Origin: a virus
Strand: one strand, 5' to 3'
UHGV virus genome: UHGV-1430452
Length of the DNA stretch: 64,000 bases
The stretch's first letter is position 1, and each line of letters opens with the position of its first letter. The translations under genes were made by a program, and so were the position numbers. Shown here piece after piece: positions 1 to 64,000 of the stretch. The notes beneath the pieces are model-generated. The model was not told the DNA's origin and made no database searches. It was given only the letters and a program-made list of their open reading frames with translations.

Positions 1-4
1 TGCA

Positions 5-36
5 GGAGGGGGTGCATTTTTGCAGAGCCCCTCCCC
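5..36 (-). terminator. GC-rich inverted repeat GGAGGGG-N17-CCCCTCC downstream of ORF 42..302; possible terminator stem
   Basis: 7-bp G/C arms read directly; any U-tract would lie outside the window. Confidence 0.25.
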
Positions 37-41
37 CGGTC

Positions 42-302
42 TTAGAAAATAAATGGAATATCCTTTTTTACTTTTTTATAAATTCCTAAAGGATTCAACT
101 CAATTATTTCGTCAATCGCTCTTTCAATCTCTTCATCTTCTTCTTTCTGAGACATATCATCTGTAAGAACAGCAATACGTGCCAGATAGCCACATGTGTT
201 ATAACCTTTCTCTTCATCGAATCTTCTCCAAGAAGTGAAGTCATCGATCGGATCGAAAGGATTGTCCATTGTAGTCAACATGACTTTACTTTCTGTCATC
301 AC
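42..302 (-). CDS. hypothetical protein (86 aa)
   Basis: minus-strand ORF 3 nt downstream of the RNAP-like gene. Confidence 0.65.
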   Translation of the reverse strand: MMTESKVMLTTMDNPFDPIDDFTSWRRFDEEKGYNTCGYLARIAVLTDDMSQKEEDEEIERAIDEIIELNPLGIYKKVKKDIPFIF

Positions 303-304
303 TC

Positions 305-3300
305 TTACTTCACTCCTTTCAAATACTTAGATACTGTCGATGTAGAAACTCCCATCTTCTTAGCAATCTGTTCAAGTGTATAGTTAGATGCAGCCATTGC
401 TTTAGCTCTACTAACTTGTGCACTGCTTAGACTGTTGGTTAGTCTAGGAGTTGCTCGTTCTCTAAGGTTATCGATGTCTGTTGTGTTAAGGATTCTCTTA
501 AGCTGATTCTCACTAACAGCACCAGCTTGTATAGCTTCCCATTCTTTGTCACTGATCTCTATGTTACGATCTCTTCTAGAGATAGAGCCAACCTCTTGTC
601 TATACTTATTCAACGCCTGTTGGCTAAGCTTTCTCAACGGTTCTCCTTTAAGCTCTTCACCATGTTCTTCAAGGTAAGCCTTCTTCTTAGCTGCTATCTC
701 GGAATTAGCTTTTCGTTGAGCAGTTCTTTCTTTAATCTTATTGAGATCTGACTTATCGACTCTCTCCATTAAAGACTTAACCTCATCTCTATACGCAGCC
801 TTAGCACTTGCTGTTGTTTCGATCTTTCCTGTGTTAGCCATAGCTAATCTAGCTTTGTTACCAAGAGCTTTCATCTCATTAGCGTAGTCCGCATAGATAA
901 GTTCCATAGGATGTCTAGCTTTAGATACTAATTTATAAGCATCATCAGTCTCAGCCATCTTAGTACTTTGCTGCATACGGGTTTTAGTACGATATGTAAT
1001 ATCACCAGCGGCATTAGTATAGGTTACTTTCCCAGTGACGGGGTCTTTTTTCTCAATAGGGTTATACCTTTCGTAAGCTGCCTTATCTTTGGGATCATAT
1101 TCAATCTTCTTGCCATCAGCTGTTCGCACGGTAATAAGACCGGTCTTCTTATCTCGTTTTCTATCGACATAATATAGATCGTCGGCCTTCTTCCAAAGCT
1201 TGGCTCCATCTGGTTTGGTGGGGTCATAATCTTTACTACCTGGGATGTTTATTTTATATGAGCCTTGTCTTTTCTCAACTGAATATTGTCCCTTTGATCT
1301 TGATAAAATGGTAGAAGCTCCACCTGATCTTTCATTTCCGTCATCGTCAATACGAACCTGATACTTCTTTTTAAGTGCAGCAATATTGTTATCTATCTCA
1401 CTTTGTTTGTAATCAAGATGATGTTTCTCAGCATCAATAACAACCATGCTATGCTTAACTGCTCTTGCCAATTCTTTTTCATCAGCTCCAGCTAAAGTCA
1501 TATCAGTAATAAGATTGGATACAACACCCATCTGAGTTCCAGTGTTTTTCATGATGGGATATGCTTTTCCATTACGATAATAACGAACATTACCATCTGC
1601 ATCCTTCTTAGCAACACCACCATATTCAACCTTAGGATCAAATCCTTCAAGATCTTCAAGAGGTCGCTTATTAAGAATTTTTACCTTTCCACCTGGATCA
1701 TTGGTAGGAATACACATAACAGTATCGCCATCAAAGTCTGCACCTGAAAGCTGATCAGCAATCTTATGATTAATGCCGACTGCATCGATACTTTGTTTGC
1801 CAATTATTTTATCTCCCAGTGGATTCTTATTGTTAACTGTTAAGATAGGAATTTCAAATCGTCCGCCATGAGGATAACGAATAAGAGCGAGCTTAGTTCC
1901 ACTCTCGTAGTTTGGAGCATATACTTCATTGTCTTTTAAAGAGTTTATTGGAATAATAACGTGGTACTTCTGTCCAGGTAACGCTGCTGCTTTTAAATGT
2001 ACAGCCGCTGCATCGCAGCTATCTGCAAATTTCTCAAGCATATGTTTCTTAATAGTAGGATTAGTAATAGACATATACTCATCAAACTCAGCAAACTTAT
2101 CTTTCTTAGCAAGATCTAACTGTTTCTTAGCTAGAGTCTGTGACTGTTTAGCCAGGAACTGAGATGGTAATGCGTCCTGCCAATCATCCCAATCTCCTTC
2201 ATCGGATCTCTTATTAATGAGACCTAATTTCTTCTTACCGGTCTTAGGATCGTCATACCAATACTGTCCACCCTTGTCAGCATCTTTTATAAGAGAGCCA
2301 AATGGATTGTCTGGATCATCTTTCTTAATATTTTTAAGAACCGTACTTGTTTTATCGCCTAAAGCTGGAGTACCTTTTTTCTTATTCGTATTAAATATGA
2401 CATCTACTCCATCAGGCATGTTGTCAGAATATACTGCCATACCTTTAAGATAATGAGTTCCATCTACAAGAATACGAACCTGTGAATATCGTGAATCACC
2501 GAGATCAAGATCTTTACATCCTCTGCGAAGTTCAATGATACCGTCCTTATCAATACCCTTAAATCCATCAGCACCGACATCGTCTGCATATCGAACCATT
2601 AAACGTTTTGAATCAAGACTTGCAGGATATGTAAACTTCTTCTGGAATGTATCTCCTCCGTCTATTGATTCATAATCGTTAATTGTCTTTACTCTATCGT
2701 AGTCGTAGATTTCTTTATGTGCCGTTCCTGGTTTACAAAGAACTTTCTGGATGGTCTGTTGTCCTTTTGTATTTATCTGAGGAATACCACCAGTATACAC
2801 AGGATAACCTTCTGCTTTCTGTAAGTAATCAAGAGCAGTATTCAATCGTTCTTTGGATATGCCAAGAGATTTTTCAACACCAGCTGTTACATCGATCATA
2901 CCTTTTTGATCAACATGCTCTCGCAGAAAATCTACAGTCTCCATTGCCTGATGCATACGGTCTTCAGACTTAGGATTAAGAAGAGACCTTACTGTGGACT
3001 CTGGAATACCCATTTCTCTACCGATGGCAGTTGCTCCAAGTCCATCTTCTTTTAAAGATTTAGCTCTAGCTACCTGTTGTAATCTTTCTTCATAACCAGC
3101 CCAACTAATCTGCCTTCTATATTCTGTAGTTGTTAAGTCCATGGATTTAGCTATCGCATTATCTCCGGTCCAGGTCTTACCATTATCATCAGTGTAAGTA
3201 AAACCGGCTTTCTTAAGCTCTTTAACTCTTGCGAGGAAATCGGAACCATGTTGGTATCTATCTTTTCCACTTCCATAAGGATACCTACCGCTGCGGCGAG

Positions 3301-3475
3301 GCATACCATAATGCATAAGTTCATCTTCATTCGCGCTGTCTAAGCGATCAGACCAACCAAAATAAGAAAGGATCTCGTCAGCAACGGTGAACTCTTCATC
3401 GCTGTGCTCAAGATCCTCTTCTCCAAATATAGATTCTACAAGTTCGTTCAACGGAGGTTTCTCTAAGAACTCCAT
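305..3475 (-). CDS. large RNA polymerase-like protein (1056 aa): beta-prime-type double-psi beta-barrel motif ADFDGD preceded by IRYPHGGRFEIP; C-terminal HTH
   Basis: ADFDGD hexamer identical to multisubunit RNAP beta-prime NADFDGD; upstream R-x-P-H...F-E-P resembles the beta-prime NRxPTLHR...FEP block; HTH TLEQIAKKMGVSTSTVSKYLKG at C-terminus; start overlaps upstream stop with in-frame GAGGAGG. Confidence 0.85.
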   Translation of the reverse strand: MEFLEKPPLNELVESIFGEEDLEHSDEEFTVADEILSYFGWSDRLDSANEDELMHYGMPRRSGRYPYGSGKDRYQHGSDFLARVKELKKAGFTYTDDNGKTWTGDNAIAKSMDLTTTEYRRQISWAGYEERLQQVARAKSLKEDGLGATAIGREMGIPESTVRSLLNPKSEDRMHQAMETVDFLREHVDQKGMIDVTAGVEKSLGISKERLNTALDYLQKAEGYPVYTGGIPQINTKGQQTIQKVLCKPGTAHKEIYDYDRVKTINDYESIDGGDTFQKKFTYPASLDSKRLMVRYADDVGADGFKGIDKDGIIELRRGCKDLDLGDSRYSQVRILVDGTHYLKGMAVYSDNMPDGVDVIFNTNKKKGTPALGDKTSTVLKNIKKDDPDNPFGSLIKDADKGGQYWYDDPKTGKKKLGLINKRSDEGDWDDWQDALPSQFLAKQSQTLAKKQLDLAKKDKFAEFDEYMSITNPTIKKHMLEKFADSCDAAAVHLKAAALPGQKYHVIIPINSLKDNEVYAPNYESGTKLALIRYPHGGRFEIPILTVNNKNPLGDKIIGKQSIDAVGINHKIADQLSGADFDGDTVMCIPTNDPGGKVKILNKRPLEDLEGFDPKVEYGGVAKKDADGNVRYYRNGKAYPIMKNTGTQMGVVSNLITDMTLAGADEKELARAVKHSMVVIDAEKHHLDYKQSEIDNNIAALKKKYQVRIDDDGNERSGGASTILSRSKGQYSVEKRQGSYKINIPGSKDYDPTKPDGAKLWKKADDLYYVDRKRDKKTGLITVRTADGKKIEYDPKDKAAYERYNPIEKKDPVTGKVTYTNAAGDITYRTKTRMQQSTKMAETDDAYKLVSKARHPMELIYADYANEMKALGNKARLAMANTGKIETTASAKAAYRDEVKSLMERVDKSDLNKIKERTAQRKANSEIAAKKKAYLEEHGEELKGEPLRKLSQQALNKYRQEVGSISRRDRNIEISDKEWEAIQAGAVSENQLKRILNTTDIDNLRERATPRLTNSLSSAQVSRAKAMAASNYTLEQIAKKMGVSTSTVSKYLKGVK

Positions 3476-3478
3476 TCA

Positions 3479-4105
3479 TCACACCTCCTCGTTCATTCGC
3501 TCCAATGTTTTGCTATGCTGAATAATCGCATCCATTACAGGAAGGATTTCTTCTGCTGTAGGATTGTGGAATATAACTTCGTCGTTCTGGTAGATTCGCA
3601 ATTCAGTTTCAATCTCTCCAGGTTTGACTTTATACTCCAAACAAAAAAGAGCCGCATACACAAGTAGCTGCTCCATCTTCGCCGGAATTATACCGGACTT
3701 ATAATCATGTATTCTTAAGAAATTATTTCGGAATGAAATGGCATCTGCTGTACCGAAACAGTAATCAGAGTAATATAAGATCTGTTCCGGTGTTAACTTA
3801 AACCCAATTGCGTCATTAACGTAGGTCATAAAGTTACTGTAAATACGATCCATGTCTATAACATTTCTTGGGATACCGTCATTAAGTAGATGGGACAGTA
3901 CAGTTAACTTATCACCTTTCTTGAGTTTTAAGTTGTTGGATATTAATGTTTCAGCCAACTCGTGAAGCGATGTTCCCATGCTCTGCGCATAACCGCTAGC
4001 ATATTTCTGATAAAGCTGCTCTTCGGTATATCGCAACCAGTGAGGTTGGCTAGGAGCCAGGAAAGCATGTTTACCTCGCAGATTCAAATGCTTTTCGAAA
4101 ATCAT
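3479..4105 (-). CDS. PD-(D/E)XK nuclease, RecB/YqaJ/Cas4-like exonuclease fold
   Basis: HDYKSG...QLLVYAAL matches the D-x-K...Q-x-x-x-Y core of RecB-family nucleases; no C-terminal Cys cluster. Confidence 0.7.
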   Translation of the reverse strand: MIFEKHLNLRGKHAFLAPSQPHWLRYTEEQLYQKYASGYAQSMGTSLHELAETLISNNLKLKKGDKLTVLSHLLNDGIPRNVIDMDRIYSNFMTYVNDAIGFKLTPEQILYYSDYCFGTADAISFRNNFLRIHDYKSGIIPAKMEQLLVYAALFCLEYKVKPGEIETELRIYQNDEVIFHNPTAEEILPVMDAIIQHSKTLERMNEEV

Positions 4106-4119
4106 TTAATGGTTCCTCC

Positions 4120-4410
4120 TTATTTGTTAAATGTTTTTCTGAGATCGTCCAGGACTTGGTCCTTGTTCTCAGGAAATATAAATGCTGAGTGTGACATCTC
4201 ATTCATTTTATCTACATAGTAATCCTGATTTGGCTGATGTTTTGCCGTAGCGCTCTTCTTCACTTCTAATGCGCACCATTTATCTTTGTAGAGAACTAAT
4301 AAGTCCGGAACTCCCTGTAAATATGTTGGATCATTTTTCAGGACCATACATCCTGGGAATTCTTTCTTAAGCTCTTTGATAAGTTTTGCTTGAAATTTGT
4401 TCTCTAACAT
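4120..4410 (-). CDS. VRR-NUC domain nuclease
   Basis: GVPDLLVLYKDKWCALEVKK carries the PD...E-V-K VRR-NUC signature. Confidence 0.75.
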   Translation of the reverse strand: MLENKFQAKLIKELKKEFPGCMVLKNDPTYLQGVPDLLVLYKDKWCALEVKKSATAKHQPNQDYYVDKMNEMSHSAFIFPENKDQVLDDLRKTFNK

Positions 4411-4437
4411 ATGTATTGCCTCCTCACGTAAATCACA

Positions 4438-4511
4438 TGGACCCTCTGGGATTCGAACCCAGGACCGTCCGGTTATGAGCCGGATGCTCTAACCAACTGA
4501 ACTAAAGGTCC
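4438..4511 (-). tRNA. tRNA-Met (anticodon CAT), 74 nt, CCA not encoded
   Basis: hand-folded cloverleaf: acceptor GGACCTT/AGGGTCC, D-loop AGTTGGTTA, anticodon stem TCCGG/CCGGA with loop CTCATAA, T-loop TTCGAAT. Confidence 0.85.
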
Positions 4512-4530
4512 GCCTATTATAAAGAAAAGA

Positions 4531-4733
4531 GAAAAATAGACTTTTCTCTCATAAAAGGGCAAGAAAATTTCGTGAATAGGGTGTGTACTTTTATATGTAA
4601 ATTTAGATAAGACCGGGAGCCATGAAGGACATCCCGGTACGTTCCAAAAATATAAATAGAAAGAAAATAGACCATCTCTCTATAAAAGGGTCAGAAATTT
4701 TCGTGAATAGGGTGTGTACTTTTTATATGTAAA
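4531..4733. repeat. two copies of a ~72-bp direct repeat (4531..4603 and 4663..4733), each containing a variant promoter-like motif (ctcataaaaggg...ttcgtgaata) and separated by a 7-bp-arm hairpin
   Basis: near-identical strings read directly; hairpin ACCGGGA-N13-TCCCGGT between copies. Confidence 0.8.
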
Positions 4734-4757
4734 TATCAATAAATGAGATCGTATGTA

Positions 4758-5195
4758 TTAATCTATAGCTTCAAAGTGTAGACCTTTCGTATTGTTGTAG
4801 AAATCGTAGTTACAGCATTTACTTATTGTGGCTTCGTTCATTCCTATAGCTTTACTGCATTCCCTGATAGATTCATAAACTTCTCCAGTTTCCACAATAC
4901 GAATCTTTTTATTGCATCGCCTCCTTTCCAAATTATCAATTCTATTGTTACGTTTGTTACCATCGATATAACCGACACATGGTTTTCCTGGTTCTTCATC
5001 AAGAAATGCGTCAGCCACTAGTCGACCAACGCGCTTTGTTATTCTTCTGCCGTTCTCCTTGACCTTCACTGTTTCGTAACCCTTGTTATCAAGGCATGGA
5101 GTAAGTATTCTTCCAGTCTTTGAGTTCCTAACTCTTCCTTCGCTGCTTACCTCATATCCTTCAGCAATATTACTATCGATCCATTGTTCTTCCAT
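4758..5195 (-). CDS. HNH endonuclease paralog with degenerate HNH motif
   Basis: NUMOD4-like YEVSSEGRVRN N-terminus; HNH region GYIDGNKRNNRIDNLE lacks the His residues seen in the neighbouring paralog. Confidence 0.65.
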   Translation of the reverse strand: MEEQWIDSNIAEGYEVSSEGRVRNSKTGRILTPCLDNKGYETVKVKENGRRITKRVGRLVADAFLDEEPGKPCVGYIDGNKRNNRIDNLERRRCNKKIRIVETGEVYESIRECSKAIGMNEATISKCCNYDFYNNTKGLHFEAID

Positions 5196-5206
5196 CGATA
5201 ACCTCC

Positions 5207-5713
5207 TTATTCTACTTTCTCAAACGTGTAACCTCCGCAAGTTCTCAATCTTCCTCGTAAATACTGTGACAACATACTTTGACTTATCCCAAGCGTTTTA
5301 GCACATTCGTTCAAAGATTCATATACCTCTCCGTTCTCTTTACATCTAACTTTTATTCGATTACTTCTACCACCACCATATGGTTTCATCAATCCATCTC
5401 GTATGGCGTATTGCACATTTTCTTTTCTTGTACACCATTCAAGATTATCTGCGTGGTTATTTGTTTTATCTCCATCTTTGTGATGAACATCTAGACCTGG
5501 ATAAGGTCCGCCTAGAAATGCTTCGGCCACGAGAATATTAACTCTCTTTTGAAACCCATATCCGCATCTAGATAATGTTACAGTTTTATAACCTTTGCTG
5601 TCAGTTCCTTGTTTTAGAATTCTTCTAGTATCGATATTCCTAACCTTGCCAGTATTACTAACTTCATATTGCGAACCAAAATCATGCACCGCCTCCCATT
5701 CTTCAACTTTCAT
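5207..5713 (-). CDS. HNH homing endonuclease (NUMOD4 + HNH_3-type)
   Basis: YEVSNTGKVRN and HHKDGDKTNNHADNLEW motifs. Confidence 0.8.
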   Translation of the reverse strand: MKVEEWEAVHDFGSQYEVSNTGKVRNIDTRRILKQGTDSKGYKTVTLSRCGYGFQKRVNILVAEAFLGGPYPGLDVHHKDGDKTNNHADNLEWCTRKENVQYAIRDGLMKPYGGGRSNRIKVRCKENGEVYESLNECAKTLGISQSMLSQYLRGRLRTCGGYTFEKVE

Positions 5714-5920
5714 ATAGCCGTTCTCTTCTAACCATTGACAATAATCATAAAATCATCCTTCTTTCTTATACTCTTTCCATTGCTCCAATGGACTCTTTTC
5801 TTCGAAATCATCAAACTCGTCGTACTCGTCATACATAAACGCATTCTCCTTTCTAAATTTGTTTTAATATAAGTTCGAAAACAAAAGAAGAGGTTGAAAA
5901 TATCAATCTCATCTTTCTTT

Positions 5921-5948
5921 CTATAATAGGGCGTGTAATTTTCGCGAG
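5921..5948 (-). promoter_or_regulatory. conserved promoter-like motif copy
   Basis: plus-strand ctataatagggcgtgtaattttcgcga; family consensus. Confidence 0.55.
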
Positions 5949-6022
5949 CCGACTTATCTTATATCAAGATTCGTAGACAAAAAGAAGAGGCCGGGAATCA
6001 ATCCCGAAACCTCCTCATTCTG

Positions 6023-6406
6023 TTAAACTTCTTCGTTTACTCCGATAGATACTACTCCTCCGATCAACTGATCTGGCTTCCAATCGTAAGCATCACATAA
6101 TTCTTTTCCAAAGTTACCGAGTTCTGATAATGGAACTCCGTCTGTCCAAATATCAAACCATTTATCTGGATTGTGACTCGATACTTCTGTTACCCCTTTC
6201 TGTAATAAAGTTTCTGGTACTTCCAGTTTCTTTAGTTTTGGATCAGGAATACTCGGAAGTTTATCCCAGTCAAAATCCTCAAATTTAGGTTTCTTTTTGG
6301 TTACAACGAATATAACTCCACCAGCTATCACTAGCCCGGTTCCAATAAGAATTTCCTTCTTGTGTTCCTTTACAAATATTTTTGCTTTCTCAAGTTTTTC
6401 TTTCAT
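6023..6406 (-). CDS. membrane protein (127 aa), N-terminal TM helix
   Basis: ORF with SD AAGGAG; hydrophobic GTGLVIAGGVIFVVT. Confidence 0.7.
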   Translation of the reverse strand: MKEKLEKAKIFVKEHKKEILIGTGLVIAGGVIFVVTKKKPKFEDFDWDKLPSIPDPKLKKLEVPETLLQKGVTEVSSHNPDKWFDIWTDGVPLSELGNFGKELCDAYDWKPDQLIGGVVSIGVNEEV

Positions 6407-6447
6407 AGTTTTGTTCTCCTTTCGACTTAAACAATTTTGTTTATTTG

Positions 6448-6474
6448 CATAATAGGAGTTGTTTATTTAGCGTA
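6448..6474 (-). promoter_or_regulatory. conserved promoter-like motif copy
   Basis: cataataggagttgtttatttagcg about 40 nt upstream of start at 6406. Confidence 0.55.
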
Positions 6475-6508
6475 AAAAAAAGGAAAGCCCAAGTCGTTTT
6501 GACCTGGG
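6474..6508 (-). terminator. rho-independent terminator
   Basis: minus-strand hairpin GACCCAGGUC-loop-GACUUGGG followed by U9 tract. Confidence 0.7.
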
Positions 6509-6529
6509 TCTTTGCCTTTAGATAATAGT

Positions 6530-7027
6530 TTAAATGATATCTTTATGTTCACCTTTAAACCATAAAGAACCATCCTCGAAACCTTCAATCAGTACACAAG
6601 TTCCGACAATATCGGTTTCGTGCTTATTATGTTCCACAACCAAACGATTACCTACTGTTTTCCATGACGATAAAGCTCGTTCGTATTTTACTTTTGTATT
6701 ATACGCAGACACATATCTCTTTTCGTAACCGTCCAATCTCTGTTTTAATTTCTTTACCTCATCACCATCCGGTTTCTCTTTTTCAGTTTGCTCTTTCAAT
6801 CTGTCAAGAGTTTCCGTGATATTGTAAGGTAATTCCTTCAATCTGTTCTTGGAAGTACTCAAGTTTTTTGCTGCTTGCTTATGTAAATAATTCTCAAGCT
6901 TATCGATCTTGTCGATAATGTTCTTTGCGGTATCAATCACGATCCAATTAGAACCAAGTTTTGTACCTAAATAAATAATTTCGTTTTCTTCCTGTTTCTT
7001 TAAAAAGTTGATAAATGTTGTTTTCAT
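6530..7027 (-). CDS. hypothetical protein (165 aa), coiled-coil rich
   Basis: co-directional ORF with motif 34 nt upstream. Confidence 0.7.
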   Translation of the reverse strand: MKTTFINFLKKQEENEIIYLGTKLGSNWIVIDTAKNIIDKIDKLENYLHKQAAKNLSTSKNRLKELPYNITETLDRLKEQTEKEKPDGDEVKKLKQRLDGYEKRYVSAYNTKVKYERALSSWKTVGNRLVVEHNKHETDIVGTCVLIEGFEDGSLWFKGEHKDII

Positions 7028-7060
7028 AAATATACCCCTTTCTTTAAATAAACTATTTTT

Positions 7061-7088
7061 CTATAAAGGGAGATGTTTATTTAGCGAG
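7061..7088 (-). promoter_or_regulatory. conserved promoter-like motif copy
   Basis: ctataaagggagatgtttatttagcgag. Confidence 0.55.
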
Positions 7089-7529
7089 TTAATCCATGTT
7101 CACTAATTCGTGAATTGAACATTTCAATGCTCTCGCCATTTTTATCAGATTACGAGAATTCGGAGTGGCTAGACCGTTTGTGTATTTACTTATCGTAACC
7201 TGAGTGACACCTATCTTTTCAGCTAATCGATCTTGTGTCATAGCTACGTTTCTCATTTTCCGATTTAGATTACGAGCAAATATCTTTCTCCATTCTTCTT
7301 CTGAAATGTCAATTGAATCTTCGTTGCCTGGATCATGAATCAGATAGGCTTGTCTATTAAGAAAATCATAAGCATACTTTTTACCGCCTTTGATCTTTAC
7401 CGTGATCTCTAATTGTGCACTAGGATACCAATCTAACATTTCTTCCGCTAGATTAGGATAATCCTGACAAAATGCTTCATATACGGGTTTCCAATATTTT
7501 TTACCGTCATTCATCTTAAGTCCCTCCAT
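7089..7529 (-). CDS. XRE-family HTH DNA-binding protein (146 aa)
   Basis: C-terminal HTH QDRLAEKIGVTQVTISKYTNG. Confidence 0.75.
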   Translation of the reverse strand: MEGLKMNDGKKYWKPVYEAFCQDYPNLAEEMLDWYPSAQLEITVKIKGGKKYAYDFLNRQAYLIHDPGNEDSIDISEEEWRKIFARNLNRKMRNVAMTQDRLAEKIGVTQVTISKYTNGLATPNSRNLIKMARALKCSIHELVNMD

Positions 7530-7542
7530 TTCTTAAAGATTG

Positions 7543-7971
7543 AATTATGTGCAGACCGAAATTCGTGAAAAATAAAAAAAATACATTTTTAAATTAATAT
7601 ACAACTACTTTATACTTTGGTTATATAACTAAAGTATAAAGTTACCTTACAACAATATATAAAGAAAAAATTATTTTTTACGAATTATGTGCAGACCGAA
7701 ATTCATTTTTACCGTTTTTAGGGCCAAAATGACCGAAAATAGCCAATTTAGCCCCATTTTTGACGAAAAGTGCCGAATTATTAGCAGACCAAAAATAATT
7801 ATTAGCAGACCAAAATTCTATTTTACCATCATTTTCTTATTTATTAGCAGACCAAAAATACCATTTTCCTATTTATTAGCAGACCGAAATTCGGAATTAT
7901 TAGCAGACCAAAAATAGCAAAAACTGAATTATTAGCAGACCAAAAATAATTATTAGCAGACCAAAATTCGG
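7543..7971. repeat. iteron array: 9 copies of a ~20-bp direct repeat (A)ATTATTAGCAGACCAAAA(T), variants ATTATGTGCAGACCGAAATTCG, irregular spacing
   Basis: copies near 7543, 7683, 7776, 7797, 7837, 7871, 7895, 7927, 7949; flanked by HTH and RHH genes. Confidence 0.85.
7607..7642. promoter_or_regulatory. 12-bp-arm perfect palindrome ACTTTATACTTT-N12-AAAGTATAAAGT upstream of the HTH gene; operator-like
   Basis: inverted repeat read directly. Confidence 0.6.
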
Positions 7972-7977
7972 CATATC

Positions 7978-8262
7978 TTACACATAATCGTCCTCATCTA
8001 TGTCGTCTTCATACTCAAATTCATCATTATAATCGTCACTACCAGATCCATATAACTCTTTTAAAGCTTCTTGACGTTTGTTAATACTATCGATAGATGC
8101 TTTATATGTACTGATTCTGATAAACTCCGACATAGACATTCCGCTAAGTCTAGCTGCCCTCTCTATAGACGAATACTCCTCGTCATTGCATTTAGAGAAA
8201 ATAGGTTTTCTTCTCGCTCCAAACTTCAACGGCCTCCCACGTTTCTTTTTAACTTCTTCCAT
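7978..8262 (-). CDS. ribbon-helix-helix (CopG/MobC-like) DNA-binding protein with acidic tail
   Basis: KRGRPLKFGARRKPIFSKCNDEEYSSIERAARLSGMSMSEFIR resembles RHH family; paralogs at 9504 and 12151. Confidence 0.65.
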   Translation of the reverse strand: MEEVKKKRGRPLKFGARRKPIFSKCNDEEYSSIERAARLSGMSMSEFIRISTYKASIDSINKRQEALKELYGSGSDDYNDEFEYEDDIDEDDYV

Positions 8263-8268
8263 AAAATA

Positions 8269-8430
8269 TCAATCCTCCTCGCGAGCACTAGACGAACCAT
8301 AACGATCTAATTCAATATCTACACCCTGCAAATTATCATAATTATGTATGGTAAGATCTGTCGATACCGTACCACCAAGCAATAAATCACCGATATCCTC
8401 AATACTAAGTTTTACAATAATTCTACTCAT
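8269..8430 (-). CDS. small hypothetical protein (53 aa)
   Basis: ORF missed by track; SD AGGAGG upstream; stop TGA embedded in junction GAGGAGGATTGATATTTT-ATG. Confidence 0.5.
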   Translation of the reverse strand: MSRIIVKLSIEDIGDLLLGGTVSTDLTIHNYDNLQGVDIELDRYGSSSAREED

Positions 8431-8445
8431 AAATATCAATCCTCC

Positions 8446-8820
8446 TTACCACTCATCAAACTCATGATAATCTTCGTCCTTGCAGCCACCCTTAGCCCAC
8501 AACAACACCTGTATCAGACGGTCAATATCATACTCTTCAAATATCAAGAATTGTTTGTAACCAAGGTAGTCATTAGTATCGCCATCATAAATCTCAAATG
8601 TCGCCTTAACAGATTCCTCATCGAACACGCTATCCAGATTCCACGGTTCCAACGGCATAACCCCATTAAAAACCCAATCGAAAATATAAAACATAGGATT
8701 TAATTCTCTACCATGATCGACCTTAATCGCTAATCTCTCTTCCAAAACACACGGAGTATACGGAGCAAATATAGTACCAGCTGGCATACGATTAAATGTT
8801 TTAAAATCTACTATCTTCAT
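8446..8820 (-). CDS. hypothetical protein (124 aa)
   Basis: co-directional ORF. Confidence 0.65.
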   Translation of the reverse strand: MKIVDFKTFNRMPAGTIFAPYTPCVLEERLAIKVDHGRELNPMFYIFDWVFNGVMPLEPWNLDSVFDEESVKATFEIYDGDTNDYLGYKQFLIFEEYDIDRLIQVLLWAKGGCKDEDYHEFDEW

Positions 8821-8823
8821 AAT

Positions 8824-9207
8824 TTATTCCTCCTTATCTTTTTCACACCACATTCCAACAAGATCACTATACACTTCTAGCATTTTTACATCTGGTTTAT
8901 CGTGGGTTTTATTATATTCATCAAAATATTCATTGAATGCACAAATACACTTCCAAATATACATTTGTTTAGAATCATTTGTTTCATCCATTTCAGGTCT
9001 TTTTGCTTCCTCCTTGACATTCACTTTAGCCCAAGCGAAATAATGCTCCATATGCTCTCCAGGACCAAAGCCAACACAACGCGTGCTAACTGATAACGTA
9101 ACATCATCGGGTTTTACTTTGTAACCGTTTCGACAACAATAGTCTGCTATAATCTCACAGACATCATCTTCTGATAAATTAATAGTAATGTTCTTATTAA
9201 TATTCAT
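8824..9207 (-). CDS. hypothetical protein (127 aa)
   Basis: co-directional ORF. Confidence 0.65.
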   Translation of the reverse strand: MNINKNITINLSEDDVCEIIADYCCRNGYKVKPDDVTLSVSTRCVGFGPGEHMEHYFAWAKVNVKEEAKRPEMDETNDSKQMYIWKCICAFNEYFDEYNKTHDKPDVKMLEVYSDLVGMWCEKDKEE

Positions 9208-9221
9208 AACTCTAATCCTCC

Positions 9222-9482
9222 TTATCTCACATCAACGTTGCATCCAAAATTAATCAGATAATCGGTAGTACAACCCAACACATGAGACATTCTAGCGATA
9301 ACATCTATTCTAGGGGTACGTTTACATCTCATATAATTAGACATAGCCGACTCAGATATACCGATTAATTTAGCCAATTCTTTTTGATTAATGCCGCATA
9401 AGTCCATACGGTAATTAAGCTTTTCAACGAAGCGTTTTCGCCATTCAATTTCACTAATAGATTTTATAGGAGTCATTTCCAT
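9222..9482 (-). CDS. XRE/Cro-like HTH protein (86 aa)
   Basis: HTH QKELAKLIGISESAMSNYMRCKR. Confidence 0.7.
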   Translation of the reverse strand: MEMTPIKSISEIEWRKRFVEKLNYRMDLCGINQKELAKLIGISESAMSNYMRCKRTPRIDVIARMSHVLGCTTDYLINFGCNVDVR

Positions 9483-9503
9483 AAAAATATCAATCCTCCT
9501 TAC

Positions 9504-9674
9504 TTACTTCTCTTCTTGGTACATTCTCTCTAAAGCAGTTCTAAATACATCAGCAGCACTCATACCTGTTGACTTACGAACCTTCTCTAAAATATCTAAT
9601 TCTTTCCTATTAACACGAACTAGATATCTTGTATCTCTAGGATCTGCTATCGGTTTTCTACCTCTCTTCGCCAT
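9504..9674 (-). CDS. small RHH-type protein (56 aa), paralog of 12151..12354
   Basis: translation MAKRGRKPIADPRD...TGMSAADVFRTALERMY; missed by track (<60 aa). Confidence 0.6.
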   Translation of the reverse strand: MAKRGRKPIADPRDTRYLVRVNRKELDILEKVRKSTGMSAADVFRTALERMYQEEK

Positions 9675-9771
9675 ACATATCGCCTCCCTTCTATGACAGA
9701 TACCATTAATACGAAAAACAAAAGAAGAGCCTCAACTAAATATCAATCTAGTCAAAGCTCTCCCACATCAA

Positions 9772-9843
9772 TTAATCTTTAAGATAACCAACTTTATATA
9801 AGAATCTTCCTACAACTGCCCAAAACTTCTGTCTGAGTGTCAT
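9772..9843 (-). CDS. possible micro-ORF (23 aa, hydrophobic)
   Basis: AGGAGGG SD 6 nt upstream; promoter-like motif 32 nt upstream. Confidence 0.3.
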   Translation of the reverse strand: MTLRQKFWAVVGRFLYKVGYLKD

Positions 9844-9874
9844 ATAGATCCCTCCTTTCTATTTGGTTTCTTTT

Positions 9875-9902
9875 CATAATAGGCGTTGTTAATATCACGA
9901 AA
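9875..9902 (-). promoter_or_regulatory. conserved promoter-like motif copy
   Basis: cataataggcgttgttaatatcacgaa. Confidence 0.5.
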
Positions 9903-9928
9903 GAAAAAGAGAGAAGAAGTATATCTCA

Positions 9929-10052
9929 GCTACACGTTTCTCTGCATCCATTTAAAGACACATTCACTGGTCAGTTCCAGTCCCACTAATATACTTTGAT
10001 GCTACACGTTTCTCCATACATAAGTATGTTCACTGGTCAGTTCCAGTCCCAC
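9929..10052. repeat. tandem direct repeat (2 units, period ~72 bp): GCTACACGTTTCTC ... TTCACTGGTCAGTTCCAGTCCCAC
   Basis: both blocks recur exactly; each has the hairpin ACTGG-N6-CCAGT; lies between two promoter-like motifs. Confidence 0.8.
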
Positions 10053-10072
10053 ATCAACTTTTATTCTTCTCT

Positions 10073-10100
10073 CATAATATAAAATGTATTTTTCGCGAAT
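10073..10100 (-). promoter_or_regulatory. conserved promoter-like motif copy, directly after a terminator-like hairpin
   Basis: cataatataaaatgtatttttcgcgaa. Confidence 0.5.
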
Positions 10101-10134
10101 AAAAAGAAGAGGCTGTAAAAGCCCCTTACTTGTT

Positions 10135-10518
10135 TTACTTAATTTTAATTGAGTCGTATTCCTCCTTAAATTTATTAAGCTTTTCCGTAAGTTCTTTTAA
10201 CTCCTCTTCATATCTTTGTTTTACTATTAATGACACTTCGGAATTGTGTTTGTCACATCCTTCGATTTTAGAGACTCGATAAGCTATCTTTCTGTTCAGT
10301 GTTCCTATAGCTTCTTCAAGAGCACCTTCTTTTACCACATCTCTCACGAACTCTATAGTTTCAGTGTTATTCTTTATCTGTATATGATTCTTACATATAA
10401 AGAACGTTACCAATCCTATAGAAACACATGAGACACCGGCAATTATTTTGCCATTGTTGTCCATAACCACTTCTTTGAAAGACCTCTTTCCTTTCTCTTT
10501 AACATCGTGCTTCTTCAT
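10135..10518 (-). CDS. membrane protein (127 aa)
   Basis: TM segment IIAGVSCVSIGLVTFFIC. Confidence 0.65.
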   Translation of the reverse strand: MKKHDVKEKGKRSFKEVVMDNNGKIIAGVSCVSIGLVTFFICKNHIQIKNNTETIEFVRDVVKEGALEEAIGTLNRKIAYRVSKIEGCDKHNSEVSLIVKQRYEEELKELTEKLNKFKEEYDSIKIK

Positions 10519-10551
10519 ATCAAATACCTCCTTTAGAAATTAATAGTTTTT

Positions 10552-10577
10552 CATAAAGGGGTATGTAATTTACGCGA
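10552..10577 (-). promoter_or_regulatory. conserved promoter-like motif copy
   Basis: cataaaggggtatgtaatttacgcga. Confidence 0.55.
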
Positions 10578-10595
10578 TCACAAAAACCTCAAATA

Positions 10596-10856
10596 TCAAT
10601 CCTCACTCTCTTTTTCTTCAAACATATCTGGTCTAGCGTATAAAGCTGCTTCAACCTCTTCTTCAGTCATTAGTGGTTTAATAGAACATCTGTCAAAATC
10701 CTGGTCATTAAATCTTACAACCATACCTTTTATCCCTTCATTCTGAGCGTGGATTGCTACAAGATCCATACAGGTTCTGAAAGTCCTCTTATCCACCGAC
10801 AATCCAGCTTTTACTTCTACGTTAACTTCTCCGATAATATTCTTTTTACTTTCCAT
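10596..10856 (-). CDS. hypothetical protein (86 aa)
   Basis: co-directional ORF; C-terminal ESED tail encodes downstream SD. Confidence 0.65.
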   Translation of the reverse strand: MESKKNIIGEVNVEVKAGLSVDKRTFRTCMDLVAIHAQNEGIKGMVVRFNDQDFDRCSIKPLMTEEEVEAALYARPDMFEEKESED

Positions 10857-10859
10857 AAT

Positions 10860-11150
10860 TCAATCCTCCTTCGTTTTATCTGCCATATCTCGAATAAGCA
10901 CAATCTCATTGATATCATCCTCAATACGACGATAAATGCTATCAAATTTTTCCTGATAACGATACATGTCTTGCAAATAGAAACTATGTATACGACTGTC
11001 TCGCTTACCGAAATTGACGATAACAGTTATGTATAAACCATCAAATTGGATATTAATTGGTATATCATTCGCGCACCCAAGATCTCGTAACATCATTAAT
11101 GCGGTAGTTACGTTAGTTATCATGTTGGTTTCATCGTTATAAAACTTCAT
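10860..11150 (-). CDS. hypothetical protein (96 aa)
   Basis: co-directional ORF, coupled junction. Confidence 0.65.
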   Translation of the reverse strand: MKFYNDETNMITNVTTALMMLRDLGCANDIPINIQFDGLYITVIVNFGKRDSRIHSFYLQDMYRYQEKFDSIYRRIEDDINEIVLIRDMADKTKED

Positions 11151-11156
11151 AAAATA

Positions 11157-11417
11157 TCAATCCTCCAATGGCTTACCAGAACAATCCACCTCGATCATCT
11201 CTGGATTAGTATGTAACGTTTTCCCAAACTCCATTAATTCGGTAAGTAATTTGTTAAACTTAATAATAAATTCTTTAAGTGCCTCCTCACGAGTTTCGCC
11301 ATACCCTTCGATAGTATAAATAGTATAGTCATCAAAATCTGCGCTTACGGTATGAGACTGCCACCTACCTTTTCCATCGTCATTATGTGTTAACTTCATA
11401 AACTCAATCCTCCTCAC
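11157..11417 (-). CDS. hypothetical protein (86 aa)
   Basis: co-directional ORF, coupled junction. Confidence 0.65.
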   Translation of the reverse strand: MRRIEFMKLTHNDDGKGRWQSHTVSADFDDYTIYTIEGYGETREEALKEFIIKFNKLLTELMEFGKTLHTNPEMIEVDCSGKPLED

Positions 11418-11695
11418 AACATTTCATCAGCTAATTCCAAACAAATCTCTCTGGCCTGATCCCAAATATCAATCTCAAATGACACTCTCTTATATTCTTC
11501 CGAAAGAGATGTGTATCGGTCACTAAGCTCCATGTATTCACGGTAGCTTAATGATTCTTCACCATCTTTTAGTTTTCTATCAATCTCAATCATCTCTCTC
11601 GATACAGCACATTTCTTTTTAATACACTCTACGTACTTATCGCTCATGGCCTGCCTTACTGCGGTGTTGTATTTGGTGATACTTTCTTTACTCAT
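11414..11695 (-). CDS. hypothetical protein (93 aa)
   Basis: co-directional ORF, 4-nt overlap. Confidence 0.65.
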   Translation of the reverse strand: MSKESITKYNTAVRQAMSDKYVECIKKKCAVSREMIEIDRKLKDGEESLSYREYMELSDRYTSLSEEYKRVSFEIDIWDQAREICLELADEML

Positions 11696-11701
11696 AAAAT
11701 A

Positions 11702-11959
11702 TCAATCCTCCTTCTTGATGACGTCTATGCTAGCCTGAGCTAAAACAAAACCATCCATGTAATCAGTATCGATATCAACTGTAATTTGTTGTTTCAACTG
11801 ATCGGTAAATAACCCTGCGATATCTTCTGAAATACTGTCGGCCGGTGTGTCTGATCTGTAAATTTTATTAACACGATACTTTATAATATCTTTTGTTGGT
11901 TCTTTAAGTCTTTTTAACTCTCTTTTTAACTTTTTATTCTTGATTTTAAGATTACTCAT
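11702..11959 (-). CDS. hypothetical protein (85 aa)
   Basis: co-directional ORF. Confidence 0.65.
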   Translation of the reverse strand: MSNLKIKNKKLKRELKRLKEPTKDIIKYRVNKIYRSDTPADSISEDIAGLFTDQLKQQITVDIDTDYMDGFVLAQASIDVIKKED

Positions 11960-11966
11960 AAAAACA

Positions 11967-12167
11967 TCATTCCTCCTTACTTCTTCTAACTTCCATTTCT
12001 AACCCAGATTGTATCCAACATCTTCTACATTTACTCTCATCATAGCCAGTAACACCACAGTTACAGCGCTCAGATGATTGTAAATCATAATCGTATGGAC
12101 AATTAAACTCGACTAATAAATCGAGCATCGTTTCTTTCTGATTTTCATTATCAAATATCATTTTCAT
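11967..12167 (-). CDS. small Cys-containing protein (66 aa)
   Basis: co-directional ORF; start overlaps upstream stop. Confidence 0.6.
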   Translation of the reverse strand: MKMIFDNENQKETMLDLLVEFNCPYDYDLQSSERCNCGVTGYDESKCRRCWIQSGLEMEVRRSKEE

Positions 12168-12354
12168 CGTTTAACACACCTCGCTCCGATTCCTTCTCAT
12201 ATAACTTCTCCAAAGCCACTCTAAAAACATCGGCCTGTCCCATACCAGTCATCTTGCAGCAATCCTCTAGCATTTTATTTTCTTTATCATTTATACGTAT
12301 CATGTAATGTTTCTTCCTCGGGTCTTTACTATAAGGTCTCCCTCGTCTGCCCAT
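12151..12354 (-). CDS. RHH-type DNA-binding protein (67 aa), paralog of 9504..9674
   Basis: GRRGRPYSKDPRK...TGMGQADVFRVALEKLY. Confidence 0.65.
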   Translation of the reverse strand: MGRRGRPYSKDPRKKHYMIRINDKENKMLEDCCKMTGMGQADVFRVALEKLYEKESERGVLNDENDI

Positions 12355-12392
12355 CGGTAATCACCTCCAATCAAATATGCTTAACTTTAAAT

Positions 12393-12425
12393 GCAAAAAG
12401 AGAAGACCCACATCCGAGCCTTCTC
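12393..12425 (-). terminator. rho-independent terminator
   Basis: 8-bp stem GAGAAGGC/GUCUUCUC with G-U pair, followed by U-rich tract. Confidence 0.55.
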
Positions 12426-12433
12426 CCATCAAT

Positions 12434-12643
12434 TTAACTATTATGTATTTTACCAGCGATAGCGTGTAGCAGATCCCTCTCATACTGTGTACGAAGCAGC
12501 ACGATTTTCTCGATAGCTAAATCACGAACTGCCTTTCTAGTACCAGGACTTTCAACCAAAGATTCGATAAATAAATCGTCTAAAATCTCTTCAAGGCCTT
12601 TCTTGAAATTCTCATTTCTTTCGGTAACACTGTAATCACTCAT
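12434..12643 (-). CDS. hypothetical protein (69 aa)
   Basis: co-directional ORF. Confidence 0.6.
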   Translation of the reverse strand: MSDYSVTERNENFKKGLEEILDDLFIESLVESPGTRKAVRDLAIEKIVLLRTQYERDLLHAIAGKIHNS

Positions 12644-12698
12644 TTTATTATACTAACCTCTTTTCTTGTAACCTACATACGGCTTAATATATGATGCA

Positions 12699-13034
12699 TC
12701 AAATATCGCCTTCTTTTCTATGCTGACTCTTCTCACTGTCAAACCCATCAGGATACCTCTCCATAAGTTTGCATAAGTTAGTCTCCATAATAGTCTGAAG
12801 ATCATAACCGATAGCTTTAGCACTGATTGCCAAATACCAAGCAACATCTCCAAGCTCTTTTGCGATATGCTTTCTATCGAGTTCATGACCCTGAAACAAA
12901 TGCTTCTTGAGAATATCGATACACTCTCCGGCCTCTCCATTAAGACCCATAAGACCATTTTGAAGCTGCTCCATGTCTGTTAACTCCTGGTTTGCTGATC
13001 TCCATGCTCCATCCTGATATGCGTTAATTTCCAT
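12699..13034 (-). CDS. MazG-like nucleoside triphosphate pyrophosphohydrolase
   Basis: LNGEAGECIDILKK ... ELGDVAWYL matches the EExxE/ELGD MazG motifs. Confidence 0.75.
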   Translation of the reverse strand: MEINAYQDGAWRSANQELTDMEQLQNGLMGLNGEAGECIDILKKHLFQGHELDRKHIAKELGDVAWYLAISAKAIGYDLQTIMETNLCKLMERYPDGFDSEKSQHRKEGDI

Positions 13035-13133
13035 TTCTTTCTTTCTCCTTTTCTTATGCTATAATTATTTCGGATAAATAGACAAAACCCCTAGAAACGC
13101 CGTATAAAGCGTCACAGGGGCATTCTTAGAGGG

Positions 13134-13625
13134 TTAATCGCACCACAACACAATCTGTCCAAGTTCTCTAGTTCTCTTTACATCTATAACTCTTTGATTT
13201 GAGCTTCCTCTCCATTTCAACTGTACATCTCTGAGTTTCTCGACATACGGTCCGTCTACCAAAACATCAATGTACTCCATAACCGGTAGATCTTTAACCG
13301 CTTCATATGTATATCCGGTGTAAAGCCAGATCGTTTTGTTTGGGAAAGATGCTTTTACTATTTCGCATAGTGTCAAAATATCCCATCGGTTTCCTTCAAA
13401 CAACGGATCTCCACCCGATAAAGTCAAACCGGAAATATAATCTTCATCGAGTAGATCTTCGAGTTCCTCCCAAGCATTTCCATCAAACAACAATCCATCA
13501 TCAGGGTTCCAAGTAACAGGATTCTGACATCCAGGGCATTCATGATCGCAGCCGGCAACCCATAGGACTACACGAAGACCGTCTCCGTTTTTCATATCGT
13601 CTTTCGTAATATCATGGTATCTCAT
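13134..13625 (-). CDS. nrdG: radical-SAM activating enzyme, NrdG-like (anaerobic ribonucleotide reductase activase family)
   Basis: GDGLRVVLWVAGCDHECPGCQNPVTW with CxxxCxxC cluster and downstream LSGGDPLF. Confidence 0.75.
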   Translation of the reverse strand: MRYHDITKDDMKNGDGLRVVLWVAGCDHECPGCQNPVTWNPDDGLLFDGNAWEELEDLLDEDYISGLTLSGGDPLFEGNRWDILTLCEIVKASFPNKTIWLYTGYTYEAVKDLPVMEYIDVLVDGPYVEKLRDVQLKWRGSSNQRVIDVKRTRELGQIVLWCD

Positions 13626-13660
13626 TTACTATCACCTCCATCATTCAGTTTCACATTTGT

Positions 13661-13900
13661 TTATATATTCCATTCGTCAAGATCATCCTCGTTATTATCA
13701 ATAGCTTTCTTTGCCTCAGCAGTTGATGCCTTGATATGACGATAAATAACTTTGCTAATAACCGCAACGACTAAAACTGGCCATATAGCTATGAGAATCA
13801 ATGATTTAGGCTCTTCTGGATCTTTCTTAGCGACCTCATCAATAAGAGAACCCATACAAAAATATAACAATGCAGCACAAAACCATTCAAAACCTGTCAT
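13661..13900 (-). CDS. small membrane protein (79 aa)
   Basis: two hydrophobic segments. Confidence 0.6.
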   Translation of the reverse strand: MTGFEWFCAALLYFCMGSLIDEVAKKDPEEPKSLILIAIWPVLVVAVISKVIYRHIKASTAEAKKAIDNNEDDLDEWNI

Positions 13901-13913
13901 AATATCTCCTTTC

Positions 13914-14237
13914 TTAATCTACACATTTAACTTCGATGCCTGTCTCTTCTTCAAGTTCGCGGAAATAATCTTCCATTGTTTTACTTCCGTCTTCGATAGC
14001 GCCCATAAGCTCGTCAACGTACTCTAATGTCTTAGCGATACGCTTACTTCCGAATTTATGAATCCTATGTTCAGCCAGTGCGAAACAAGACATCAGGGCC
14101 TCCGTACTAAATGTGGAAGCCCTATCTGAAATATCTTTCTTGATCTTAGCAAGTTCATACTTGTCGATCACGACCTGATTTTTCTTGTTCTCAATCCTTT
14201 CTAATCGTTCGCGCATTCTCCTTTCAGCACGTCCCAT
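13914..14237 (-). CDS. hypothetical protein (107 aa)
   Basis: co-directional ORF. Confidence 0.65.
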   Translation of the reverse strand: MGRAERRMRERLERIENKKNQVVIDKYELAKIKKDISDRASTFSTEALMSCFALAEHRIHKFGSKRIAKTLEYVDELMGAIEDGSKTMEDYFRELEEETGIEVKCVD

Positions 14238-14241
14238 ACTT

Positions 14242-14511
14242 TTAATCCTCCTTTAAAAACGTATCTTCAAACTCCAAATCAGGCATAAAATTAGCGCATA
14301 TACTATCGTAGCGATAATCATAAAACTCGATCTCACTAACGAATATGAATATGCGCCCATCTTTTAAATAAATTATTCGTTCGGATACGTGTAACTCAGC
14401 AATGTCTTGTGCAATGTCACTCTTAGTCATAAACCGTTCAAATATATTTTGTGCCATCCGGTTGGTTCTTGATATTATTATGTATAAATTAGTATTTGGT
14501 TTTTCTGACAT
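14242..14511 (-). CDS. hypothetical protein (89 aa)
   Basis: co-directional ORF. Confidence 0.65.
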   Translation of the reverse strand: MSEKPNTNLYIIISRTNRMAQNIFERFMTKSDIAQDIAELHVSERIIYLKDGRIFIFVSEIEFYDYRYDSICANFMPDLEFEDTFLKED

Positions 14512-14674
14512 TATTTGATCCTTTCAATGCGTAGGGAGTACGATCAAACCATTTTCTAGCTTTCGAATAGTTTTCCTTTTCTCGCCCTAAACTTTCACAT
14601 CTAGAATATTCAGCGTGTTTATTGAAACCTATCACTTTCTTAGAATGGCTTTTGTCCACATCCACATATCTCAT
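14489..14674 (-). CDS. hypothetical protein (61 aa)
   Basis: co-directional ORF. Confidence 0.55.
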   Translation of the reverse strand: MRYVDVDKSHSKKVIGFNKHAEYSRCESLGREKENYSKARKWFDRTPYALKGSNNVRKTKY

Positions 14675-14829
14675 TTCTTTTTCTCCTTGTAATATACAGG
14701 TTTATGAGAGTTAAGATTTGTCGGTTCATCGAGACAATCAAAACACGGATCTTCCCATTCTTCTTTATCCTCATGTCGGCACGATTTACAATACTCAAAA
14801 TAAACCTCTTTTTCATCATTTGGCCGCAT
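14671..14829 (-). CDS. small Cys-rich protein (52 aa), zinc-ribbon-like
   Basis: missed by track; CxxC...CxxC; SD GGAGGAAA; ATGA overlap with next gene. Confidence 0.5.
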   Translation of the reverse strand: MRPNDEKEVYFEYCKSCRHEDKEEWEDPCFDCLDEPTNLNSHKPVYYKEKKK

Positions 14830-14861
14830 CTCGGTTTCCTCCTTTCTAAAAAAGAGAAGCC

Positions 14862-15023
14862 CTAATTGGACTCCTTTTGAGTTACTTCATTCTTTTCGGT
14901 GCTATTCTTTTCTTCGTTTTTGTTACGTTTCCCGCTCGCCATATTCAACGCAAATATAACAGTGGAAACAATACCTGCAATGTAGCTCAGTACGATAATC
15001 GCTAAAATCTCTGTGAATGCCAT
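14862..15023 (-). CDS. small membrane protein (53 aa)
   Basis: missed by track; SD AGGAGG; hydrophobic N-terminus. Confidence 0.5.
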   Translation of the reverse strand: MAFTEILAIIVLSYIAGIVSTVIFALNMASGKRNKNEEKNSTEKNEVTQKESN

Positions 15024-15026
15024 AAT

Positions 15027-15707
15027 TTAATCCTCCTTTTTAGATCCGGTGATAAGTTCTGAATATGGAAGAGTTTCGATCCATCTACAGAATTCTCTCC
15101 ACTCATCGAGCTTGTGGTTTTTTCTCTGGTGATACATGGCTGCCAGGACTTCATAATTGAGCATAACAGTACGTTTCTGGTTATAGCTGCTCGGAAGAAG
15201 CTGAATCATCTGCCACCAACAGCCTTTGTCTTTAGATTTTAAATAAGATTCACGGCACCAGTTTAACTGCTCTATTGTGGTATTAAGAACGGATAATGAT
15301 GCTTTGCATAAATGTTCACAACTAAAATCCTCCAGCGTAAATTCCTTCGCATGAATCTTGTGCATAGTTGAGCAAGAGTTAGCAACAGTACCGATTTTAT
15401 AAGTATCGAACTCCTTCCACCAATACAAAGGCGCTGTAATATCCACATACACAGTAATCATCCGCATAAATTTACGATGCTCTGTACCAGCGTTCCGAAG
15501 TCTTTTCATAAGGTCGAGGTCGTTTGGCCCGATTATAAAACGGCATGTATTACCGCACCAATCCGGTTTGAAACCACACGATTTACAAAGACCAGTATCG
15601 CATCCGTTACTACTATCACTCTTCTCCCAACTATTCATCGGATTCCGCATACCTCTAATGGCAGCTTCCCATCCCATAACTTCTACATTCTCAATTTTAA
15701 TACTCAT
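15027..15707 (-). CDS. Cys-rich protein (226 aa); tentative ThyX-like fold lacking the canonical RHR motif
   Basis: N-terminal VEVMGWEAAIRGMRNPMNS and ITVYVDITAPLYWW loosely resemble ThyX blocks; recalled alignment only. Confidence 0.6.
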   Translation of the reverse strand: MSIKIENVEVMGWEAAIRGMRNPMNSWEKSDSSNGCDTGLCKSCGFKPDWCGNTCRFIIGPNDLDLMKRLRNAGTEHRKFMRMITVYVDITAPLYWWKEFDTYKIGTVANSCSTMHKIHAKEFTLEDFSCEHLCKASLSVLNTTIEQLNWCRESYLKSKDKGCWWQMIQLLPSSYNQKRTVMLNYEVLAAMYHQRKNHKLDEWREFCRWIETLPYSELITGSKKED

Positions 15708-15719
15708 AATTTAATCCTC

Positions 15720-16463
15720 CTATTCAAGCCAATTGTTATCTAAATAATAAAATCCAATTACACAAGCGATAATTAACACAATCCATACTACCCAAAAGAA
15801 TATAAGCCACCCGTTTCCGTATTTTAATGTCTCGTACGTTTCATCAATGCTCATATTGTTATAGAAATTAGTGTTATCAGGTATGGTTCCGTCTTTTAAC
15901 CTGGCAAATATAGTTCCTTTGAATTTGGTTGGTGTACCATAATACTTATATCGAACGTCACTAGATTCCTTAAGGGTATCGATATAATCCGGTGATGGAA
16001 TATTGATTTTACTAGACGGAAAAGTAACACCACAAAATATCAATTCTTTGCAGGTCTTATCCTCGCTTCCAACCCTATCCCATGTCCAGTAGTACTCTGT
16101 TCTTGTATGTGTGGTTCTATTTTTGCCAGAACCGGTAGTATAAGTGACAATTCGAGTATGCATTGTATATCGCTCTTTCACTTTTTCGACATACATATAT
16201 TTTCCGTCTATTTCCGGATAAGTAACCGTGTCAACAGCTTTTAGATTTCCATTCACAAAAGCGTTTCCGACATTGGTCCTCATACCATACTCGAATATAT
16301 CGGACTCTTTGATTTTTACTGCTTTGTTGTAGATCTCATTCTTATCCATTTGGTGCTCCGAAATCTTACTAGAAATCAGAACACCAATAAGTAATAGAAT
16401 GGCTATAATAGAAATACTGGCTAACACTTCCCTTTTAGTTATTTCAATATCATAGTCTCCCAT
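15720..16463 (-). CDS. membrane protein (247 aa), TM helices at both ends; partner of LemA
   Basis: hydrophobic ends; immediately downstream of LemA gene. Confidence 0.65.
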   Translation of the reverse strand: MGDYDIEITKREVLASISIIAILLLIGVLISSKISEHQMDKNEIYNKAVKIKESDIFEYGMRTNVGNAFVNGNLKAVDTVTYPEIDGKYMYVEKVKERYTMHTRIVTYTTGSGKNRTTHTRTEYYWTWDRVGSEDKTCKELIFCGVTFPSSKINIPSPDYIDTLKESSDVRYKYYGTPTKFKGTIFARLKDGTIPDNTNFYNNMSIDETYETLKYGNGWLIFFWVVWIVLIIACVIGFYYLDNNWLE

Positions 16464-16468
16464 ATTAT

Positions 16469-17023
16469 TTACTCCTTGAATAAATCCTGCGGTGCGTCAA
16501 CTGGAGCATCATAATCCAAATATGTATAATCTTGTGTCTCGTATCCTAATAAACTTAAAAATGTTCTTGTCGGGAATTTACGTACATAGCGATTGTATTC
16601 TTTTATCTGCTTATTATAGTTACTACGATATTCCGCGATAAGATTCTCTGTAATAGATAATTCATTCATTAGTTCTTTATAGTTTGAATCTGACTTCAAC
16701 TCAGGATATGCTTCAGATACTGCGGTAATAGCTGTCGTCACATTCTCAATGTCTCCTGTTTTACCTCGGCCTTCCACAATTGACTTAAGAGTCTCTGCTT
16801 CGTGTTTATCGTACTGCTTCACACAATCTGCCAGATTCATAACGAGATCTACTCTTCGTTTTTCCTGAACCTTGATATCAGAATCAGCACTGTTTACTTG
16901 TTCTTCTAGAGCAATTGCTTTGTTCTGAGAACTCTGGACTACAAATACACCTAATAAAATAACTGCCAGAATACCAGCAGCTACGATTAACATTACCTTC
17001 CAATTTTTATTATTTCCTTTCAT
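16469..17023 (-). CDS. lemA: LemA family protein
   Basis: N-terminal TM then RRVDLVMNL...EAYPELKSDSNYKELMNELSITENLIAEYRSNYN matches LemA; likely start at internal ATG (17023), not the TTG used by the track. Confidence 0.75.
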   Translation of the reverse strand: MKGNNKNWKVMLIVAAGILAVILLGVFVVQSSQNKAIALEEQVNSADSDIKVQEKRRVDLVMNLADCVKQYDKHEAETLKSIVEGRGKTGDIENVTTAITAVSEAYPELKSDSNYKELMNELSITENLIAEYRSNYNKQIKEYNRYVRKFPTRTFLSLLGYETQDYTYLDYDAPVDAPQDLFKE

Positions 17024-17199
17024 TTTTTGATCTCCTTTTCTAAATATTTTTTGATTTCTTCGCAACGTTCTGCATGTTTACAAGTAATGTCTGTATTAGT
17101 GCAATATCTACCCATATCGCATTCCAATTCAGCTTTACTAACATACGGATCGAAGTCAGGACAATTATGACAATAATCCTCCACGAATAATTTGATCAT
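17020..17199 (-). CDS. small Cys-rich protein (59 aa)
   Basis: missed by track; multiple Cys pairs; TGA/ATG overlap with lemA. Confidence 0.45.
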   Translation of the reverse strand: MIKLFVEDYCHNCPDFDPYVSKAELECDMGRYCTNTDITCKHAERCEEIKKYLEKEIKK

Positions 17200-17268
17200 G
17201 TAATTCCTCCTTTCTTTAGTTTACTTATACAAAAAGAAAAAGAGCCCCACAATTGAGACTTTAATTCT

Positions 17269-17394
17269 CTAAAATATAAGTTCCAAAATTACATTGATGA
17301 TGCTCACACTGGTCCAAGCAATTGCTCCACCCGCATATAATGCTAATGCAAGTTTTCCTGCCTCAACCAAGTCTTTCTTAATATTTCTCAACAT
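17269..17394 (-). CDS. small membrane peptide (41 aa)
   Basis: SD AAGGAGG; promoter-like motif 25 nt upstream. Confidence 0.45.
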   Translation of the reverse strand: MLRNIKKDLVEAGKLALALYAGGAIAWTSVSIINVILELIF

Positions 17395-17418
17395 ACTTTT
17401 ATCCTCCTTAATATCTTT

Positions 17419-17448
17419 CTATAAAGAAGAATGTTTACTTCGCGAATA
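17419..17448 (-). promoter_or_regulatory. conserved promoter-like motif copy
   Basis: ctataaagaagaatgtttacttcgcgaata. Confidence 0.55.
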
Positions 17449-17573
17449 CGGTCTTCTATAGAAACGTTCTTTCACTTTTTCTTCATGATCTTCATTTGCA
17501 AATTTGCTATATCGTATCGATTTGTTTTTAGATATATCTTCTCTCATGAAACGCTTATCTTTATATTCTTTTG

Positions 17574-17843
17574 TCACTGTTGACTATCCCCTTTCATCGC
17601 CGAACATATACGGCAATCATTGTTAGCTGCTCCGAAACAACCCTCACATTTATCGGTGTTTGTGCAGTCGAGTAATCCTAAGAAAATATAAAGTTTCTTC
17701 ATACAATCATTGCATAGATCAAGTTCGTCTATTACACTGCGGTTTTCTCTCAATATAGCCACCTTTGATGGAACTTCTCCATTTTTTATACTCACATTCT
17801 TGTCGTAATAGTTTCCGCATCTATCACATTTCTTAGCTTTCAT
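17574..17843 (-). CDS. zinc-ribbon protein (89 aa)
   Basis: CDRCGN...CNDC...CEGC...CRIC. Confidence 0.6.
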   Translation of the reverse strand: MKAKKCDRCGNYYDKNVSIKNGEVPSKVAILRENRSVIDELDLCNDCMKKLYIFLGLLDCTNTDKCEGCFGAANNDCRICSAMKGDSQQ

Positions 17844-17895
17844 TTAAACCTCCATTTCACTATAAATAATGAAAAACGAAAAGAGTAGCACCCGA

Positions 17896-18171
17896 TTATT
17901 GAGTGCCACCCTTGTCAATAAAGTACCTGTTAAATATAAATTTACGATACTTGGCTAATACTTCATAAGCTTCATAATCTGTAGAATATCCATGCAGTAT
18001 CCTGTCTGAGAAATTCTCAATAACAACTTTGAATGTCAAATCTTCGCTTTTTCTAACGATTAAGATCTCCAATTTATCATCATTAGTACTTCTCACAAAT
18101 ACACCAGCATGAACTTTTTCCTTCAGTTTTTCATGTAAAGCTTTGCTGAAAATATAACCATAATCTGTCAT
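17896..18171 (-). CDS. hypothetical protein (91 aa)
   Basis: SD AAAAGGAG; motif upstream. Confidence 0.65.
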   Translation of the reverse strand: MTDYGYIFSKALHEKLKEKVHAGVFVRSTNDDKLEILIVRKSEDLTFKVVIENFSDRILHGYSTDYEAYEVLAKYRKFIFNRYFIDKGGTQ

Positions 18172-18199
18172 AAATTTGTTCTCCTTTTTACTGTATTTT

Positions 18200-18229
18200 C
18201 TATAAAGGAGTTTGTTTTATCCGCGAATA
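18200..18229 (-). promoter_or_regulatory. conserved promoter-like motif copy
   Basis: ctataaaggagtttgttttatccgcgaata. Confidence 0.55.
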
Positions 18230-18577
18230 TAACGCGAGCCGTGGAGAATGTTTCTTACGCGTACCATCTACTAACAGATTCATACACATCTACAAGTTCC
18301 TCGTAACCTAGTAGTCTAAGAAAATCACAAAGAATATCATCGGCATTCTCATGATCTTCTTCCGGATTCCCGGTAAAACAGTTGCATTTAATTCGCTCAA
18401 TTACTTCTGCTTCGTCAATCACAGTAAGTCCTCCTTTCTATTCATCCAATTCAAAATCGTCACATGCAGACTGATCAGGTGATACGTCAGTATAAGATCT
18501 ACGGCAATAATGTTCGCCAGTAGCCATATTGTATCGACAGTGCTTGCAATCTAAGCATTCATAGTATTTTTCATCAT

Positions 18578-19231
18578 TCATAACTCAACCTCAATAATTC
18601 TTTCTGGTTCAATGTCACTATCATCATCGATAAACACAGGCATAATCATACAAATACCAATACTTGTCTGAATAGTAATTGGTCTGCGTTTACCGTCAGG
18701 ATGATAAACCATAGCTTCTTTACCGTCATCGATAATTCCATAAGTCGCTTCCAACAATCCAATTTTGTAATAAGTACCGTCATAAAGCATTAGGTACTCA
18801 AACCCAGCTCCAACTTCTTTCTTAGTAAGTTTATAACCTCGACTCCTAGCCTCTGCAAATATCTTACTGAAATCTACTTTCCGTTTAATCCCCTCGAAAC
18901 TAATCAATCTAGTAACGTCAGGGTATTTCAAATTCTCCTTATCAAACAATTCGATTTCACCAATATCTTCGGTAGTTAATACCAAAGACCAAGAGTTAGT
19001 GAAAGAAATATAAGGTTTTCCTTCAAACTCAATTTCACAAGGCTTCTGGCAGCATTCTCTGGCATTGTTAGTATATGAGAAATACTTTTTCATAGCTGTG
19101 TAACGTTTCTTAGCATTCGGTTTAGACTTTAATGAATCTGCATAAATCTCGTCTTGTAATTTAGTCTTTAATTCATCAATCTTACCTTCATTAAGCATTT
19201 CCAATACTTTTACGCTTCTCATGGAAGTCAC
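18578..19231 (-). CDS. hypothetical protein (217 aa)
   Basis: co-directional ORF. Confidence 0.7.
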   Translation of the reverse strand: MTSMRSVKVLEMLNEGKIDELKTKLQDEIYADSLKSKPNAKKRYTAMKKYFSYTNNARECCQKPCEIEFEGKPYISFTNSWSLVLTTEDIGEIELFDKENLKYPDVTRLISFEGIKRKVDFSKIFAEARSRGYKLTKKEVGAGFEYLMLYDGTYYKIGLLEATYGIIDDGKEAMVYHPDGKRRPITIQTSIGICMIMPVFIDDDSDIEPERIIEVEL

Positions 19232-19274
19232 GTCCTTTAGTTATTTTGTCTCGGTCGTGCTAATAACTTATCGT

Positions 19275-19493
19275 TTATTGTTCTTTTCCTAATAAAATAC
19301 GCAATTCGCTAATTATCTGATCGCTCGTAACATCTCGATATGACCATGTACCAACCTCTTCTGGTAAAAATATAGTGGCCATAGTTGGACTTTTAATAAC
19401 GCCAAATAAGACGAGGATTTTATGGAGTTTACTGTTCATGCAGTTCTTTCTCCATAGATTCCATCGCCTTATATGCTTTATCAATTTATTCAT
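19275..19493 (-). CDS. hypothetical protein (~72 aa); track start trimmed to the SD-supported ATG
   Basis: SD TAAAGGAGGTGAG before ATG at 19493. Confidence 0.5.
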   Translation of the reverse strand: MNKLIKHIRRWNLWRKNCMNSKLHKILVLFGVIKSPTMATIFLPEEVGTWSYRDVTSDQIISELRILLGKEQ

Positions 19494-19507
19494 TAATCTC
19501 ACCTCCT

Positions 19508-19768
19508 TTATTTCGGAACCACAATCTTGTGTTTGCCTAACGAGTTCCTTAACACTTTCAATCCACAACTTTTAATTTGATCGAGTCCTTTGTTATACTC
19601 GACCAACTGAGCAGGATTTCCTCTCATATAAATAGCCCACATATCATCCAGGTTCTTCTCAAATTCCTGACGTCGAAACATGATTTCCATCATAAGGGTA
19701 TCCTTATATTCAGATGTGTTTTTATAAGCATCAAATACACCTCCAAAAATATCCTCAAACTGTCCCAT
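19508..19768 (-). CDS. hypothetical protein (86 aa)
   Basis: co-directional ORF. Confidence 0.65.
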   Translation of the reverse strand: MGQFEDIFGGVFDAYKNTSEYKDTLMMEIMFRRQEFEKNLDDMWAIYMRGNPAQLVEYNKGLDQIKSCGLKVLRNSLGKHKIVVPK

Positions 19769-19781
19769 TCACAGATCCTCC

Positions 19782-19997
19782 TTACACTCCATTAACAATC
19801 ATCGTATTAGGTCGTAAATACAAATCCCCATCCTCGGTTTCATCGAAGACAGGTTCACAACCGTTTTCAAAATGTGCTAGATTCAAATGTGATGGTAATA
19901 CCCAGTTACCGTTTTTCTCGTATACGATAACTCTGCCAGTCATACCGTCATAAATAACATTGGTGTGATCTTTGTCACTCATTTTTGCTCTCCTCAC
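19782..19997 (-). CDS. hypothetical protein (71 aa)
   Basis: co-directional ORF. Confidence 0.6.
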   Translation of the reverse strand: MRRAKMSDKDHTNVIYDGMTGRVIVYEKNGNWVLPSHLNLAHFENGCEPVFDETEDGDLYLRPNTMIVNGV

Positions 19998-20379
19998 TAA
20001 CGAGTTTGATTTTGTAACCGAGCTTCTTTTCGATTTCTGCTATAGTCATCTCTTGAGGCTTTTCTTTTAGAGTATTAATGACATAAGCTGCTTTTTCGCA
20101 TTTGAGAGTCACACCATTTTTTCTAACAGCTACATCATCTCGCAATAAGTCAAAAGTATCAGAATCACGATTGATATAATAATCTAAAATAGCCATAGGA
20201 CCTACATGAAAGTCATGTTTAATAATCGGTAAATAGTCTGTTCGAATCTCTAAATCTAATTTAGGAATAATAAGCTCATATACACCACGTTCAGTTTCGT
20301 ACTCGTACACCAGTTTTAAATATAAACGATTATCCTCTTCAAACACTTTACGTTCCTTTAAAACTACATTTTTATTCAT
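19975..20379 (-). CDS. hypothetical protein (134 aa)
   Basis: co-directional ORF. Confidence 0.65.
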   Translation of the reverse strand: MNKNVVLKERKVFEEDNRLYLKLVYEYETERGVYELIIPKLDLEIRTDYLPIIKHDFHVGPMAILDYYINRDSDTFDLLRDDVAVRKNGVTLKCEKAAYVINTLKEKPQEMTIAEIEKKLGYKIKLVSEESKNE

Positions 20380-20592
20380 TTATTTCTCCTTTCTAGTCAG
20401 CACCTTTTCAAATATCAATCTGCCTTTAAATTGTTGTTTTGTCATACAACTTCCGTCATCGTTATCTATTGGATTCTCTATAGTTTCTTCACACTCTTTT
20501 CGGAATGCACAATAAAGACATTCTCGAAGTCTATCTTTATCTTCATCACTAAGAGCACGGATTGCTTTAATGACACTTATCACTTCACTCAT
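20380..20592 (-). CDS. hypothetical Cys-containing protein (70 aa)
   Basis: co-directional ORF. Confidence 0.6.
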   Translation of the reverse strand: MSEVISVIKAIRALSDEDKDRLRECLYCAFRKECEETIENPIDNDDGSCMTKQQFKGRLIFEKVLTRKEK

Positions 20593-20594
20593 CT

Positions 20595-20762
20595 CTACCT
20601 CCTATTTTTCATCATCCGTTCGAAGTCGTTAATAACTTCTTGCTGATGATTGATGATTCCGATCAACTCATTTACTTTTTGAACCAGAATCTTATCGGTA
20701 TGTCCGTATTCGTCTGATACATACCAAGGTTTATTAAGTCTGTTGATTTTCTTTTTAGGCAT
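20595..20762 (-). CDS. small hypothetical protein (55 aa)
   Basis: missed by track; SD AAAAGGAGGG; stop within the next gene's SD. Confidence 0.5.
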   Translation of the reverse strand: MPKKKINRLNKPWYVSDEYGHTDKILVQKVNELIGIINHQQEVINDFERMMKNRR

Positions 20763-20802
20763 AATATCAACCCTCCTTTTTAAATCAGTCTCAGTTCCTT
20801 CA

Positions 20803-20845
20803 AACAGAAAACAAAAAGAGTCCTAATCATTTCTGATTAAGACCC
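20803..20845 (-). terminator. strong rho-independent terminator
   Basis: 12-bp stem GGGUCUUAAUCA/UGAUUAGGACUC (with G-U pairs), loop GAAA, then U-rich tract. Confidence 0.7.
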
Positions 20846-20982
20846 TTTCCAAGAATAAGAATAGAGTTGCGCAAATCTAATGCCTTCGCGAGGGGGCGGC
20901 TTTTACACCGAGGACAGTCGCAACATTAGATATCTCTATCCTAAGCATAACTAATCCCTATCCATTTAATTATGCAGTTTCT
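20846..20982 (-). ncRNA. candidate small non-coding RNA: promoter-like motif, ~135-nt GC-rich structured segment, then terminator
   Basis: only micro-ORFs; 8-bp inverted repeat ATCTAATG/CATTAGAT encloses a GC-rich core; bounded by motif 20983..21009 and terminator 20803..20845. Confidence 0.4.
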
Positions 20983-21009
20983 CATAATAGGAATTGTATT
21001 TATCGCGAA
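20983..21009 (-). promoter_or_regulatory. conserved promoter-like motif copy
   Basis: cataataggaattgtatttatcgcgaa. Confidence 0.55.
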
Positions 21010-21010
21010 T

Positions 21011-21036
21011 AAAGAAAAGCCCCGGATAGAGGGCTT
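21011..21036 (-). terminator. terminator hairpin immediately upstream of promoter motif
   Basis: stem AAGCCC/GGGCUU then UUCUUU. Confidence 0.5.
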
Positions 21037-21041
21037 ATCTA

Positions 21042-21398
21042 TTAAATCTTGTTTTTCTCTAAATAGAGTTCTTCAAGTTGTATAGTTAGTTCTTCTATCC
21101 GTGCTTGCCTTTCTGGAATTCTACTAAATTTATTAATGTTTATAGTATCATCCAATCTGCTTATAGATTCCTTTAACTCGTCAATTTCAAATATCACGCG
21201 CTTTATCTCTCTGTCGATACTTCTTTTTGCTACCGATGTAACCTTTCCTAGTCTAATGTCGATACTGTTCAGAATCTTAGTCTTATGATTCAACTTGCAT
21301 CCCATTATAACTAATCCAGTTCCGGCGACAGCTAATGATATCTCGATTTTATGCTCCTTGATATAGTCTTTAGCTTTGTTAAATTTTTCTTTCAGCAT
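21042..21398 (-). CDS. membrane-anchored coiled-coil protein (118 aa)
   Basis: TM LAVAGTGLVIMGC then coiled coil. Confidence 0.65.
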   Translation of the reverse strand: MLKEKFNKAKDYIKEHKIEISLAVAGTGLVIMGCKLNHKTKILNSIDIRLGKVTSVAKRSIDREIKRVIFEIDELKESISRLDDTININKFSRIPERQARIEELTIQLEELYLEKNKI

Positions 21399-21433
21399 AA
21401 TAAATACCTCCTTTAAATAACTTTAATGATTTC

Positions 21434-21460
21434 CATTAAAGGAGATGTTTACGACGCGAG
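21434..21460 (-). promoter_or_regulatory. conserved promoter-like motif copy
   Basis: cattaaaggagatgtttacgacgcgag; near-identical to copy at 22006. Confidence 0.55.
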
Positions 21461-21524
21461 ATTAACACTTTTAGAAAAAGAAACAAAAAGAAAGACCCCA
21501 GCATTTCTGCCAGAGTCTATCTCT

Positions 21525-21998
21525 TTAAATATAGTCCAATATGTTTCCATCCACATTGAAGTCTAATAATGCCGTATTCTTATAACCATTGATAAAATCG
21601 AAATTACATTCATTCATTAAACCAAAATCTACGAAATTGTCTCCAATAGGATTCTCCTCGTCATAAACCCAGCCAACAACTGCTCCTGCTTTTGTTCTCG
21701 GAATGCCTAACGTATCGTAGACATCATTCAGAAATAAATGTCCTCTTGATCTCAGCAAAACATTACAATATTTCTGCTGATCTTTCAAAAAGTTCATATT
21801 ATACTCTGGATCTTTAATCCACCCAATACAGCTATCATCGAAAAACCTAGCATATTGACTAAAGTTTTCGGTTTTGTCAACCCTGTTTCCTGGATACTCT
21901 TCTTCTGATTTCAGATTGAATAATTTCTTTAATTCCTCATCATCAATTTCAATAGTTACATTAATCTTCATAATTATTCTCCTTTCAAATATAAACAT
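21525..21998 (-). CDS. hypothetical protein (157 aa) sharing a ~110-aa domain with the C-terminus of 44029..44967
   Basis: FFDDSCIGWIKDPEYNMNFLKDQQKY...GDNFVDFG...LLDFNVDGNIL aligns by eye with 44029 C-terminus. Confidence 0.7.
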   Translation of the reverse strand: MFIFERRIIMKINVTIEIDDEELKKLFNLKSEEEYPGNRVDKTENFSQYARFFDDSCIGWIKDPEYNMNFLKDQQKYCNVLLRSRGHLFLNDVYDTLGIPRTKAGAVVGWVYDEENPIGDNFVDFGLMNECNFDFINGYKNTALLDFNVDGNILDYI

Positions 21999-22005
21999 AT
22001 TGTTT

Positions 22006-22032
22006 CATTAAAGGAGATGTTTACGACGCGAG
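22006..22032 (-). promoter_or_regulatory. conserved promoter-like motif copy
   Basis: cattaaaggagatgtttacgacgcgag. Confidence 0.55.
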
Positions 22033-22136
22033 TTATTTATGAAAGCCGATATCGCCGGCAATAGCAAATAAACCAGCAGCTATAATTAATGCAGGTTCAC
22101 TTGTCGCAAGATACAAAAATATTAATATTCCAGAAA

Positions 22137-23423
22137 TTACCCATCCCATTTACACCACCGCCTTTCATTAAATTTTCGCTTTTCATGCAGAGCTCTGGAT
22201 ATTGCTAGGTCAATACCACTCCTACTTTTTAGATGATAGTAATATAAATCTATGAATGGAGAATTAAGTCTATCGATCCTACCCTTTGCCTGGAGTAATG
22301 TCTTGTATGAATATGTTTGCGAATAAAATACGATACAGTTTGTTTTAATGCAATTGAAACCCTCGGCTCCTGCTGAATAATTTACCAGATAAATCCACTT
22401 CTCGCTTTCTGGTATAGCATCATGCTGGTGTCCGTTATATTCTGCAATAACCACATCTTCTCCATAATATAGATTCTTCAAGATATCCAGTTCGTAGTCG
22501 AATGAATAGAACACAATCATTCTTGGATGTTGTTCAAATATCTCTAATAGTTTTATCTGGCGTGATTCATCTGAATTAACGATTCTACGTAGAACATAGC
22601 AAAGCCCAGAAGCTTGTTGGATAGGTTCTTGTTTAAAAGGATCAAAACGAGTTCTAATAGCTTGCTTGTATTTATGGATGTCGTAAGTAGCCGAAATATC
22701 AATGTCATGAGGTACCGTATGTCTCTCGAAATCCATATCAATAAGAATCCGATCTCTTAAACGAATCAATCTCGTCTCATTACGATAACCTTCAACACTA
22801 GGATACTTTGTCCAACGAGAATATATAATGTGCTCTTGCCTGAATTCCGTTCTATTACGAAAGAATCCATTAGCCACAAATACCGTTTCGTAATCTGACC
22901 AATTATCACCTGGACTAGCTGATAGTATGATCCATTCGTTAAATTTAGCTATCTTTAAAAAAGCTTTACACCATGCGCCTTTACCAGTTAGCTTATCTTC
23001 GTCAAATATAAATACAGCATCTCGAACATCTGCATATTTCTTTATGCATTGCCAACTATCGATAAATATTTTGTTCCCATATCTAGTCTTTTTAGTATCT
23101 GGATCAGGATATAAAAGAAACGGCATCAATTCTTCTTCCCATTCAAGATCATTTTTTTTCTTTGCTGTGCTGATAATGTATAAATCTGGTGGATTAGGTT
23201 TCATTGGTTTGTACTCTTTATTACCTATGTATCCTCCGTTTTTAGAGAAATACCAATACAAAGCAGTTCTAGATTTCCCAGAACCTGTGCCACCGTTAAG
23301 AATGCAACCGCTGAACATACGATCTATAGCCTGCTGTTGATGTGGATAGAGAAAATCCGTTTTGGTTTGAGTTTTGTTGTAAGAAATAGTATGTCGATCT
23401 TTATAGCTCACTTCCAAAATCAC
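22137..23423 (-). CDS. SF2 helicase (DEAD/DEAH-like NTPase)
   Basis: motif I GTGSGKS, motif II IFDEDK, motif III SAS, motif VI QAKGRIDR. Confidence 0.75.
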   Translation of the reverse strand: MILEVSYKDRHTISYNKTQTKTDFLYPHQQQAIDRMFSGCILNGGTGSGKSRTALYWYFSKNGGYIGNKEYKPMKPNPPDLYIISTAKKKNDLEWEEELMPFLLYPDPDTKKTRYGNKIFIDSWQCIKKYADVRDAVFIFDEDKLTGKGAWCKAFLKIAKFNEWIILSASPGDNWSDYETVFVANGFFRNRTEFRQEHIIYSRWTKYPSVEGYRNETRLIRLRDRILIDMDFERHTVPHDIDISATYDIHKYKQAIRTRFDPFKQEPIQQASGLCYVLRRIVNSDESRQIKLLEIFEQHPRMIVFYSFDYELDILKNLYYGEDVVIAEYNGHQHDAIPESEKWIYLVNYSAGAEGFNCIKTNCIVFYSQTYSYKTLLQAKGRIDRLNSPFIDLYYYHLKSRSGIDLAISRALHEKRKFNERRWCKWDG

Positions 23424-23605
23424 TCATCCTCCTTACCACTACCGGTCAACTTCCTATACAACTCCATGGCCTCTTCTCCCTGAAAAGCATTCAAAATATC
23501 GATAGTCTCGCCTTTCTTTTTCTTACCAACGACTAAAATAGCTGTATCAGGTCCGCCTTTCATATCAAAATCAACTGATACTAAAATAGAATCTGTTATT
23601 CTCAT
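23420..23605 (-). CDS. hypothetical protein (61 aa)
   Basis: co-directional ORF, 4-nt overlap. Confidence 0.6.
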   Translation of the reverse strand: MRITDSILVSVDFDMKGGPDTAILVVGKKKKGETIDILNAFQGEEAMELYRKLTGSGKEDE

Positions 23606-23865
23606 AATTCGTCCTCCAAATTTAATCTCGGAAAATGTTTATCTAATAGCTCCAAAAGTTTTTCTGCACATTCTGGACACATGTCTAGCCGTAAATGTTT
23701 GTGTCTATTATTTCTATCCTTGATAGTGAGCGATAACCAAGATTCATCATAAATAGGATCTAACGCAATTTTTTCGTCAATGACATGGTCAGCCTCAAAC
23801 CGTATCTTACACATATCGCAAGTATGTTTGATTTTTTTAAATTTTCTTCCTAAATCTGTCGCCAT
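23602..23865 (-). CDS. zinc-finger protein (87 aa)
   Basis: CDMC...CPEC pairs. Confidence 0.6.
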   Translation of the reverse strand: MATDLGRKFKKIKHTCDMCKIRFEADHVIDEKIALDPIYDESWLSLTIKDRNNRHKHLRLDMCPECAEKLLELLDKHFPRLNLEDEL

Positions 23866-23937
23866 TTAAGTTACTCCCTTCTAAAATATAAACAAAAAGA
23901 AAGAGAGTCCAAATTAATGAACCCTCTCCTCCTGAAA

Positions 23938-24099
23938 CTATTCTTCAGTTTTGTTCTTCACGTTATGTCTCGTTTTCGTCACAGATCTCACTGTCTTGCA
24001 AACGTATCGTCCGATGCTCTCAACCACTACTCCCATTGCGAACATACCCCACACTGGAATATCAATTGTTTTGTCACCTTTCTTAATATGCATGTTCAT
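23938..24099 (-). CDS. small membrane protein (53 aa)
   Basis: missed by track; SD AAAGGAG; hydrophobic core. Confidence 0.45.
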   Translation of the reverse strand: MNMHIKKGDKTIDIPVWGMFAMGVVVESIGRYVCKTVRSVTKTRHNVKNKTEE

Positions 24100-24147
24100 A
24101 ATCTGTTTCTCCTTTCATTGTTTGAATTTAACTTTTATGTATAGTTT

Positions 24148-24174
24148 CATAATAGCAAGTGCGAATATCGCGAA
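24148..24174 (-). promoter_or_regulatory. conserved promoter-like motif copy
   Basis: cataatagcaagtgcgaatatcgcgaa. Confidence 0.5.
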
Positions 24175-24215
24175 TTTTTATGAGCGTGTATTTGATATGT
24201 ATTTTGCGCGAAATA

Positions 24216-24848
24216 TCAATATGGAATCTTCCACTTGCCTCCTACTTTCACAGCTCCTGGATGCAACCCCTGTCTACACTGTTTCTGAATTGTAGCTTTT
24301 GTACAACCTAATTTTTCAGCGAGTTCTTCTGCGGTAAGCATGATTACTTTTCTTTCTTCTGTATTGTCCTTGTTAACCGCGATCGAAAGTTTTGGTATAG
24401 TTAAATTATTAAGTGCTTGTTTTAATTCATCCAAAGCCGATAATTCTTCCTCCTCTTTTTCTTCCGGTAACCATTTCTTAAATACTTCATAATAGTTACC
24501 CTTATTTCCAAGAGCCTTCTTAGCAATTGCCATAGCCAGACCTTTCTCCGGATCGTAAATATCATCTTCTCCTGATTTTACGATAGTCTTAGTTCCATCT
24601 TCCCACAGAACTACAGTTACCGGATCATTGAAATATACTTTCTTAATTGTCATAGTGTTTTCTCTCCTCTCTGAACTTTCAACTCCAAACATTTTATTCA
24701 GAGCATGTTTAGCTAACATTTTCATTTCTTTATCAATATCCATAGCAAGTACCGGATTTATTAAAGTATTAGACTCGTAATGACTCCATCCGACACACCC
24801 CCTACATGCATAGGTGTTTTTATTTTTACATCCATAACAACTCAACAT
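24216..24848 (-). CDS. DNA-binding protein with N-terminal Cys cluster and C-terminal excisionase/MerR-type HTH
   Basis: LTAEELAEKLGCTKATIQKQCRQGLHPGAVKVGGKWKIP resembles HTH_17. Confidence 0.65.
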   Translation of the reverse strand: MLSCYGCKNKNTYACRGCVGWSHYESNTLINPVLAMDIDKEMKMLAKHALNKMFGVESSERRENTMTIKKVYFNDPVTVVLWEDGTKTIVKSGEDDIYDPEKGLAMAIAKKALGNKGNYYEVFKKWLPEEKEEEELSALDELKQALNNLTIPKLSIAVNKDNTEERKVIMLTAEELAEKLGCTKATIQKQCRQGLHPGAVKVGGKWKIPY

Positions 24849-24988
24849 AATTTTATTTTCCTTTCTTAAATATCAATCTTTTACATAATGAAGACCCTCC
24901 CAAACTACGAGAGAGCCAAGTTACTCAAACGGATTATCTACCTTTGGCATTGTAAATCCCACTACGCATCACCTCACTTTGTTTTTTT

Positions 24989-25171
24989 TTATTCGTAAGC
25001 AGACATTTTTACAAAAGATTCGTCATGTTTGTTAAACTGTATGCTAGCATGACAATATGGTCCGTAAACTTCGATATATACATGTTTCGGATCAATACAT
25101 TCATAATAGCTATTTTCGTATTTGACACCCCATTTATTTAACCATTCTTTCCATTGTTCTAGATCTGTCAT
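24989..25171 (-). CDS. hypothetical protein (60 aa)
   Basis: co-directional ORF. Confidence 0.55.
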   Translation of the reverse strand: MTDLEQWKEWLNKWGVKYENSYYECIDPKHVYIEVYGPYCHASIQFNKHDESFVKMSAYE

Positions 25172-25206
25172 AATATTATTCTCACTTTCTAAATATCAAC
25201 TCTAAC

Positions 25207-25761
25207 TTAAAACTCAAACGGAATTTGTTCTACATCCCCGCCCTGAACAGTAACGCTCTGCATTAGCTGTCCAGTCTCTTCGTCGTAAAATAAATCATCC
25301 AAGAAATGATCAATGTCATCTTGAACGTCCTGGTCTGCCATTCTCATAACTTCATAGCCTTCAAGACCGATATGACGACGGAGTTTCTTCAAAACAGTAG
25401 CAGTCCATCTTCTGAATTTACGAGCTTCAAGTTTCTTACTAGAATATAAAGCTTCATATATACCGATCTCATTTACCGCCAACATCCAACGGTATCTATT
25501 TTCCCCTTTTGATCTATCCACCTTTGAAAGGTGATCAGATGATTCGTTATACCTTAAAGGTATATCAGATACGTCTACTCTAACTCTCATCATCATATCC
25601 GGATCTAATCTCTGAGATACTTTGAATGTTTTAAGTTCCAAAGCATTACAAATATCTTTCAGGATAGCCCACCATTCACCATCCTGCTCGATAAATCTAA
25701 TATCATATCCCATCCAATTCTCTGTTCTCATTTCGCTCATATTATTCTCCTTTCCTACCAA
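25207..25761 (-). CDS. Bro-N domain antirepressor-like protein
   Basis: YDIRFIEQDGEWWAILKDICNALEL resembles Bro-N. Confidence 0.65.
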   Translation of the reverse strand: MVGKENNMSEMRTENWMGYDIRFIEQDGEWWAILKDICNALELKTFKVSQRLDPDMMMRVRVDVSDIPLRYNESSDHLSKVDRSKGENRYRWMLAVNEIGIYEALYSSKKLEARKFRRWTATVLKKLRRHIGLEGYEVMRMADQDVQDDIDHFLDDLFYDEETGQLMQSVTVQGGDVEQIPFEF

Positions 25762-25966
25762 AACTTCACGTTACGAATCTTTCCACAGATCTTACACCGA
25801 CATCTAAATATGCCTACTTTAAAACCGCAGTAGTCGTAATAAATATCATGCGGTTTGTCTTCGAGTTTTTCCCATTCGTGAATATGAAACATACTATACC
25901 TCTCCTTTCTTATCAAAAATCCCACACTGATAAAATTTTAGTTAAAATAAAAAAAAAGAGGCCAGA

Positions 25967-27535
25967 CTATTTAGCCAAGCCCCTTTCGTTTAGTGCATCC
26001 TCAACTGCGGAATATCGATCTGAGTTAAGTTGCTCTAATAAGCACTCTAGCGGATCGGTGTTATTACTAAGCACCATATTGGTAATAATCGGACTAAATC
26101 CACTTACTAAAGCAACTCCTAGATCGTTCTCTTTTACTGGGATGGTTCCTGTTCTGCTACAAATGTTCCAGAATATCAATCTAGGAAGTTTATAGCCGTA
26201 CTGAGAGTAACGATCTGATATCGTATTAAACAGTGTTTTACTCGGTCTGATATTGCTCCATCTTGAACCTCCTTCGCAACTAGCACAGCTATCAAATTCC
26301 ATATCTGATAAGATAAGTATGTTTTTAGGAATGTCGTTCTGTGACATGTTATTGTTGATTGCTGTTTTGAGAATAAGTTCAAATACAGCTTCGATGTTTG
26401 TGTTAGCCACCTCGTTGTATCTCCTGGCAATTTCGATCTTTTCTCTCAAAGATTCTCCGTTACTAAGATCTACTAAACGAGGATTCATGCTGAATGTAAT
26501 ATATTTGTCTCTGAATTCACCAGAACTTCTTTCAGAAAAATATATTGCAAGAGCATTGGCTACCTCTAAAGCTGTTACACTTGTTCCGCCGACAGGACAG
26601 TCCATACTACCCGATCCGTCCGCAACGCAAATTGTGTTACCGTCTCCGTTTACATAATCGGGAAGTGCTTTCCACAATTCTTCAAGTGTAATGTCATCTT
26701 TACCTTTGAGTTTATTCCCGTACCAAAATTCACCCCGATCAAAGTATTTATGTACAATATCATGCGGGAATAGTACACCAGCATTGATTTTCGTCTCGCC
26801 TTTCTGCAAACTCGCTAAGTAACTACTTCTCCTTTCCTCATCGTTCTTCATAAACGCATTACCATATATAATATTGGCTCTTGATGGAACCGCAGAATAA
26901 TCAATCTTTGACCATTCTTTCTTACACATACTAACTTCCACAACTTTTAAATATGCACGAAGATCCGAAAGCATTTTACGATAGGATTTCTCGTTAATAA
27001 ATAACTTCTGAATCATAAGACGTGCTAGTCGTTTTGTCTCTTTAGACGAAGTGTTTGCAGACGGCATCCATTTAGCTAATAAAGAAATAGGCTCTCCTAG
27101 AGATCTCTTCCTTATATCACTTGTCAACTGTGTAGATACAATTGATACAACGTAGTCTGAAACGTCAGTGTCTAATAAACACCATAAATCATCCCATCTA
27201 CCGTATTCCGGAACCAACGGAATGATTGCCTTTGATATATCGGCATGTTTTTCGGATAGATACTTAAGACAATATCTGAATAATCTTCTTTCTCCGAGAC
27301 CTTCTCGTACATCTCTGGCATAGAACAACCACTTGATAGCAAGCTGTTTGTTTTCGTAGAATGTCTTTACAAACTTGTCTACGATTTCTCCCTCGTCCAT
27401 ATTTCGCATGGATGTTACTGAAAAGTTGATGTCAAGAAGTTCTTTACCAGTAGTACGGTAACCAACTGCTCCATTTTCAGTAAGGCTTGTGTTGAATTCA
27501 TCATTGATTGTTTCTTTCAGATTGTTCATAAACAT
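25967..27535 (-). CDS. vWA-domain protein with MIDAS motif (522 aa); possibly TROVE/Ro60-like or DUF2828-type
   Basis: ICVADGSGSM is a DxSxS MIDAS motif; helical N-terminal region; family assignment tentative. Confidence 0.7.
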   Translation of the reverse strand: MFMNNLKETINDEFNTSLTENGAVGYRTTGKELLDINFSVTSMRNMDEGEIVDKFVKTFYENKQLAIKWLFYARDVREGLGERRLFRYCLKYLSEKHADISKAIIPLVPEYGRWDDLWCLLDTDVSDYVVSIVSTQLTSDIRKRSLGEPISLLAKWMPSANTSSKETKRLARLMIQKLFINEKSYRKMLSDLRAYLKVVEVSMCKKEWSKIDYSAVPSRANIIYGNAFMKNDEERRSSYLASLQKGETKINAGVLFPHDIVHKYFDRGEFWYGNKLKGKDDITLEELWKALPDYVNGDGNTICVADGSGSMDCPVGGTSVTALEVANALAIYFSERSSGEFRDKYITFSMNPRLVDLSNGESLREKIEIARRYNEVANTNIEAVFELILKTAINNNMSQNDIPKNILILSDMEFDSCASCEGGSRWSNIRPSKTLFNTISDRYSQYGYKLPRLIFWNICSRTGTIPVKENDLGVALVSGFSPIITNMVLSNNTDPLECLLEQLNSDRYSAVEDALNERGLAK

Positions 27536-27585
27536 AGTTTTTCTCCTTTCTTACAAGACGGTTTTTAATCCCTTTGTTTTAAATT

Positions 27586-27740
27586 TGCTGTTACCGCCTT
27601 AGGTCAAGATGCTTCATTCTTCTTAATTGCCAACATTAAAAATTGCTGTTAGCATCTTAAAAAAGAAAAGAGAGTAGCTGTTACAAGATACTATAATTCG
27701 CTCATCCAATTGTTTTAATTAGTTGCTGTTAGTATCTTTA
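27586..27740. repeat. four copies of TTGCTGTTA(C/G)NATCTT-like repeat in the 5' leader of the vWA gene
   Basis: copies near 27586, 27641, 27673, 27721. Confidence 0.6.
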
Positions 27741-27759
27741 TTTAACTACTACTCTCTCT

Positions 27760-27784
27760 CATAATAGGTGTTGTAAATTTCGCG
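27760..27784 (-). promoter_or_regulatory. conserved promoter-like motif copy, ~225 nt upstream of vWA gene start
   Basis: cataataggtgttgtaaatttcgcg. Confidence 0.55.
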
Positions 27785-27787
27785 TCT

Positions 27788-27967
27788 CTAGACAAGTACA
27801 TACAACTGTCTTCCGTTCACAACACCACAAGCCTCAAGTTTTCCATAAGCCTTCAAAGTGTCTAAACCGTACTTACCAACCAGACTCACAATATAATCCT
27901 CGTAAATTGAATCCAGTCCTTCGCAGTCTTTCTTTATGATCTCGTAAACAGATTCTTCGTATGTCAT
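27788..27967 (-). CDS. small hypothetical protein (59 aa)
   Basis: missed by track; ATG with SD-like AAAGGGG. Confidence 0.45.
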   Translation of the reverse strand: MTYEESVYEIIKKDCEGLDSIYEDYIVSLVGKYGLDTLKAYGKLEACGVVNGRQLYVLV

Positions 27968-27986
27968 TTTAAGCAGCCCCTTTTAG

Positions 27987-28226
27987 TTAATAATCGCCAA
28001 GACCTCTAAATGAAGACGGGGAATACAAAACACTTCCGTCATCTGGGTTATTCCACCAATGTCCTCCGCCCGAAGTCGTGTAATCATCAGTTCCTATCAT
28101 TCCGTATTTATTTTTAATAACATAATTTCCGCTTTTATCCGGCTTCCCCTTTATAAAATCATTGAATAACGTTTTCCACATTTTATCGTTTCTATAATAT
28201 TTTTTCTTTAAGTCATCAATACTCAT
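27987..28226 (-). CDS. hypothetical protein (79 aa)
   Basis: co-directional ORF. Confidence 0.6.
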   Translation of the reverse strand: MSIDDLKKKYYRNDKMWKTLFNDFIKGKPDKSGNYVIKNKYGMIGTDDYTTSGGGHWWNNPDDGSVLYSPSSFRGLGDY

Positions 28227-28227
28227 T

Positions 28228-28419
28228 TCATTCTCCTTTCAACTTCTTTCCACACATAGGACAGTAATTGATTCTACTAATTAAACCGTTACTTCCAGAT
28301 CCATGAATATCATAGCCGTAAGCATTCAATCTATTAGGATAGTGAATGGCAATACCCTGATCATTTGTTTTACCAGTTACTAAAGGTTTTCCTCCTTCGC
28401 AGTATTCACACATATTCAT
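28228..28419 (-). CDS. zinc-ribbon protein (63 aa)
   Basis: CEYC...CPMC. Confidence 0.6.
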   Translation of the reverse strand: MNMCEYCEGGKPLVTGKTNDQGIAIHYPNRLNAYGYDIHGSGSNGLISRINYCPMCGKKLKGE

Positions 28420-28434
28420 TCTCCTTTCTTTTAG

Positions 28435-28746
28435 TTAAAATAAATAGACCAGAGCCACAATATAATGTAGCACCTGGTCGGTAACGTAATTTATTTTGTT
28501 GTATCGGGCTTTCAATGGATCAATAATCATATGAGCTACAAATATCAATCCAAGCTGCCACGTTAACCCGAATGCTATATAGAACGGTAAAACATATAAT
28601 CCACAATGAACAAATAGATGATACCAGTTTGATCCTTTTGATTTGGCGATAAAGTCAGATTGTAAAACGTAGTCGCCTACTAAGTGACAAAATATAATTA
28701 GTAATATTGTTTCAAACATATCATTCTCCTTTCTTATTAAACACAC
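28435..28746 (-). CDS. membrane protein (103 aa)
   Basis: three hydrophobic segments. Confidence 0.65.
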   Translation of the reverse strand: MCLIRKENDMFETILLIIFCHLVGDYVLQSDFIAKSKGSNWYHLFVHCGLYVLPFYIAFGLTWQLGLIFVAHMIIDPLKARYNKINYVTDQVLHYIVALVYLF

Positions 28747-28981
28747 TCAACATCTCATTCTCCTCATCGCAGAATTTGATACATGGTGGTTCTACTCGCT
28801 TAACACCATCCTCAAATTCAACTAGTCCATATACTCCACTTTGCCCAGACGAATTAGTATAATGCTCCCAGGTATGAAAATATCCATAACTTCCTCTAAC
28901 TGTACAGAGTCGTCGTTCTTGTTTAACTACCATTTCCCAAGCCATGTTATTCTCCTTTCTTATTACATTTGCTACTCTCAC
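28721..28981 (-). CDS. hypothetical protein (86 aa)
   Basis: co-directional ORF. Confidence 0.6.
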   Translation of the reverse strand: MRVANVIRKENNMAWEMVVKQERRLCTVRGSYGYFHTWEHYTNSSGQSGVYGLVEFEDGVKRVEPPCIKFCDEENEMLSVFNKKGE

Positions 28982-29372
28982 AATCGAAATAATTTACAAA
29001 GTTATCTTCCTTGCACTCCTCACACGGATAAATATAAGGATCATGGTTTCGAAAACTTGCTCTATGATATACAGGCCTGCCATAACATTCGCAGCGATGA
29101 TCTTTCTTATAAGAGTTTGCTCCATAAGCTTGCTGCTCTTCTTCTGTAAAGTTCAAATATCCACAATCATTACAGTCTGGCACACGGATATTCATACACT
29201 TTGTTAAGAATTCTGGTGGATTCGACTGCTTTATTTTTTCAGTTATATCCCGCAATTCAGACCAAAGATTATCAATAGCATCTTTCTTCCCGTCTCGATA
29301 ACCTTTATCGTATCCTTCCATAGCAGAAGTAGCGATAAGTTCGTTATACTCTTTGTCCGACAAAACGATCAT
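28947..29372 (-). CDS. Cys-rich protein (141 aa)
   Basis: co-directional ORF; multiple Cys pairs. Confidence 0.65.
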   Translation of the reverse strand: MIVLSDKEYNELIATSAMEGYDKGYRDGKKDAIDNLWSELRDITEKIKQSNPPEFLTKCMNIRVPDCNDCGYLNFTEEEQQAYGANSYKKDHRCECYGRPVYHRASFRNHDPYIYPCEECKEDNFVNYFDCESSKCNKKGE

Positions 29373-29386
29373 TGCTACTCTCCTTT

Positions 29387-29731
29387 CTATAATACTTCCG
29401 TAAGAATCCTGAAATCTTTAAATGTGTTGTTTTCCATAGTTACCTCAACTGGTTTATTCAGAAGTTCTGATACATAATTTACTTTTGCATCTTTTAATAT
29501 CCGGTCAACTTCTTCAATAGATTTTGTGACTGTCGCCTCTCGGTTTAAATCTTTCCATTTGCATTCTGGACTAATATTGACGGTATATTTTCCGCCATCC
29601 ATAACACTACTTCCGCCCATACGAAAGCCGAGCTGCAAACCGATTAGAAACGGATAATCTCTAATAGTTCCAAACTCGGCAAAAGTAATTTTCCCTAATT
29701 CTTTAGTTGTCATTTTGTTCTCCTTTCTCAA
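29387..29731 (-). CDS. hypothetical protein (114 aa)
   Basis: co-directional ORF. Confidence 0.65.
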   Translation of the reverse strand: MRKENKMTTKELGKITFAEFGTIRDYPFLIGLQLGFRMGGSSVMDGGKYTVNISPECKWKDLNREATVTKSIEEVDRILKDAKVNYVSELLNKPVEVTMENNTFKDFRILTEVL

Positions 29732-30312
29732 AAATTGTCAAGGAAATGTTTATCATATCTCCATTTATAAGGTCCGTGTTTCATCTGGTATTTCTTCTTA
29801 TCTTCCTTACTCCAAAACACTGGTCTCATCTCGATTCCAGCATCTCGCAGCTTCTCCCAAATATCACGGTATTCGCCTCTAATTATAGCGGATCTATGAG
29901 AAGGTGCTGGCCTAGTAAAATCAATCGGTTCTTCATTTACAGAAAGAAGCTGATGAAGCATCTCGGCGGTAGTCTTTCCTGTTCTACGACCAGCATAAGC
30001 ACAACCACTAAGAATATAATCCTTCTGCCAACCGAACAGTCGGAAACCTAGAGCCTTTTCTACAGCATCGAAATTTACAGTGCAACAGTACTCTTTAGGT
30101 GCATGATATATCCATTCCGGTGGTTCTTCCTCAATCTTAATACTCATAAAATCCTTCTTACTCGCCTCTTTAAGTCCGTCCGCAATATATGGAAATTCAT
30201 GAGTAAATAAAGGTCTTCCCATGATCTCTTCAGCATAAGCCTGGAAATCACTAAACTCTCCAATCAAATATCCCGTGTAAGCACTTATAATAGCAGCCTC
30301 TCTTTTAGTCAT
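29728..30312 (-). CDS. hypothetical protein (194 aa)
   Basis: co-directional ORF. Confidence 0.7.
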   Translation of the reverse strand: MTKREAAIISAYTGYLIGEFSDFQAYAEEIMGRPLFTHEFPYIADGLKEASKKDFMSIKIEEEPPEWIYHAPKEYCCTVNFDAVEKALGFRLFGWQKDYILSGCAYAGRRTGKTTAEMLHQLLSVNEEPIDFTRPAPSHRSAIIRGEYRDIWEKLRDAGIEMRPVFWSKEDKKKYQMKHGPYKWRYDKHFLDNF

Positions 30313-30688
30313 ACTGTTCTCCTTTCTCAGAAACTATCTCAATACTACAGGAAGCAGGGGTCGCGTCCTTATAAATAGAAGAAGCACAGAATACAATACC
30401 GAATATTAGATCCTCGTCTGCGCCAGTTAACCTTCCTATCGTGACACCGTTCTCATCTTTGATAGGTTTGTTTTCTACTTGTTCCGTCGTTAAGTGGTCG
30501 GTATTATTCATAGCGACATTAACAAACTCTTCAGTACACCAAATATCATCGACAATCATTTTATTCTCCTTTCTAGCTGCATCTAGAAATATCTCATACC
30601 TATAGCAATCCTCACATTCACCCGGATATGGCGAATGCTCATCACATTTCTCTTCATTAAAATATCCACAATCAGGGTATATTTTCAT
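30305..30688 (-). CDS. hypothetical protein (127 aa)
   Basis: co-directional ORF. Confidence 0.65.
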   Translation of the reverse strand: MKIYPDCGYFNEEKCDEHSPYPGECEDCYRYEIFLDAARKENKMIVDDIWCTEEFVNVAMNNTDHLTTEQVENKPIKDENGVTIGRLTGADEDLIFGIVFCASSIYKDATPASCSIEIVSEKGEQYD

Positions 30689-30916
30689 TCACTTTCTCCT
30701 TTCATAACTCTCCTTTACATGATCAATCCTCTTACCATTACCATCCAGAATCATCGGACCTTTTCTACCCATTACGATAGTAGATCCTTCCGGTAAATCG
30801 GCAAATATCTCAAGCATTTTCTTTTGATACACAGTAAGTTTTATGCCGGATACTTTTTCGACGAAATCGACAATATTTAATTCCGGCAATTGTTCAATTA
30901 AAGCTTTTTCTTCCAT
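30689..30916 (-). CDS. hypothetical protein (75 aa)
   Basis: co-directional ORF. Confidence 0.6.
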   Translation of the reverse strand: MEEKALIEQLPELNIVDFVEKVSGIKLTVYQKKMLEIFADLPEGSTIVMGRKGPMILDGNGKRIDHVKESYERRK

Positions 30917-30940
30917 TAAATATCACTTGTTTCTCCTTTT

Positions 30941-31276
30941 CTACTTATCAAAATTCCTAACTTCATTAATACTAAAACCGGCAATATCACAGGCTCCAGT
31001 ATCAGTTGGCGTATACCTTGCACCTTCGATTGACGGATACATGAATTCGATCATTGCAAAGTTAGCCACATCAGCTAGGAACTCTGTATTTCCGGTTTCT
31101 TTGTACTTTTGAATGCGCTTCTCAATATTTCCTAACGCATCCATACACTTGAACTTATCGTAGTTTTCTTTCATAGGTCCGTACTTATAATAAGACATAA
31201 CCATCATATCTTTACGAATCTTATCAAACCTTTCAGAATATTCAGTCTTTAAAATATCTTCTATCGCTTTACTCAT
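30941..31276 (-). CDS. hypothetical protein (111 aa)
   Basis: co-directional ORF. Confidence 0.65.
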   Translation of the reverse strand: MSKAIEDILKTEYSERFDKIRKDMMVMSYYKYGPMKENYDKFKCMDALGNIEKRIQKYKETGNTEFLADVANFAMIEFMYPSIEGARYTPTDTGACDIAGFSINEVRNFDK

Positions 31277-31567
31277 TTAATCCTCCTCGCTATAATCCTC
31301 AATTTTAATTCCTAATAAGATTTTCCACATTTTCTTTTGTAACCAGTTAAAGTGTTGGTTCACTTTAATAATAGTAGCAAAACAATTTTTACCTATAGTC
31401 AGTTTCGAACCATTTTTGATTTTAGGAATATAAATAGTCCCGATTCCTTGTTCTAAAGTTGGTTCTTCTTTCTCGTCTTTAATAGGTCGATTCGCAAAAT
31501 AAACCAATAAGACTATACCGACTATAGCGAAACCAAATAAACCCAAAGCTATTAAAATATCAATCAT
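31277..31567 (-). CDS. membrane protein (96 aa)
   Basis: N-terminal TM IDILIALGLFGFAIVGIVLLV. Confidence 0.65.
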   Translation of the reverse strand: MIDILIALGLFGFAIVGIVLLVYFANRPIKDEKEEPTLEQGIGTIYIPKIKNGSKLTIGKNCFATIIKVNQHFNWLQKKMWKILLGIKIEDYSEED

Positions 31568-31806
31568 TTATTACCTCCAAACGGTGTTCTCACAGTAACA
31601 TCTTCTCTGAACTCTTTACATCGAACAGAGGCCTCAAAAATATCACTAATAGTTTCTCCAAGTTTTTCGATTCCTCTTTTTGCATCCAAGAAATCCTGCT
31701 GATAATCCATTTTGCATACGCTTTTATGAATACATTTTTCACAACTTGTTTCTCCTTTAAATATCATAGTTTTCTCCTTTCTAATAAACACCCATCTTCC
31801 TAGCAA
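31564..31806 (-). CDS. hypothetical protein (80 aa)
   Basis: co-directional ORF. Confidence 0.6.
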   Translation of the reverse strand: MLGRWVFIRKEKTMIFKGETSCEKCIHKSVCKMDYQQDFLDAKRGIEKLGETISDIFEASVRCKEFREDVTVRTPFGGNK

Positions 31807-32122
31807 ACTCTAGTATTTCCTCCATAGTTAACCACTCAGGTTTATCATTCTCGTCGAAAGAATTCCAAATATCTTTCATGTTCTGGATATGCTGCTTTTC
31901 ATCTTTAGCCCAGAGAACGTTAGCACTTCCTCCAATCCTCAAGTAATACTCACAATCCTGTCTCATTCTGTCTAACATCATATATCTGAAACGCTTTTCT
32001 GATTTCAAAATATCTTTCATGGTTAACAGCCCCTTCATTTTTTGTAATAAATCTTTCTTTACCGGAAGAGCAGGTTTTTCTTTAGTTAAATAAAAATAAG
32101 TTACCATAGACATTCCTTTCAT
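31781..32122 (-). CDS. hypothetical protein (113 aa)
   Basis: co-directional ORF. Confidence 0.65.
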   Translation of the reverse strand: MKGMSMVTYFYLTKEKPALPVKKDLLQKMKGLLTMKDILKSEKRFRYMMLDRMRQDCEYYLRIGGSANVLWAKDEKQHIQNMKDIWNSFDENDKPEWLTMEEILEFARKMGVY

Positions 32123-32124
32123 TT

Positions 32125-32337
32125 CTAATCCGTATATTCATGAACTGTATTTAGAACTTTACTAGCACCAGAACAACCGCCTATTTCGATAGATAACGTG
32201 GCTAAATGTTCTGTTAAATACGTCGCAGCTTCAATATCGTTAACGTATTTGTTACATATGATCTGACAGGCTGCGATTCGTTTAAGCAATTCGTCCTGTT
32301 TATTTTTAGTTAATAGTTTCATAACCTCTCCTTTCAT
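32125..32337 (-). CDS. hypothetical protein (70 aa)
   Basis: co-directional ORF. Confidence 0.6.
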   Translation of the reverse strand: MKGEVMKLLTKNKQDELLKRIAACQIICNKYVNDIEAATYLTEHLATLSIEIGGCSGASKVLNTVHEYTD

Positions 32338-32705
32338 TTGTATTCAAATAGCACTTGCGTATCTGGACTGCATTCTTTTCGTTCTTCTTTTTCGCAATAT
32401 GGGCAACCAAACTTGTCGTAGTTTAGATGCTTACAAAATTCACAAGTTCTTAAAAACGGAACTGGAAAATTACCAAAATCCCAGAAAGATATCTCCCCGC
32501 ACTTAGAACATTTATACTTAATGATTCCGTCATTATCCTCTATAAATTGTCCATTTTTAATAAGTTCGTTGATGCACTTAGGACAATATATGAAGGTATG
32601 TTGTTTGTTCTTATTTCCATGTTTGATAATGAAGTCTAACATTATAGACCACACCATAATGATTATCACTGCTATTAAAATATCAATCATACTTACTCCT
32701 TTCAT
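32334..32705 (-). CDS. membrane-anchored zinc-ribbon protein (123 aa)
   Basis: N-terminal TM; CPKC...CSKC...CEFC...CPYC. Confidence 0.65.
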   Translation of the reverse strand: MKGVSMIDILIAVIIIMVWSIMLDFIIKHGNKNKQHTFIYCPKCINELIKNGQFIEDNDGIIKYKCSKCGEISFWDFGNFPVPFLRTCEFCKHLNYDKFGCPYCEKEERKECSPDTQVLFEYK

Positions 32706-33205
32706 CTATGCTGATCGCAGCACCCATTATCGTAATCGAATTCTTCTCGATCTAATGCGCAGTAATAGCCAGATATGTTATCGCAAGTCTCTTCATCATA
32801 ATAGTCTTCAAAATCACAATGAACACACTCCCCGCAGCAATGTTTTTCTCTAATATCTTCAACATTCGCATACTCATCATCTCCGGTTAAACGTAATAAT
32901 TCTTTAATCTCATCGTCTGTTAAATCGAGTTCACCAGAGTTAAGTCTACTTCTCAAATATTCTGAAAATACAACATCCGAATTACTTGTATAATCAGAAA
33001 TGATATCACCTAACTTGTCATAAGCATCCGGTCCTTCTCCATATTCCTCAGCACATTTCTTACTATTCGGAATATAGTACATACACTGATCTCCGGAAAC
33101 ATCACAATAGTATCTTCCTTCATCCGGATCAAATTTTGCAGCTTTACAAGACATAGTTTTCTCCTTTCTACAATTAACAAAATTCAAGTCCATACCAAGT
33201 ATCAT
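32702..33205 (-). CDS. acidic Cys-rich protein (167 aa)
   Basis: co-directional ORF. Confidence 0.65.
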   Translation of the reverse strand: MILGMDLNFVNCRKEKTMSCKAAKFDPDEGRYYCDVSGDQCMYYIPNSKKCAEEYGEGPDAYDKLGDIISDYTSNSDVVFSEYLRSRLNSGELDLTDDEIKELLRLTGDDEYANVEDIREKHCCGECVHCDFEDYYDEETCDNISGYYCALDREEFDYDNGCCDQHR

Positions 33206-33458
33206 TGATTTTAGTTACTTTTAATTTGTCTTCATAATACTCGTTTTTATAATTATCAATCAGCTTCTTTTTAGCTTTTGATAAATTTGTAAACCATTCC
33301 TTATCATACATATCGTAATCCCATTCCCAACTGTCTGGTTCAGTCGCTGTACCGAAGCTATCAATAATAAAGCTATCCTTGCCTAAGAACCCGACAGTAT
33401 CGACTAAGATACCATCGTCGTAAATACAATATACTTTTCTACCAAGCTTTGGTTTCAT
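33174..33458 (-). CDS. hypothetical protein (94 aa)
   Basis: co-directional ORF. Confidence 0.6.
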   Translation of the reverse strand: MKPKLGRKVYCIYDDGILVDTVGFLGKDSFIIDSFGTATEPDSWEWDYDMYDKEWFTNLSKAKKKLIDNYKNEYYEDKLKVTKINDTWYGLEFC

Positions 33459-33471
33459 AGTTTCCCCTTTC

Positions 33472-33615
33472 CTATTTATTGCTCTTTAATTCGTTAGATA
33501 ACGATAACACGATAAGTCCAGCAAATATCAACCAAGCATCCGGTGAAATATTTGAAGTCTGTGCGTTAGTTCCAAAGACAAAACATAAAATTAATAGTAT
33601 TAATATAGTAATCAT
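33472..33615 (-). CDS. small membrane peptide (47 aa)
   Basis: missed by track; strongly hydrophobic. Confidence 0.4.
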   Translation of the reverse strand: MITILILLILCFVFGTNAQTSNISPDAWLIFAGLIVLSLSNELKSNK

Positions 33616-33638
33616 ATATTTATTCGAATCCTTTCCGT

Positions 33639-33687
33639 AAAAATAAAACAAAAGAGTCTCAACTAAATATCAATCTAGTTAAGACTC
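33639..33687 (-). terminator. rho-independent terminator
   Basis: stem GAGTCT/AGACTC extended by AACTA/TAGTT, then U-rich tract. Confidence 0.65.
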
Positions 33688-33701
33688 CTTTGTGTGATAA
33701 A

Positions 33702-33917
33702 TCATCTTTTTTTAGTAATCGGAATATTCAAATTCATACCACTCTCTTTCAAATCCTTACGGACATTATCGAATTCCTCTTTCCACTTATCAGTCCAGTC
33801 TCCGGCCTTTGTCTTTTCAGGTCTTGTGAACCTGATTTTAGACAGATCGCATCCCTTTTCTTTAAGTCCGTTTGCTACTTCGATAATTTCCTTAATAATT
33901 TTTCCATCAGTATTCAT
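33702..33917 (-). CDS. hypothetical protein (71 aa)
   Basis: SD AAAGGAGGA; motif upstream. Confidence 0.65.
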   Translation of the reverse strand: MNTDGKIIKEIIEVANGLKEKGCDLSKIRFTRPEKTKAGDWTDKWKEEFDNVRKDLKESGMNLNIPITKKR

Positions 33918-33952
33918 TTCAATTCCTCCTTTAATAAAAAAATGTTTTATTT

Positions 33953-33977
33953 CATTAAAGTAGATGTTTTTTACGCG
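33953..33977 (-). promoter_or_regulatory. conserved promoter-like motif copy
   Basis: cattaaagtagatgttttttacgcg. Confidence 0.5.
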
Positions 33978-34235
33978 TTATTTCCTAATAAACTGTCCAC
34001 ATGATCCGCAATAATGATCATACTCAGCTGTAGGTATTGGTGCCTCGCATGTCGGACATAATTTAAGAGATCCCTGGTCTGGATCGTCCGCCACTCGATA
34101 TTTTAATTCACTAACTACTTCTGTAAAAAGATCGGCGTTAGGTCCACCGTTTTTAATTTCCAAATCTCTAAGTTCTCTCATTCTATTTACAATATTGATT
34201 ACTCTCTGATTTCTTTCTTCTAAATATTTTTTCAT
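33978..34235 (-). CDS. zinc-ribbon protein (85 aa)
   Basis: CPTC...CGSC. Confidence 0.6.
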   Translation of the reverse strand: MKKYLEERNQRVINIVNRMRELRDLEIKNGGPNADLFTEVVSELKYRVADDPDQGSLKLCPTCEAPIPTAEYDHYCGSCGQFIRK

Positions 34236-34236
34236 C

Positions 34237-34851
34237 TTATTTCTCCTTTCTTACTACCCTAGCTCTCTCAAAAATATAATTGTTAATATTATCAGGACCG
34301 TTACCATAGCGTTGTACATATGGCACTCCTAAAACATTTCTACCATTTACAAATCTATGTTCTCCGATCCCGATAACTTCGTGTTTCTCATATCGTCCAC
34401 TACTATTCATAATGAACACAATATCACCGACTTTAATCTCATTTACTGGAGTTTCTACAGCATCTAGGAATTCTCCGAGCTGTTCTTTTAATGGTTGACG
34501 AATATCAATCTCTTTAAGGAATTCGTCTAGATCATAACCTTCATGATAGTCTTCACCACCAACATGTCTAACAATATCCCAGTCTTTTACGACATAAATA
34601 CCATTATCCAACCAGTAATCCTCGACTTCACTTTCCCTTACATCAGTCTCAATTCCGATAGATAAGTTTCCACCAAAGAAATTACCTACGACCTGACAGA
34701 ATCTAGCCATACCGTAGGAATCATCAAATCCTCTATGCTCTTTTAACTCACAGTATTTAAGAAATGCAGTAACGCTATCAATACCTCCATTCCAATGCAA
34801 ATATACTCCGATGTCTTTTCCTTCTGGTTTTACGATAGCTCTGTTACCCAT
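34237..34851 (-). CDS. hypothetical protein (204 aa)
   Basis: co-directional ORF. Confidence 0.7.
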   Translation of the reverse strand: MGNRAIVKPEGKDIGVYLHWNGGIDSVTAFLKYCELKEHRGFDDSYGMARFCQVVGNFFGGNLSIGIETDVRESEVEDYWLDNGIYVVKDWDIVRHVGGEDYHEGYDLDEFLKEIDIRQPLKEQLGEFLDAVETPVNEIKVGDIVFIMNSSGRYEKHEVIGIGEHRFVNGRNVLGVPYVQRYGNGPDNINNYIFERARVVRKEK

Positions 34852-34874
34852 GTTAAGTCAGCTCCTAAGTTGAT

Positions 34875-35075
34875 TTATTTTAAAATGCCTTTATGTCTAC
34901 ATAACTCTAGCAACATTTCATTCTCTTCTTGTAAAGCCTCTAATTTATCGGCAGCATTCTTACAGTAAATATGAATCGCATTAGACATTTTATCCGTTTC
35001 ATCCAACGGAACTTTCGTTAATGGAAACATATTTACAAGCCAACGTAGAGACTTAGCTTCTGGTACTTCTTTCAT
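34875..35075 (-). CDS. hypothetical protein (66 aa)
   Basis: co-directional ORF. Confidence 0.55.
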   Translation of the reverse strand: MKEVPEAKSLRWLVNMFPLTKVPLDETDKMSNAIHIYCKNAADKLEALQEENEMLLELCRHKGILK

Positions 35076-35106
35076 TCGTTTCTCCTTTCAAATATCAGCT
35101 CCTAAT

Positions 35107-35256
35107 TTAGTCTATCTTTACTATTTGTTCTATGCCGCCATCCCTAAGCTCACGATTTACAACTTGTGCTCCGTAAATTTCAAAATAGTCTGATTCTACA
35201 ATTTGCAAATCCTTTGGCAATTGTTCTAAAATATCGATAAGTTCACCTACTGTCAT
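35107..35256 (-). CDS. small hypothetical protein (49 aa)
   Basis: missed by track; SD AAAGGAGAAACT. Confidence 0.45.
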   Translation of the reverse strand: MTVGELIDILEQLPKDLQIVESDYFEIYGAQVVNRELRDGGIEQIVKID

Positions 35257-35281
35257 TTAGTTTCTCCTTTCAAATATCAAC

Positions 35282-35632
35282 TCACAAATCCTCATAGCTA
35301 TGAGCAATCAATGCGTAAATACTTTTATCTAAAACAAACGCATTATCGCCATCATTTCCGAAACCGATTACTCTATGATTCTTCAAGTTGTCACCGTGGA
35401 ATTTCGCATCAATACAACTTTCATCTTTGCTAGTCTGCATAACACAAAAAGTGACATAATTATCGTTAGGAAGTTTTATAGATATAGTGTTCATCCAGTC
35501 TTTAGATTTATGGTCCAAATGAGACATATCAACTGTATAGTGATTACATTTGTTGAATGTCGGATAACCTAATTTCTCAGCTTCCTCGATTGAACATTTA
35601 GTAAATATCAATTCTTTTTGTGTTGCTTCCAT
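35282..35632 (-). CDS. hypothetical protein (116 aa)
   Basis: co-directional ORF. Confidence 0.65.
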   Translation of the reverse strand: MEATQKELIFTKCSIEEAEKLGYPTFNKCNHYTVDMSHLDHKSKDWMNTISIKLPNDNYVTFCVMQTSKDESCIDAKFHGDNLKNHRVIGFGNDGDNAFVLDKSIYALIAHSYEDL

Positions 35633-35721
35633 TGTTGGTCAGCTCCCTAAGTTAGTTTTAATGCTTAACATTAAATATAAAAAGAAGAAGCCCCAGCTAA
35701 ATATAGCCAGAGCTTCATACT

Positions 35722-35976
35722 TTACTTGCAATGAAATCCCATTACTACTTTTTCTTCAGATTCATTTTCCTTATTTTCTTCCGGTTCAACTTTGATTTTC
35801 GCTTTCTCGCATACCTCCTGTGCGATTTCGTTACCTTCTTTAGCAGCAAACTTCAATGTACCAAGGCCGATACCTGTAATAACTGCCTGAGCCATTTCCG
35901 CTGCAAACTTACCCATAGCAACTCCAAATGACACTGCAAATGCTGCTTTGCGTAAATCTTTAAATTGTCCATTCAT
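35722..35976 (-). CDS. small glycine-zipper membrane protein (84 aa)
   Basis: AFAVSFGVAMGKFAAEMAQAVITGIGLG; motif upstream. Confidence 0.65.
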   Translation of the reverse strand: MNGQFKDLRKAAFAVSFGVAMGKFAAEMAQAVITGIGLGTLKFAAKEGNEIAQEVCEKAKIKVEPEENKENESEEKVVMGFHCK

Positions 35977-36012
35977 TTTAAGTTCCTCCTTTAAGAAATA
36001 TAGACTTCATTC

Positions 36013-36037
36013 CATTAAAGGCGATGTTTATGTCGCG
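36013..36037 (-). promoter_or_regulatory. conserved promoter-like motif copy
   Basis: cattaaaggcgatgtttatgtcgcg. Confidence 0.55.
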
Positions 36038-36039
36038 TA

Positions 36040-36369
36040 TTATCTATTTTTCTTACCGTAAGCGGAATAATCCCTACGCTTTGGAGTTACTGGTGCTTCT
36101 GGTTTTTCCGGACTTTCTTCCACCACCTCAACAGCATCGACGGGAGTGTCTGGCTTCTCTTCTTTTTTGACTTCTCCGTATGCGCTGCTAGTCTCGACTT
36201 TCTTACCGTTAACTCTTTTCTTCCATTCACAATCAAACTCTTCATCGATGCCAGACTTGTAAGAAAACGTGCAAATATACTCCTGTCCTGTTTTTGAATC
36301 TGTGTAAATATCACCGATAGCTCCTTCTGTTCTTCTTGTTGGTGCTCCTACTCCTGTTAATTTAGCCAT
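36040..36369 (-). CDS. hypothetical protein (109 aa)
   Basis: co-directional ORF. Confidence 0.65.
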   Translation of the reverse strand: MAKLTGVGAPTRRTEGAIGDIYTDSKTGQEYICTFSYKSGIDEEFDCEWKKRVNGKKVETSSAYGEVKKEEKPDTPVDAVEVVEESPEKPEAPVTPKRRDYSAYGKKNR

Positions 36370-36388
36370 TGATATTATCCTCCATAAT

Positions 36389-36607
36389 TTAAACTTTTTC
36401 TATTTTGCATTCATCACTGAGTAACCAGTTAAGACTTACTCCAGATAAACAAGGGTGTGGTGCAAAACCAGGTAATTTGATTAATGAACCCTGCTTACTA
36501 TCGAAATAATAAATATCGTTACTCTTCTGATTTGTAAATCTGAAGTATTCAGACGGCCCAATACCGAGCCGCCTTCTGATTAAAAATATAATTAATCTAT
36601 TTAACAT
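36389..36607 (-). CDS. hypothetical protein (72 aa)
   Basis: co-directional ORF. Confidence 0.55.
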   Translation of the reverse strand: MLNRLIIFLIRRRLGIGPSEYFRFTNQKSNDIYYFDSKQGSLIKLPGFAPHPCLSGVSLNWLLSDECKIEKV

Positions 36608-36622
36608 ATCGCTCCTTTCTGA

Positions 36623-37120
36623 TTACTCTTCCGGATGTTCCTCCGCTGCAAATCTGGATGAGAATCTGTCAATATCCTGAGTTACACACATTGACTGCAA
36701 ATATGCTGCACGGAATGGTTTACCGTTAATCTCAGAATCATACGGTCTGATATCAAGATCGACACTTGCAATATCAATTTCGTCGAGCATGGATACTGTT
36801 TCTTCATCAAGTTTGACTCTATTTCTACCAGACTGAAGATATACAATAGGGCCTCTGTCGTTAAATTTGACTTTAACTGGAAGATAGATAAATGGTTCAT
36901 CTCCATCTTCTCTTGGCGGTTTGATCTTTACATTCCATCCTGCTCCAAACTTATTTACATCATTCTGCAAAGCTTCTGCCATTTCTTCGTTAGGGATAAT
37001 CAAAGCGAAGTTACGGTCTCCTTCTTTGTTGAATTTACCGCCTTCTCCTCTGAAGTTTCTGAAAATGATTCTTGCGTCATCGATCTGTAATACTCCTCTT
37101 GGTGCGAATGTTAATTCCAT
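36623..37120 (-). CDS. hypothetical protein (165 aa); possibly ssDNA-binding by position next to the replicase
   Basis: location in replication module; no motif confirmed. Confidence 0.6.
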   Translation of the reverse strand: MELTFAPRGVLQIDDARIIFRNFRGEGGKFNKEGDRNFALIIPNEEMAEALQNDVNKFGAGWNVKIKPPREDGDEPFIYLPVKVKFNDRGPIVYLQSGRNRVKLDEETVSMLDEIDIASVDLDIRPYDSEINGKPFRAAYLQSMCVTQDIDRFSSRFAAEEHPEE

Positions 37121-37228
37121 AATGTTAATCTCCTTTTAAATAAATATAGTTTTTAATGGATTTGATTTAATTGCTGCGTTGGACTTTTGTTTAACTTCCT
37201 CGCATATGATTGCTCCTTTCTTGTGATA

Positions 37229-37268
37229 GAAAAACAAAAAGAGTCTCAACCATAATCGGTCAAGACTC
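37229..37268 (-). terminator. terminator-like hairpin with U-tract, immediately downstream of a promoter-like motif
   Basis: 9-bp stem GAGUCUUGA/UUGAGACUC then UUUUUGUUUUUC. Confidence 0.55.
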
Positions 37269-37278
37269 CTTATCTCTT

Positions 37279-37304
37279 CATTAAAGCCGTTGTATTTTTC
37301 GCGA
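37279..37304 (-). promoter_or_regulatory. conserved promoter-like motif copy followed by a hairpin (attenuator-like)
   Basis: cattaaagccgttgtatttttcgcga. Confidence 0.45.
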
Positions 37305-37310
37305 TTCGTA

Positions 37311-37601
37311 CTATCGTAAAGATTTTGGGACAAGGCTTTTGATAATCTTTTTCTGATGCTCGTCCAGATCGTGATATAGAGTGAAACCCGTTGCCCCATT
37401 ATACTCATCGCCAAACTGTTTGTAGTACATAGATTGTTTCCATAACTCCGGATACTCTTTTTTGTACTTTGCGAGTTCTTTTGCTTTCTTGTCATACTGT
37501 TTATCCGAAATTATATTATTATCTAACTCGTAATAAATATATGAATGAAGTATGATATATCTTTGCAAGTAATCTATGTATTCGAGGGTTGTTAGTTCCA
37601 T
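37311..37601 (-). CDS. hypothetical protein (96 aa)
   Basis: start overlaps replicase stop; preferred over overlapping ORF 37136..37495. Confidence 0.6.
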   Translation of the reverse strand: MELTTLEYIDYLQRYIILHSYIYYELDNNIISDKQYDKKAKELAKYKKEYPELWKQSMYYKQFGDEYNGATGFTLYHDLDEHQKKIIKSLVPKSLR

Positions 37602-40600
37602 GGCAGCTCTACATCTTCATCATCGAATGGAATTTCCTCAGGAGATCCTTCCGGTATGTTCATGAAGTCTGGTAAATGAGAATCTCTAAAAGGAGGTTCA
37701 TGCCGATCTGAAGCATCCCAAGGCGGAGTACCAACATATGGATCGTCTGATATGAACCACTCAGCGTCTCCGTATTGACCAATAGTTTCAAGAGCATCAT
37801 CCACAAGCTTTCGATAATATGAACGATCAATATTTTCTTCATTTCCCGGAGACATCATTAACTCGGATTCAAGCCAACGGAAACCAGTTGTTCCTGTAGC
37901 TGCATAATATTTACCGTTCTGTTCTCGCATCAATAGTCCTCCACCCTTTCCAGGCTTAACCGGACAAAATTGCCCAACTTTACCTACGAAATGATAGTCA
38001 TGACCTTCAGCTATTAAATCGTTTAATCTTCGACACTCACTTTCGAAAGTTGTGTCCGATAACTTACCTTTCCTGTACTTATCTTCAAGTTTGGATAGTT
38101 CTTTTTCATACTCGGATACATCTGGAAGTTTTTCGTTCATATCCAAATATAAAGCAGATTTTACTGAGAATGCTTCGCACATATCTTTCAACTCAATTGG
38201 TTCTTTACTGAACAGTGTTTTAAATACATACGGAACTGCAAACTGTTTTCCAGTAGCTGTCCATTCTCCGGCATTCTTTCCATCTTTAAACCTAGCCACG
38301 TACACAGCATCATTTACTAAACAGAATTTTTCAAAGTTAGCCTCTGTTTCAAATGTATATCCGTATTCTTTACCGAATTTGGTTACGAAATCAATAATAT
38401 CAGGAGTAGCATCGGGTATCTTTATGGAATCTGTCTTGATATGACAAACAGTAAATCCTCGTTTCTGAACTTCTCTTTTCAATAATGTCATGAAGAGAGC
38501 TCCTCTTTTGGCAACAATGTTATCCTTATTTCTAGGATCTCTAAATTCATTTACGAAGCCAGCTGATGTCAAACCATAAATGGAATTGATAACAATCTTA
38601 AGTGCCTGCGCTAAATCAGCAGCCTGTTCTTCATTTAAGTATGGTTTCAACGCTCCACCTAATAATTGTCCAGCTGTTTCAAAGTCTTTATGCTTAATTG
38701 CAACACGAGCTTTTACAATATCCTCAAACCGTTTTGTATATTCTGGTCCAAATAGACATTCGAATATAATACTGTGAGGATGCTGAGAAGCAATGTCTCC
38801 ATCCCATACATTACCGTAATGCCCAGGTTCAGAGTAAACCCGACCGCCTTCTCCAATGGCTTCGCCTAAATATGTTGATTTACCAAACTCAAAAGTATAG
38901 CCTTTAAAGAATGGAAGAATGCTATAACCTTCTGGAAGCTTTTCGCCAGGAACGTAAGATCGATATAATGGAAGACCCTCAGAATCAAATACTCTGAAAT
39001 CATAATCATCTCCGAATTTAATTCTATATTCATCATAACGATCTGAGCTAACCGGTTCCGCCAAGTATCTATAGTTGAATACATTCTGCGGTTTTTTATT
39101 ATTTCCAAATATAATTCTTTTAGAAAGAGTATTTGTCGTATCATTAACTGTAACGTTTGTAATATCATGTAAGAGTTTTACAAGATCAACCTGAATCTGT
39201 CTAGCAACAAAGTCTGCTTTTCTTGCATTGAATACAGCTTCCGTCGCAATGACATCATTATCGCAATACTCAGCAACCTTTGCCCATAATTCTTCTGGAA
39301 CTGGTTGATCCCAAGGAAGACCAAGCTCTTGATGATGAATACCCAGTTCAATCTCCCATTTCTTTAAACTCTGTTTCACAGTTGACATATCATATACATC
39401 AATGTAACCAAGATTATATGCCTCACCAAACATGCCATTATCACGGCTTCCCTTTGGAGCATTAATAATTCTTTGAGATAACTTATATATTTCCTCATTT
39501 GTGTATCCCATAAGTCTAGCATAAATGATATGTCTGTCGTATTTACGTCCATTAAAATCAACAAGTTTAAACTTTAGAAGATTTTCTATTTCTGCTGGTG
39601 TAGGATTAATTAATCTAACTACTGTTTTTCCTTCTCCAGCAAACTTATAGTTTACCAAAAATAAATTTGGGAATACCTCACAATCATAGAATACAAGATC
39701 GTCAGTATCACCCTCATTACTTGTCTCTGAAGCCTCTTCACTCTTAAACGCCATCTGATTAACTAACTTCAAACACTCATCAGCCTGGTTACTACTACTC
39801 GCCGCCAAAGCAAATACAGCATTTTTCATATCAGACACATCATATCCAATACCACTCTCATAAGCCTCATCCAAAAGTTTCTTAATCATTTGAATACTTG
39901 GAGCTGTGTTACCCATAATTTCTTTATTCAGATGTTTCTTAAGAACGGATCTCAAATATTTCTCATTCTTAATACCATCAAAGTTAATCACATTTTTCAC
40001 CTCTTTCAACGGAAGACCTGAGCTAATTGTACGAATAACAAGATTGACACACTTAGTAAGTTTTCTTCTAAGAGATGTTTTACCGGTAAATACCTTAATC
40101 TCGATATCCTCATCAAATATACGACTTAATTCACTCACATCACCGTTATAAATATAATGAAGATGAATACCTCCACCACTTTTGCTTAACTCAGCATATG
40201 TTGGAGGCCATTTACTAGCTGCTTCAAGATTCTTCTCGAAACATTTATTACCATTCTCGTCCTTAATATCAAAGTCAATAACTACATGATTTTCAGGGAC
40301 CTTGACGTAATGAAGTTTTGATGTGTCAAGTTCTGATAGGGTAGTTGAAACTTCATCCCATGGCTTCGTCGGAGTTTCTTTTGAAGTAGCATATTGAGCT
40401 GGACAATCAGAACATTCTTTATCAAAAATAGACTCCTGTTCTTCAAATATAAGCCAGCTCTCAGTTTTCTCATCTCCAATAGGTTTCTCTGCTTTAACCT
40501 TTTTCTTCCCACCAATAGAGTCTTCGAAAATATCAGTCTTAAAACCGTCGTAATAACTCAGCAGCTTACTTCCATCTTCTTTCTCCACCTTCTCATCAAA

Positions 40601-41818
40601 TTCCAAAAAATAGTTTCTCAACTCGTCTTTGAATTTTGTCTTAGAAAATGGATACGGCACTTTTGCTTCCTCACAGTAGTTTTTATACATCTCCCATGCT
40701 GCTTTTAGCGTAGTACCATCTTCTTTCTTGAAGACACTGAATGAATCACATACGAAGTTATAAAAGTCATTAGAAGCCATAAGCATGTCCTTCGGAGCGT
40801 AAGTATCGTAATACTCTGGATCTTCTTTAAAGACTTGTAAACAATGATATGCGATTGCTCCCAACTCAAAATCAACCTGTTTGGTCAATCTACGATATTC
40901 TCGAATCGGTATCTTGTTTCCAGTAGGACGAACGTCAATCAAACGCCTTAGTAAACCAGACTTAGCATCAGTGATCTTAACAGGTGTGTTTGTACCCATA
41001 AATAAAAAACATTTGAATCTTGTTTCATATTGTCCTTTAAATTTTTCATTCATGGTCATTATCTCGTGTGAAATCACCGAGTTTAAGCGCGTATTATCTT
41101 CGATTTTTGATAAATCACCATCATGTTGTATCGCTACAAGAGGGTTATTCTTAAACGGTTCCAGAGCGAAAACATTATTCGGATTACCCAAAGCTTTTGC
41201 GTCAAAAGAACAACAATATCCTTCAAATAATTTCTCGATAATATTTATGATAGTTGATTTACCAGTACCACCAGCTCCGTAAAGCACCAGGAACTTTTGA
41301 AGTATTTTTGATTCCCCAGATACAACGGAGCCGATAGCCCATTCTATTTTACGTCGTTCTTCTTCGGAATATAGAGTACCGATGAGTTTATCCCATGCAG
41401 AAATATCGCCAGGTTCGAGAGGATACGGGAGTCTCTTGCTTGCGAAATTCTCTCTGCTTAATTCTGTGTTTGAAAATATAAGTTCATCATCGAGTACAGC
41501 AAAGTTATCACGCATCTGTTTCTGACAATATTTATGGAACTTATCGATTGAGCCACTGTCAGCATCCCACATATACTTAATTACAGGAGTACCTTCAAGA
41601 CGTCCTTCATTTTCAGCGACATATCTATCAAGTTCTCTATCTACAAGACGGGTTACATCGTCTTCATCTGTACTCCACATCTTTCGATCTTCATCCCAGA
41701 TAGCGTAAAAGTCCCTACCTCGAATCATGAGATCTTTAGATTTCAACATTTTGAACTTAGGAGAAACATCAACACTGCTTTTATTCGTCTTCGTTGATAC
41801 TGTCATGAAGTCCAACAT
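37592..41818 (-). CDS. multidomain replicase (1408 aa): SF3 helicase-type NTPase + primase-polymerase (AEP) domain + family B DNA polymerase with 3'-5' exonuclease
   Basis: Walker A VLYGAGGTGKST and motif C FMGTNTP; AEP motifs VVIDFDIKD and GGGIHLHY; exonuclease FYDCEVF and YCDNDVIATEAVF; PolB motif A DIASQHPHS, motif B KIVINSIYG, motif C HIKTDS. Confidence 0.9.
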   Translation of the reverse strand: MLDFMTVSTKTNKSSVDVSPKFKMLKSKDLMIRGRDFYAIWDEDRKMWSTDEDDVTRLVDRELDRYVAENEGRLEGTPVIKYMWDADSGSIDKFHKYCQKQMRDNFAVLDDELIFSNTELSRENFASKRLPYPLEPGDISAWDKLIGTLYSEEERRKIEWAIGSVVSGESKILQKFLVLYGAGGTGKSTIINIIEKLFEGYCCSFDAKALGNPNNVFALEPFKNNPLVAIQHDGDLSKIEDNTRLNSVISHEIMTMNEKFKGQYETRFKCFLFMGTNTPVKITDAKSGLLRRLIDVRPTGNKIPIREYRRLTKQVDFELGAIAYHCLQVFKEDPEYYDTYAPKDMLMASNDFYNFVCDSFSVFKKEDGTTLKAAWEMYKNYCEEAKVPYPFSKTKFKDELRNYFLEFDEKVEKEDGSKLLSYYDGFKTDIFEDSIGGKKKVKAEKPIGDEKTESWLIFEEQESIFDKECSDCPAQYATSKETPTKPWDEVSTTLSELDTSKLHYVKVPENHVVIDFDIKDENGNKCFEKNLEAASKWPPTYAELSKSGGGIHLHYIYNGDVSELSRIFDEDIEIKVFTGKTSLRRKLTKCVNLVIRTISSGLPLKEVKNVINFDGIKNEKYLRSVLKKHLNKEIMGNTAPSIQMIKKLLDEAYESGIGYDVSDMKNAVFALAASSSNQADECLKLVNQMAFKSEEASETSNEGDTDDLVFYDCEVFPNLFLVNYKFAGEGKTVVRLINPTPAEIENLLKFKLVDFNGRKYDRHIIYARLMGYTNEEIYKLSQRIINAPKGSRDNGMFGEAYNLGYIDVYDMSTVKQSLKKWEIELGIHHQELGLPWDQPVPEELWAKVAEYCDNDVIATEAVFNARKADFVARQIQVDLVKLLHDITNVTVNDTTNTLSKRIIFGNNKKPQNVFNYRYLAEPVSSDRYDEYRIKFGDDYDFRVFDSEGLPLYRSYVPGEKLPEGYSILPFFKGYTFEFGKSTYLGEAIGEGGRVYSEPGHYGNVWDGDIASQHPHSIIFECLFGPEYTKRFEDIVKARVAIKHKDFETAGQLLGGALKPYLNEEQAADLAQALKIVINSIYGLTSAGFVNEFRDPRNKDNIVAKRGALFMTLLKREVQKRGFTVCHIKTDSIKIPDATPDIIDFVTKFGKEYGYTFETEANFEKFCLVNDAVYVARFKDGKNAGEWTATGKQFAVPYVFKTLFSKEPIELKDMCEAFSVKSALYLDMNEKLPDVSEYEKELSKLEDKYRKGKLSDTTFESECRRLNDLIAEGHDYHFVGKVGQFCPVKPGKGGGLLMREQNGKYYAATGTTGFRWLESELMMSPGNEENIDRSYYRKLVDDALETIGQYGDAEWFISDDPYVGTPPWDASDRHEPPFRDSHLPDFMNIPEGSPEEIPFDDEDVELPWN

Positions 41819-42029
41819 TCATCTTATGGCCTCCTTTCATTTTTTTAATATATGATTCTAATGTTTCATAGCACCAGTCATAAAAATTATGGTAAGTAAA
41901 AACAAAATCCGAGCCGCTTTTTATGCGAACTCGGACACTATCTTTACCGTTGGGGAACCAGTCTTCTACATGAATTGCAATTTCCGGAAATTGTTTGCTA
42001 AATTGTTTATATACATCTTCGTGCTTCAT
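41781..42029 (-). CDS. hypothetical protein (82 aa)
   Basis: co-directional ORF. Confidence 0.6.
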   Translation of the reverse strand: MKHEDVYKQFSKQFPEIAIHVEDWFPNGKDSVRVRIKSGSDFVFTYHNFYDWCYETLESYIKKMKGGHKMNVGLHDSINEDE

Positions 42030-42038
42030 ATCTTACCT

Positions 42039-42593
42039 CTAAACAAAAGTATCTAAATACCATAACATTTGAATCCAGATTTCAAATTTACGTAAGTCAT
42101 GATCGCAATTCTTAACTCTGAATAATCCACCGCGGCCGTCGGGTTCATATTCACGTTTGAGAAATGTGTTGATCACTTCTCTAACATACTTTTTATCAAA
42201 CCTGGAATCATACATACCGCCCAAACCGAGATTTACGATCATCTTCCAGAACCATTGTCCTGTTCTATCGCCGACACTCGGATCGTCCATAATATCTTCG
42301 CAACGAATTGCAAGAGCTATTATCATTTCTAGGATACTACATGGACGAGATAACATATCGACGATAACTTCTCGGCTTTCAGGGCTGTATATTTCATAAG
42401 CAAACCGACTTCTCAGATTTTCTCCGTCAGTTTCTCTGTTCTCATCTTTTGGGATGCTGTATCTGAATTCAATCTCATGTAAATATTCCAAAAGCTTTTT
42501 ATATGAATTTGCTTTGGCATATCTACCACTGCATACCAGATTATACATCCACTCGAAATATTCTATCTCAATTTCAGTCCTCGTCACCGCCAA
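42039..42593 (-). CDS. hypothetical protein (184 aa)
   Basis: co-directional ORF. Confidence 0.7.
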   Translation of the reverse strand: MAVTRTEIEIEYFEWMYNLVCSGRYAKANSYKKLLEYLHEIEFRYSIPKDENRETDGENLRSRFAYEIYSPESREVIVDMLSRPCSILEMIIALAIRCEDIMDDPSVGDRTGQWFWKMIVNLGLGGMYDSRFDKKYVREVINTFLKREYEPDGRGGLFRVKNCDHDLRKFEIWIQMLWYLDTFV

Positions 42594-43167
42594 CTACCTC
42601 GCTGTAACTTCCGTAATCTCTAAGGATTTCGTAATATGACTTAAAATTAGGATTTTTGATATACACAGTATCGTCTTCATACTCTCCGAAATGGGAAGCG
42701 AAATCCTCTCCTACCATCTCGTCAATATTACCAATTATTCTGTCACGTTCATCCGCGAGCACTCCATCACCTTCATAATATGTCAGAGTGATCATCGGAT
42801 AATCCTGCTCCCATGTCTCTTCTGGAGCAATTACTTCAGGTCCGCCCATGTCATCTGCTTCCTCCTTTTCTTTCTCTTTCATAGCCTGCTCGTTAATATA
42901 ACCGAGCTCCTGTACTTTATCTCTGATTTCCTGAACAGTAAGTTTATCCGGATTTTCAATACCATCTTTTAAACCTTCCGTTAAAGCCTCTCCAACTTTT
43001 TTACAAGCTTTGCTCTCAGAATAGCGATCCCTAAGGAATTCATTCTCTTCGGTTTTGTCAGCAATGATCTGCTCGTACTTGGTTTTAACTAACTTCCATG
43101 TTACTACCGAACCGATTGCACCTCCAGCTAAGAATATCATTCCTTTAATTAATAAATTCTTGTTCAT
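42574..43167 (-). CDS. membrane-anchored acidic protein (197 aa)
   Basis: N-terminal TM then acidic domain. Confidence 0.65.
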   Translation of the reverse strand: MNKNLLIKGMIFLAGGAIGSVVTWKLVKTKYEQIIADKTEENEFLRDRYSESKACKKVGEALTEGLKDGIENPDKLTVQEIRDKVQELGYINEQAMKEKEKEEADDMGGPEVIAPEETWEQDYPMITLTYYEGDGVLADERDRIIGNIDEMVGEDFASHFGEYEDDTVYIKNPNFKSYYEILRDYGSYSEVVGGDED

Positions 43168-43179
43168 TTGTTTCTCCTT

Positions 43180-43377
43180 TCACTCAGAGTATATAAGTTC
43201 GTACTCACCGCTATCATTTTGTTCCTCGTTTGGATCAGTCTTTACCGATAACACCGTCACTGCTAGTCCACCGAATAACAGTGAAATACTCATAAGAATC
43301 CCTCCTGCGATATGACGTCTTTTCTTTGTATTTAACGAATGGTCTATCATTGATAGAATTCTTCCGAGCTTCTCCAC
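43180..43377 (-). CDS. small membrane protein (65 aa)
   Basis: TM HIAGGILMSISLLFGGLAVTVL. Confidence 0.6.
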   Translation of the reverse strand: MEKLGRILSMIDHSLNTKKRRHIAGGILMSISLLFGGLAVTVLSVKTDPNEEQNDSGEYELIYSE

Positions 43378-43521
43378 TTATATCTCTCCCTTTGTTTTAT
43401 TTAGTTGCTGTTGTAGTTTTTAAAATATGCGAATTCCCCTCAATAGGATGAGTAAGAATCATAAGTCCACTGACAAAACAAATCCCAGCAATAGTGGCAA
43501 ACGTAATTGATAACTTTTCTT

Positions 43522-43773
43522 TCACGTTAAGTCAGTCCTTTCATTCTTTTCGAACGGATTTGGTTGCAACGCTAAAACAAAGTAGTCATCGACGATTTTA
43601 GCACCTTTTACTTTGCCGATTTCAATCATTGCTTTAACTGTTGCAGTTCCACAATTCCATCTCACAGCTGCTTTTTCTGCTGAGATAAATAACGGCGTAA
43701 GATTCTGACTGAATAACTCTTTGTCTTCCAAACCGTTCTCCAAAATATAAATGATTAACTCTCTACCGGTCAT
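43522..43773 (-). CDS. hypothetical protein (83 aa)
   Basis: co-directional ORF. Confidence 0.6.
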   Translation of the reverse strand: MTGRELIIYILENGLEDKELFSQNLTPLFISAEKAAVRWNCGTATVKAMIEIGKVKGAKIVDDYFVLALQPNPFEKNERTDLT

Positions 43774-43925
43774 AAATCTCTCTCCATTTTTGATATATAC
43801 TCTTCAGGAAATATGGAATCGATAGACTTCAAGATGTCATTTAGATCATCTTCATCCATCGGTTCACTTAGAGTACAGGCTACTGCAATTTTTAAGTTAT
43901 TGAGTCTTTCTCGTAAATCGGTCAT
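43770..43925 (-). CDS. small acidic protein (51 aa)
   Basis: missed by track; SD AAGGAGAA; ATGA overlap with next gene. Confidence 0.45.
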   Translation of the reverse strand: MTDLRERLNNLKIAVACTLSEPMDEDDLNDILKSIDSIFPEEYISKMERDL

Positions 43926-44028
43926 TCAATTCTCCTTATACTTACCCTCAGCCTCATGCACGAAGCCAAGGGTAGTCAAACATATCTCTGTAGGGATTCC
44001 CAGACCCGAGATTATCGAGTCCTGACAT

Positions 44029-44967
44029 TCAAATCATGTTGAGAATATCCCCATCCACATTGAAATCAAGAAGAATAGTTCTCTCATAACCGTTCACGAA
44101 GTTACGATTTGCCTCGTTGTAAGTGTTATAGATTCCGAAATCTACGAAATTATCACCTACTGGATGTTTCTCGTCATAAATCCATCCAACAATCTGACCT
44201 GCCTGTGTACGCGGGATTCCGAGCATATCATATACTTCATTCAGGAACAGATGACCTTTCGTTTTCAACATGTCATTTGCATAACGCTGCTGATCTTTAA
44301 GGAACATTAGATTGAATTCAGGATCTTTAGTCCATCCTGTACATCCATCATCGAAGAATTTAGCATAATCGCTGTAACTGTCGAGAGTTGCTACATTTGC
44401 TGTTTTCTTAACAGTAGTTTCTGTACCATCTTCATTTACAACAGTCTCTTCGATTTCTTTTGCTTTGATGTTGTACTTCAGTTCTTTATCAAGCTCTTCA
44501 CCAAATCTCTCAATAACACGACCACGATATTCCTTGAAGCCTTTGTCAATAGTTGCATAAGCGGCTGCAAGTGCTAAGTTACGTTTACGAAGAATATGAT
44601 GACCACTAAGAATAGCAGCGATAGAAACTGTTCCAAGGATTACTGCTGGAGCATAAAGTTTTGCTACCTTTACGGCTGTTTGAGTATACATGATAGTTAA
44701 ATCTTTCTTACCATCTTCTTCTGTGTACTCTTTACCTTCTGGAACCATATCTGGATTTTCCATAAATTCATGAATTTTCTCGATTTTTTCTTTTGGCTCA
44801 GCGAGCACCTCATCGAGTTTAGTAGTTGCTTTACATGCCATTACAGCAGAGCCAACTACACCAACAATACCTGCGCCAACCAAGATTTCAGGGCTATGCT
44901 TTTTAAATTTAAAACCTACACGATGGAGGCTTCTAGTTACTGTGTTCATAATTTCTAATTTTGCCAT
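44029..44967 (-). CDS. two-TM-anchored modular protein (312 aa), paralog family A (N-terminal domain shared with 47042 and 49330; C-terminal domain shared with 21525)
   Basis: N-terminal ...PEILVGAGIVGVVGSAVMACKAT... and C-terminal FFDDGCTGWTKDPEFNLMFLKDQQRY blocks. Confidence 0.75.
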   Translation of the reverse strand: MAKLEIMNTVTRSLHRVGFKFKKHSPEILVGAGIVGVVGSAVMACKATTKLDEVLAEPKEKIEKIHEFMENPDMVPEGKEYTEEDGKKDLTIMYTQTAVKVAKLYAPAVILGTVSIAAILSGHHILRKRNLALAAAYATIDKGFKEYRGRVIERFGEELDKELKYNIKAKEIEETVVNEDGTETTVKKTANVATLDSYSDYAKFFDDGCTGWTKDPEFNLMFLKDQQRYANDMLKTKGHLFLNEVYDMLGIPRTQAGQIVGWIYDEKHPVGDNFVDFGIYNTYNEANRNFVNGYERTILLDFNVDGDILNMI

Positions 44968-44969
44968 GA

Positions 44970-45416
44970 TTATTTACTCTCCTTTTCTAATTCTTTACAA
45001 AATTCCATTAAACTTTTACCGCGAATAAGAATATCGTTTGGTGTTAAAACAATATCAGGTTCCTTGCTCTTATTCGGATTCTCAACATATTCAATAAGCC
45101 TATTGAGATACCACTGAGCTTTCTTTAAGTCCTCAATGCCGTTTTTCTTTTTCCAGCGACATAAATACTTCATTGCATTACCTGTACAAAATGCTTCTAA
45201 TCCGTTAAGACCATCACAAAAGGCCTCGATAACGTCGATAGTTTCGAGACCTGATTTTGACTGATAATGATCCGGATGATTCACCATATCGTTTTTGGCA
45301 ACCCATTGTGTCGGAATACAAAAAGGATCATCGCTCGTTATACAGTGTTTACAAGCTTCCGATCCCATTGTACGACCACAATTGTCACAATCATATTTGC
45401 TTTTTGTTATACTCAT
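44970..45416 (-). CDS. DUF3310-like phage protein
   Basis: NHPDHY...GLETIDVIEAF...GNAMKYLCRWKKK resembles the DUF3310 HPxHY signature. Confidence 0.6.
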   Translation of the reverse strand: MSITKSKYDCDNCGRTMGSEACKHCITSDDPFCIPTQWVAKNDMVNHPDHYQSKSGLETIDVIEAFCDGLNGLEAFCTGNAMKYLCRWKKKNGIEDLKKAQWYLNRLIEYVENPNKSKEPDIVLTPNDILIRGKSLMEFCKELEKESK

Positions 45417-45426
45417 AGTTTTCCTT

Positions 45427-45735
45427 TCAAATATAATCTTTTACCTTCTTGCCAGTGTTATAAATCTCTCGTTCGATTCCTAGACCAAAAGGTAATCTAA
45501 CACTCTCTAATTCAGACAGCATTACATAACCCCATTCCCATTCAAAAAGATGACAATAACCGTATAATAACCAGTCACCGTCATCTTGTTTTTCACCTTC
45601 TGTAATTAACCAGGTACCTGTTCCAGTTGGATTAAAATACTTAACTACTACATCAGCTTCTTCCATCTTTCCTTCCTGAGAACCAATCGGATAATTTTCA
45701 AAAGTTTTCTCCAATTCATCGGTCATTAGTAGCAT
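45427..45735 (-). CDS. conserved phage protein (102 aa)
   Basis: co-directional ORF; motifs YFNPTGTGTWLITE, WEWGYV. Confidence 0.65.
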   Translation of the reverse strand: MLLMTDELEKTFENYPIGSQEGKMEEADVVVKYFNPTGTGTWLITEGEKQDDGDWLLYGYCHLFEWEWGYVMLSELESVRLPFGLGIEREIYNTGKKVKDYI

Positions 45736-45767
45736 CGTAACGACACATCCTTATTGTGTATTTTTAT

Positions 45768-46376
45768 TTAGTCAATTGGCATAGCTTTTGGCAACTTAAG
45801 AACATATCCATCTTTAATTCTCACAGTCTCGGCAGTACGAATGTTTGTCCATCCGTATTTGTTACTTGTATACGGTGCTGGAAGAGCAGCCATATCATAC
45901 ATATCAGCTACAGTAACAAAGCCATATGTGTCTATAAGATCTACCATCTGTTCTCTTACAGCCTCACATTCACCGCGAGAATCAAACACAAGATCATCAT
46001 AATCAAACCGGCCTTTTGCACGTAGACCACCATCACGTCGATCGTCTTTCTTATCGTCATAATAACTTCGGTAAGATATCTTGTTCCCAGTCTTACGCTT
46101 ATTACTTCCAGAACCGCCGTAAAGAATCATGTCGGCACCATCAGTAACAATATCCAAGATTGCTTTCTTAATTGCTGGAATCAAAACATCCAAGACAATA
46201 TATGATTTAACATTAGCTGCATCTTCGGAAATGAACATGCTTGCTAATTTACGTCCTTCGTTTTTCTTCGTTTTCACTTTACCATTAACAACTTTCTGCA
46301 CCCTCTTTTCTTTCGTAGGCGCTTCAGTTGCTTTTTCTTCTTTGCTCTTATGAGAATTCGGTTGATATTCTCTCAT
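45768..46376 (-). CDS. hypothetical basic protein (202 aa)
   Basis: co-directional ORF. Confidence 0.7.
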   Translation of the reverse strand: MREYQPNSHKSKEEKATEAPTKEKRVQKVVNGKVKTKKNEGRKLASMFISEDAANVKSYIVLDVLIPAIKKAILDIVTDGADMILYGGSGSNKRKTGNKISYRSYYDDKKDDRRDGGLRAKGRFDYDDLVFDSRGECEAVREQMVDLIDTYGFVTVADMYDMAALPAPYTSNKYGWTNIRTAETVRIKDGYVLKLPKAMPID

Positions 46377-46390
46377 TTTCTTATCACCTC

Positions 46391-46594
46391 TTAATTAACC
46401 ATTTTGATTTCACCAGGCAATGTTATCCTCACACCTGGCAATAAATTTAATTGTTTCTTAGCCTGATAAGTTAAGTTACTCCTGGCTTTTTGTTTTGATG
46501 AAGCACTTGTTTCACCCTTCCAACGATCGATCATGCATTTATCAAACGACATTACAGGACCTTCGTATGTGTATTTGTCATACTCTTCGTTCAT
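46391..46594 (-). CDS. hypothetical protein (67 aa)
   Basis: co-directional ORF. Confidence 0.55.
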   Translation of the reverse strand: MNEEYDKYTYEGPVMSFDKCMIDRWKGETSASSKQKARSNLTYQAKKQLNLLPGVRITLPGEIKMVN

Positions 46595-46666
46595 TGTTAC
46601 CTCCTAGAAACAAAAAGAGAAGAGTCCCATAATTGAGACCCGTCTCTTTTTCGAATACTTTAAATG

Positions 46667-46972
46667 TTATTTCTCGGCTGCTTCCTCGTCGATTTCTTCC
46701 TCGATAACGGATTCATCTTCAGGTTCATCAACCTCTTCAACCTCGACCCATTTCAGTCTTTTCTTGGCTTTCTTCTTTTTAGGCTGCTCGTCTTTCTTTT
46801 TGGATTTGATTTTCTTGTAAGCTGCTGCTCCTAATGCAACTGCTCCAGCAATCAATCCTACTGTCAGACCGATAGCCTTTCCAGATCCACCTTCTTCTAC
46901 TGAATAGTCTTCCGGCTCCAGGTCAATAACCTCAACCTCGTTATCCATTACTTCGTCTTTGATTTCGCTCAT
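46667..46972 (-). CDS. membrane protein with Lys-rich tail (~101 aa); start trimmed to SD-supported ATG
   Basis: SD AAAGGAGGA before ATG at 46972; TM LTVGLIAGAVALGAAAY. Confidence 0.6.
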   Translation of the reverse strand: MSEIKDEVMDNEVEVIDLEPEDYSVEEGGSGKAIGLTVGLIAGAVALGAAAYKKIKSKKKDEQPKKKKAKKRLKWVEVEEVDEPEDESVIEEEIDEEAAEK

Positions 46973-47011
46973 AGCAAGATCCTCCTTTAAAATAATTTTA
47001 AGTATTTTCTT

Positions 47012-47036
47012 CATAAAGCACTGTGTATTTTTCGCG
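47012..47036 (-). promoter_or_regulatory. conserved promoter-like motif copy
   Basis: cataaagcactgtgtatttttcgcg. Confidence 0.5.
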
Positions 47037-47041
47037 TATGA

Positions 47042-47869
47042 TTAATAGTAGCTATCGAAACCATATTCCGGAGGCATCAGATGATCAATAACAATACACG
47101 GTTCATTATCTTCCGTAATTTGAGCACTATATCTCACATCGATTTTGCCTTTATCGATTCTCCAACCGATGCTATTACCAACTTCGGTATGCTTAAGACC
47201 AATTTCGTCATAGAAATCATTCAGAGAAATATACATCTCGTTACCGTTGATCATTCTCTCATTAAGAGTAAGAACAGCATTTTTAATCTTGTCGATATCC
47301 GATCTGAAATATCTGTCGGAATGACTGTCATAACACAACGTGTTACCTTTACCTGTCATGATAATCTGAGTGTCTGCAACCGGATGTTCTTCAACTTGCT
47401 TCTTAGCGACTTTATCTCTGATGTTATTTTCCTTCTTCTCTCCGATAGTCTCTACCACTTTCTCTCTGTAGTCAGACAGTGCTGTTGTAGATAACTGATA
47501 TGCTGTTGCCAATGCTGCGTTACGTCTTACATGTACGGAATTAGCACCGATAAGACAAGCGACTGACGCAATGCCAGTGATAGCTGCTGGAATATAAGGT
47601 TTCCAAGCTGCTTTTACTGTTTCGACAGGTGTGAGATTTAAAGCGTTTCTTTCGTCTTCTTCTGTGAAAATACCGCCTTCATGAGCTTCTTTCTCTTTAA
47701 ACTTCTTCTCTTCCTCGATTAACTCCATAGCTTTTGGTGTTGCTTTTACTGCAAGCACAACAGTAGATATCATACCTGCGATACCAATGCCAGTAAGAAT
47801 TTCCGGACTGCGTTTTTTCATTACATATTTTGCAGTGTTTAAAAATTTTGTTACATTTGGTTTGTTCAT
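47042..47869 (-). CDS. two-TM-anchored modular protein, paralog family A (275 aa)
   Basis: N-terminal domain aligns with 44029 and 49330. Confidence 0.75.
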   Translation of the reverse strand: MNKPNVTKFLNTAKYVMKKRSPEILTGIGIAGMISTVVLAVKATPKAMELIEEEKKFKEKEAHEGGIFTEEDERNALNLTPVETVKAAWKPYIPAAITGIASVACLIGANSVHVRRNAALATAYQLSTTALSDYREKVVETIGEKKENNIRDKVAKKQVEEHPVADTQIIMTGKGNTLCYDSHSDRYFRSDIDKIKNAVLTLNERMINGNEMYISLNDFYDEIGLKHTEVGNSIGWRIDKGKIDVRYSAQITEDNEPCIVIDHLMPPEYGFDSYY

Positions 47870-47957
47870 TTTTTATCTCCTTTCATGAACAGTTAAATTG
47901 TTTTTACCAAAAATCCCACTCGGGAAAATTTTGATCTTGAAAAAATAGAAATCGAAA

Positions 47958-48029
47958 AGAAACAGTGTAGGACTCGAACCCACAACCTACAGATATAAGT
48001 CTGTTGCTCTACCAATTGAGCTAACTGTT
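47958..48029 (-). tRNA. tRNA with atypical anticodon loop, probable anticodon TAT (Ile)
   Basis: acceptor AAACAGT/ACTGTTT, D-arm GCTC-AATTGGTA-GAGC, T-loop TTCGAGT; anticodon stem ACAG/CTGT with loop containing CTTATAT (6 or 8 nt by hand). Confidence 0.6.
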
Positions 48030-48034
48030 TCTTC

Positions 48035-48061
48035 TCATAATAGCGCTTGTAAATTTCGCGA
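48035..48061 (-). promoter_or_regulatory. conserved promoter-like motif copy directly upstream of the tRNA
   Basis: cataatagcgcttgtaaatttcgcgaa. Confidence 0.55.
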
Positions 48062-48106
48062 ATATAGATCTTCAGAAACAAAAAAGAAGAACCCCGAAGG
48101 ATTCTC

Positions 48107-48277
48107 CTAGACTTTCTTCTGAAGCTCAGAAACTGCTTTCTTCAACTCTTCAAACTCCTTTTCTTTTTTCTGATCTGATAATGCACCTGCTATAGCCATA
48201 ATACCTGTTACTACAACACCTGCATATTTTCCGACAGACTTCAGAAGCGGATTATTGATAATACCTTTGAATTTCAT
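48107..48277 (-). CDS. small glycine-zipper membrane protein (56 aa)
   Basis: missed by track; SD AAGGAGACGAG; KYAGVVVTGIMAIAGALS. Confidence 0.5.
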   Translation of the reverse strand: MKFKGIINNPLLKSVGKYAGVVVTGIMAIAGALSDQKKEKEFEELKKAVSELQKKV

Positions 48278-48301
48278 TTTTCTCGTCTCCTTTCTTCATT
48301 C

Positions 48302-48327
48302 CATTAAAGGAAATGTTTTTGTCGCGA
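48302..48327 (-). promoter_or_regulatory. conserved promoter-like motif copy
   Basis: cattaaaggaaatgtttttgtcgcga. Confidence 0.55.
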
Positions 48328-48364
48328 TACCGGTTTCGCTATATCAAAATATCATCGTTTATCG

Positions 48365-48853
48365 TCACCCGTGTATGGGTAAATCCATTTTGATTTTGTC
48401 AGGATTCATAATGAGGATACTATCGCAGTCCCAGCCATACAGATCCCAATATAACTGATGATCAGCTGATAAATTTAACTCGATGGCATCATAGCCAAGT
48501 TCAATGCATTTCTCGAAATCTATCAGTGTACTTATTGATTTCCATACCGGGTCAGCAATTGTTGGAAGTTCCTTTAATTTTTCTACGGAATCTATAACGA
48601 ATATATTGGCTTCCGGAAGAGTGAATATGAAACTATTTTCTTCAATACATTCACGAAAATTTTCTCTTTCACACCAGTCTTTCCAACCTAATTTGGCATC
48701 TATCGGACTAGCCCAAAGACCTCCTCTAGGTTTAACCCAGCATTGCTCATTTTGAATAGGTTTAAATAAGTTTGGATTAAAAGTTGCATGTCCGTAATGA
48801 ATATAAATCTTGTCTTGCATATTACTATCCTTTCGTTCAAAAACATATGTCAC
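48365..48853 (-). CDS. hypothetical protein (162 aa)
   Basis: co-directional ORF. Confidence 0.7.
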   Translation of the reverse strand: MTYVFERKDSNMQDKIYIHYGHATFNPNLFKPIQNEQCWVKPRGGLWASPIDAKLGWKDWCERENFRECIEENSFIFTLPEANIFVIDSVEKLKELPTIADPVWKSISTLIDFEKCIELGYDAIELNLSADHQLYWDLYGWDCDSILIMNPDKIKMDLPIHG

Positions 48854-48860
48854 TTAGTAA

Positions 48861-48893
48861 CAAAAAGAAAAGAGGCCCCTATTTCAGGACCTC
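48861..48893 (-). terminator. rho-independent terminator overlapping the stop of 48879..49082
   Basis: stem GAGGUCC/GGGCCUC then UUUUCUUUUUG. Confidence 0.6.
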
Positions 48894-49082
48894 AAATTTC
48901 TCTTTTTTATTTTTCTTGATTTTATTCTCAACGGATTCTTTCCATTGATTCGCTTTAGTTGCCACTGCCTGTCTGACTTCTGGAATAGCAAGTGCCGAAC
49001 CGACAACCGTTACTGCCGGCACAACAATCTGTCCAATCCAAAGTCTTACTTCTCTCATAGCATCAATATTTTTGCGTTTCAT
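48879..49082 (-). CDS. small membrane protein (67 aa)
   Basis: TM IVVPAVTVVGSALAI; own motif and terminator. Confidence 0.65.
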   Translation of the reverse strand: MKRKNIDAMREVRLWIGQIVVPAVTVVGSALAIPEVRQAVATKANQWKESVENKIKKNKKEKFEVLK

Positions 49083-49114
49083 AGTTTTATCCTCCTTTAA
49101 AAATATAATCTTTT

Positions 49115-49140
49115 CATTAAAGGCGTTGTTTATTTAGCGA
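49115..49140 (-). promoter_or_regulatory. conserved promoter-like motif copy
   Basis: cattaaaggcgttgtttatttagcga. Confidence 0.55.
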
Positions 49141-49349
49141 GTGTAATGGATATGCTCATTGTTTAATTCGTCGAGATGTTTAATAAAATCTAAATATCTT
49201 TTATTTCGTCTATTCTCCACAAAGTTTATAACTAACCAAGCAATCCCTACGATAGGCAAGCCAACGAATACTAATAGAAATAGTAAGCATGTAATCATAG
49301 AAACAAGCGTATTCATAAATCTTCTCCTTTCAATACTCTTCGTAATCAA
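49134..49349 (-). CDS. small membrane protein (71 aa)
   Basis: two hydrophobic segments; track start may overextend into the motif. Confidence 0.55.
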   Translation of the reverse strand: MITKSIERRRFMNTLVSMITCLLFLLVFVGLPIVGIAWLVINFVENRRNKRYLDFIKHLDELNNEHIHYTR

Positions 49350-50106
49350 TGAACGGCTCTGTGAAATCTACAATATAACATTCAATACCGTCGTCCATTT
49401 CTACTTTTGTATGGTGGAAATATAGCCAACCATCCCAGTACATTTCATACATCTGAGCTGCGGACCAACCCATAAATTCACCGTAATCCTGTCGATCAAT
49501 CTCTAGTAAATCGTAATAATCGTTTAAAGATGCACCACCGGATTGAGATAGCATTTTATTAATCTCATACTCTGCTCTCAATTGAGTTTCTTTCGTCACA
49601 CGGTAATAACGTTTGGAATATTCATCGTAGAATAGTGTTTTGCCATCCTCGTATTCGTCGTCATATTCTTCTTTGTCTTCTTCCTCGTAATGGTCTTTTG
49701 CTACAGCAGCACGAATGAGTTTGTCTCCGTCTTCACCATATAACTTTTTAACTTTGTTTTTGTACTCTTTGTGAGTTTGGTCTAGTAAGGCATAAGCAGA
49801 TGCGATGGCTGCTTGGGAATGTTTGTTTAATAGATTCGCGCCAAATATGCAAGCTAGGGTTCCTGTTCCAATCAATAAGGAAGGAATATATGTTGGTCCT
49901 GCTACTCGAATAGTCTCCCATTTTGTTAATTCATCTCCTTTCTCTTCTTCAGCTAGTTCAATAAGTTCCATTGCTTTCGGAGTAGCTTTAACCGCCATTA
50001 CAGCTGTACCTACCACTCCGGCAGCTCCTAATACTGTTAATATAGTAGAGCTGTTTTTCTTTACGAATCTTTTCGAAACTGTTAGTAAGTCATTCATTTC
50101 CAGCAC
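49330..50106 (-). CDS. two-TM-anchored modular protein, paralog family A (258 aa)
   Basis: N-terminal domain aligns with 44029 and 47042. Confidence 0.75.
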   Translation of the reverse strand: MLEMNDLLTVSKRFVKKNSSTILTVLGAAGVVGTAVMAVKATPKAMELIELAEEEKGDELTKWETIRVAGPTYIPSLLIGTGTLACIFGANLLNKHSQAAIASAYALLDQTHKEYKNKVKKLYGEDGDKLIRAAVAKDHYEEEDKEEYDDEYEDGKTLFYDEYSKRYYRVTKETQLRAEYEINKMLSQSGGASLNDYYDLLEIDRQDYGEFMGWSAAQMYEMYWDGWLYFHHTKVEMDDGIECYIVDFTEPFIDYEEY

Positions 50107-50218
50107 GCTCCTTGGCGATAAATTTGGTAAAAATAAAAAGAGAAAGAAAAGAGTCAGCTTGTTGTGTAAACCAAGTCTAACTCAATTCTTTTTGTCATTA
50201 TCCGAAATAACAATATCC

Positions 50219-50245
50219 CATAACAGGTGATGTAATTTTCGCGAA
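50219..50245 (-). promoter_or_regulatory. conserved promoter-like motif copy
   Basis: cataacaggtgatgtaattttcgcgaa. Confidence 0.55.
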
Positions 50246-50248
50246 TCC

Positions 50249-50479
50249 CTACTGCTCAAAAAATAAAACTACATCTACCGGATCTTTGAAGTGCTGCTCC
50301 TCCACTACTTCTTTAAATTCTTCAAATGATTCCGGTTCGTATTCTTGTAAATATAAAATCTGTTCAAGCAATCTTCCGTAAAATCCTTGAGAATTAGATA
50401 GCATTTTTACCACACCAATGACTTGTTCAACATCATAACCGTCTGCTTTCTTTTCCATAGCGTTTGCCATTTTGAACAC
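50249..50479 (-). CDS. hypothetical acidic protein (76 aa)
   Basis: SD AAAGGAG; preceded by long structured leader. Confidence 0.65.
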   Translation of the reverse strand: MFKMANAMEKKADGYDVEQVIGVVKMLSNSQGFYGRLLEQILYLQEYEPESFEEFKEVVEEQHFKDPVDVVLFFEQ

Positions 50480-50648
50480 TCCTTTAATTGGTTTTTGATA
50501 AAAATAAAAAGAGAATACAATGACTTCAGGGTCGGCCCAACGAAAACCGTTGCCCGGTGGGTAGCATGTTTTATTACGTTATTACGTGCCGCTACGCCTT
50601 CGTGTCTCACCACTGGATTTCCACCAGTATCTATCCATTGCTTTCTCT
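50480..50648 (-). ncRNA. candidate structured 5' leader / cis-regulatory RNA (~165 nt, GC-rich) between promoter motif and start of 50249..50479
   Basis: hairpins ACTGG-N7-CCAGT and CAACG-N5-CGTTG, followed by U-rich tract just upstream of the SD. Confidence 0.35.
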
Positions 50649-50675
50649 CATAATAGGTGATGTAATTTTCGCGAA
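50649..50675 (-). promoter_or_regulatory. conserved promoter-like motif copy (consensus match)
   Basis: cataataggtgatgtaattttcgcgaa. Confidence 0.55.
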
Positions 50676-50702
50676 TAGAAAAAGAAAATGCCTAGTTTTT
50701 AA

Positions 50703-50966
50703 CTAGACAAATTCTTTAATAATTATTGTTCCACCAACTACATCGATTTTTATTTTATTCATCGCTTTCAACATACTAGCCACTTTTTGCACTGGTAACT
50801 TACTTGTGAAACCATAGAACACCAAGTCGCCCATGGTATATACATGCCCTACTGAATACTTAACTTCAATATCGGCTGTATATTTGCCAAGGCAATCCAT
50901 TGCTCCTAAATTTTTCACAACTTCGTTTTTATTCGCGCATAAAGTAATTTCATATTTAGTAAACAT
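50703..50966 (-). CDS. hypothetical protein (87 aa)
   Basis: SD AAGGAGGA; motif upstream. Confidence 0.65.
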   Translation of the reverse strand: MFTKYEITLCANKNEVVKNLGAMDCLGKYTADIEVKYSVGHVYTMGDLVFYGFTSKLPVQKVASMLKAMNKIKIDVVGGTIIIKEFV

Positions 50967-51001
50967 ATAAATTCCTCCTTATTCGATTTCATTGTTTTTC
51001 T

Positions 51002-51028
51002 CATAATAGGTGATGTAATTTTCGCGAA
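51002..51028 (-). promoter_or_regulatory. conserved promoter-like motif copy
   Basis: cataataggtgatgtaattttcgcgaa, identical to 50649 copy. Confidence 0.55.
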
Positions 51029-51050
51029 AACAAAAGAGAAAGGGCCCATG

Positions 51051-51191
51051 TTACTGAGCCACTTTCGCTTTCTTATGATTTTTAACTGCTTTCTTAGAAA
51101 CCTCTACTGCTTTATTCACTGCATCACTTGCCAAACTACCGACTACCAATCCGCCAGCAATCTCAATAATGTGTCTAACTAAAACATTCAT
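51051..51191 (-). CDS. small glycine-zipper membrane protein (46 aa)
   Basis: missed by track; SD AGGAGGAA; IIEIAGGLVVGSLAS. Confidence 0.5.
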   Translation of the reverse strand: MNVLVRHIIEIAGGLVVGSLASDAVNKAVEVSKKAVKNHKKAKVAQ

Positions 51192-51227
51192 TTTAGATTC
51201 CTCCTGTTAAGCAATTTATTATCTTTC

Positions 51228-51254
51228 CATAATAGGACTTGTAATTTTCGCGAA
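51228..51254 (-). promoter_or_regulatory. conserved promoter-like motif copy
   Basis: cataataggacttgtaattttcgcgaa. Confidence 0.55.
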
Positions 51255-51256
51255 TT

Positions 51257-51285
51257 AAAAGAAAAGACACCGTGTTTCAGGTGCC
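51257..51285 (-). terminator. rho-independent terminator directly followed by promoter motif
   Basis: stem GGCACC/GGUGUC (G-U) then UUUUCUUUU. Confidence 0.6.
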
Positions 51286-51512
51286 TAATCCTCTGAATCA
51301 ACCATTTGTTCAATTTTCAGTAATACTTTCTGATCAATTTCTCCATCCGCATTGATATGAAATCGTATTTTACCATCCTTCATCTCAGCTTCTATCTCAC
51401 TAATACGGATGTCTGGTTTGACTCCAATATTTTTGTATATAGCTCTAGATATAAGTTTGGCTACCATACCTCTCATAAATCTAGTAGATAATTTAATTTT
51501 CATTTCGTCCAT
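51285..51512 (-). CDS. hypothetical protein (75 aa)
   Basis: co-directional ORF. Confidence 0.65.
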   Translation of the reverse strand: MDEMKIKLSTRFMRGMVAKLISRAIYKNIGVKPDIRISEIEAEMKDGKIRFHINADGEIDQKVLLKIEQMVDSED

Positions 51513-51539
51513 AATTACCTCCTCCTTCTAGGTTGTTTC

Positions 51540-51567
51540 CTATAATAGGGGAAGTTTAAGTCGCGAA
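51540..51567 (-). promoter_or_regulatory. conserved promoter-like motif copy
   Basis: ctataataggggaagtttaagtcgcgaa. Confidence 0.55.
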
Positions 51568-51598
51568 AACAAAAGAAAGAGCAGTGGGTGACACCGCT

Positions 51599-51706
51599 CT
51601 AACTGTTTCTCAAAAATCGAATGAGAATCCATACAAGCCATAATCCTCCGGTTGCAAATACTAATACAAAGTCGATAAGCAATCCGAATAATCCACGCTT
51701 TTTCAT
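51599..51706 (-). CDS. small membrane peptide (35 aa)
   Basis: missed by track; SD AAAGGAGAAG; terminator hairpin overlaps its 3' end. Confidence 0.45.
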   Translation of the reverse strand: MKKRGLFGLLIDFVLVFATGGLWLVWILIRFLRNS

Positions 51707-51733
51707 GATTATCTTCTCCTTTCATTTTCTTTT

Positions 51734-51758
51734 CACAATAGGAGAAGTTTTTATCGCG
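51734..51758 (-). promoter_or_regulatory. conserved promoter-like motif copy
   Basis: cacaataggagaagtttttatcgcg. Confidence 0.5.
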
Positions 51759-51809
51759 TGCATTATCAGTTCCTTCAAATACAAAATAAAAGAGACCAAT
51801 CGGCCTCTC

Positions 51810-51959
51810 TTACATGTTTCGTTTAGAAAGTTCTTCTGCTACCTTCTTTGCAATCTTTTCATCCAATAACTTATCTGTACTTTGTTTCCCTGCGAATGTT
51901 AATCCCGCACTAACAATAGCTGTTATAAGCTTTGCAATTCTAATTACTTTTGGTGACAT
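51810..51959 (-). CDS. small glycine-zipper membrane protein (49 aa)
   Basis: missed by track; SD AAGGAGGT; KLITAIVSAGLTFAG. Confidence 0.5.
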   Translation of the reverse strand: MSPKVIRIAKLITAIVSAGLTFAGKQSTDKLLDEKIAKKVAEELSKRNM

Positions 51960-51974
51960 AAATATACCTCCTTT

Positions 51975-52000
51975 CTATAATAGAAGAGGTTTAAATCGCG
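51975..52000 (-). promoter_or_regulatory. conserved promoter-like motif copy
   Basis: ctataatagaagaggtttaaatcgcg. Confidence 0.5.
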
Positions 52001-52350
52001 CGTCTATCGAAGCAAGTTTCCCATCGTTCTCGCTTAACTGGCTTCATTTTCATAGTCCACATCATTTGTCGGACCGTTACGGTGGGATATAAACCGTTCT
52101 CAGGTTCTCCCGATCTATCCTCGAAGAACTCCAGGAATCTTTCATGTAAATATAAAGTGTCTGTCAGCCACGGATCAATCTCGCCCCACCAGGTATTTTT
52201 CGTCGCTGGATCATATCGCTGCTGAATAACAGCTAGTCCTTTTCGTCCCATTTTGAATAAAGTACATTTACTGTAAACTGGATGATCACATTCATAAGTT
52301 TCTCCGTACATCGATACATAAACTTTTGGCTTTTCGTAGTGATAACGCAT
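51991..52350 (-). CDS. hypothetical protein (119 aa)
   Basis: co-directional ORF. Confidence 0.65.
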   Translation of the reverse strand: MRYHYEKPKVYVSMYGETYECDHPVYSKCTLFKMGRKGLAVIQQRYDPATKNTWWGEIDPWLTDTLYLHERFLEFFEDRSGEPENGLYPTVTVRQMMWTMKMKPVKRERWETCFDRRAI

Positions 52351-52445
52351 ATTACTATTATCCTTTCTTTAACTTTAGTTATATAACTTTTGTTTAAACT
52401 CTCGCGTTAGGAAATATAAAAGAAGAAAAAAAAAGAAAAGACTAT

Positions 52446-52525
52446 GGGAATAGCGCGGGATTCGAACCCACGACGTTGAGTTTCCTCTTATTCTTCCATT
52501 AGAACTAACCGTCTTAACTATTCCA
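52446..52525 (-). other. tRNA-like element: canonical acceptor stem and T-arm (GGGTTCGAATCCC) but no resolvable anticodon arm; pseudo-tRNA or tRNA-derived structured RNA
   Basis: acceptor GGAATAG/CTATTCC and T-loop TTCGAAT found; every 5-bp/7-nt anticodon-arm register checked by hand fails; promoter motif directly upstream. Confidence 0.4.
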
Positions 52526-52572
52526 GAGACTTCTTCCGATATATTGCTATACGGGAATTGTTCTCTTCTTTT

Positions 52573-52600
52573 CTATAATAGGAAATGTTTATTTAGCGAA
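52573..52600 (-). promoter_or_regulatory. conserved promoter-like motif copy upstream of the tRNA-like element
   Basis: ctataataggaaatgtttatttagcgaa. Confidence 0.55.
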
Positions 52601-52643
52601 AGAAAATAGCCCAGGCGTTTAACCCGAGCTAATTCTCTTAAAC

Positions 52644-53012
52644 TTATTCGTTACCATTGAGTTTCTCAATAGCTTCAACCTTCCTGCTGTCAAACATCGT
52701 AGAATTTACAATACTCATCACAGCTTTGTAATATGTTTTCGGCTGATCCTTCTTGAGCAACTCTATCGCCTGAACTTTACGACTATCAAACATGCTGCTG
52801 TTCATTATCGAAGCTACCGCACTGTCATAATCTGCTGTGCTAAATATATCCGCTAATAAATCAACTTCATATGTGTCCTGTTTTCGTTTCTTTTCACGCA
52901 ATACAACTGCCACAATTGGAATCGCAATACCAATCCCATTTGCTACATATTCTGTGATTTTCCATAAACTCTCTTTTGTTTTCTCGCTAGTTAAAACTTC
53001 TTTGATTTTCAT
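52644..53012 (-). CDS. membrane-anchored protein with internal sequence repeat (122 aa)
   Basis: duplicated block MNSSMFDSRKVQAIELL / VNSTMFDSRKVEAIEKL. Confidence 0.65.
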   Translation of the reverse strand: MKIKEVLTSEKTKESLWKITEYVANGIGIAIPIVAVVLREKKRKQDTYEVDLLADIFSTADYDSAVASIMNSSMFDSRKVQAIELLKKDQPKTYYKAVMSIVNSTMFDSRKVEAIEKLNGNE

Positions 53013-53039
53013 ATCAATAACCTCCTATAAGTTTATTCT

Positions 53040-53066
53040 CATAACAGGCGTTGTAATAATAGCGAA
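53040..53066 (-). promoter_or_regulatory. conserved promoter-like motif copy
   Basis: cataacaggcgttgtaataatagcgaa. Confidence 0.5.
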
Positions 53067-53112
53067 AAAGAAGAGCCTAAGTCATTTCGACTCAAGCCCT
53101 TCCATTTTGAAA

Positions 53113-53496
53113 TTACTTTTTTGGGAGTAACTTCTGAATGAATCCTCGACCCATTATTGTTGTGATGGTTCCAGTCTCTTCGAATTTGATAGACTTGATT
53201 GTGCCCCAGATAGTAACCGCTGTCGGTATAACAATACCCGCTCCTGTTAAGCAATTCTTAACAACTCGATCTTTTCGTTCATCTTTAAGCTGCTCTGCTC
53301 TTAATTCAGCATCAACATTTTGCTGATCCTTTTTAAGTTCTTGTTCAGCCTTAATTTTCTCAAGTTCGATTGCTCGATCACATAACTTTGTCAGGCCGTC
53401 TACCGTATTTTTGTACTTATCTGTACCTACTTCAAGTTTTCCTAACTCTTCGAATTCGTCCTGAATCTCATCTTTTAATAATGTTTCAATACTCAT
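53113..53496 (-). CDS. coiled-coil membrane protein (~127 aa); start at SD-supported second ATG
   Basis: SD AAGGAGGAG before ATG at 53496; C-terminal TM. Confidence 0.65.
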   Translation of the reverse strand: MSIETLLKDEIQDEFEELGKLEVGTDKYKNTVDGLTKLCDRAIELEKIKAEQELKKDQQNVDAELRAEQLKDERKDRVVKNCLTGAGIVIPTAVTIWGTIKSIKFEETGTITTIMGRGFIQKLLPKK

Positions 53497-53523
53497 TTTG
53501 AACTCCTCCTTATATTCGTATTT

Positions 53524-53549
53524 CATAATAGGGAATGTTATTTTTGCGA
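53524..53549 (-). promoter_or_regulatory. conserved promoter-like motif copy
   Basis: cataatagggaatgttatttttgcga. Confidence 0.5.
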
Positions 53550-53747
53550 CAGATCTACTCTAAGCATTACGTGTTTATCTTTTCGTAGCTTATATGCCTT
53601 ACCACTATCTATTTCTAAAAATAAATACGGTGCTGAGTCTGGATCTGAGCTGTCTACTTTCAGTGTGCCGATTGGCTTTTTTACTAAGAGTGTCGTTGCC
53701 ACAACTGCACCTATCAGCATACCTACTAATAAAAATAAAAGTTCCAC
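53538..53747 (-). CDS. small membrane protein (~70 aa); probable GTG start after SD AAGGAGGAAG
   Basis: track start lacks SD and overlaps motif; TM LLFLLVGMLIGAVVATTLLV. Confidence 0.5.
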   Translation of the reverse strand: MELLFLLVGMLIGAVVATTLLVKKPIGTLKVDSSDPDSAPYLFLEIDSGKAYKLRKDKHVMLRVDLSQK

Positions 53748-53861
53748 TACGCTACTTCCTCCTTTCTTCAATAGAATTGTTTTATCGAAAACTCCCTCCC
53801 GGGAAATTTTCACTTTAGAATTTTAATATTGTTTCCTGTCACCTATGTACGGAATATCTAT

Positions 53862-53890
53862 TCTAGATTAGAGTTTGTTTTAATCTAGGT
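53862..53890. promoter_or_regulatory. 8-bp-arm palindrome CTAGATTA-N10-TAATCTAG; operator-like
   Basis: perfect inverted repeat read directly. Confidence 0.45.
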
Positions 53891-53891
53891 T

Positions 53892-53918
53892 AAAGAAAAA
53901 AGAGAGCCTAAGCCCTCT
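53892..53918 (-). terminator. rho-independent terminator
   Basis: stem GAGGGC/GCUCUC loop UUAG then U6. Confidence 0.55.
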
Positions 53919-54144
53919 TATCTGTCATAAAACTTGGTAACTGAAGTTCTGGTTTATAAGTCATTAACTCTGCTTCATATAGCCTCATGATAATAGCTAT
54001 CTCATCTTCATGAATACTTTTTATCAACTTAAAGACTTTATCATAATCAACATCTGATTTATTCTTCATTTGACAAATATAATCCACGAGTCTGGTATAC
54101 TTATCATCCGCAGTTCCTATCATTGCCGCAAATTTAACTTCCAT
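53908..54144 (-). CDS. hypothetical protein (78 aa)
   Basis: co-directional ORF. Confidence 0.65.
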   Translation of the reverse strand: MEVKFAAMIGTADDKYTRLVDYICQMKNKSDVDYDKVFKLIKSIHEDEIAIIMRLYEAELMTYKPELQLPSFMTDKRA

Positions 54145-54178
54145 AATTTATCCTCCTTAAATTTAAAGTTTTATGTTT

Positions 54179-54206
54179 CTATAAAGTAGTATGTATTTTT
54201 GGCGAA
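54179..54206 (-). promoter_or_regulatory. conserved promoter-like motif copy
   Basis: ctataaagtagtatgtatttttggcgaa. Confidence 0.5.
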
Positions 54207-54225
54207 AAAGAAAAGAAGAGACCGA

Positions 54226-54426
54226 TTAGGCCTCCTCTTTAAATAACTCAGGGTATTTCTCCATCAGTTCTTTTCTGTCTCGTTCAATGTCTTTTTCTAT
54301 ATGCTCGATTTCTGCTTCCAATTTACCTGTGCTTTTACCTAAACGGTAACCCAGATAAGATCCTACAGCATAAACCAATCCGGCATATAAACCAAAACCT
54401 AAACCAGCTTTTAAATTAGCTTTCAT
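54226..54426 (-). CDS. small glycine-zipper membrane protein, YtxH-like (66 aa)
   Basis: GLGFGLYAGLVYAVGSYLGYRLG then coiled coil. Confidence 0.65.
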   Translation of the reverse strand: MKANLKAGLGFGLYAGLVYAVGSYLGYRLGKSTGKLEAEIEHIEKDIERDRKELMEKYPELFKEEA

Positions 54427-54452
54427 GATAGATCACTCCTATAATTTATTCT

Positions 54453-54478
54453 CATAATAGGCGTTGTTTTAGTCGCGA
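54453..54478 (-). promoter_or_regulatory. conserved promoter-like motif copy
   Basis: cataataggcgttgttttagtcgcga. Confidence 0.55.
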
Positions 54479-54657
54479 TCATCAAACGGTACTTCTATGT
54501 TTTCAATCTCGTCAGAAATAATCTCCCCGTCACCGATAAGTAGTTCTCTTTTGTTTATTTGATTAACGCTAGTTCGATATATACCCTCAGCTACTGCTAG
54601 TCCGATAAATGTACTTACTCCCCAAAGAATTCCTTTGATTAATTTATTAGTATCCAT
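54469..54657 (-). CDS. small membrane protein (~62 aa); start trimmed to internal ATG
   Basis: SD-like GAGGAAAA before ATG at 54657; TM ILWGVSTFIGLAVAEGIY. Confidence 0.5.
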   Translation of the reverse strand: MDTNKLIKGILWGVSTFIGLAVAEGIYRTSVNQINKRELLIGDGEIISDEIENIEVPFDDRD

Positions 54658-54737
54658 TTTGAATTTTCCTCTCATGATATATTCTCTATTGGAAATCAAA
54701 AGGAAGAGTATCTGCATAGATACCCGCCTTTTTGTTT

Positions 54738-54953
54738 TTAATTATTGCTTGTGGTCCAACCCATGTTGTTCTGTGTGAATGAGTTGTTAATGCCGTTGAT
54801 AGTTCTTACTCTATCCTCGTACAATGAATTGTCGCTAATGATGCTAACTCCGAATTTCCATTTGAAGTCTGGAATTTCGTTAGCTGCTTTCATAGCTTCA
54901 TCCCATTTCTCAAGGAAGACTTCTATCGCATATCCTCTCTCTACACTATCCAT
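54738..54953 (-). CDS. hypothetical protein (71 aa)
   Basis: co-directional ORF; motif upstream. Confidence 0.6.
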   Translation of the reverse strand: MDSVERGYAIEVFLEKWDEAMKAANEIPDFKWKFGVSIISDNSLYEDRVRTINGINNSFTQNNMGWTTSNN

Positions 54954-54980
54954 GTCGTTACCCTCCTTTATAATAATTTT

Positions 54981-55008
54981 CTATAAAGGAGCGTGTAATT
55001 TTCGCGAA
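54981..55008 (-). promoter_or_regulatory. conserved promoter-like motif copy
   Basis: ctataaaggagcgtgtaattttcgcgaa. Confidence 0.55.
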
Positions 55009-55056
55009 TATCTAATCCCGTGCATTAATCAACTTCAGATTCTCACTTCGTTCTAA

Positions 55057-55476
55057 TCAATCCCTAGCATTCGATAGCAGCCAAAAGAACCTTCTGTACC
55101 TGTCGTAATACATGTCTCTACCGCACGGAATATCTAACTTTGACCGCAGGTAAGTATACGATAAACCCTCTGTAACCGCTTTTAAAATGTAATCGTACAA
55201 ATAACGGTCTGCATCCAAAGCTATCCTCTCGATTAGATCGATTTTCTCTTTATAATAAGCTCTCAAGATTGCTCTCTTACCTGTTGGATCACCAGGCATA
55301 TTGCTCGTTGGGATTTTCTCGATCATGGATAACGGTACAGAATGATCGTTAAAAGCAGCATAAGCACTCTTCCATATCGGATACTGTAAACAAAAATGTT
55401 TTAGTTCGTAATATCGATGTTTGCTAATCCAGTATTTGTTGTTCTCAGACAGCTCTGGACGTATTCTTGTTGCCAT
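55057..55476 (-). CDS. hypothetical protein (139 aa)
   Basis: SD GAAGGAGAAAAA. Confidence 0.7.
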   Translation of the reverse strand: MATRIRPELSENNKYWISKHRYYELKHFCLQYPIWKSAYAAFNDHSVPLSMIEKIPTSNMPGDPTGKRAILRAYYKEKIDLIERIALDADRYLYDYILKAVTEGLSYTYLRSKLDIPCGRDMYYDRYRRFFWLLSNARD

Positions 55477-55617
55477 TTTGATTTTTCTCCTTCAATTTAT
55501 TCTTCCTGCATTTATCTGCTTTCTTCATAAATTTAACAGTGGCTTTTTCCAACTTCTCTCTATCAACTTCTCCATAAACATTAACGATAGCATTCTTATA
55601 ACGGTATGTTTCCATCA

Positions 55618-55836
55618 CTATTTACTCCGTGATAAGAATATGTCCAATGCTTCTAGGTTAGTTAATCCAAGAACCTCTTTTAACTTAGCCGCTTCATTTA
55701 CCGTAAATGCATCAAATCCATTTAGCTTACGATAAAAAGAAGATCTGTTGATGTCGATCAGATCAGCGGTCTTAGCCACGTTCAATCCCTTTTCGACTAT
55801 CTTGCCTTTTAATTTATTCGCATTCATGCACATCAC
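55618..55836 (-). CDS. Cro/XRE-type HTH regulator (72 aa), divergent from plus-strand regulator
   Basis: HTH VAKTADLIDINRSSFYRKLNG. Confidence 0.7.
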   Translation of the reverse strand: MMCMNANKLKGKIVEKGLNVAKTADLIDINRSSFYRKLNGFDAFTVNEAAKLKEVLGLTNLEALDIFLSRSK

Positions 55837-56052
55837 CTCTCGCTGTATTTGTCGCTTATCTGCAACAACACGAGAATATCACCAGCTTACTTTTTCTGTC
55901 AATAACTTTTTCGCATAAAACGAAAACGATTTATTCTAGAATACAATTTATTTGCATATATGCGATTTTGTGTGTATCATATGGATTGATAAGAGAAGAA
56001 TAAGAAAGAGTCCTAAGACTCATCTTCGCGATAGTATAAAGGAGTTAACCGA
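55837..56052. promoter_or_regulatory. divergent-promoter/operator region of the lysogeny switch; contains palindromes GCATATATGC, ATTCTAGAAT and GAGTC-CTAA-GACTC
   Basis: intergenic between divergently oriented HTH genes; palindromes read directly. Confidence 0.55.
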
Positions 56053-56649
56053 ATGACAATAGGACAAAAAATAAAAGAATTACGCAATCAACTTAATATG
56101 TCGGTGGATGATCTTGCTGTGAAACTGGGTAAGAACCGTGCGACTATCTACCGCTATGAACGAGGAGATATCGAGAACCTCCCTCTCGATGTACTAGAAC
56201 CATTAGCAAATGCTCTTGAGACCACACCTGGTTATTTAATGGGATGGGAAGAAACTACGAAAAAGAAAGAGCCTTCAATTATCGATGAAGTTACCATGGG
56301 TGACGTTTTTAAAGCGTTACGTCTAGGAAGTAATTTATCGATAGAGGAATTTTCGCATGAGATTGGATTATCTGCCCAAGACATAAGCAATTATGAAGCA
56401 GGAAAGACTCCTATACCTGTAAATATAATTAATCTTGTTGCTGATTTCTTTGGCATATCAATAGCGGAAATAGTTAAGGCACACAAAAACAGCGAAAATA
56501 GAACGCCTTCTGGTTTCGAAATGAAAAAGGAACGATTTGAACGTTTTAAAGTTTGGAATAAAGAGTTTGGACGAATACATTTTACTGATGAAGAAATCAA
56601 TAAAATAATGGAATATACAAGGTTCTTACTTAGCCAAAGAAGACAGTAA
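56053..56649 (+). CDS. XRE-family transcriptional regulator with two HTH domains (198 aa), CI-like
   Basis: HTHs LNMSVDDLAVKLGKNRATIYRYERG and LSIEEFSHEIGLSAQDISNYEAG; SD AAAGGAG. Confidence 0.8.
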   Translation: MTIGQKIKELRNQLNMSVDDLAVKLGKNRATIYRYERGDIENLPLDVLEPLANALETTPGYLMGWEETTKKKEPSIIDEVTMGDVFKALRLGSNLSIEEFSHEIGLSAQDISNYEAGKTPIPVNIINLVADFFGISIAEIVKAHKNSENRTPSGFEMKKERFERFKVWNKEFGRIHFTDEEINKIMEYTRFLLSQRRQ

Positions 56650-56734
56650 GTCTACATAGGTTTACTCTATTTAAAGGAGGTGATGCCTGAATTCAGTTCA
56701 TCGTAGAATTTACATCAAAGGAAAGGTGGAACCA

Positions 56735-58312
56735 ATGACAACGTTTGATATGAACAACGCTGTAGACAATGCGTTCGGTATGGACGTATATGCTATCTAT
56801 CTTCGGAAAAGTCGAGCCGATGTAGAAGCAGAAAAACTTGGAGAAGGAGAAACACTAGCAAGGCATAGAAAGATACTAACAGAACTTGCTGCTAGAAAAG
56901 GATTGTATATCGGTAAGATTTACGAGGAAATTGTATCTGGTGAAACAATCGAAGCTAGACCTGAAATACAAAAACTGATAGAAGATTGTTATAAAGGGAA
57001 ATATAGAGGAATCCTAATAGTAGAAGTTACTCGTCTATCTCGTGGTAATCAAGGAGACGCTCAAAAAATACTCGACTGTCTCAAATATTCGAATAGAAAC
57101 AATGGTGTATTAGTTATCACTCCTACTAAGACTTATGACGTTGCACACAGCCAAGAAGACGAAGAATATATGGAGTTTGAATTGTTTATGTCTCGTCGAG
57201 AATATAAGATGATTCAAAAGCGTATGGATCGTGGCCGTAAACAAGCAGTCGTAGAAGGAAACTTCATGGGTAGTTACCGTCCCTATGGATATGACATCTT
57301 AAAAACCAAGACCGGACGAACACTTATACCGAATGAAGATGAAGCTCCTATCGTGAAAATGATTTACGAATGGACAGTTAACGATAATTTATCTCCTTTC
57401 AAGATAGCTGAGCGTTTAACTAATATGGGTGTTCCTACTTATTATGGTGAGAAGGATTGGTCTAAAGAAACAGTTAAAACCATTTTGACGAATCAGACAT
57501 ACATGGGTAAAGTTCGTTGGAATGATCGAATGACTGTTAAGACTATGGTCGACGGAGAACTTAAAGCTACACGACCTCGTTCAAATCATTCCGATCACTT
57601 CATGCTATATGATGGAAAACATATGAAACACGCACTCGTCGACGAAGAAACATTCAAAGCAGCCTCCTCTCGCTTTCATAACGATAGGACAAGATCAAAT
57701 CTAAAACTTGTTAATCCTCTTGCAGGACTTCTATTTTGTAAGAAATGTGGTAAATCTATGGGTTATCAATCATATAGACATAAGAAAAACGGACCAATGG
57801 ATCGATACAATCATAGACAGTCTGCTAATGGATGCAAGGTTAAGTCAGCAGTTGCTGAGGATGTTATAAAAGCTGTTATACATGCTTTGAAACTTTATAT
57901 AGAAGATTTCGAATTTAAGTTAGACAACACTCCAGATGTTGACGAAAATTCAATCAATACGCAGCTCGAAGCTTTACAAAAAGAAATACGAAAATCCGAA
58001 CGAAAACTTGCTAAGCTATTCGATTCTTGGGAAGATGAGAAGATAACAGATAATGAATTTGTTCAAAGGAAAGCCGTCCATAATCAGAAGATAGAAAATA
58101 TAAAGAGGCAAATGGAAGAACTCGAATATTCGATACCAGAAAGAGAAGAATATGAGGATAAAATAATATTGCTGTCTGAAGCACTTGTCGCTATCACAGA
58201 CGAATCGCTTGACGCAGATATTAAGAACGAGTATCTTAAAAGAATCATTGATAGAATAGAGTTTAGTAGAGAGAATAACTCAGAGTTTATACTAGATATA
58301 GACTTATGCTAA
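56735..58312 (+). CDS. large serine recombinase (phage integrase)
   Basis: N-terminal YAIYLRKSRAD catalytic-Ser motif, zinc ribbon CKKCGKS...C, C-terminal coiled coil; start moved to ATG with SD AAAGGTGGA. Confidence 0.85.
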   Translation: MTTFDMNNAVDNAFGMDVYAIYLRKSRADVEAEKLGEGETLARHRKILTELAARKGLYIGKIYEEIVSGETIEARPEIQKLIEDCYKGKYRGILIVEVTRLSRGNQGDAQKILDCLKYSNRNNGVLVITPTKTYDVAHSQEDEEYMEFELFMSRREYKMIQKRMDRGRKQAVVEGNFMGSYRPYGYDILKTKTGRTLIPNEDEAPIVKMIYEWTVNDNLSPFKIAERLTNMGVPTYYGEKDWSKETVKTILTNQTYMGKVRWNDRMTVKTMVDGELKATRPRSNHSDHFMLYDGKHMKHALVDEETFKAASSRFHNDRTRSNLKLVNPLAGLLFCKKCGKSMGYQSYRHKKNGPMDRYNHRQSANGCKVKSAVAEDVIKAVIHALKLYIEDFEFKLDNTPDVDENSINTQLEALQKEIRKSERKLAKLFDSWEDEKITDNEFVQRKAVHNQKIENIKRQMEELEYSIPEREEYEDKIILLSEALVAITDESLDADIKNEYLKRIIDRIEFSRENNSEFILDIDLC

Positions 58313-58373
58313 ATGGTGGCTTTGCTGCCTGTAAGACCTGCACTAAAATGGTGTAGGTAACTTTTTCCCCGAC

Positions 58374-58421
58374 ATATATATCATGGTTGTGTTTCTTTTA
58401 TATCGCCACCATGATATATAT
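58374..58421. other. candidate attP: perfect 14-bp inverted arms ATATATATCATGGT / ACCATGATATATAT flanking a 20-bp asymmetric core
   Basis: read directly, 62 bp downstream of the integrase stop; no U-tract so unlikely a terminator. Confidence 0.4.
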
Positions 58422-58468
58422 CACAGGGAAACTATTCTAAACGTTGATATATCAAGGAGGAGATATAC

Positions 58469-58720
58469 ATGAGAATAGTATGGAAAGACAGTGCGCCTAA
58501 AACAAAACCTTGGTTGACGTTCAAATATAGAGAACATATCGTTAGCCAATATGGAGATGGATGGATTACCGATATACCTGGTGATAACAATATCTATTTT
58601 CCGAGAGAGTGTGCTTATAATGCAATCGATAAGTCTCTAGGTGGAAAGACACGAAAAGCTAATCCTCAAAGACATAAATTAGGAATAAAAGTTATTGGTA
58701 GAAAGGACGATGTATCATGA
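58469..58720 (+). CDS. small protein (83 aa), tandem paralog 1 (MRIVWKDS family)
   Basis: SD AAGGAGGAG; shares MRIVWKDS...GDNN.Y...NAID...G.K.IG.K.D with the next ORF. Confidence 0.7.
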   Translation: MRIVWKDSAPKTKPWLTFKYREHIVSQYGDGWITDIPGDNNIYFPRECAYNAIDKSLGGKTRKANPQRHKLGIKVIGRKDDVS

Positions 58721-58968
58721 GAATCGTATGGAAAGATAGTCATAAGCCAAAAGAATATGAACCTATGAAATATCGAAATATTTACATCTTCGGTACTCCT
58801 GAAGGATGGGAAGTAAATATAAAAGGAGATAATAATCTATACAAGACTCATTACTGTGCTATGAATGCGATTGATGATTACTTTGGAGATTTTGGAGAAC
58901 GTGGTACAGAAAAACGTAAACGATATGGAATACAAATAATAGGTAAGAAAAATGATGAGACTGCATGA
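58717..58968 (+). CDS. small protein (83 aa), tandem paralog 2
   Basis: ATGA overlap with paralog 1. Confidence 0.7.
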   Translation: MRIVWKDSHKPKEYEPMKYRNIYIFGTPEGWEVNIKGDNNLYKTHYCAMNAIDDYFGDFGERGTEKRKRYGIQIIGKKNDETA

Positions 58969-59016
58969 ATCTCAAAAGCCACTTCCTTTTCTGGAGGTGG
59001 CATATTTTTATCTAGG

Positions 59017-59568
59017 TTAGACATTTCTATTTTCGTATGACGTAAATTTTACATTTGTGTACTCGTTAACCAAAAAGCTACATGCTTCATTAACTGTTTT
59101 AACGACGGATTCCCCTTCTATATAACTCTGATAATTCCTTCTTTGATTTTCAAATTTAAGATCAGGTTCAACCATGGTATCTACACTTAACCATATTAGT
59201 TCCGTAGTATAGTCTTCGGTAAAATATCCTTTTATAAAAACCTCTTTCTTTCCAACCGTTCCGATTAGTTTTATAAACGACATATCATGCTTCGTCAGAT
59301 TAAACGCATATCTTATTCCTTTTACATATTGCCCGCCAAGTTTCCTCGACTTAATTGTTTCATAGTAATTATCTTTATTGTTGTTCTTTTTATGCCACTC
59401 ATCCGATATACAAATCCACATTAAAAGTTCGCTTAAAGTTGCAACCATGGATATGCTATTTTGTTTGTCGCTTGTGCTTAAATATTCATGAAATCTTTTA
59501 TGAGATTCTCTTAATCCATGGTTTATATACATTAGCCTAAATTCTTCGACACTATTCATTATCTGCAT
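59017..59568 (-). CDS. hypothetical protein (183 aa), stand-alone unit between integrase region and lysis genes
   Basis: isolated minus-strand ORF. Confidence 0.65.
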   Translation of the reverse strand: MQIMNSVEEFRLMYINHGLRESHKRFHEYLSTSDKQNSISMVATLSELLMWICISDEWHKKNNNKDNYYETIKSRKLGGQYVKGIRYAFNLTKHDMSFIKLIGTVGKKEVFIKGYFTEDYTTELIWLSVDTMVEPDLKFENQRRNYQSYIEGESVVKTVNEACSFLVNEYTNVKFTSYENRNV

Positions 59569-59625
59569 TCCTCCTTTTATCGTAATATTCGACCATATAG
59601 GAGAAATTTCCTTTTAACCATATGA

Positions 59626-59657
59626 AGAAAAATAAAAGGGGCTGTTTTATTCGCCCC
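59626..59657 (-). terminator. rho-independent terminator
   Basis: stem GGGGC/GCCCC loop 10 nt then UUUUAUUUUUC. Confidence 0.65.
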
Positions 59658-59664
59658 AATTATT

Positions 59665-59973
59665 TTACATCTTGTGTGAAATCTCCTCGCAATGCTTTTC
59701 CAATGATTTGATTCGTTCTTCGTGACCCTGATTTTGAATTTTCAGCTCGTCTATTTCAGATCCATGATTCGTAACCCGAGTCTTCAAGTTATTAATCATC
59801 TCGGTCAAGAAGTTTATAGTCGCGTTGAGTTTGATTATGTTTTCGTTTAGCTTTTCGATAGGCTCATTTTTAGAATGTTCTTCCTGAGTAATATCCTTCC
59901 TCAGTTTCATATAGAAAGCGAACACTGAGCCTATGACTGTTAAGACAATGATTATAACTTGATTCTCTGCCAT
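59665..59973 (-). CDS. membrane-anchored coiled-coil protein (102 aa), lysis-associated by position
   Basis: N-terminal TM IIIVLTVIGSVFAFY then coiled coil. Confidence 0.6.
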   Translation of the reverse strand: MAENQVIIIVLTVIGSVFAFYMKLRKDITQEEHSKNEPIEKLNENIIKLNATINFLTEMINNLKTRVTNHGSEIDELKIQNQGHEERIKSLEKHCEEISHKM

Positions 59974-59975
59974 AG

Positions 59976-60269
59976 TTATTTTTCCTTCGCTGTATTATTA
60001 TCGTCTTTCTTACCTTCTACAAATCTACTAAATCCCTGATGTAGACCTGTAGATGCCAGACCCATAACTGCACCATATACGATGGAATCGACAGAGATGC
60101 CGCTTACTGCCGTATTCAATGCTGCGCCGACAACAGCCAGGATGACTGGAATATCGTCGTTAGGGATACGTTTTAAAAAAGTCGCATGTTTGATGATATA
60201 TCCAACCACCAGACAAGCGACCATTACTACAAGTACGAAATGTTCAGTTAAAATTTTTGCGAAATCCAT
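59976..60269 (-). CDS. putative phage holin (97 aa)
   Basis: two TM helices, charged C-terminal tail; sits just downstream of tail fibre genes. Confidence 0.65.
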   Translation of the reverse strand: MDFAKILTEHFVLVVMVACLVVGYIIKHATFLKRIPNDDIPVILAVVGAALNTAVSGISVDSIVYGAVMGLASTGLHQGFSRFVEGKKDDNNTAKEK

Positions 60270-60293
60270 TTTGAATTACCTTCCTTTCTTTTA

Positions 60294-60929
60294 CTAATTA
60301 ACTTTTTCCCATCCAGCAGGATATGCCTCAGGGGAGTACACGTTGTTATCGATAAGTGAAACGTACTTCTCGTTATTGAATGTTATCTTATCTCCCTTTT
60401 TATATGCCGTCTCAGCGTTGATCGGCTGTTTAAATTCTGGATACTCAACGTTAGGATCTGAGATTTCAACATACAAGGACGGAGAAACATCCGGCTTCCA
60501 TTCTTCAGTAGATGTGAACGGATCTGACGCGACAACCTTATAGAATTTATCCTGATAGATAAAGCGATCTCCTTTGCTATATGTAACTCCCACAACATAT
60601 TCCGGATACATATATCTCATAATATAAGCATCTTTGTCAGAAGCTTGTTTAAGTGTAAGATCGAACTGCAACTCTTCAAGTTTCTTAGTTCCTTCTTCGA
60701 TAGCTGCTTCTTTTTCTTTTTCTTTCAGGATATTATTGTAATGCTCTTCGTCATAAACTAGATGGTATTTCTTATCCTCTTCGTTAAGTTTCAAAGCATA
60801 ACAATGTAATTTGGAAAGATCCACAACAGTATCATCGAGAATCGCACAAATATAATTATTGCGTAATTGACGAAGAGAAATGTTAGTTATCTCTCCATTG
60901 ACGTTTTCCGCTTCAACATAAACATTCAT
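60294..60929 (-). CDS. hypothetical protein (211 aa), possibly tail-fibre associated
   Basis: co-directional ORF downstream of tail fibre gene. Confidence 0.65.
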   Translation of the reverse strand: MNVYVEAENVNGEITNISLRQLRNNYICAILDDTVVDLSKLHCYALKLNEEDKKYHLVYDEEHYNNILKEKEKEAAIEEGTKKLEELQFDLTLKQASDKDAYIMRYMYPEYVVGVTYSKGDRFIYQDKFYKVVASDPFTSTEEWKPDVSPSLYVEISDPNVEYPEFKQPINAETAYKKGDKITFNNEKYVSLIDNNVYSPEAYPAGWEKVN

Positions 60930-60945
60930 TGCTCATCACCTCCCC

Positions 60946-61281
60946 TTAAACATCAACAGCCCCCGTATAGGAAGGCTGAGTTTTTAACCAATCGTATGCA
61001 TTTTGAATTAGATCGCCTATAAGTAGTTTCTGAGCCTCATCCCATTCAATGCTAAGATAATCCATGTTGGTGTATGGAAAAGATGGCTCTCCTATGATTC
61101 TACCAGCCATATAATCCTTATCGTATTGACGACCTTCTTTATCAATGTACGATTCTACAATAATAGTAGCTCGCTGATTAATTTCTACGTTAATGGCGGC
61201 AATATGATGATAGCTTACTACTACACCATTAGCGGTTTTAATGTTTACTTCTATAGCCAAAATATCACTCCTAAACTCCAA
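60946..61281 (-). CDS. hypothetical protein (111 aa), possible tail-fibre assembly factor
   Basis: overlaps tail fibre gene end by 11 nt. Confidence 0.6.
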   Translation of the reverse strand: MEFRSDILAIEVNIKTANGVVVSYHHIAAINVEINQRATIIVESYIDKEGRQYDKDYMAGRIIGEPSFPYTNMDYLSIEWDEAQKLLIGDLIQNAYDWLKTQPSYTGAVDV

Positions 61282-63703
61282 TTACTTGTCTAAGAACAAA
61301 CCTGTTATTGGTATAAGCAACTCCATTGTTTCCCTGTCCGGTATAGTTATTTTCAACCCCACCGGTGAGTTTGCCATCAGATATGTTCAATACTTTAACA
61401 CTCGCATATCCGCAAACTTCAGACATAAGCGTGAAACACCACGGTTTTCCTGAGTATGTAGAAACAGCGCTTTTAGGCACGAAGAAGCTATGTAATCTTG
61501 TATTAGTAGCAGACCCATTATAATAGTCAGAGAATATCAATACGATTCCATGAGGTTGATTTGATACAGGGCTACTAAAAGTTATGGTATGAGTATTACT
61601 CGGCCATAAACTTCCGGTCCATAGTGTATTATTTGTAAACCTTTCGGTAACTGAACCTCTTACAAAGCCATTATCAGCAGTAAACGTCATAGCAGTTCTG
61701 ATACTGTGAGGGGAATATGAATCTGTTGGGGTCATGAGAAAATAATTTTCGCTACTCCCATCAACTTTTCTAGCAAACATTTTTACTGTAGGACTGACTC
61801 CTCCTCTATCCCCTTTAACGCTAACATAAGAAGCCACACCATCGTGTGACTCAAAATTTGCTAACATATCAGCAATATCTGCTCTTAATACCACGCGATA
61901 CTCTCCATCATAGCGGCTAGTGTAAATTGTTTCAGTAGTTGAGGCAGCATTAGCTTCGTATGTAATGATTGGATCATCATCATCTTCGAAATAAACGAGA
62001 ACATCGTCTGTAAATGCTTCATCGTTTTCGATGACTAAAGTACCTTTTACAGTAGATATCTTACCTCTACCGTTATTCATGGATATTACTGTATTATCTG
62101 AATTTTTCCCGAGATCTATTAACGATTCACCAAAAGTAGCCAACTCAGTAATTCCGTTTCTCATTTCGATGTCTGTACTACTAATAAGAATATTTCTGCC
62201 AAGAGTTGATGTTCTCTTATCAGCAACCATAAGTCCATTAGCATCGAAACCGAGGAAGTTTGTAGCGGTTTTAGCAGCTTCTACAGCCTGACCATAAGGA
62301 TCAATCCAGCTACTCCATGTTGAAGTTGAAGTTCCAACACGCCAATATTCTTTTCCAGTACCTTCGACTTTGGCTGTCTGTCTCGGATATCCTCCGCTAG
62401 TATCTTTGTACGGCATATCAGTTCGTAAATGACAGTAAGTCCCTACTCCAGACAATCCTATAGTAGAACAATACTTGAATTCGGCAACTGATGTACTAGG
62501 ATAATTATTTATGTAATATAGCGGCGGGTAATTCGAATTTTTGGTATCTTTTACGTCAAGTCCGTCGCCTTTTGGTCCTTGTGGTCCAGTAGGTCCTTGT
62601 GGTCCTGTTGCGCCTGTACTACCAGTTTCTCCTCGTGGTCCAGTAGGTCCTTGTGGTCCAGTGGCTCCTGTGGCTCCGGTGTTACCAGTAATACATACAC
62701 CATTAGATGATGGAGTATATGATGTAGTGTTGTCTGTGTACGTTACCAGTGTTCTTCTCCAAATATACTTTCCATCAGCCCACGTAGGTTGACTCGTACT
62801 CCATGATCCACCTGTTAATGTTGTCGGGGAATTGGATGAATAGAACTGTTCTTGTGTACTTTTTATGGTAGAACCCAGTGTTACGCTCAATCCATTAGCA
62901 GTCTGTTCTAGAGTAGAGACCTCGCCTTCCAAATCTGTTACTTTCGAACTTAAACCACTGGCAGTCTGTTCTACCGTACTAACCCTGTTTCCAAGAGAAG
63001 TAGTTTCCTGTACATTTGCTTCTATTCTGTCAGCATTTTGATCGATACTGGATTTAGCGTTTGTTAGATCTGTAGTGAGCTTCGATACATCCGAAGTTAA
63101 GCCATCAGCAGTCTGTTCAAGCGTGCTTGTCCTGACACCTAATTCATTTGTGGCGTTCACATTTGCTGTAATACGTTCTCTTTCTATGTTCAGATCAGCT
63201 TCGTACTCCGTTCTGAGGTCATTCACGGCTTCCCATGAACTATCACAAACTGGGCTTGTGTATGCATTTGACGTTGGGTTCTTATACGTAATGAGATATC
63301 TCGTCCATAAATACATACCAGTAGACCAGGTAGGCATGGAAGTTACCCATGACCCGCCTGTCTGTGTTGTTTTGGAAGTGCTTAAATAATATTGCTGAGT
63401 GATGCTATCAATGCCAGTACCAGTAGGACCCTGAGATCCTGTTGCCCCGTCGGTTCCATTCTTAGGTATGTAAGATACTGAATATGTTGTAGATGTATCA
63501 CCCTCTGTATATGTAATGACGGTTCTGCTCCACAAATACTGTCCAGGTGATACAGAGGGGATTGTCGTACTCCATGTACCGTTTGGAGGATTTGTGCCTG
63601 ACGTACCAGCCTGATAAGTTATGACTGTGGATGTAATTCCCTTGCCGTCTATTCCGTCTATAATGTCCGAGATAGTAACCTCGGCTTTAGCTATCACAGC
63701 CAA
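61271..63703 (-). CDS. tail fibre protein with collagen-like Gly-X-Y repeats (810 aa)
   Basis: GNTGATGATGPQGPTGPRGETGSTGATGPQGPTGPQGPKGDG plus shorter GxY runs; coiled-coil/Thr-rich segments. Confidence 0.85.
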   Translation of the reverse strand: MAVIAKAEVTISDIIDGIDGKGITSTVITYQAGTSGTNPPNGTWSTTIPSVSPGQYLWSRTVITYTEGDTSTTYSVSYIPKNGTDGATGSQGPTGTGIDSITQQYYLSTSKTTQTGGSWVTSMPTWSTGMYLWTRYLITYKNPTSNAYTSPVCDSSWEAVNDLRTEYEADLNIERERITANVNATNELGVRTSTLEQTADGLTSDVSKLTTDLTNAKSSIDQNADRIEANVQETTSLGNRVSTVEQTASGLSSKVTDLEGEVSTLEQTANGLSVTLGSTIKSTQEQFYSSNSPTTLTGGSWSTSQPTWADGKYIWRRTLVTYTDNTTSYTPSSNGVCITGNTGATGATGPQGPTGPRGETGSTGATGPQGPTGPQGPKGDGLDVKDTKNSNYPPLYYINNYPSTSVAEFKYCSTIGLSGVGTYCHLRTDMPYKDTSGGYPRQTAKVEGTGKEYWRVGTSTSTWSSWIDPYGQAVEAAKTATNFLGFDANGLMVADKRTSTLGRNILISSTDIEMRNGITELATFGESLIDLGKNSDNTVISMNNGRGKISTVKGTLVIENDEAFTDDVLVYFEDDDDPIITYEANAASTTETIYTSRYDGEYRVVLRADIADMLANFESHDGVASYVSVKGDRGGVSPTVKMFARKVDGSSENYFLMTPTDSYSPHSIRTAMTFTADNGFVRGSVTERFTNNTLWTGSLWPSNTHTITFSSPVSNQPHGIVLIFSDYYNGSATNTRLHSFFVPKSAVSTYSGKPWCFTLMSEVCGYASVKVLNISDGKLTGGVENNYTGQGNNGVAYTNNRFVLRQVIGV
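62570..62705 (-). repeat. collagen-like Gly-X-Y triplet repeat region within the tail fibre gene
   Basis: GPxGPxG periodicity; produces a mirror ORF on the plus strand. Confidence 0.8.
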
Positions 63704-63723
63704 ATAACATCACTGTCCTTTCT

Positions 63724-64000
63724 CTAAATATCTGTAGCTCCCTCGAATTCAGGAAGTGTTTTAAGATACTCATATGCAAGTTCAATTGTCATATTAGGAC
63801 TATAATCTGTCTCATAAGTCTTGCTCTTTTTATAAGCAACAGAATCGAATGTGTCTTTTTCGTCATTCCTTGCATGTTCATCAATGTATGAGAGAACCGC
63901 TATGGAATTCTGCCGATTGATTGTCGACTGAATAAATAAGATTCTATGATAGTTTGTAGTAACGCCGTCCAGTTGTTTAATAGCTTTACATAATGCCATA
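63724..64000 (-). CDS. hypothetical protein, 5'-truncated by window edge
   Basis: minus-strand ORF running off the window end. Confidence 0.55.
   Translation of the reverse strand, partial: MALCKAIKQLDGVTTNYHRILFIQSTINRQNSIAVLSYIDEHARNDEKDTFDSVAYKKSKTYETDYSPNMTIELAYEYLKTLPEFEGATDI

Follow-up and report, generated by a model that had tools for sequence, protein, structure and literature searches.

Several RNAs are known that take up the tRNA fold and do not decode. The mascRNA from the MALAT1 3′ end and the species 1 and 2 RNAs of the T4 tRNA cluster are partly tRNA-folded and processed by tRNA enzymes. Bacterial Y RNAs carry tRNA-like domains, and a GNCGAA motif has been defined in the same work (PMC4201824). 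The bacterial and phage Y RNAs described so far adjoin a Ro gene. Three further, recent reports have shown that, where a defence cleaves host tRNAs, phage tRNAs can take their place and so allow infection to proceed (PMC10264068, PMC11464382, PMC11555353). Here we analysed a stretch of 64,000 nucleotides from the virus genome UHGV-1430452 (the window), whose minus strand at 52445..52524 carries an 80-nt tRNA-like body, GGAAUAGU-UAA-...-GUGGG-UUCGAAU-CCCGC-GCUAUUCC-CA. A sequence-only reading had offered, among other kinds, a tRNA-derived regulatory or structured RNA, and this assignment fits the promoter, the terminator-like U tract, the conserved structure and the modular location of the element. 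We consider it probable, on the sequence evidence, that the element forms a phage gene in its own right, whose product is a structured RNA that derives from tRNA and does not decode.

The GGAAUAG/CUAUUCC acceptor pairing reported earlier is indeed present on the minus strand. The 5′ strand GGAAUAGU (52517..52524, position -1 and positions 1-7) and the 3′ strand GCUAUUCC (52447..52454, positions 66-72 and C73) form an acceptor stem from the two ends of the element, with 96.9% of cells paired over four aligned variants. Numbered as in a standard tRNA, the helix comprises a 7-bp acceptor (GAAUAGU/GCUAUUC) and a G-1:C73 pair; counted along the element, the latter is G1:C78 and the eighth pair is U8.G71, which becomes U-A in variant L011. 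The G-1:C73 pair is found in three of the four variants and is broken in L098 only, which has G-1.A73. No CCA is encoded at the 3′ end. The T arm, GUGGG-UUCGAAU-CCCGC (52455..52471, minus strand), deserves the description "textbook" given to it before, with a perfect 5-bp stem and a 7-nt loop of the UUCRANY form, UUCGAAU. The 11-mer GGTTCGAATCC occurs twice in the window, once in the element and once in tRNA-Met, compared with no occurrence in 100 shuffles.

The absence of a canonical anticodon arm was likewise confirmed, since ARAGORN and Rfam both reject a tRNA here, and neither gave the high-scoring canonical call that had been named as speaking against the hand-made fold. ARAGORN found no tRNA in its default or -ps mode. 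Relaxing the stringency to 70% yielded a single, poor cloverleaf, in which one stem has a mismatch and the loop has 6 nt, and which U27C, found among the natural variants, would disrupt; the intron and mitochondrial modes returned only implausible calls that ignored the acceptor/T helix. There was no match at Rfam gathering thresholds, and the best sub-threshold match within the clan was tRNA-Sec, which scored 19.2 bits where the cut-off is 47. AUGGA cannot pair with GAGGA in the core, so a 5-bp/7-nt anticodon arm is not available. The earlier statement that D and anticodon arms cannot be folded in any standard register stands for the anticodon arm but not for the D arm, for which a weak 3-bp stem is possible in the standard register (AGA/UCU; A10-U25, G11-C24, A12-U23), with GG in the loop CGGUUAGU. 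This D stem competes with the minimum-free-energy (MFE) fold, and none of its positions varies among the variants.

Where a tRNA has its D and anticodon arms, the element has a 45-nt purine-rich core, UAAGACGGUUAGUUCUAAUGGAAGAAUAAGAGGAAACUCAACGUC (52472..52516, minus strand). In its predicted fold, a GACG/CGUC helix closes around two hairpins, one with a 5-bp stem, GUUCU/AGAAU, and a loop of 6 nt, AAUGGA, the other GAG-GAAA-CUC (MFE -24.2 kcal/mol, z -2.8). Several ideas on what the core or its surroundings might encode were examined and set aside. A small peptide, AUG-GAA-GAA-UAA, is lost in two variants through U27C, and the element contains no ORF of at least 20 aa on its own strand. When the 45-nt core was used as query in a duplex scan of both window strands for antisense targets, the best duplex reached -32.1 kcal/mol compared with -30.6 +/- 2.4 for shuffled cores, so that no target stands out in the window. 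Stop-codon recoding, as a way to account for the odd tRNAs, was not favoured, ORF lengths being not clearly improved by read-through of TAG, TGA or TAA. Comparison of the small proteins encoded nearby with Pfam and PHROGs offered no hint of their function.

The extent first given for the element was too small, as the unit also has a leader of ~48 nt with a hairpin on the 5′ side and a U-rich tract on the 3′ side. The leader hairpin, UUCC-C-GUAUA-GCAA-UAUAU-C-GGAA (52534..52557, minus strand), is conserved with 100% pairing; its loop is of the GNRA type (GCAA, GCGA or GAAA in three variants), its C.C mismatch is retained, and the motif is confined to the neighbourhood of the element in a scan of 223 loci and the window. 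The alignment places a linker, GAAGUCUCU (52525..52533, minus strand), between this hairpin and the tRNA-like body. Because the acceptor/T helix is tRNA-like, RNase P cleavage would be expected at the 3′ end of the linker. A conserved leader lying 5′ of that predicted site is a feature for which simple tRNA mimicry gives no account.

The claim that the element has its own promoter motif was borne out by a motif count. The phage promoter motif CGCTAAATAAACATTTCCTATTAT, of the TTCGCK-N14-TATTAT type, lies at 52575..52598 on the minus strand, and the pattern CGCKAAANNNACAN7TWAT occurs 15 times in the window, on the minus strand only, against 0 expected. The same promoter type stands 5′ of the element in L095 and L098. 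From its position, transcription would start at about 52570..52574. On the upstream side, a terminator scan found an intrinsic-terminator-like hairpin with a T run (52607..52631, minus strand), which ends the gene at 52644..53012; its sequence is conserved in L011 and L098, and it marks the 5′ boundary of the unit. The U-rich tract CUUUUCUUUUUUUUUCUUCUUUU (52418..52440, minus strand) has a T-rich counterpart after the element in all variants and is the probable end of the transcript. The next promoter (CGCGAGA at 52406) serves a 119-aa gene directly downstream, so the element unit sits between the upstream terminator and the promoter of the next gene, with a predicted transcript of ~160 nt spanning 52412..52574. 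Folding also predicts that leader and trailer pair into a Y-RNA-like terminal stem; we rejected this stem, which is made of low-complexity purine and pyrimidine runs and is not kept in L095.

The element was recovered as four sequence variants from human-gut metagenomes. Exact and degenerate pattern scans gave two real contigs with the element among viral contigs and three among metagenomes, while matches in L224 and L225 were dismissed as chance, neither matching the covariance model. The core had no match in pattern scans of 185,579 species genomes, and DNA similarity searches against 50,697 phage records, in near and distant modes, returned none. A covariance model of the element (R1), run over ~1.75 Mb of related loci, recovered the same variants only, everything else scoring at most 36 bits.

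Across the four variants, 99.3% of cells are paired. Four pairs have exchanged both of their bases; two of these belong to the leader hairpin and two to the T stem. This degree of pairing and covariation was equalled by 1 of 500 shuffles, and slid registers fall to 38-52% paired. The changes on both sides come from L095. Its leader hairpin has two compensatory double changes, from U-A to C-G at two pairs, and its T stem, AUAGG/CCUAU, has two double and one single compensatory changes. The L095 T arm is identical to that of other promoter-fused tRNA-like genes (see below), so that one recombination event, in place of independent substitutions, could explain its T-stem changes. The core differs among variants only in predicted loops, by U27C, G41A and a 2-nt loop insertion. 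Since its three helices never vary among these four closely related variants, covariation neither supports nor refutes them, and core conservation could partly reflect recent common ancestry. In L095, the core is otherwise unchanged between flanks that cannot be aligned; this copy lies in an unrelated setting, with a lysin on one side and, on the other, a serine-integrase gene whose end is 78 bp away. The L098 copy has a different downstream gene, and promoter and U tract are kept in three different genomic contexts.

On its sequence, the element is a derived relative of a family that we define in the present analysis as the promoter-fused tRNA-like genes of Oengus-like phages and prophages, for which no published description was found in the literature searched. 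Members include 47958..48031 in the window and L010:1748-1819 in FP_oengus, and the hosts of these phages and prophages are Lachnospiraceae and Oscillospiraceae; related Lachnospiraceae prophages lie in [Ruminococcus] torques ATCC 27756 and Hungatella hathewayi. The neighbouring 119-aa gene was found in 244 IMG/VR contigs and 58 genomes or MAGs, and many of the loci retrieved also have a tRNA-like gene fused to a promoter. Of 39 unique family sequences, 17 have a central segment of 20 nt, not 23, which leaves a stem with a tetraloop or a 6-nt loop, and in most members the anticodon arm appears too short to decode. Of 49 unique sequences, 44 pair position -1 with position 73, 35 of them by G:C and 9 by A:U. 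Apparently eroded copies occur as well, truncated in L169 and L013 and odd in L027.

Element and family have in common the promoter type, the -1:73 acceptor register, U8-A9, a near-identical T arm, no encoded CCA, a following T run, an early-gene location and a non-canonical anticodon arm. The element acceptor also matches that of the tRNA-Thr-like gene in L049 at 6 of 7 positions. They differ in the leader, ~48 nt with a conserved hairpin in the element and 0-5 nt in the family, and in the D arm, which is a conserved GCUC-loop-GAGC in the family and is replaced by AGAC...UUCU in the element. In the middle, the family has a short hairpin at the anticodon position, whereas the element has a 45-nt invariant, non-homologous core. 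With its four variants, the element is also much rarer. tRNA finders miss the element and label family genes "tRNA-???" or Phe(AAA), which means that virome annotation mislabels or misses them.

What we infer from these observations concerns the ends, processing and partner of the RNA. A phage-type promoter would drive a transcript of ~160 nt with a short purine-rich 5′ end, a GNRA-capped hairpin, the 80-nt body and a U-rich end. The body retains the top half of a tRNA (the 7-bp acceptor, the -1:73 pair, U8-A9, a GG-containing D-like region and the T arm), with the sequence-invariant 45-nt core taking the place of the D and anticodon arms. Its source would be the family defined above, which is typical of Oengus-like temperate phages of gut Clostridia and in which a usable anticodon loop has mostly been lost already. 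The acceptor/T helix may make the RNA a substrate for RNase P, 3′ trimming and CCA addition, and may confer tRNA-like stability. Such an RNA would read no codon. Its activity might be to offer a protein partner the invariant core, perhaps along with the leader hairpin, on a tRNA-shaped scaffold, and the most plausible partner would be a host tRNA-binding or tRNA-targeting factor whose occupation or diversion the phage requires early in infection. The suggested function is thus that of a tRNA top-half mimic bearing a specific binding core.

An alternative raised by the sequence-only reading is that a former phage tRNA is decaying as a pseudogene, with degenerate D and anticodon arms and no selection on it any longer. 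The failure of the tRNA detectors used (ARAGORN and Rfam), the apparently eroded copies in related phages and the narrow distribution would all suit such a history. However, the supposedly degenerate 45 nt are the most conserved part of the element, between flanks beyond alignment. Compensatory double changes maintain the T stem and leader hairpin, the acceptor U.G has become U-A, promoter and U tract persist in three contexts, and the leader hairpin, found nowhere else, travels with the element. Compensated stems and an invariant core despite unalignable flanks argue for a selected RNA gene, which leaves the decayed-tRNA reading disfavoured and, in our judgement, very unlikely. A different proposal would place the function in the DNA, with a host tRNA gene as the source of a recombination site or an attP remnant, and no RNA gene at all. 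The position of the L095 copy, next to a serine integrase and between the lysis and lysogeny modules, speaks for such a site, but the window copy lies 4 kb from the integrase within an early-gene array, covariation in the acceptor strands and in the T stem is that of RNA helices, the element has a dedicated promoter and a U tract, and the core had no match in the 185,579 species genomes scanned; we regard a DNA site as extremely improbable. The tRNA-like fold might also serve only as a mascRNA-like processing or termination signal. In that case the active product would be the 48-nt RNA with the leader hairpin, set free by RNase P, or else the structure would insulate neighbouring transcription units. 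The conserved, covarying leader hairpin unique to this locus and the position of the unit between terminator and promoter speak for this idea. Yet conservation is higher in the core of the body than in the leader, which a pure processing signal would not call for, L095 has a different sequence in the 5′ part of its leader, and the duplex scan, with the core and not the leader as query, gave no window target above shuffles. We therefore think that it has only a slim chance of being right. E. coli HisRS charges minihelices carrying G-1:C73, and the 8-bp helix of the element has this tRNA-His identity set in three of four variants; the -1:73 position moreover covaries across the family. The element might accordingly be an acceptor-only substrate that is charged and used outside decoding, or that titrates an aminoacyl-tRNA synthetase, EF-Tu or an acceptor-end toxin. 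Against this reading, L098 has G-1.A73 and nine family members have A-1:U73, which is not His identity, no CCA is encoded, the 48-nt leader would first need precise removal, and the invariant core is left unexplained, so that charging as the main function seems unlikely.

The remaining alternative is that the element is a Y-RNA-like partner that tethers or gates a phage Ro60-like protein, as YrlA does via its tRNA-like module. The protein at 25967..27535 had been suspected of being Ro60/TROVE-like, and its AlphaFold model confirmed the suspicion, the top seven PDB matches in Foldseek all being Ro60 (probability 1.0, TM 0.38-0.57), with the Thermus phage phiLo Ro60 and Deinococcus Rsr among the top matches. 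Single and profile sequence searches against the PDB gave nothing relevant, only the fold comparison pointing to Ro60, and homologues of the protein are annotated "Ro-like RNA binding protein". A Y-RNA role is further favoured by the tRNA-like domains of bacterial Y RNAs (PMC4201824), by arrays of tRNA-like genes with acceptor-stem ends that precede Ro-like genes in related contigs, and by the lack of a tRNA body in the window RNAs next to the Ro-like gene. The proposed link itself found no support. The Rfam models Y_RNA and YrlA gave no match over 52350..52700 at E<=10, the motifs GNCGAA and ACAGCAA are absent from the element, and what its two ends build is the acceptor stem of a tRNA where a Y RNA would have its Ro-binding stem. 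It also lies 25 kb from the Ro-like gene, while known Y RNAs are adjacent. Model R1 found no homologue beside Ro-like genes, with nothing above 26 bits within 1.5 kb of 68 of them compared with more than 100 bits for true homologues, and the 66 Ro-like loci found, in a search that reaches close relatives only, include neither of the two element-bearing IMG/VR contigs. The parent family of tRNA-like genes is represented in FP_oengus, where no Ro-like gene was found in the 50 kb checked. Structured candidate RNAs sit directly upstream of the window's Ro-like gene, at 27545..27660 and 27668..27759, and the YrlA model gave weak matches in Ro-adjacent RNAs of related loci; judged from sequence, these upstream RNAs would be better partner candidates than the element. 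A Y-RNA role for the element is thus unlikely.

Returning to the non-decoding structured RNA, we tentatively suggest, as a possibility well short of probable, that the element is a specialised member of an undescribed class of anticodon-less tRNA mimics in Oengus-like temperate phages of gut Clostridia, whose members would inhibit host factors that bind either the body of a tRNA or its acceptor end, or would act as decoys for them. In such a class, a phage promoter would be fused to the acceptor stem, pairing of -1 with 73 would be obligatory, the anticodon arm would change rapidly or be replaced, and the element would be a tRNA top half with a grafted 45-nt core and a 5′ GNRA hairpin. Possible targets would be tRNA-targeting defence nucleases and CCA-end-modifying toxins. 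Having no usable anticodon loop, the element and family RNAs would be unable to replace host tRNAs. They are nonetheless conserved, with dedicated early-type promoters, and are widespread among phages whose hosts are dominant human-gut Clostridia. If the suggestion is true, it would extend the role of phage tRNAs in counter-defence from replacement tRNAs to non-decoding mimics. If these RNAs do serve as tRNA-shaped decoys or scaffolds, they would be a new class of tool in phage-host conflict and a natural example of the "tRNA scaffold" of RNA engineering.

Among described systems, canonical tRNA (RF00005) shares with the element the acceptor helix formed by its ends, the UUCGAAU T arm, U8 and GG in the D region. 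It has a 5-bp/7-nt anticodon arm that the element lacks, and the element, with a weak 3-bp D stem at most, falls below the ARAGORN and Rfam thresholds. YrlA (RF02553) and Yrl1/2 of phiLo are likewise non-decoding tRNA mimics from genomes with a Ro60-fold protein. However, in YrlA the ends of the RNA form the Ro-binding stem, the "acceptor" is a closed stem-loop, the gene stands beside rsr and GNCGAA is present, none of which applies to the element. The tRNA-like domain of tmRNA has the same order of parts, namely acceptor 5′ strand, linker, a helix in place of the anticodon arm, T arm and acceptor 3′ strand, the long helix corresponding in the MFE fold of the element to GACG/CGUC. tmRNA differs in its G3:U70 pair, tag frame and pseudoknots and in an insert of ~250 nt, compared with 34 nt in the element, which has A-U at 3:70, no ORF and a negative ARAGORN tmRNA search. 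tRNA-His and tRNA-Sec also stack an 8-bp acceptor helix on a 5-bp T stem. Bacterial tRNA-His shares G-1:C73 with the element but not its GUG anticodon, and with tRNA-Sec it has only the 8+5 stack in common, not the UCA anticodon, the 6-bp D stem or the long variable arm. Finally, mascRNA and the T4 species 1 and 2 RNAs have no sequence relationship to the element, which is set apart from them by its own promoter and its conserved non-tRNA core.

The element occupies 52445..52524 on the minus strand of the window and reads GGAAUAGU UAA GACG GUUA GUUCU AAUGGA AGAAU AA GAG GAAA CUC AA CGUC GUGGG UUCGAAU CCCGC GCUAUUCC CA. Its ends pair into an 8-bp helix running from G1-C78 to U8.G71, which is stacked on a perfect 5-bp T stem with the loop UUCGAAU; in standard tRNA numbering this corresponds to a 7-bp acceptor stem plus a G-1:C73 pair, followed by U8-A9. 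Within the window, GGTTCGAATCC is found only in the element and in tRNA-Met, and shuffled sequences gave it in 0 of 100 cases. The intact acceptor stem and T arm described in the sequence-only reading are thus confirmed, as is the absence of a canonical anticodon arm, since the 45 nt in between provide none and both ARAGORN and Rfam were negative. ARAGORN called two tRNAs in the window and none at the element, where its -ps mode also returned nothing; only at 70% stringency did a poor cloverleaf appear, with a mismatched stem and a 6-nt loop. Rfam at gathering thresholds matched the window's two tRNAs alone, and in a permissive scan the best matches to the element, tRNA-Sec (19.2 bits, cut-off 47) and Vault (17.9 bits), were at chance level. 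The predicted fold (-24.2 kcal/mol, z = -2.8) consists of the acceptor, a GACG/CGUC helix around two small hairpins, and the T arm. In the standard register, AGA/UCU could instead form a weak D stem of 3 bp, so that the claim that neither a D nor an anticodon arm fits any standard register holds for the anticodon arm and was slightly overstated for the D arm.

The window is that of a phage, encoding a YonO-type RNA polymerase, a primase-polymerase, tail-fibre proteins, a serine integrase and a CI-like repressor, with genes on the minus strand almost throughout. The pattern CGCKAAANNNACAN7TWAT has 15 occurrences where 0 are expected; every one is on the minus strand, in an intergenic position preceding a gene. 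One copy of the promoter motif lies at 52575..52598 (minus strand), just after an intrinsic-terminator-like hairpin at 52607..52631 (minus) that closes the upstream gene, and its inferred start site is ~48 nt upstream of the element. On the 3' side, a U-rich tract (52418..52440, minus) is followed by the promoter of the next gene (52406, minus), and the element contains no ORF of at least 20 aa on its own strand. Taken together, these boundaries make the element an independent transcription unit, in agreement with the promoter of its own that had been proposed for it.

The promoter-like motif, TTCGCGAAAWWTACA-N4-CCTATTATGRGA, stands ahead of early genes at 15 minus-strand sites within 5923..55006 (for example, 50650..50673 and 27761..27784), and the same promoter type is present in the related contigs L095 and L098 and in prophages. 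Its TTCGCG-TATTAT spacing of 14 nt is a misfit for a sigma-70 promoter, and a possible reader of the motif is the YonO-type polymerase that the phage itself encodes. This single-chain enzyme (305..3475, minus; PHROG 4291) carries a C-terminal helix-turn-helix matching sigma-70 region 4 and HTH families, which suggests a built-in promoter-recognition domain.

Identical copies of the element occur in several human-gut assemblies, and pattern scans yielded four distinct variants (window/L096, L011/L093/L097, L098 and L095), while a scan of 185,579 species genomes yielded none. We aligned the variants together with their flanks and then counted pairs, with 500 shuffles and slid registers as controls. 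Across 34 pairs the alignment was 99.3% paired, and four pairs, in the T stem and the leader hairpin, were altered on both sides; these values were matched by 1 of 500 shuffles, and slid registers were only 38-52% paired. The T stem changes from GUGGG/CCCGC to AUAGG/CCUAU in L095, the leader hairpin shows two U-A to C-G changes, and U8.G71 becomes U-A. Because the L095 T arm is identical to that of other members of the family described below, its T-stem changes could reflect a single recombination event. The leader hairpin (52534..52557, minus; UUCC-C-GUAUA-GCAA-UAUAU-C-GGAA) retains a GNRA loop in three variants (GCAA, GCGA, GAAA) and was found neither elsewhere in the window nor in 223 loci. 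Within the module, conservation is highest in the 45-nt core, which differs only by U27C, G41A and a 2-nt insertion; all of these fall in predicted loops and therefore provide no covariation test of the modelled core helices. U27C would break the 'anticodon stem' of the relaxed ARAGORN call and is neutral in the minimum-energy fold. The context varies as well: the L095 flanks are unalignable, the module there being flanked by a lysin gene and a serine integrase and still standing behind a promoter (TTCGCG-N14-TTTAAT) of the type used elsewhere in that phage, and in L098 the gene downstream differs. A decayed tRNA is accordingly disfavoured by the compensatory pair changes, the conserved core and the varying context. 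The second option of the sequence-only reading, a tRNA-derived RNA, fits a separately promoted, structured and conserved molecule, whose function may be regulatory.

Relatives of the gene directly downstream of the element (51991..52350, 119 aa, PHROG 17256) occur in Faecalibacterium phage FP_oengus, 244 IMG/VR contigs and 58 bacterial genomes or MAGs, the last mostly from Lachnospiraceae, Oscillospiraceae and other Clostridia and including [Ruminococcus] torques, Hungatella hathewayi, Enterocloster lavalensis and Roseburia hominis. Many loci fetched around this gene (FP_oengus, L010:1748-1819; many of L011-L090 and L166-L223) contain one tRNA-like gene that starts 1-5 nt past a TATTAT-like hexamer, with the promoter type of the element, a T run behind and no CCA. 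ARAGORN labels most of them 'tRNA-???' or assigns improbable anticodons such as AAA or AUU. Between the D and T arms, 17 of 39 unique sequences have 20 nt in place of 23, giving a stem with a tetraloop or 6-nt loop, and other members carry 37-54-nt inserts. The window's own copy (47958..48031, minus) has the 6-nt loop CUUAUA and is fused to a promoter at 48037..48060; the anticodon arms of its relatives in Oengus-like phages and Clostridia prophages are mostly 3 nt too short or bear large inserts. In 44 of 49 unique sequences, a pair joins positions -1 and 73 (35 G:C, 9 A:U), which makes the 8-bp acceptor helix a covarying hallmark of the family. With this family the element has in common its register, -1:73 pair, U8-A9 and T arm, and its acceptor GAAUAGU is close to GAAUAGA of the family gene in locus L049, for which reasons we read it as a derived paralogue. 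Another promoter-fused gene, at L027:7630-7698 in a related locus, is strongly derived, with an 8-bp acceptor (UGAUAGGU/GCCUAUUA), a T arm and an unrelated 36-nt middle; it follows that the D and anticodon arms were lost more than once among these phages. Three DUF6353 paralogues (PHROG 2152; 44029..44967, 47042..47869 and 49330..50106, minus) lie among the small early genes and the odd tRNA-like gene of the window.

A further, speculative proposal was that the element could be a Y-RNA-like partner of a possibly Ro60/TROVE-like protein encoded at 25967..27535 (minus). The protein part of this proposal stood. The 522-aa product matches DUF2828, DUF7788 and PHROG 850 ('RNA-binding protein'). Its homologues span 711 phage records (Escherichia, Salmonella, Listeria, Staphylococcus and Mycobacterium phages among them), and those of mycobacteriophages carry the annotation 'Ro-like'. 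PDB sequence searches gave nothing relevant; with an AlphaFold model (pLDDT 76), the top seven Foldseek matches in the PDB were all Ro60 (probability 1.0, TM 0.38-0.57, full-length alignments), including Xenopus and human Ro60, Deinococcus Rsr and Thermus phage phiLo Ro60, and the protein thus has a Ro60 (TROVE plus vWA) fold. The partnership itself is not supported. No Y RNA family matched the element even in the permissive scan, and the architecture is wrong: the ends of YrlA form the Ro-binding stem and its 'acceptor' is a closed loop (PMC4201824), whereas the ends of the element form the acceptor helix. Known phage Y-like RNAs lie directly upstream of the Ro gene (PMC12135203, PMC12282133), and the element is 25 kb away. 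R1, a covariance model built for the element, found nothing near 68 Ro-like genes; neither of the two element-bearing IMG/VR contigs was among the 66 Ro-like loci found by a search reaching close relatives only; and FP_oengus carries a family tRNA-like gene with no Ro-like gene within its first 50 kb.

RNAs adjoining the Ro-like gene are better candidate partners. The promoter at 27784 is followed, directly upstream of the gene, by an RNA of ~92 nt (27668..27759, minus) whose 5' and 3' ends pair into a long stem and which terminates in a U run (-28.4 kcal/mol, z = -4.3). Two more hairpins follow, giving three structured units in 27545..27759 (minus) that all share the motif AACAGCAA; Rfam did not match these units, and they are candidates either for Y-like partner RNAs or for a structured 5' UTR. 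In related gut phage contigs, arrays of 111-124-nt genes scoring 44-58 bits on the tRNA model precede the Ro-like genes (L110:1069-1421, L125:254-1419, L108:648-1415, L101:540-1414, L100:882-1323, L153:881-999). These are complete cloverleaves, some ending in CCA, with a ~45-nt anticodon-loop insertion carrying a hairpin and then UAACAGCAA, a motif absent from the element; the insertions could be intron-like, or they could be Ro-binding modules added to tRNAs. Two YrlA matches in the array region were weak (27-33 bits, cut-off 69). In L226, a gene matching Pfam Tad8 (PF25189; 3140-3418) is next downstream of a 98%-identical relative of the Ro-like gene, at the place where the window has a Bro-N-type gene, and the surroundings of the Ro-like gene look like a variable accessory island.

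The element is a structured RNA that is under selection and has a promoter of its own. It retains exactly the tRNA parts read by RNase P, 3'-end processing and the CCA-adding enzyme, together with those recognised by T-loop modification enzymes, EF-Tu and acceptor-reading synthetases, and lacks what decoding requires. Such an RNA would be processed and stabilised in a tRNA-like manner, and its invariant core, perhaps with the leader hairpin, would act when displayed on the tRNA scaffold, a host factor recognising tRNA shape being the likely partner. Antisense targets of the core within the window did not exceed shuffled controls. Phage tRNAs have been shown to counter tRNA-cleaving defences (PMC10264068, PMC11464382, PMC11555353), which would make a decoy role attractive. 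The original observation of a tRNA-like element holds with refined boundaries, and on present evidence it is a tRNA-derived non-coding RNA gene, not a tRNA, a pseudogene or a Y RNA. In the literature searched we found no published description of the anticodon-defective phage tRNA-like family described above. tRNA mimics are already known, and the element belongs to a larger group of anticodon-defective phage tRNA-like genes.
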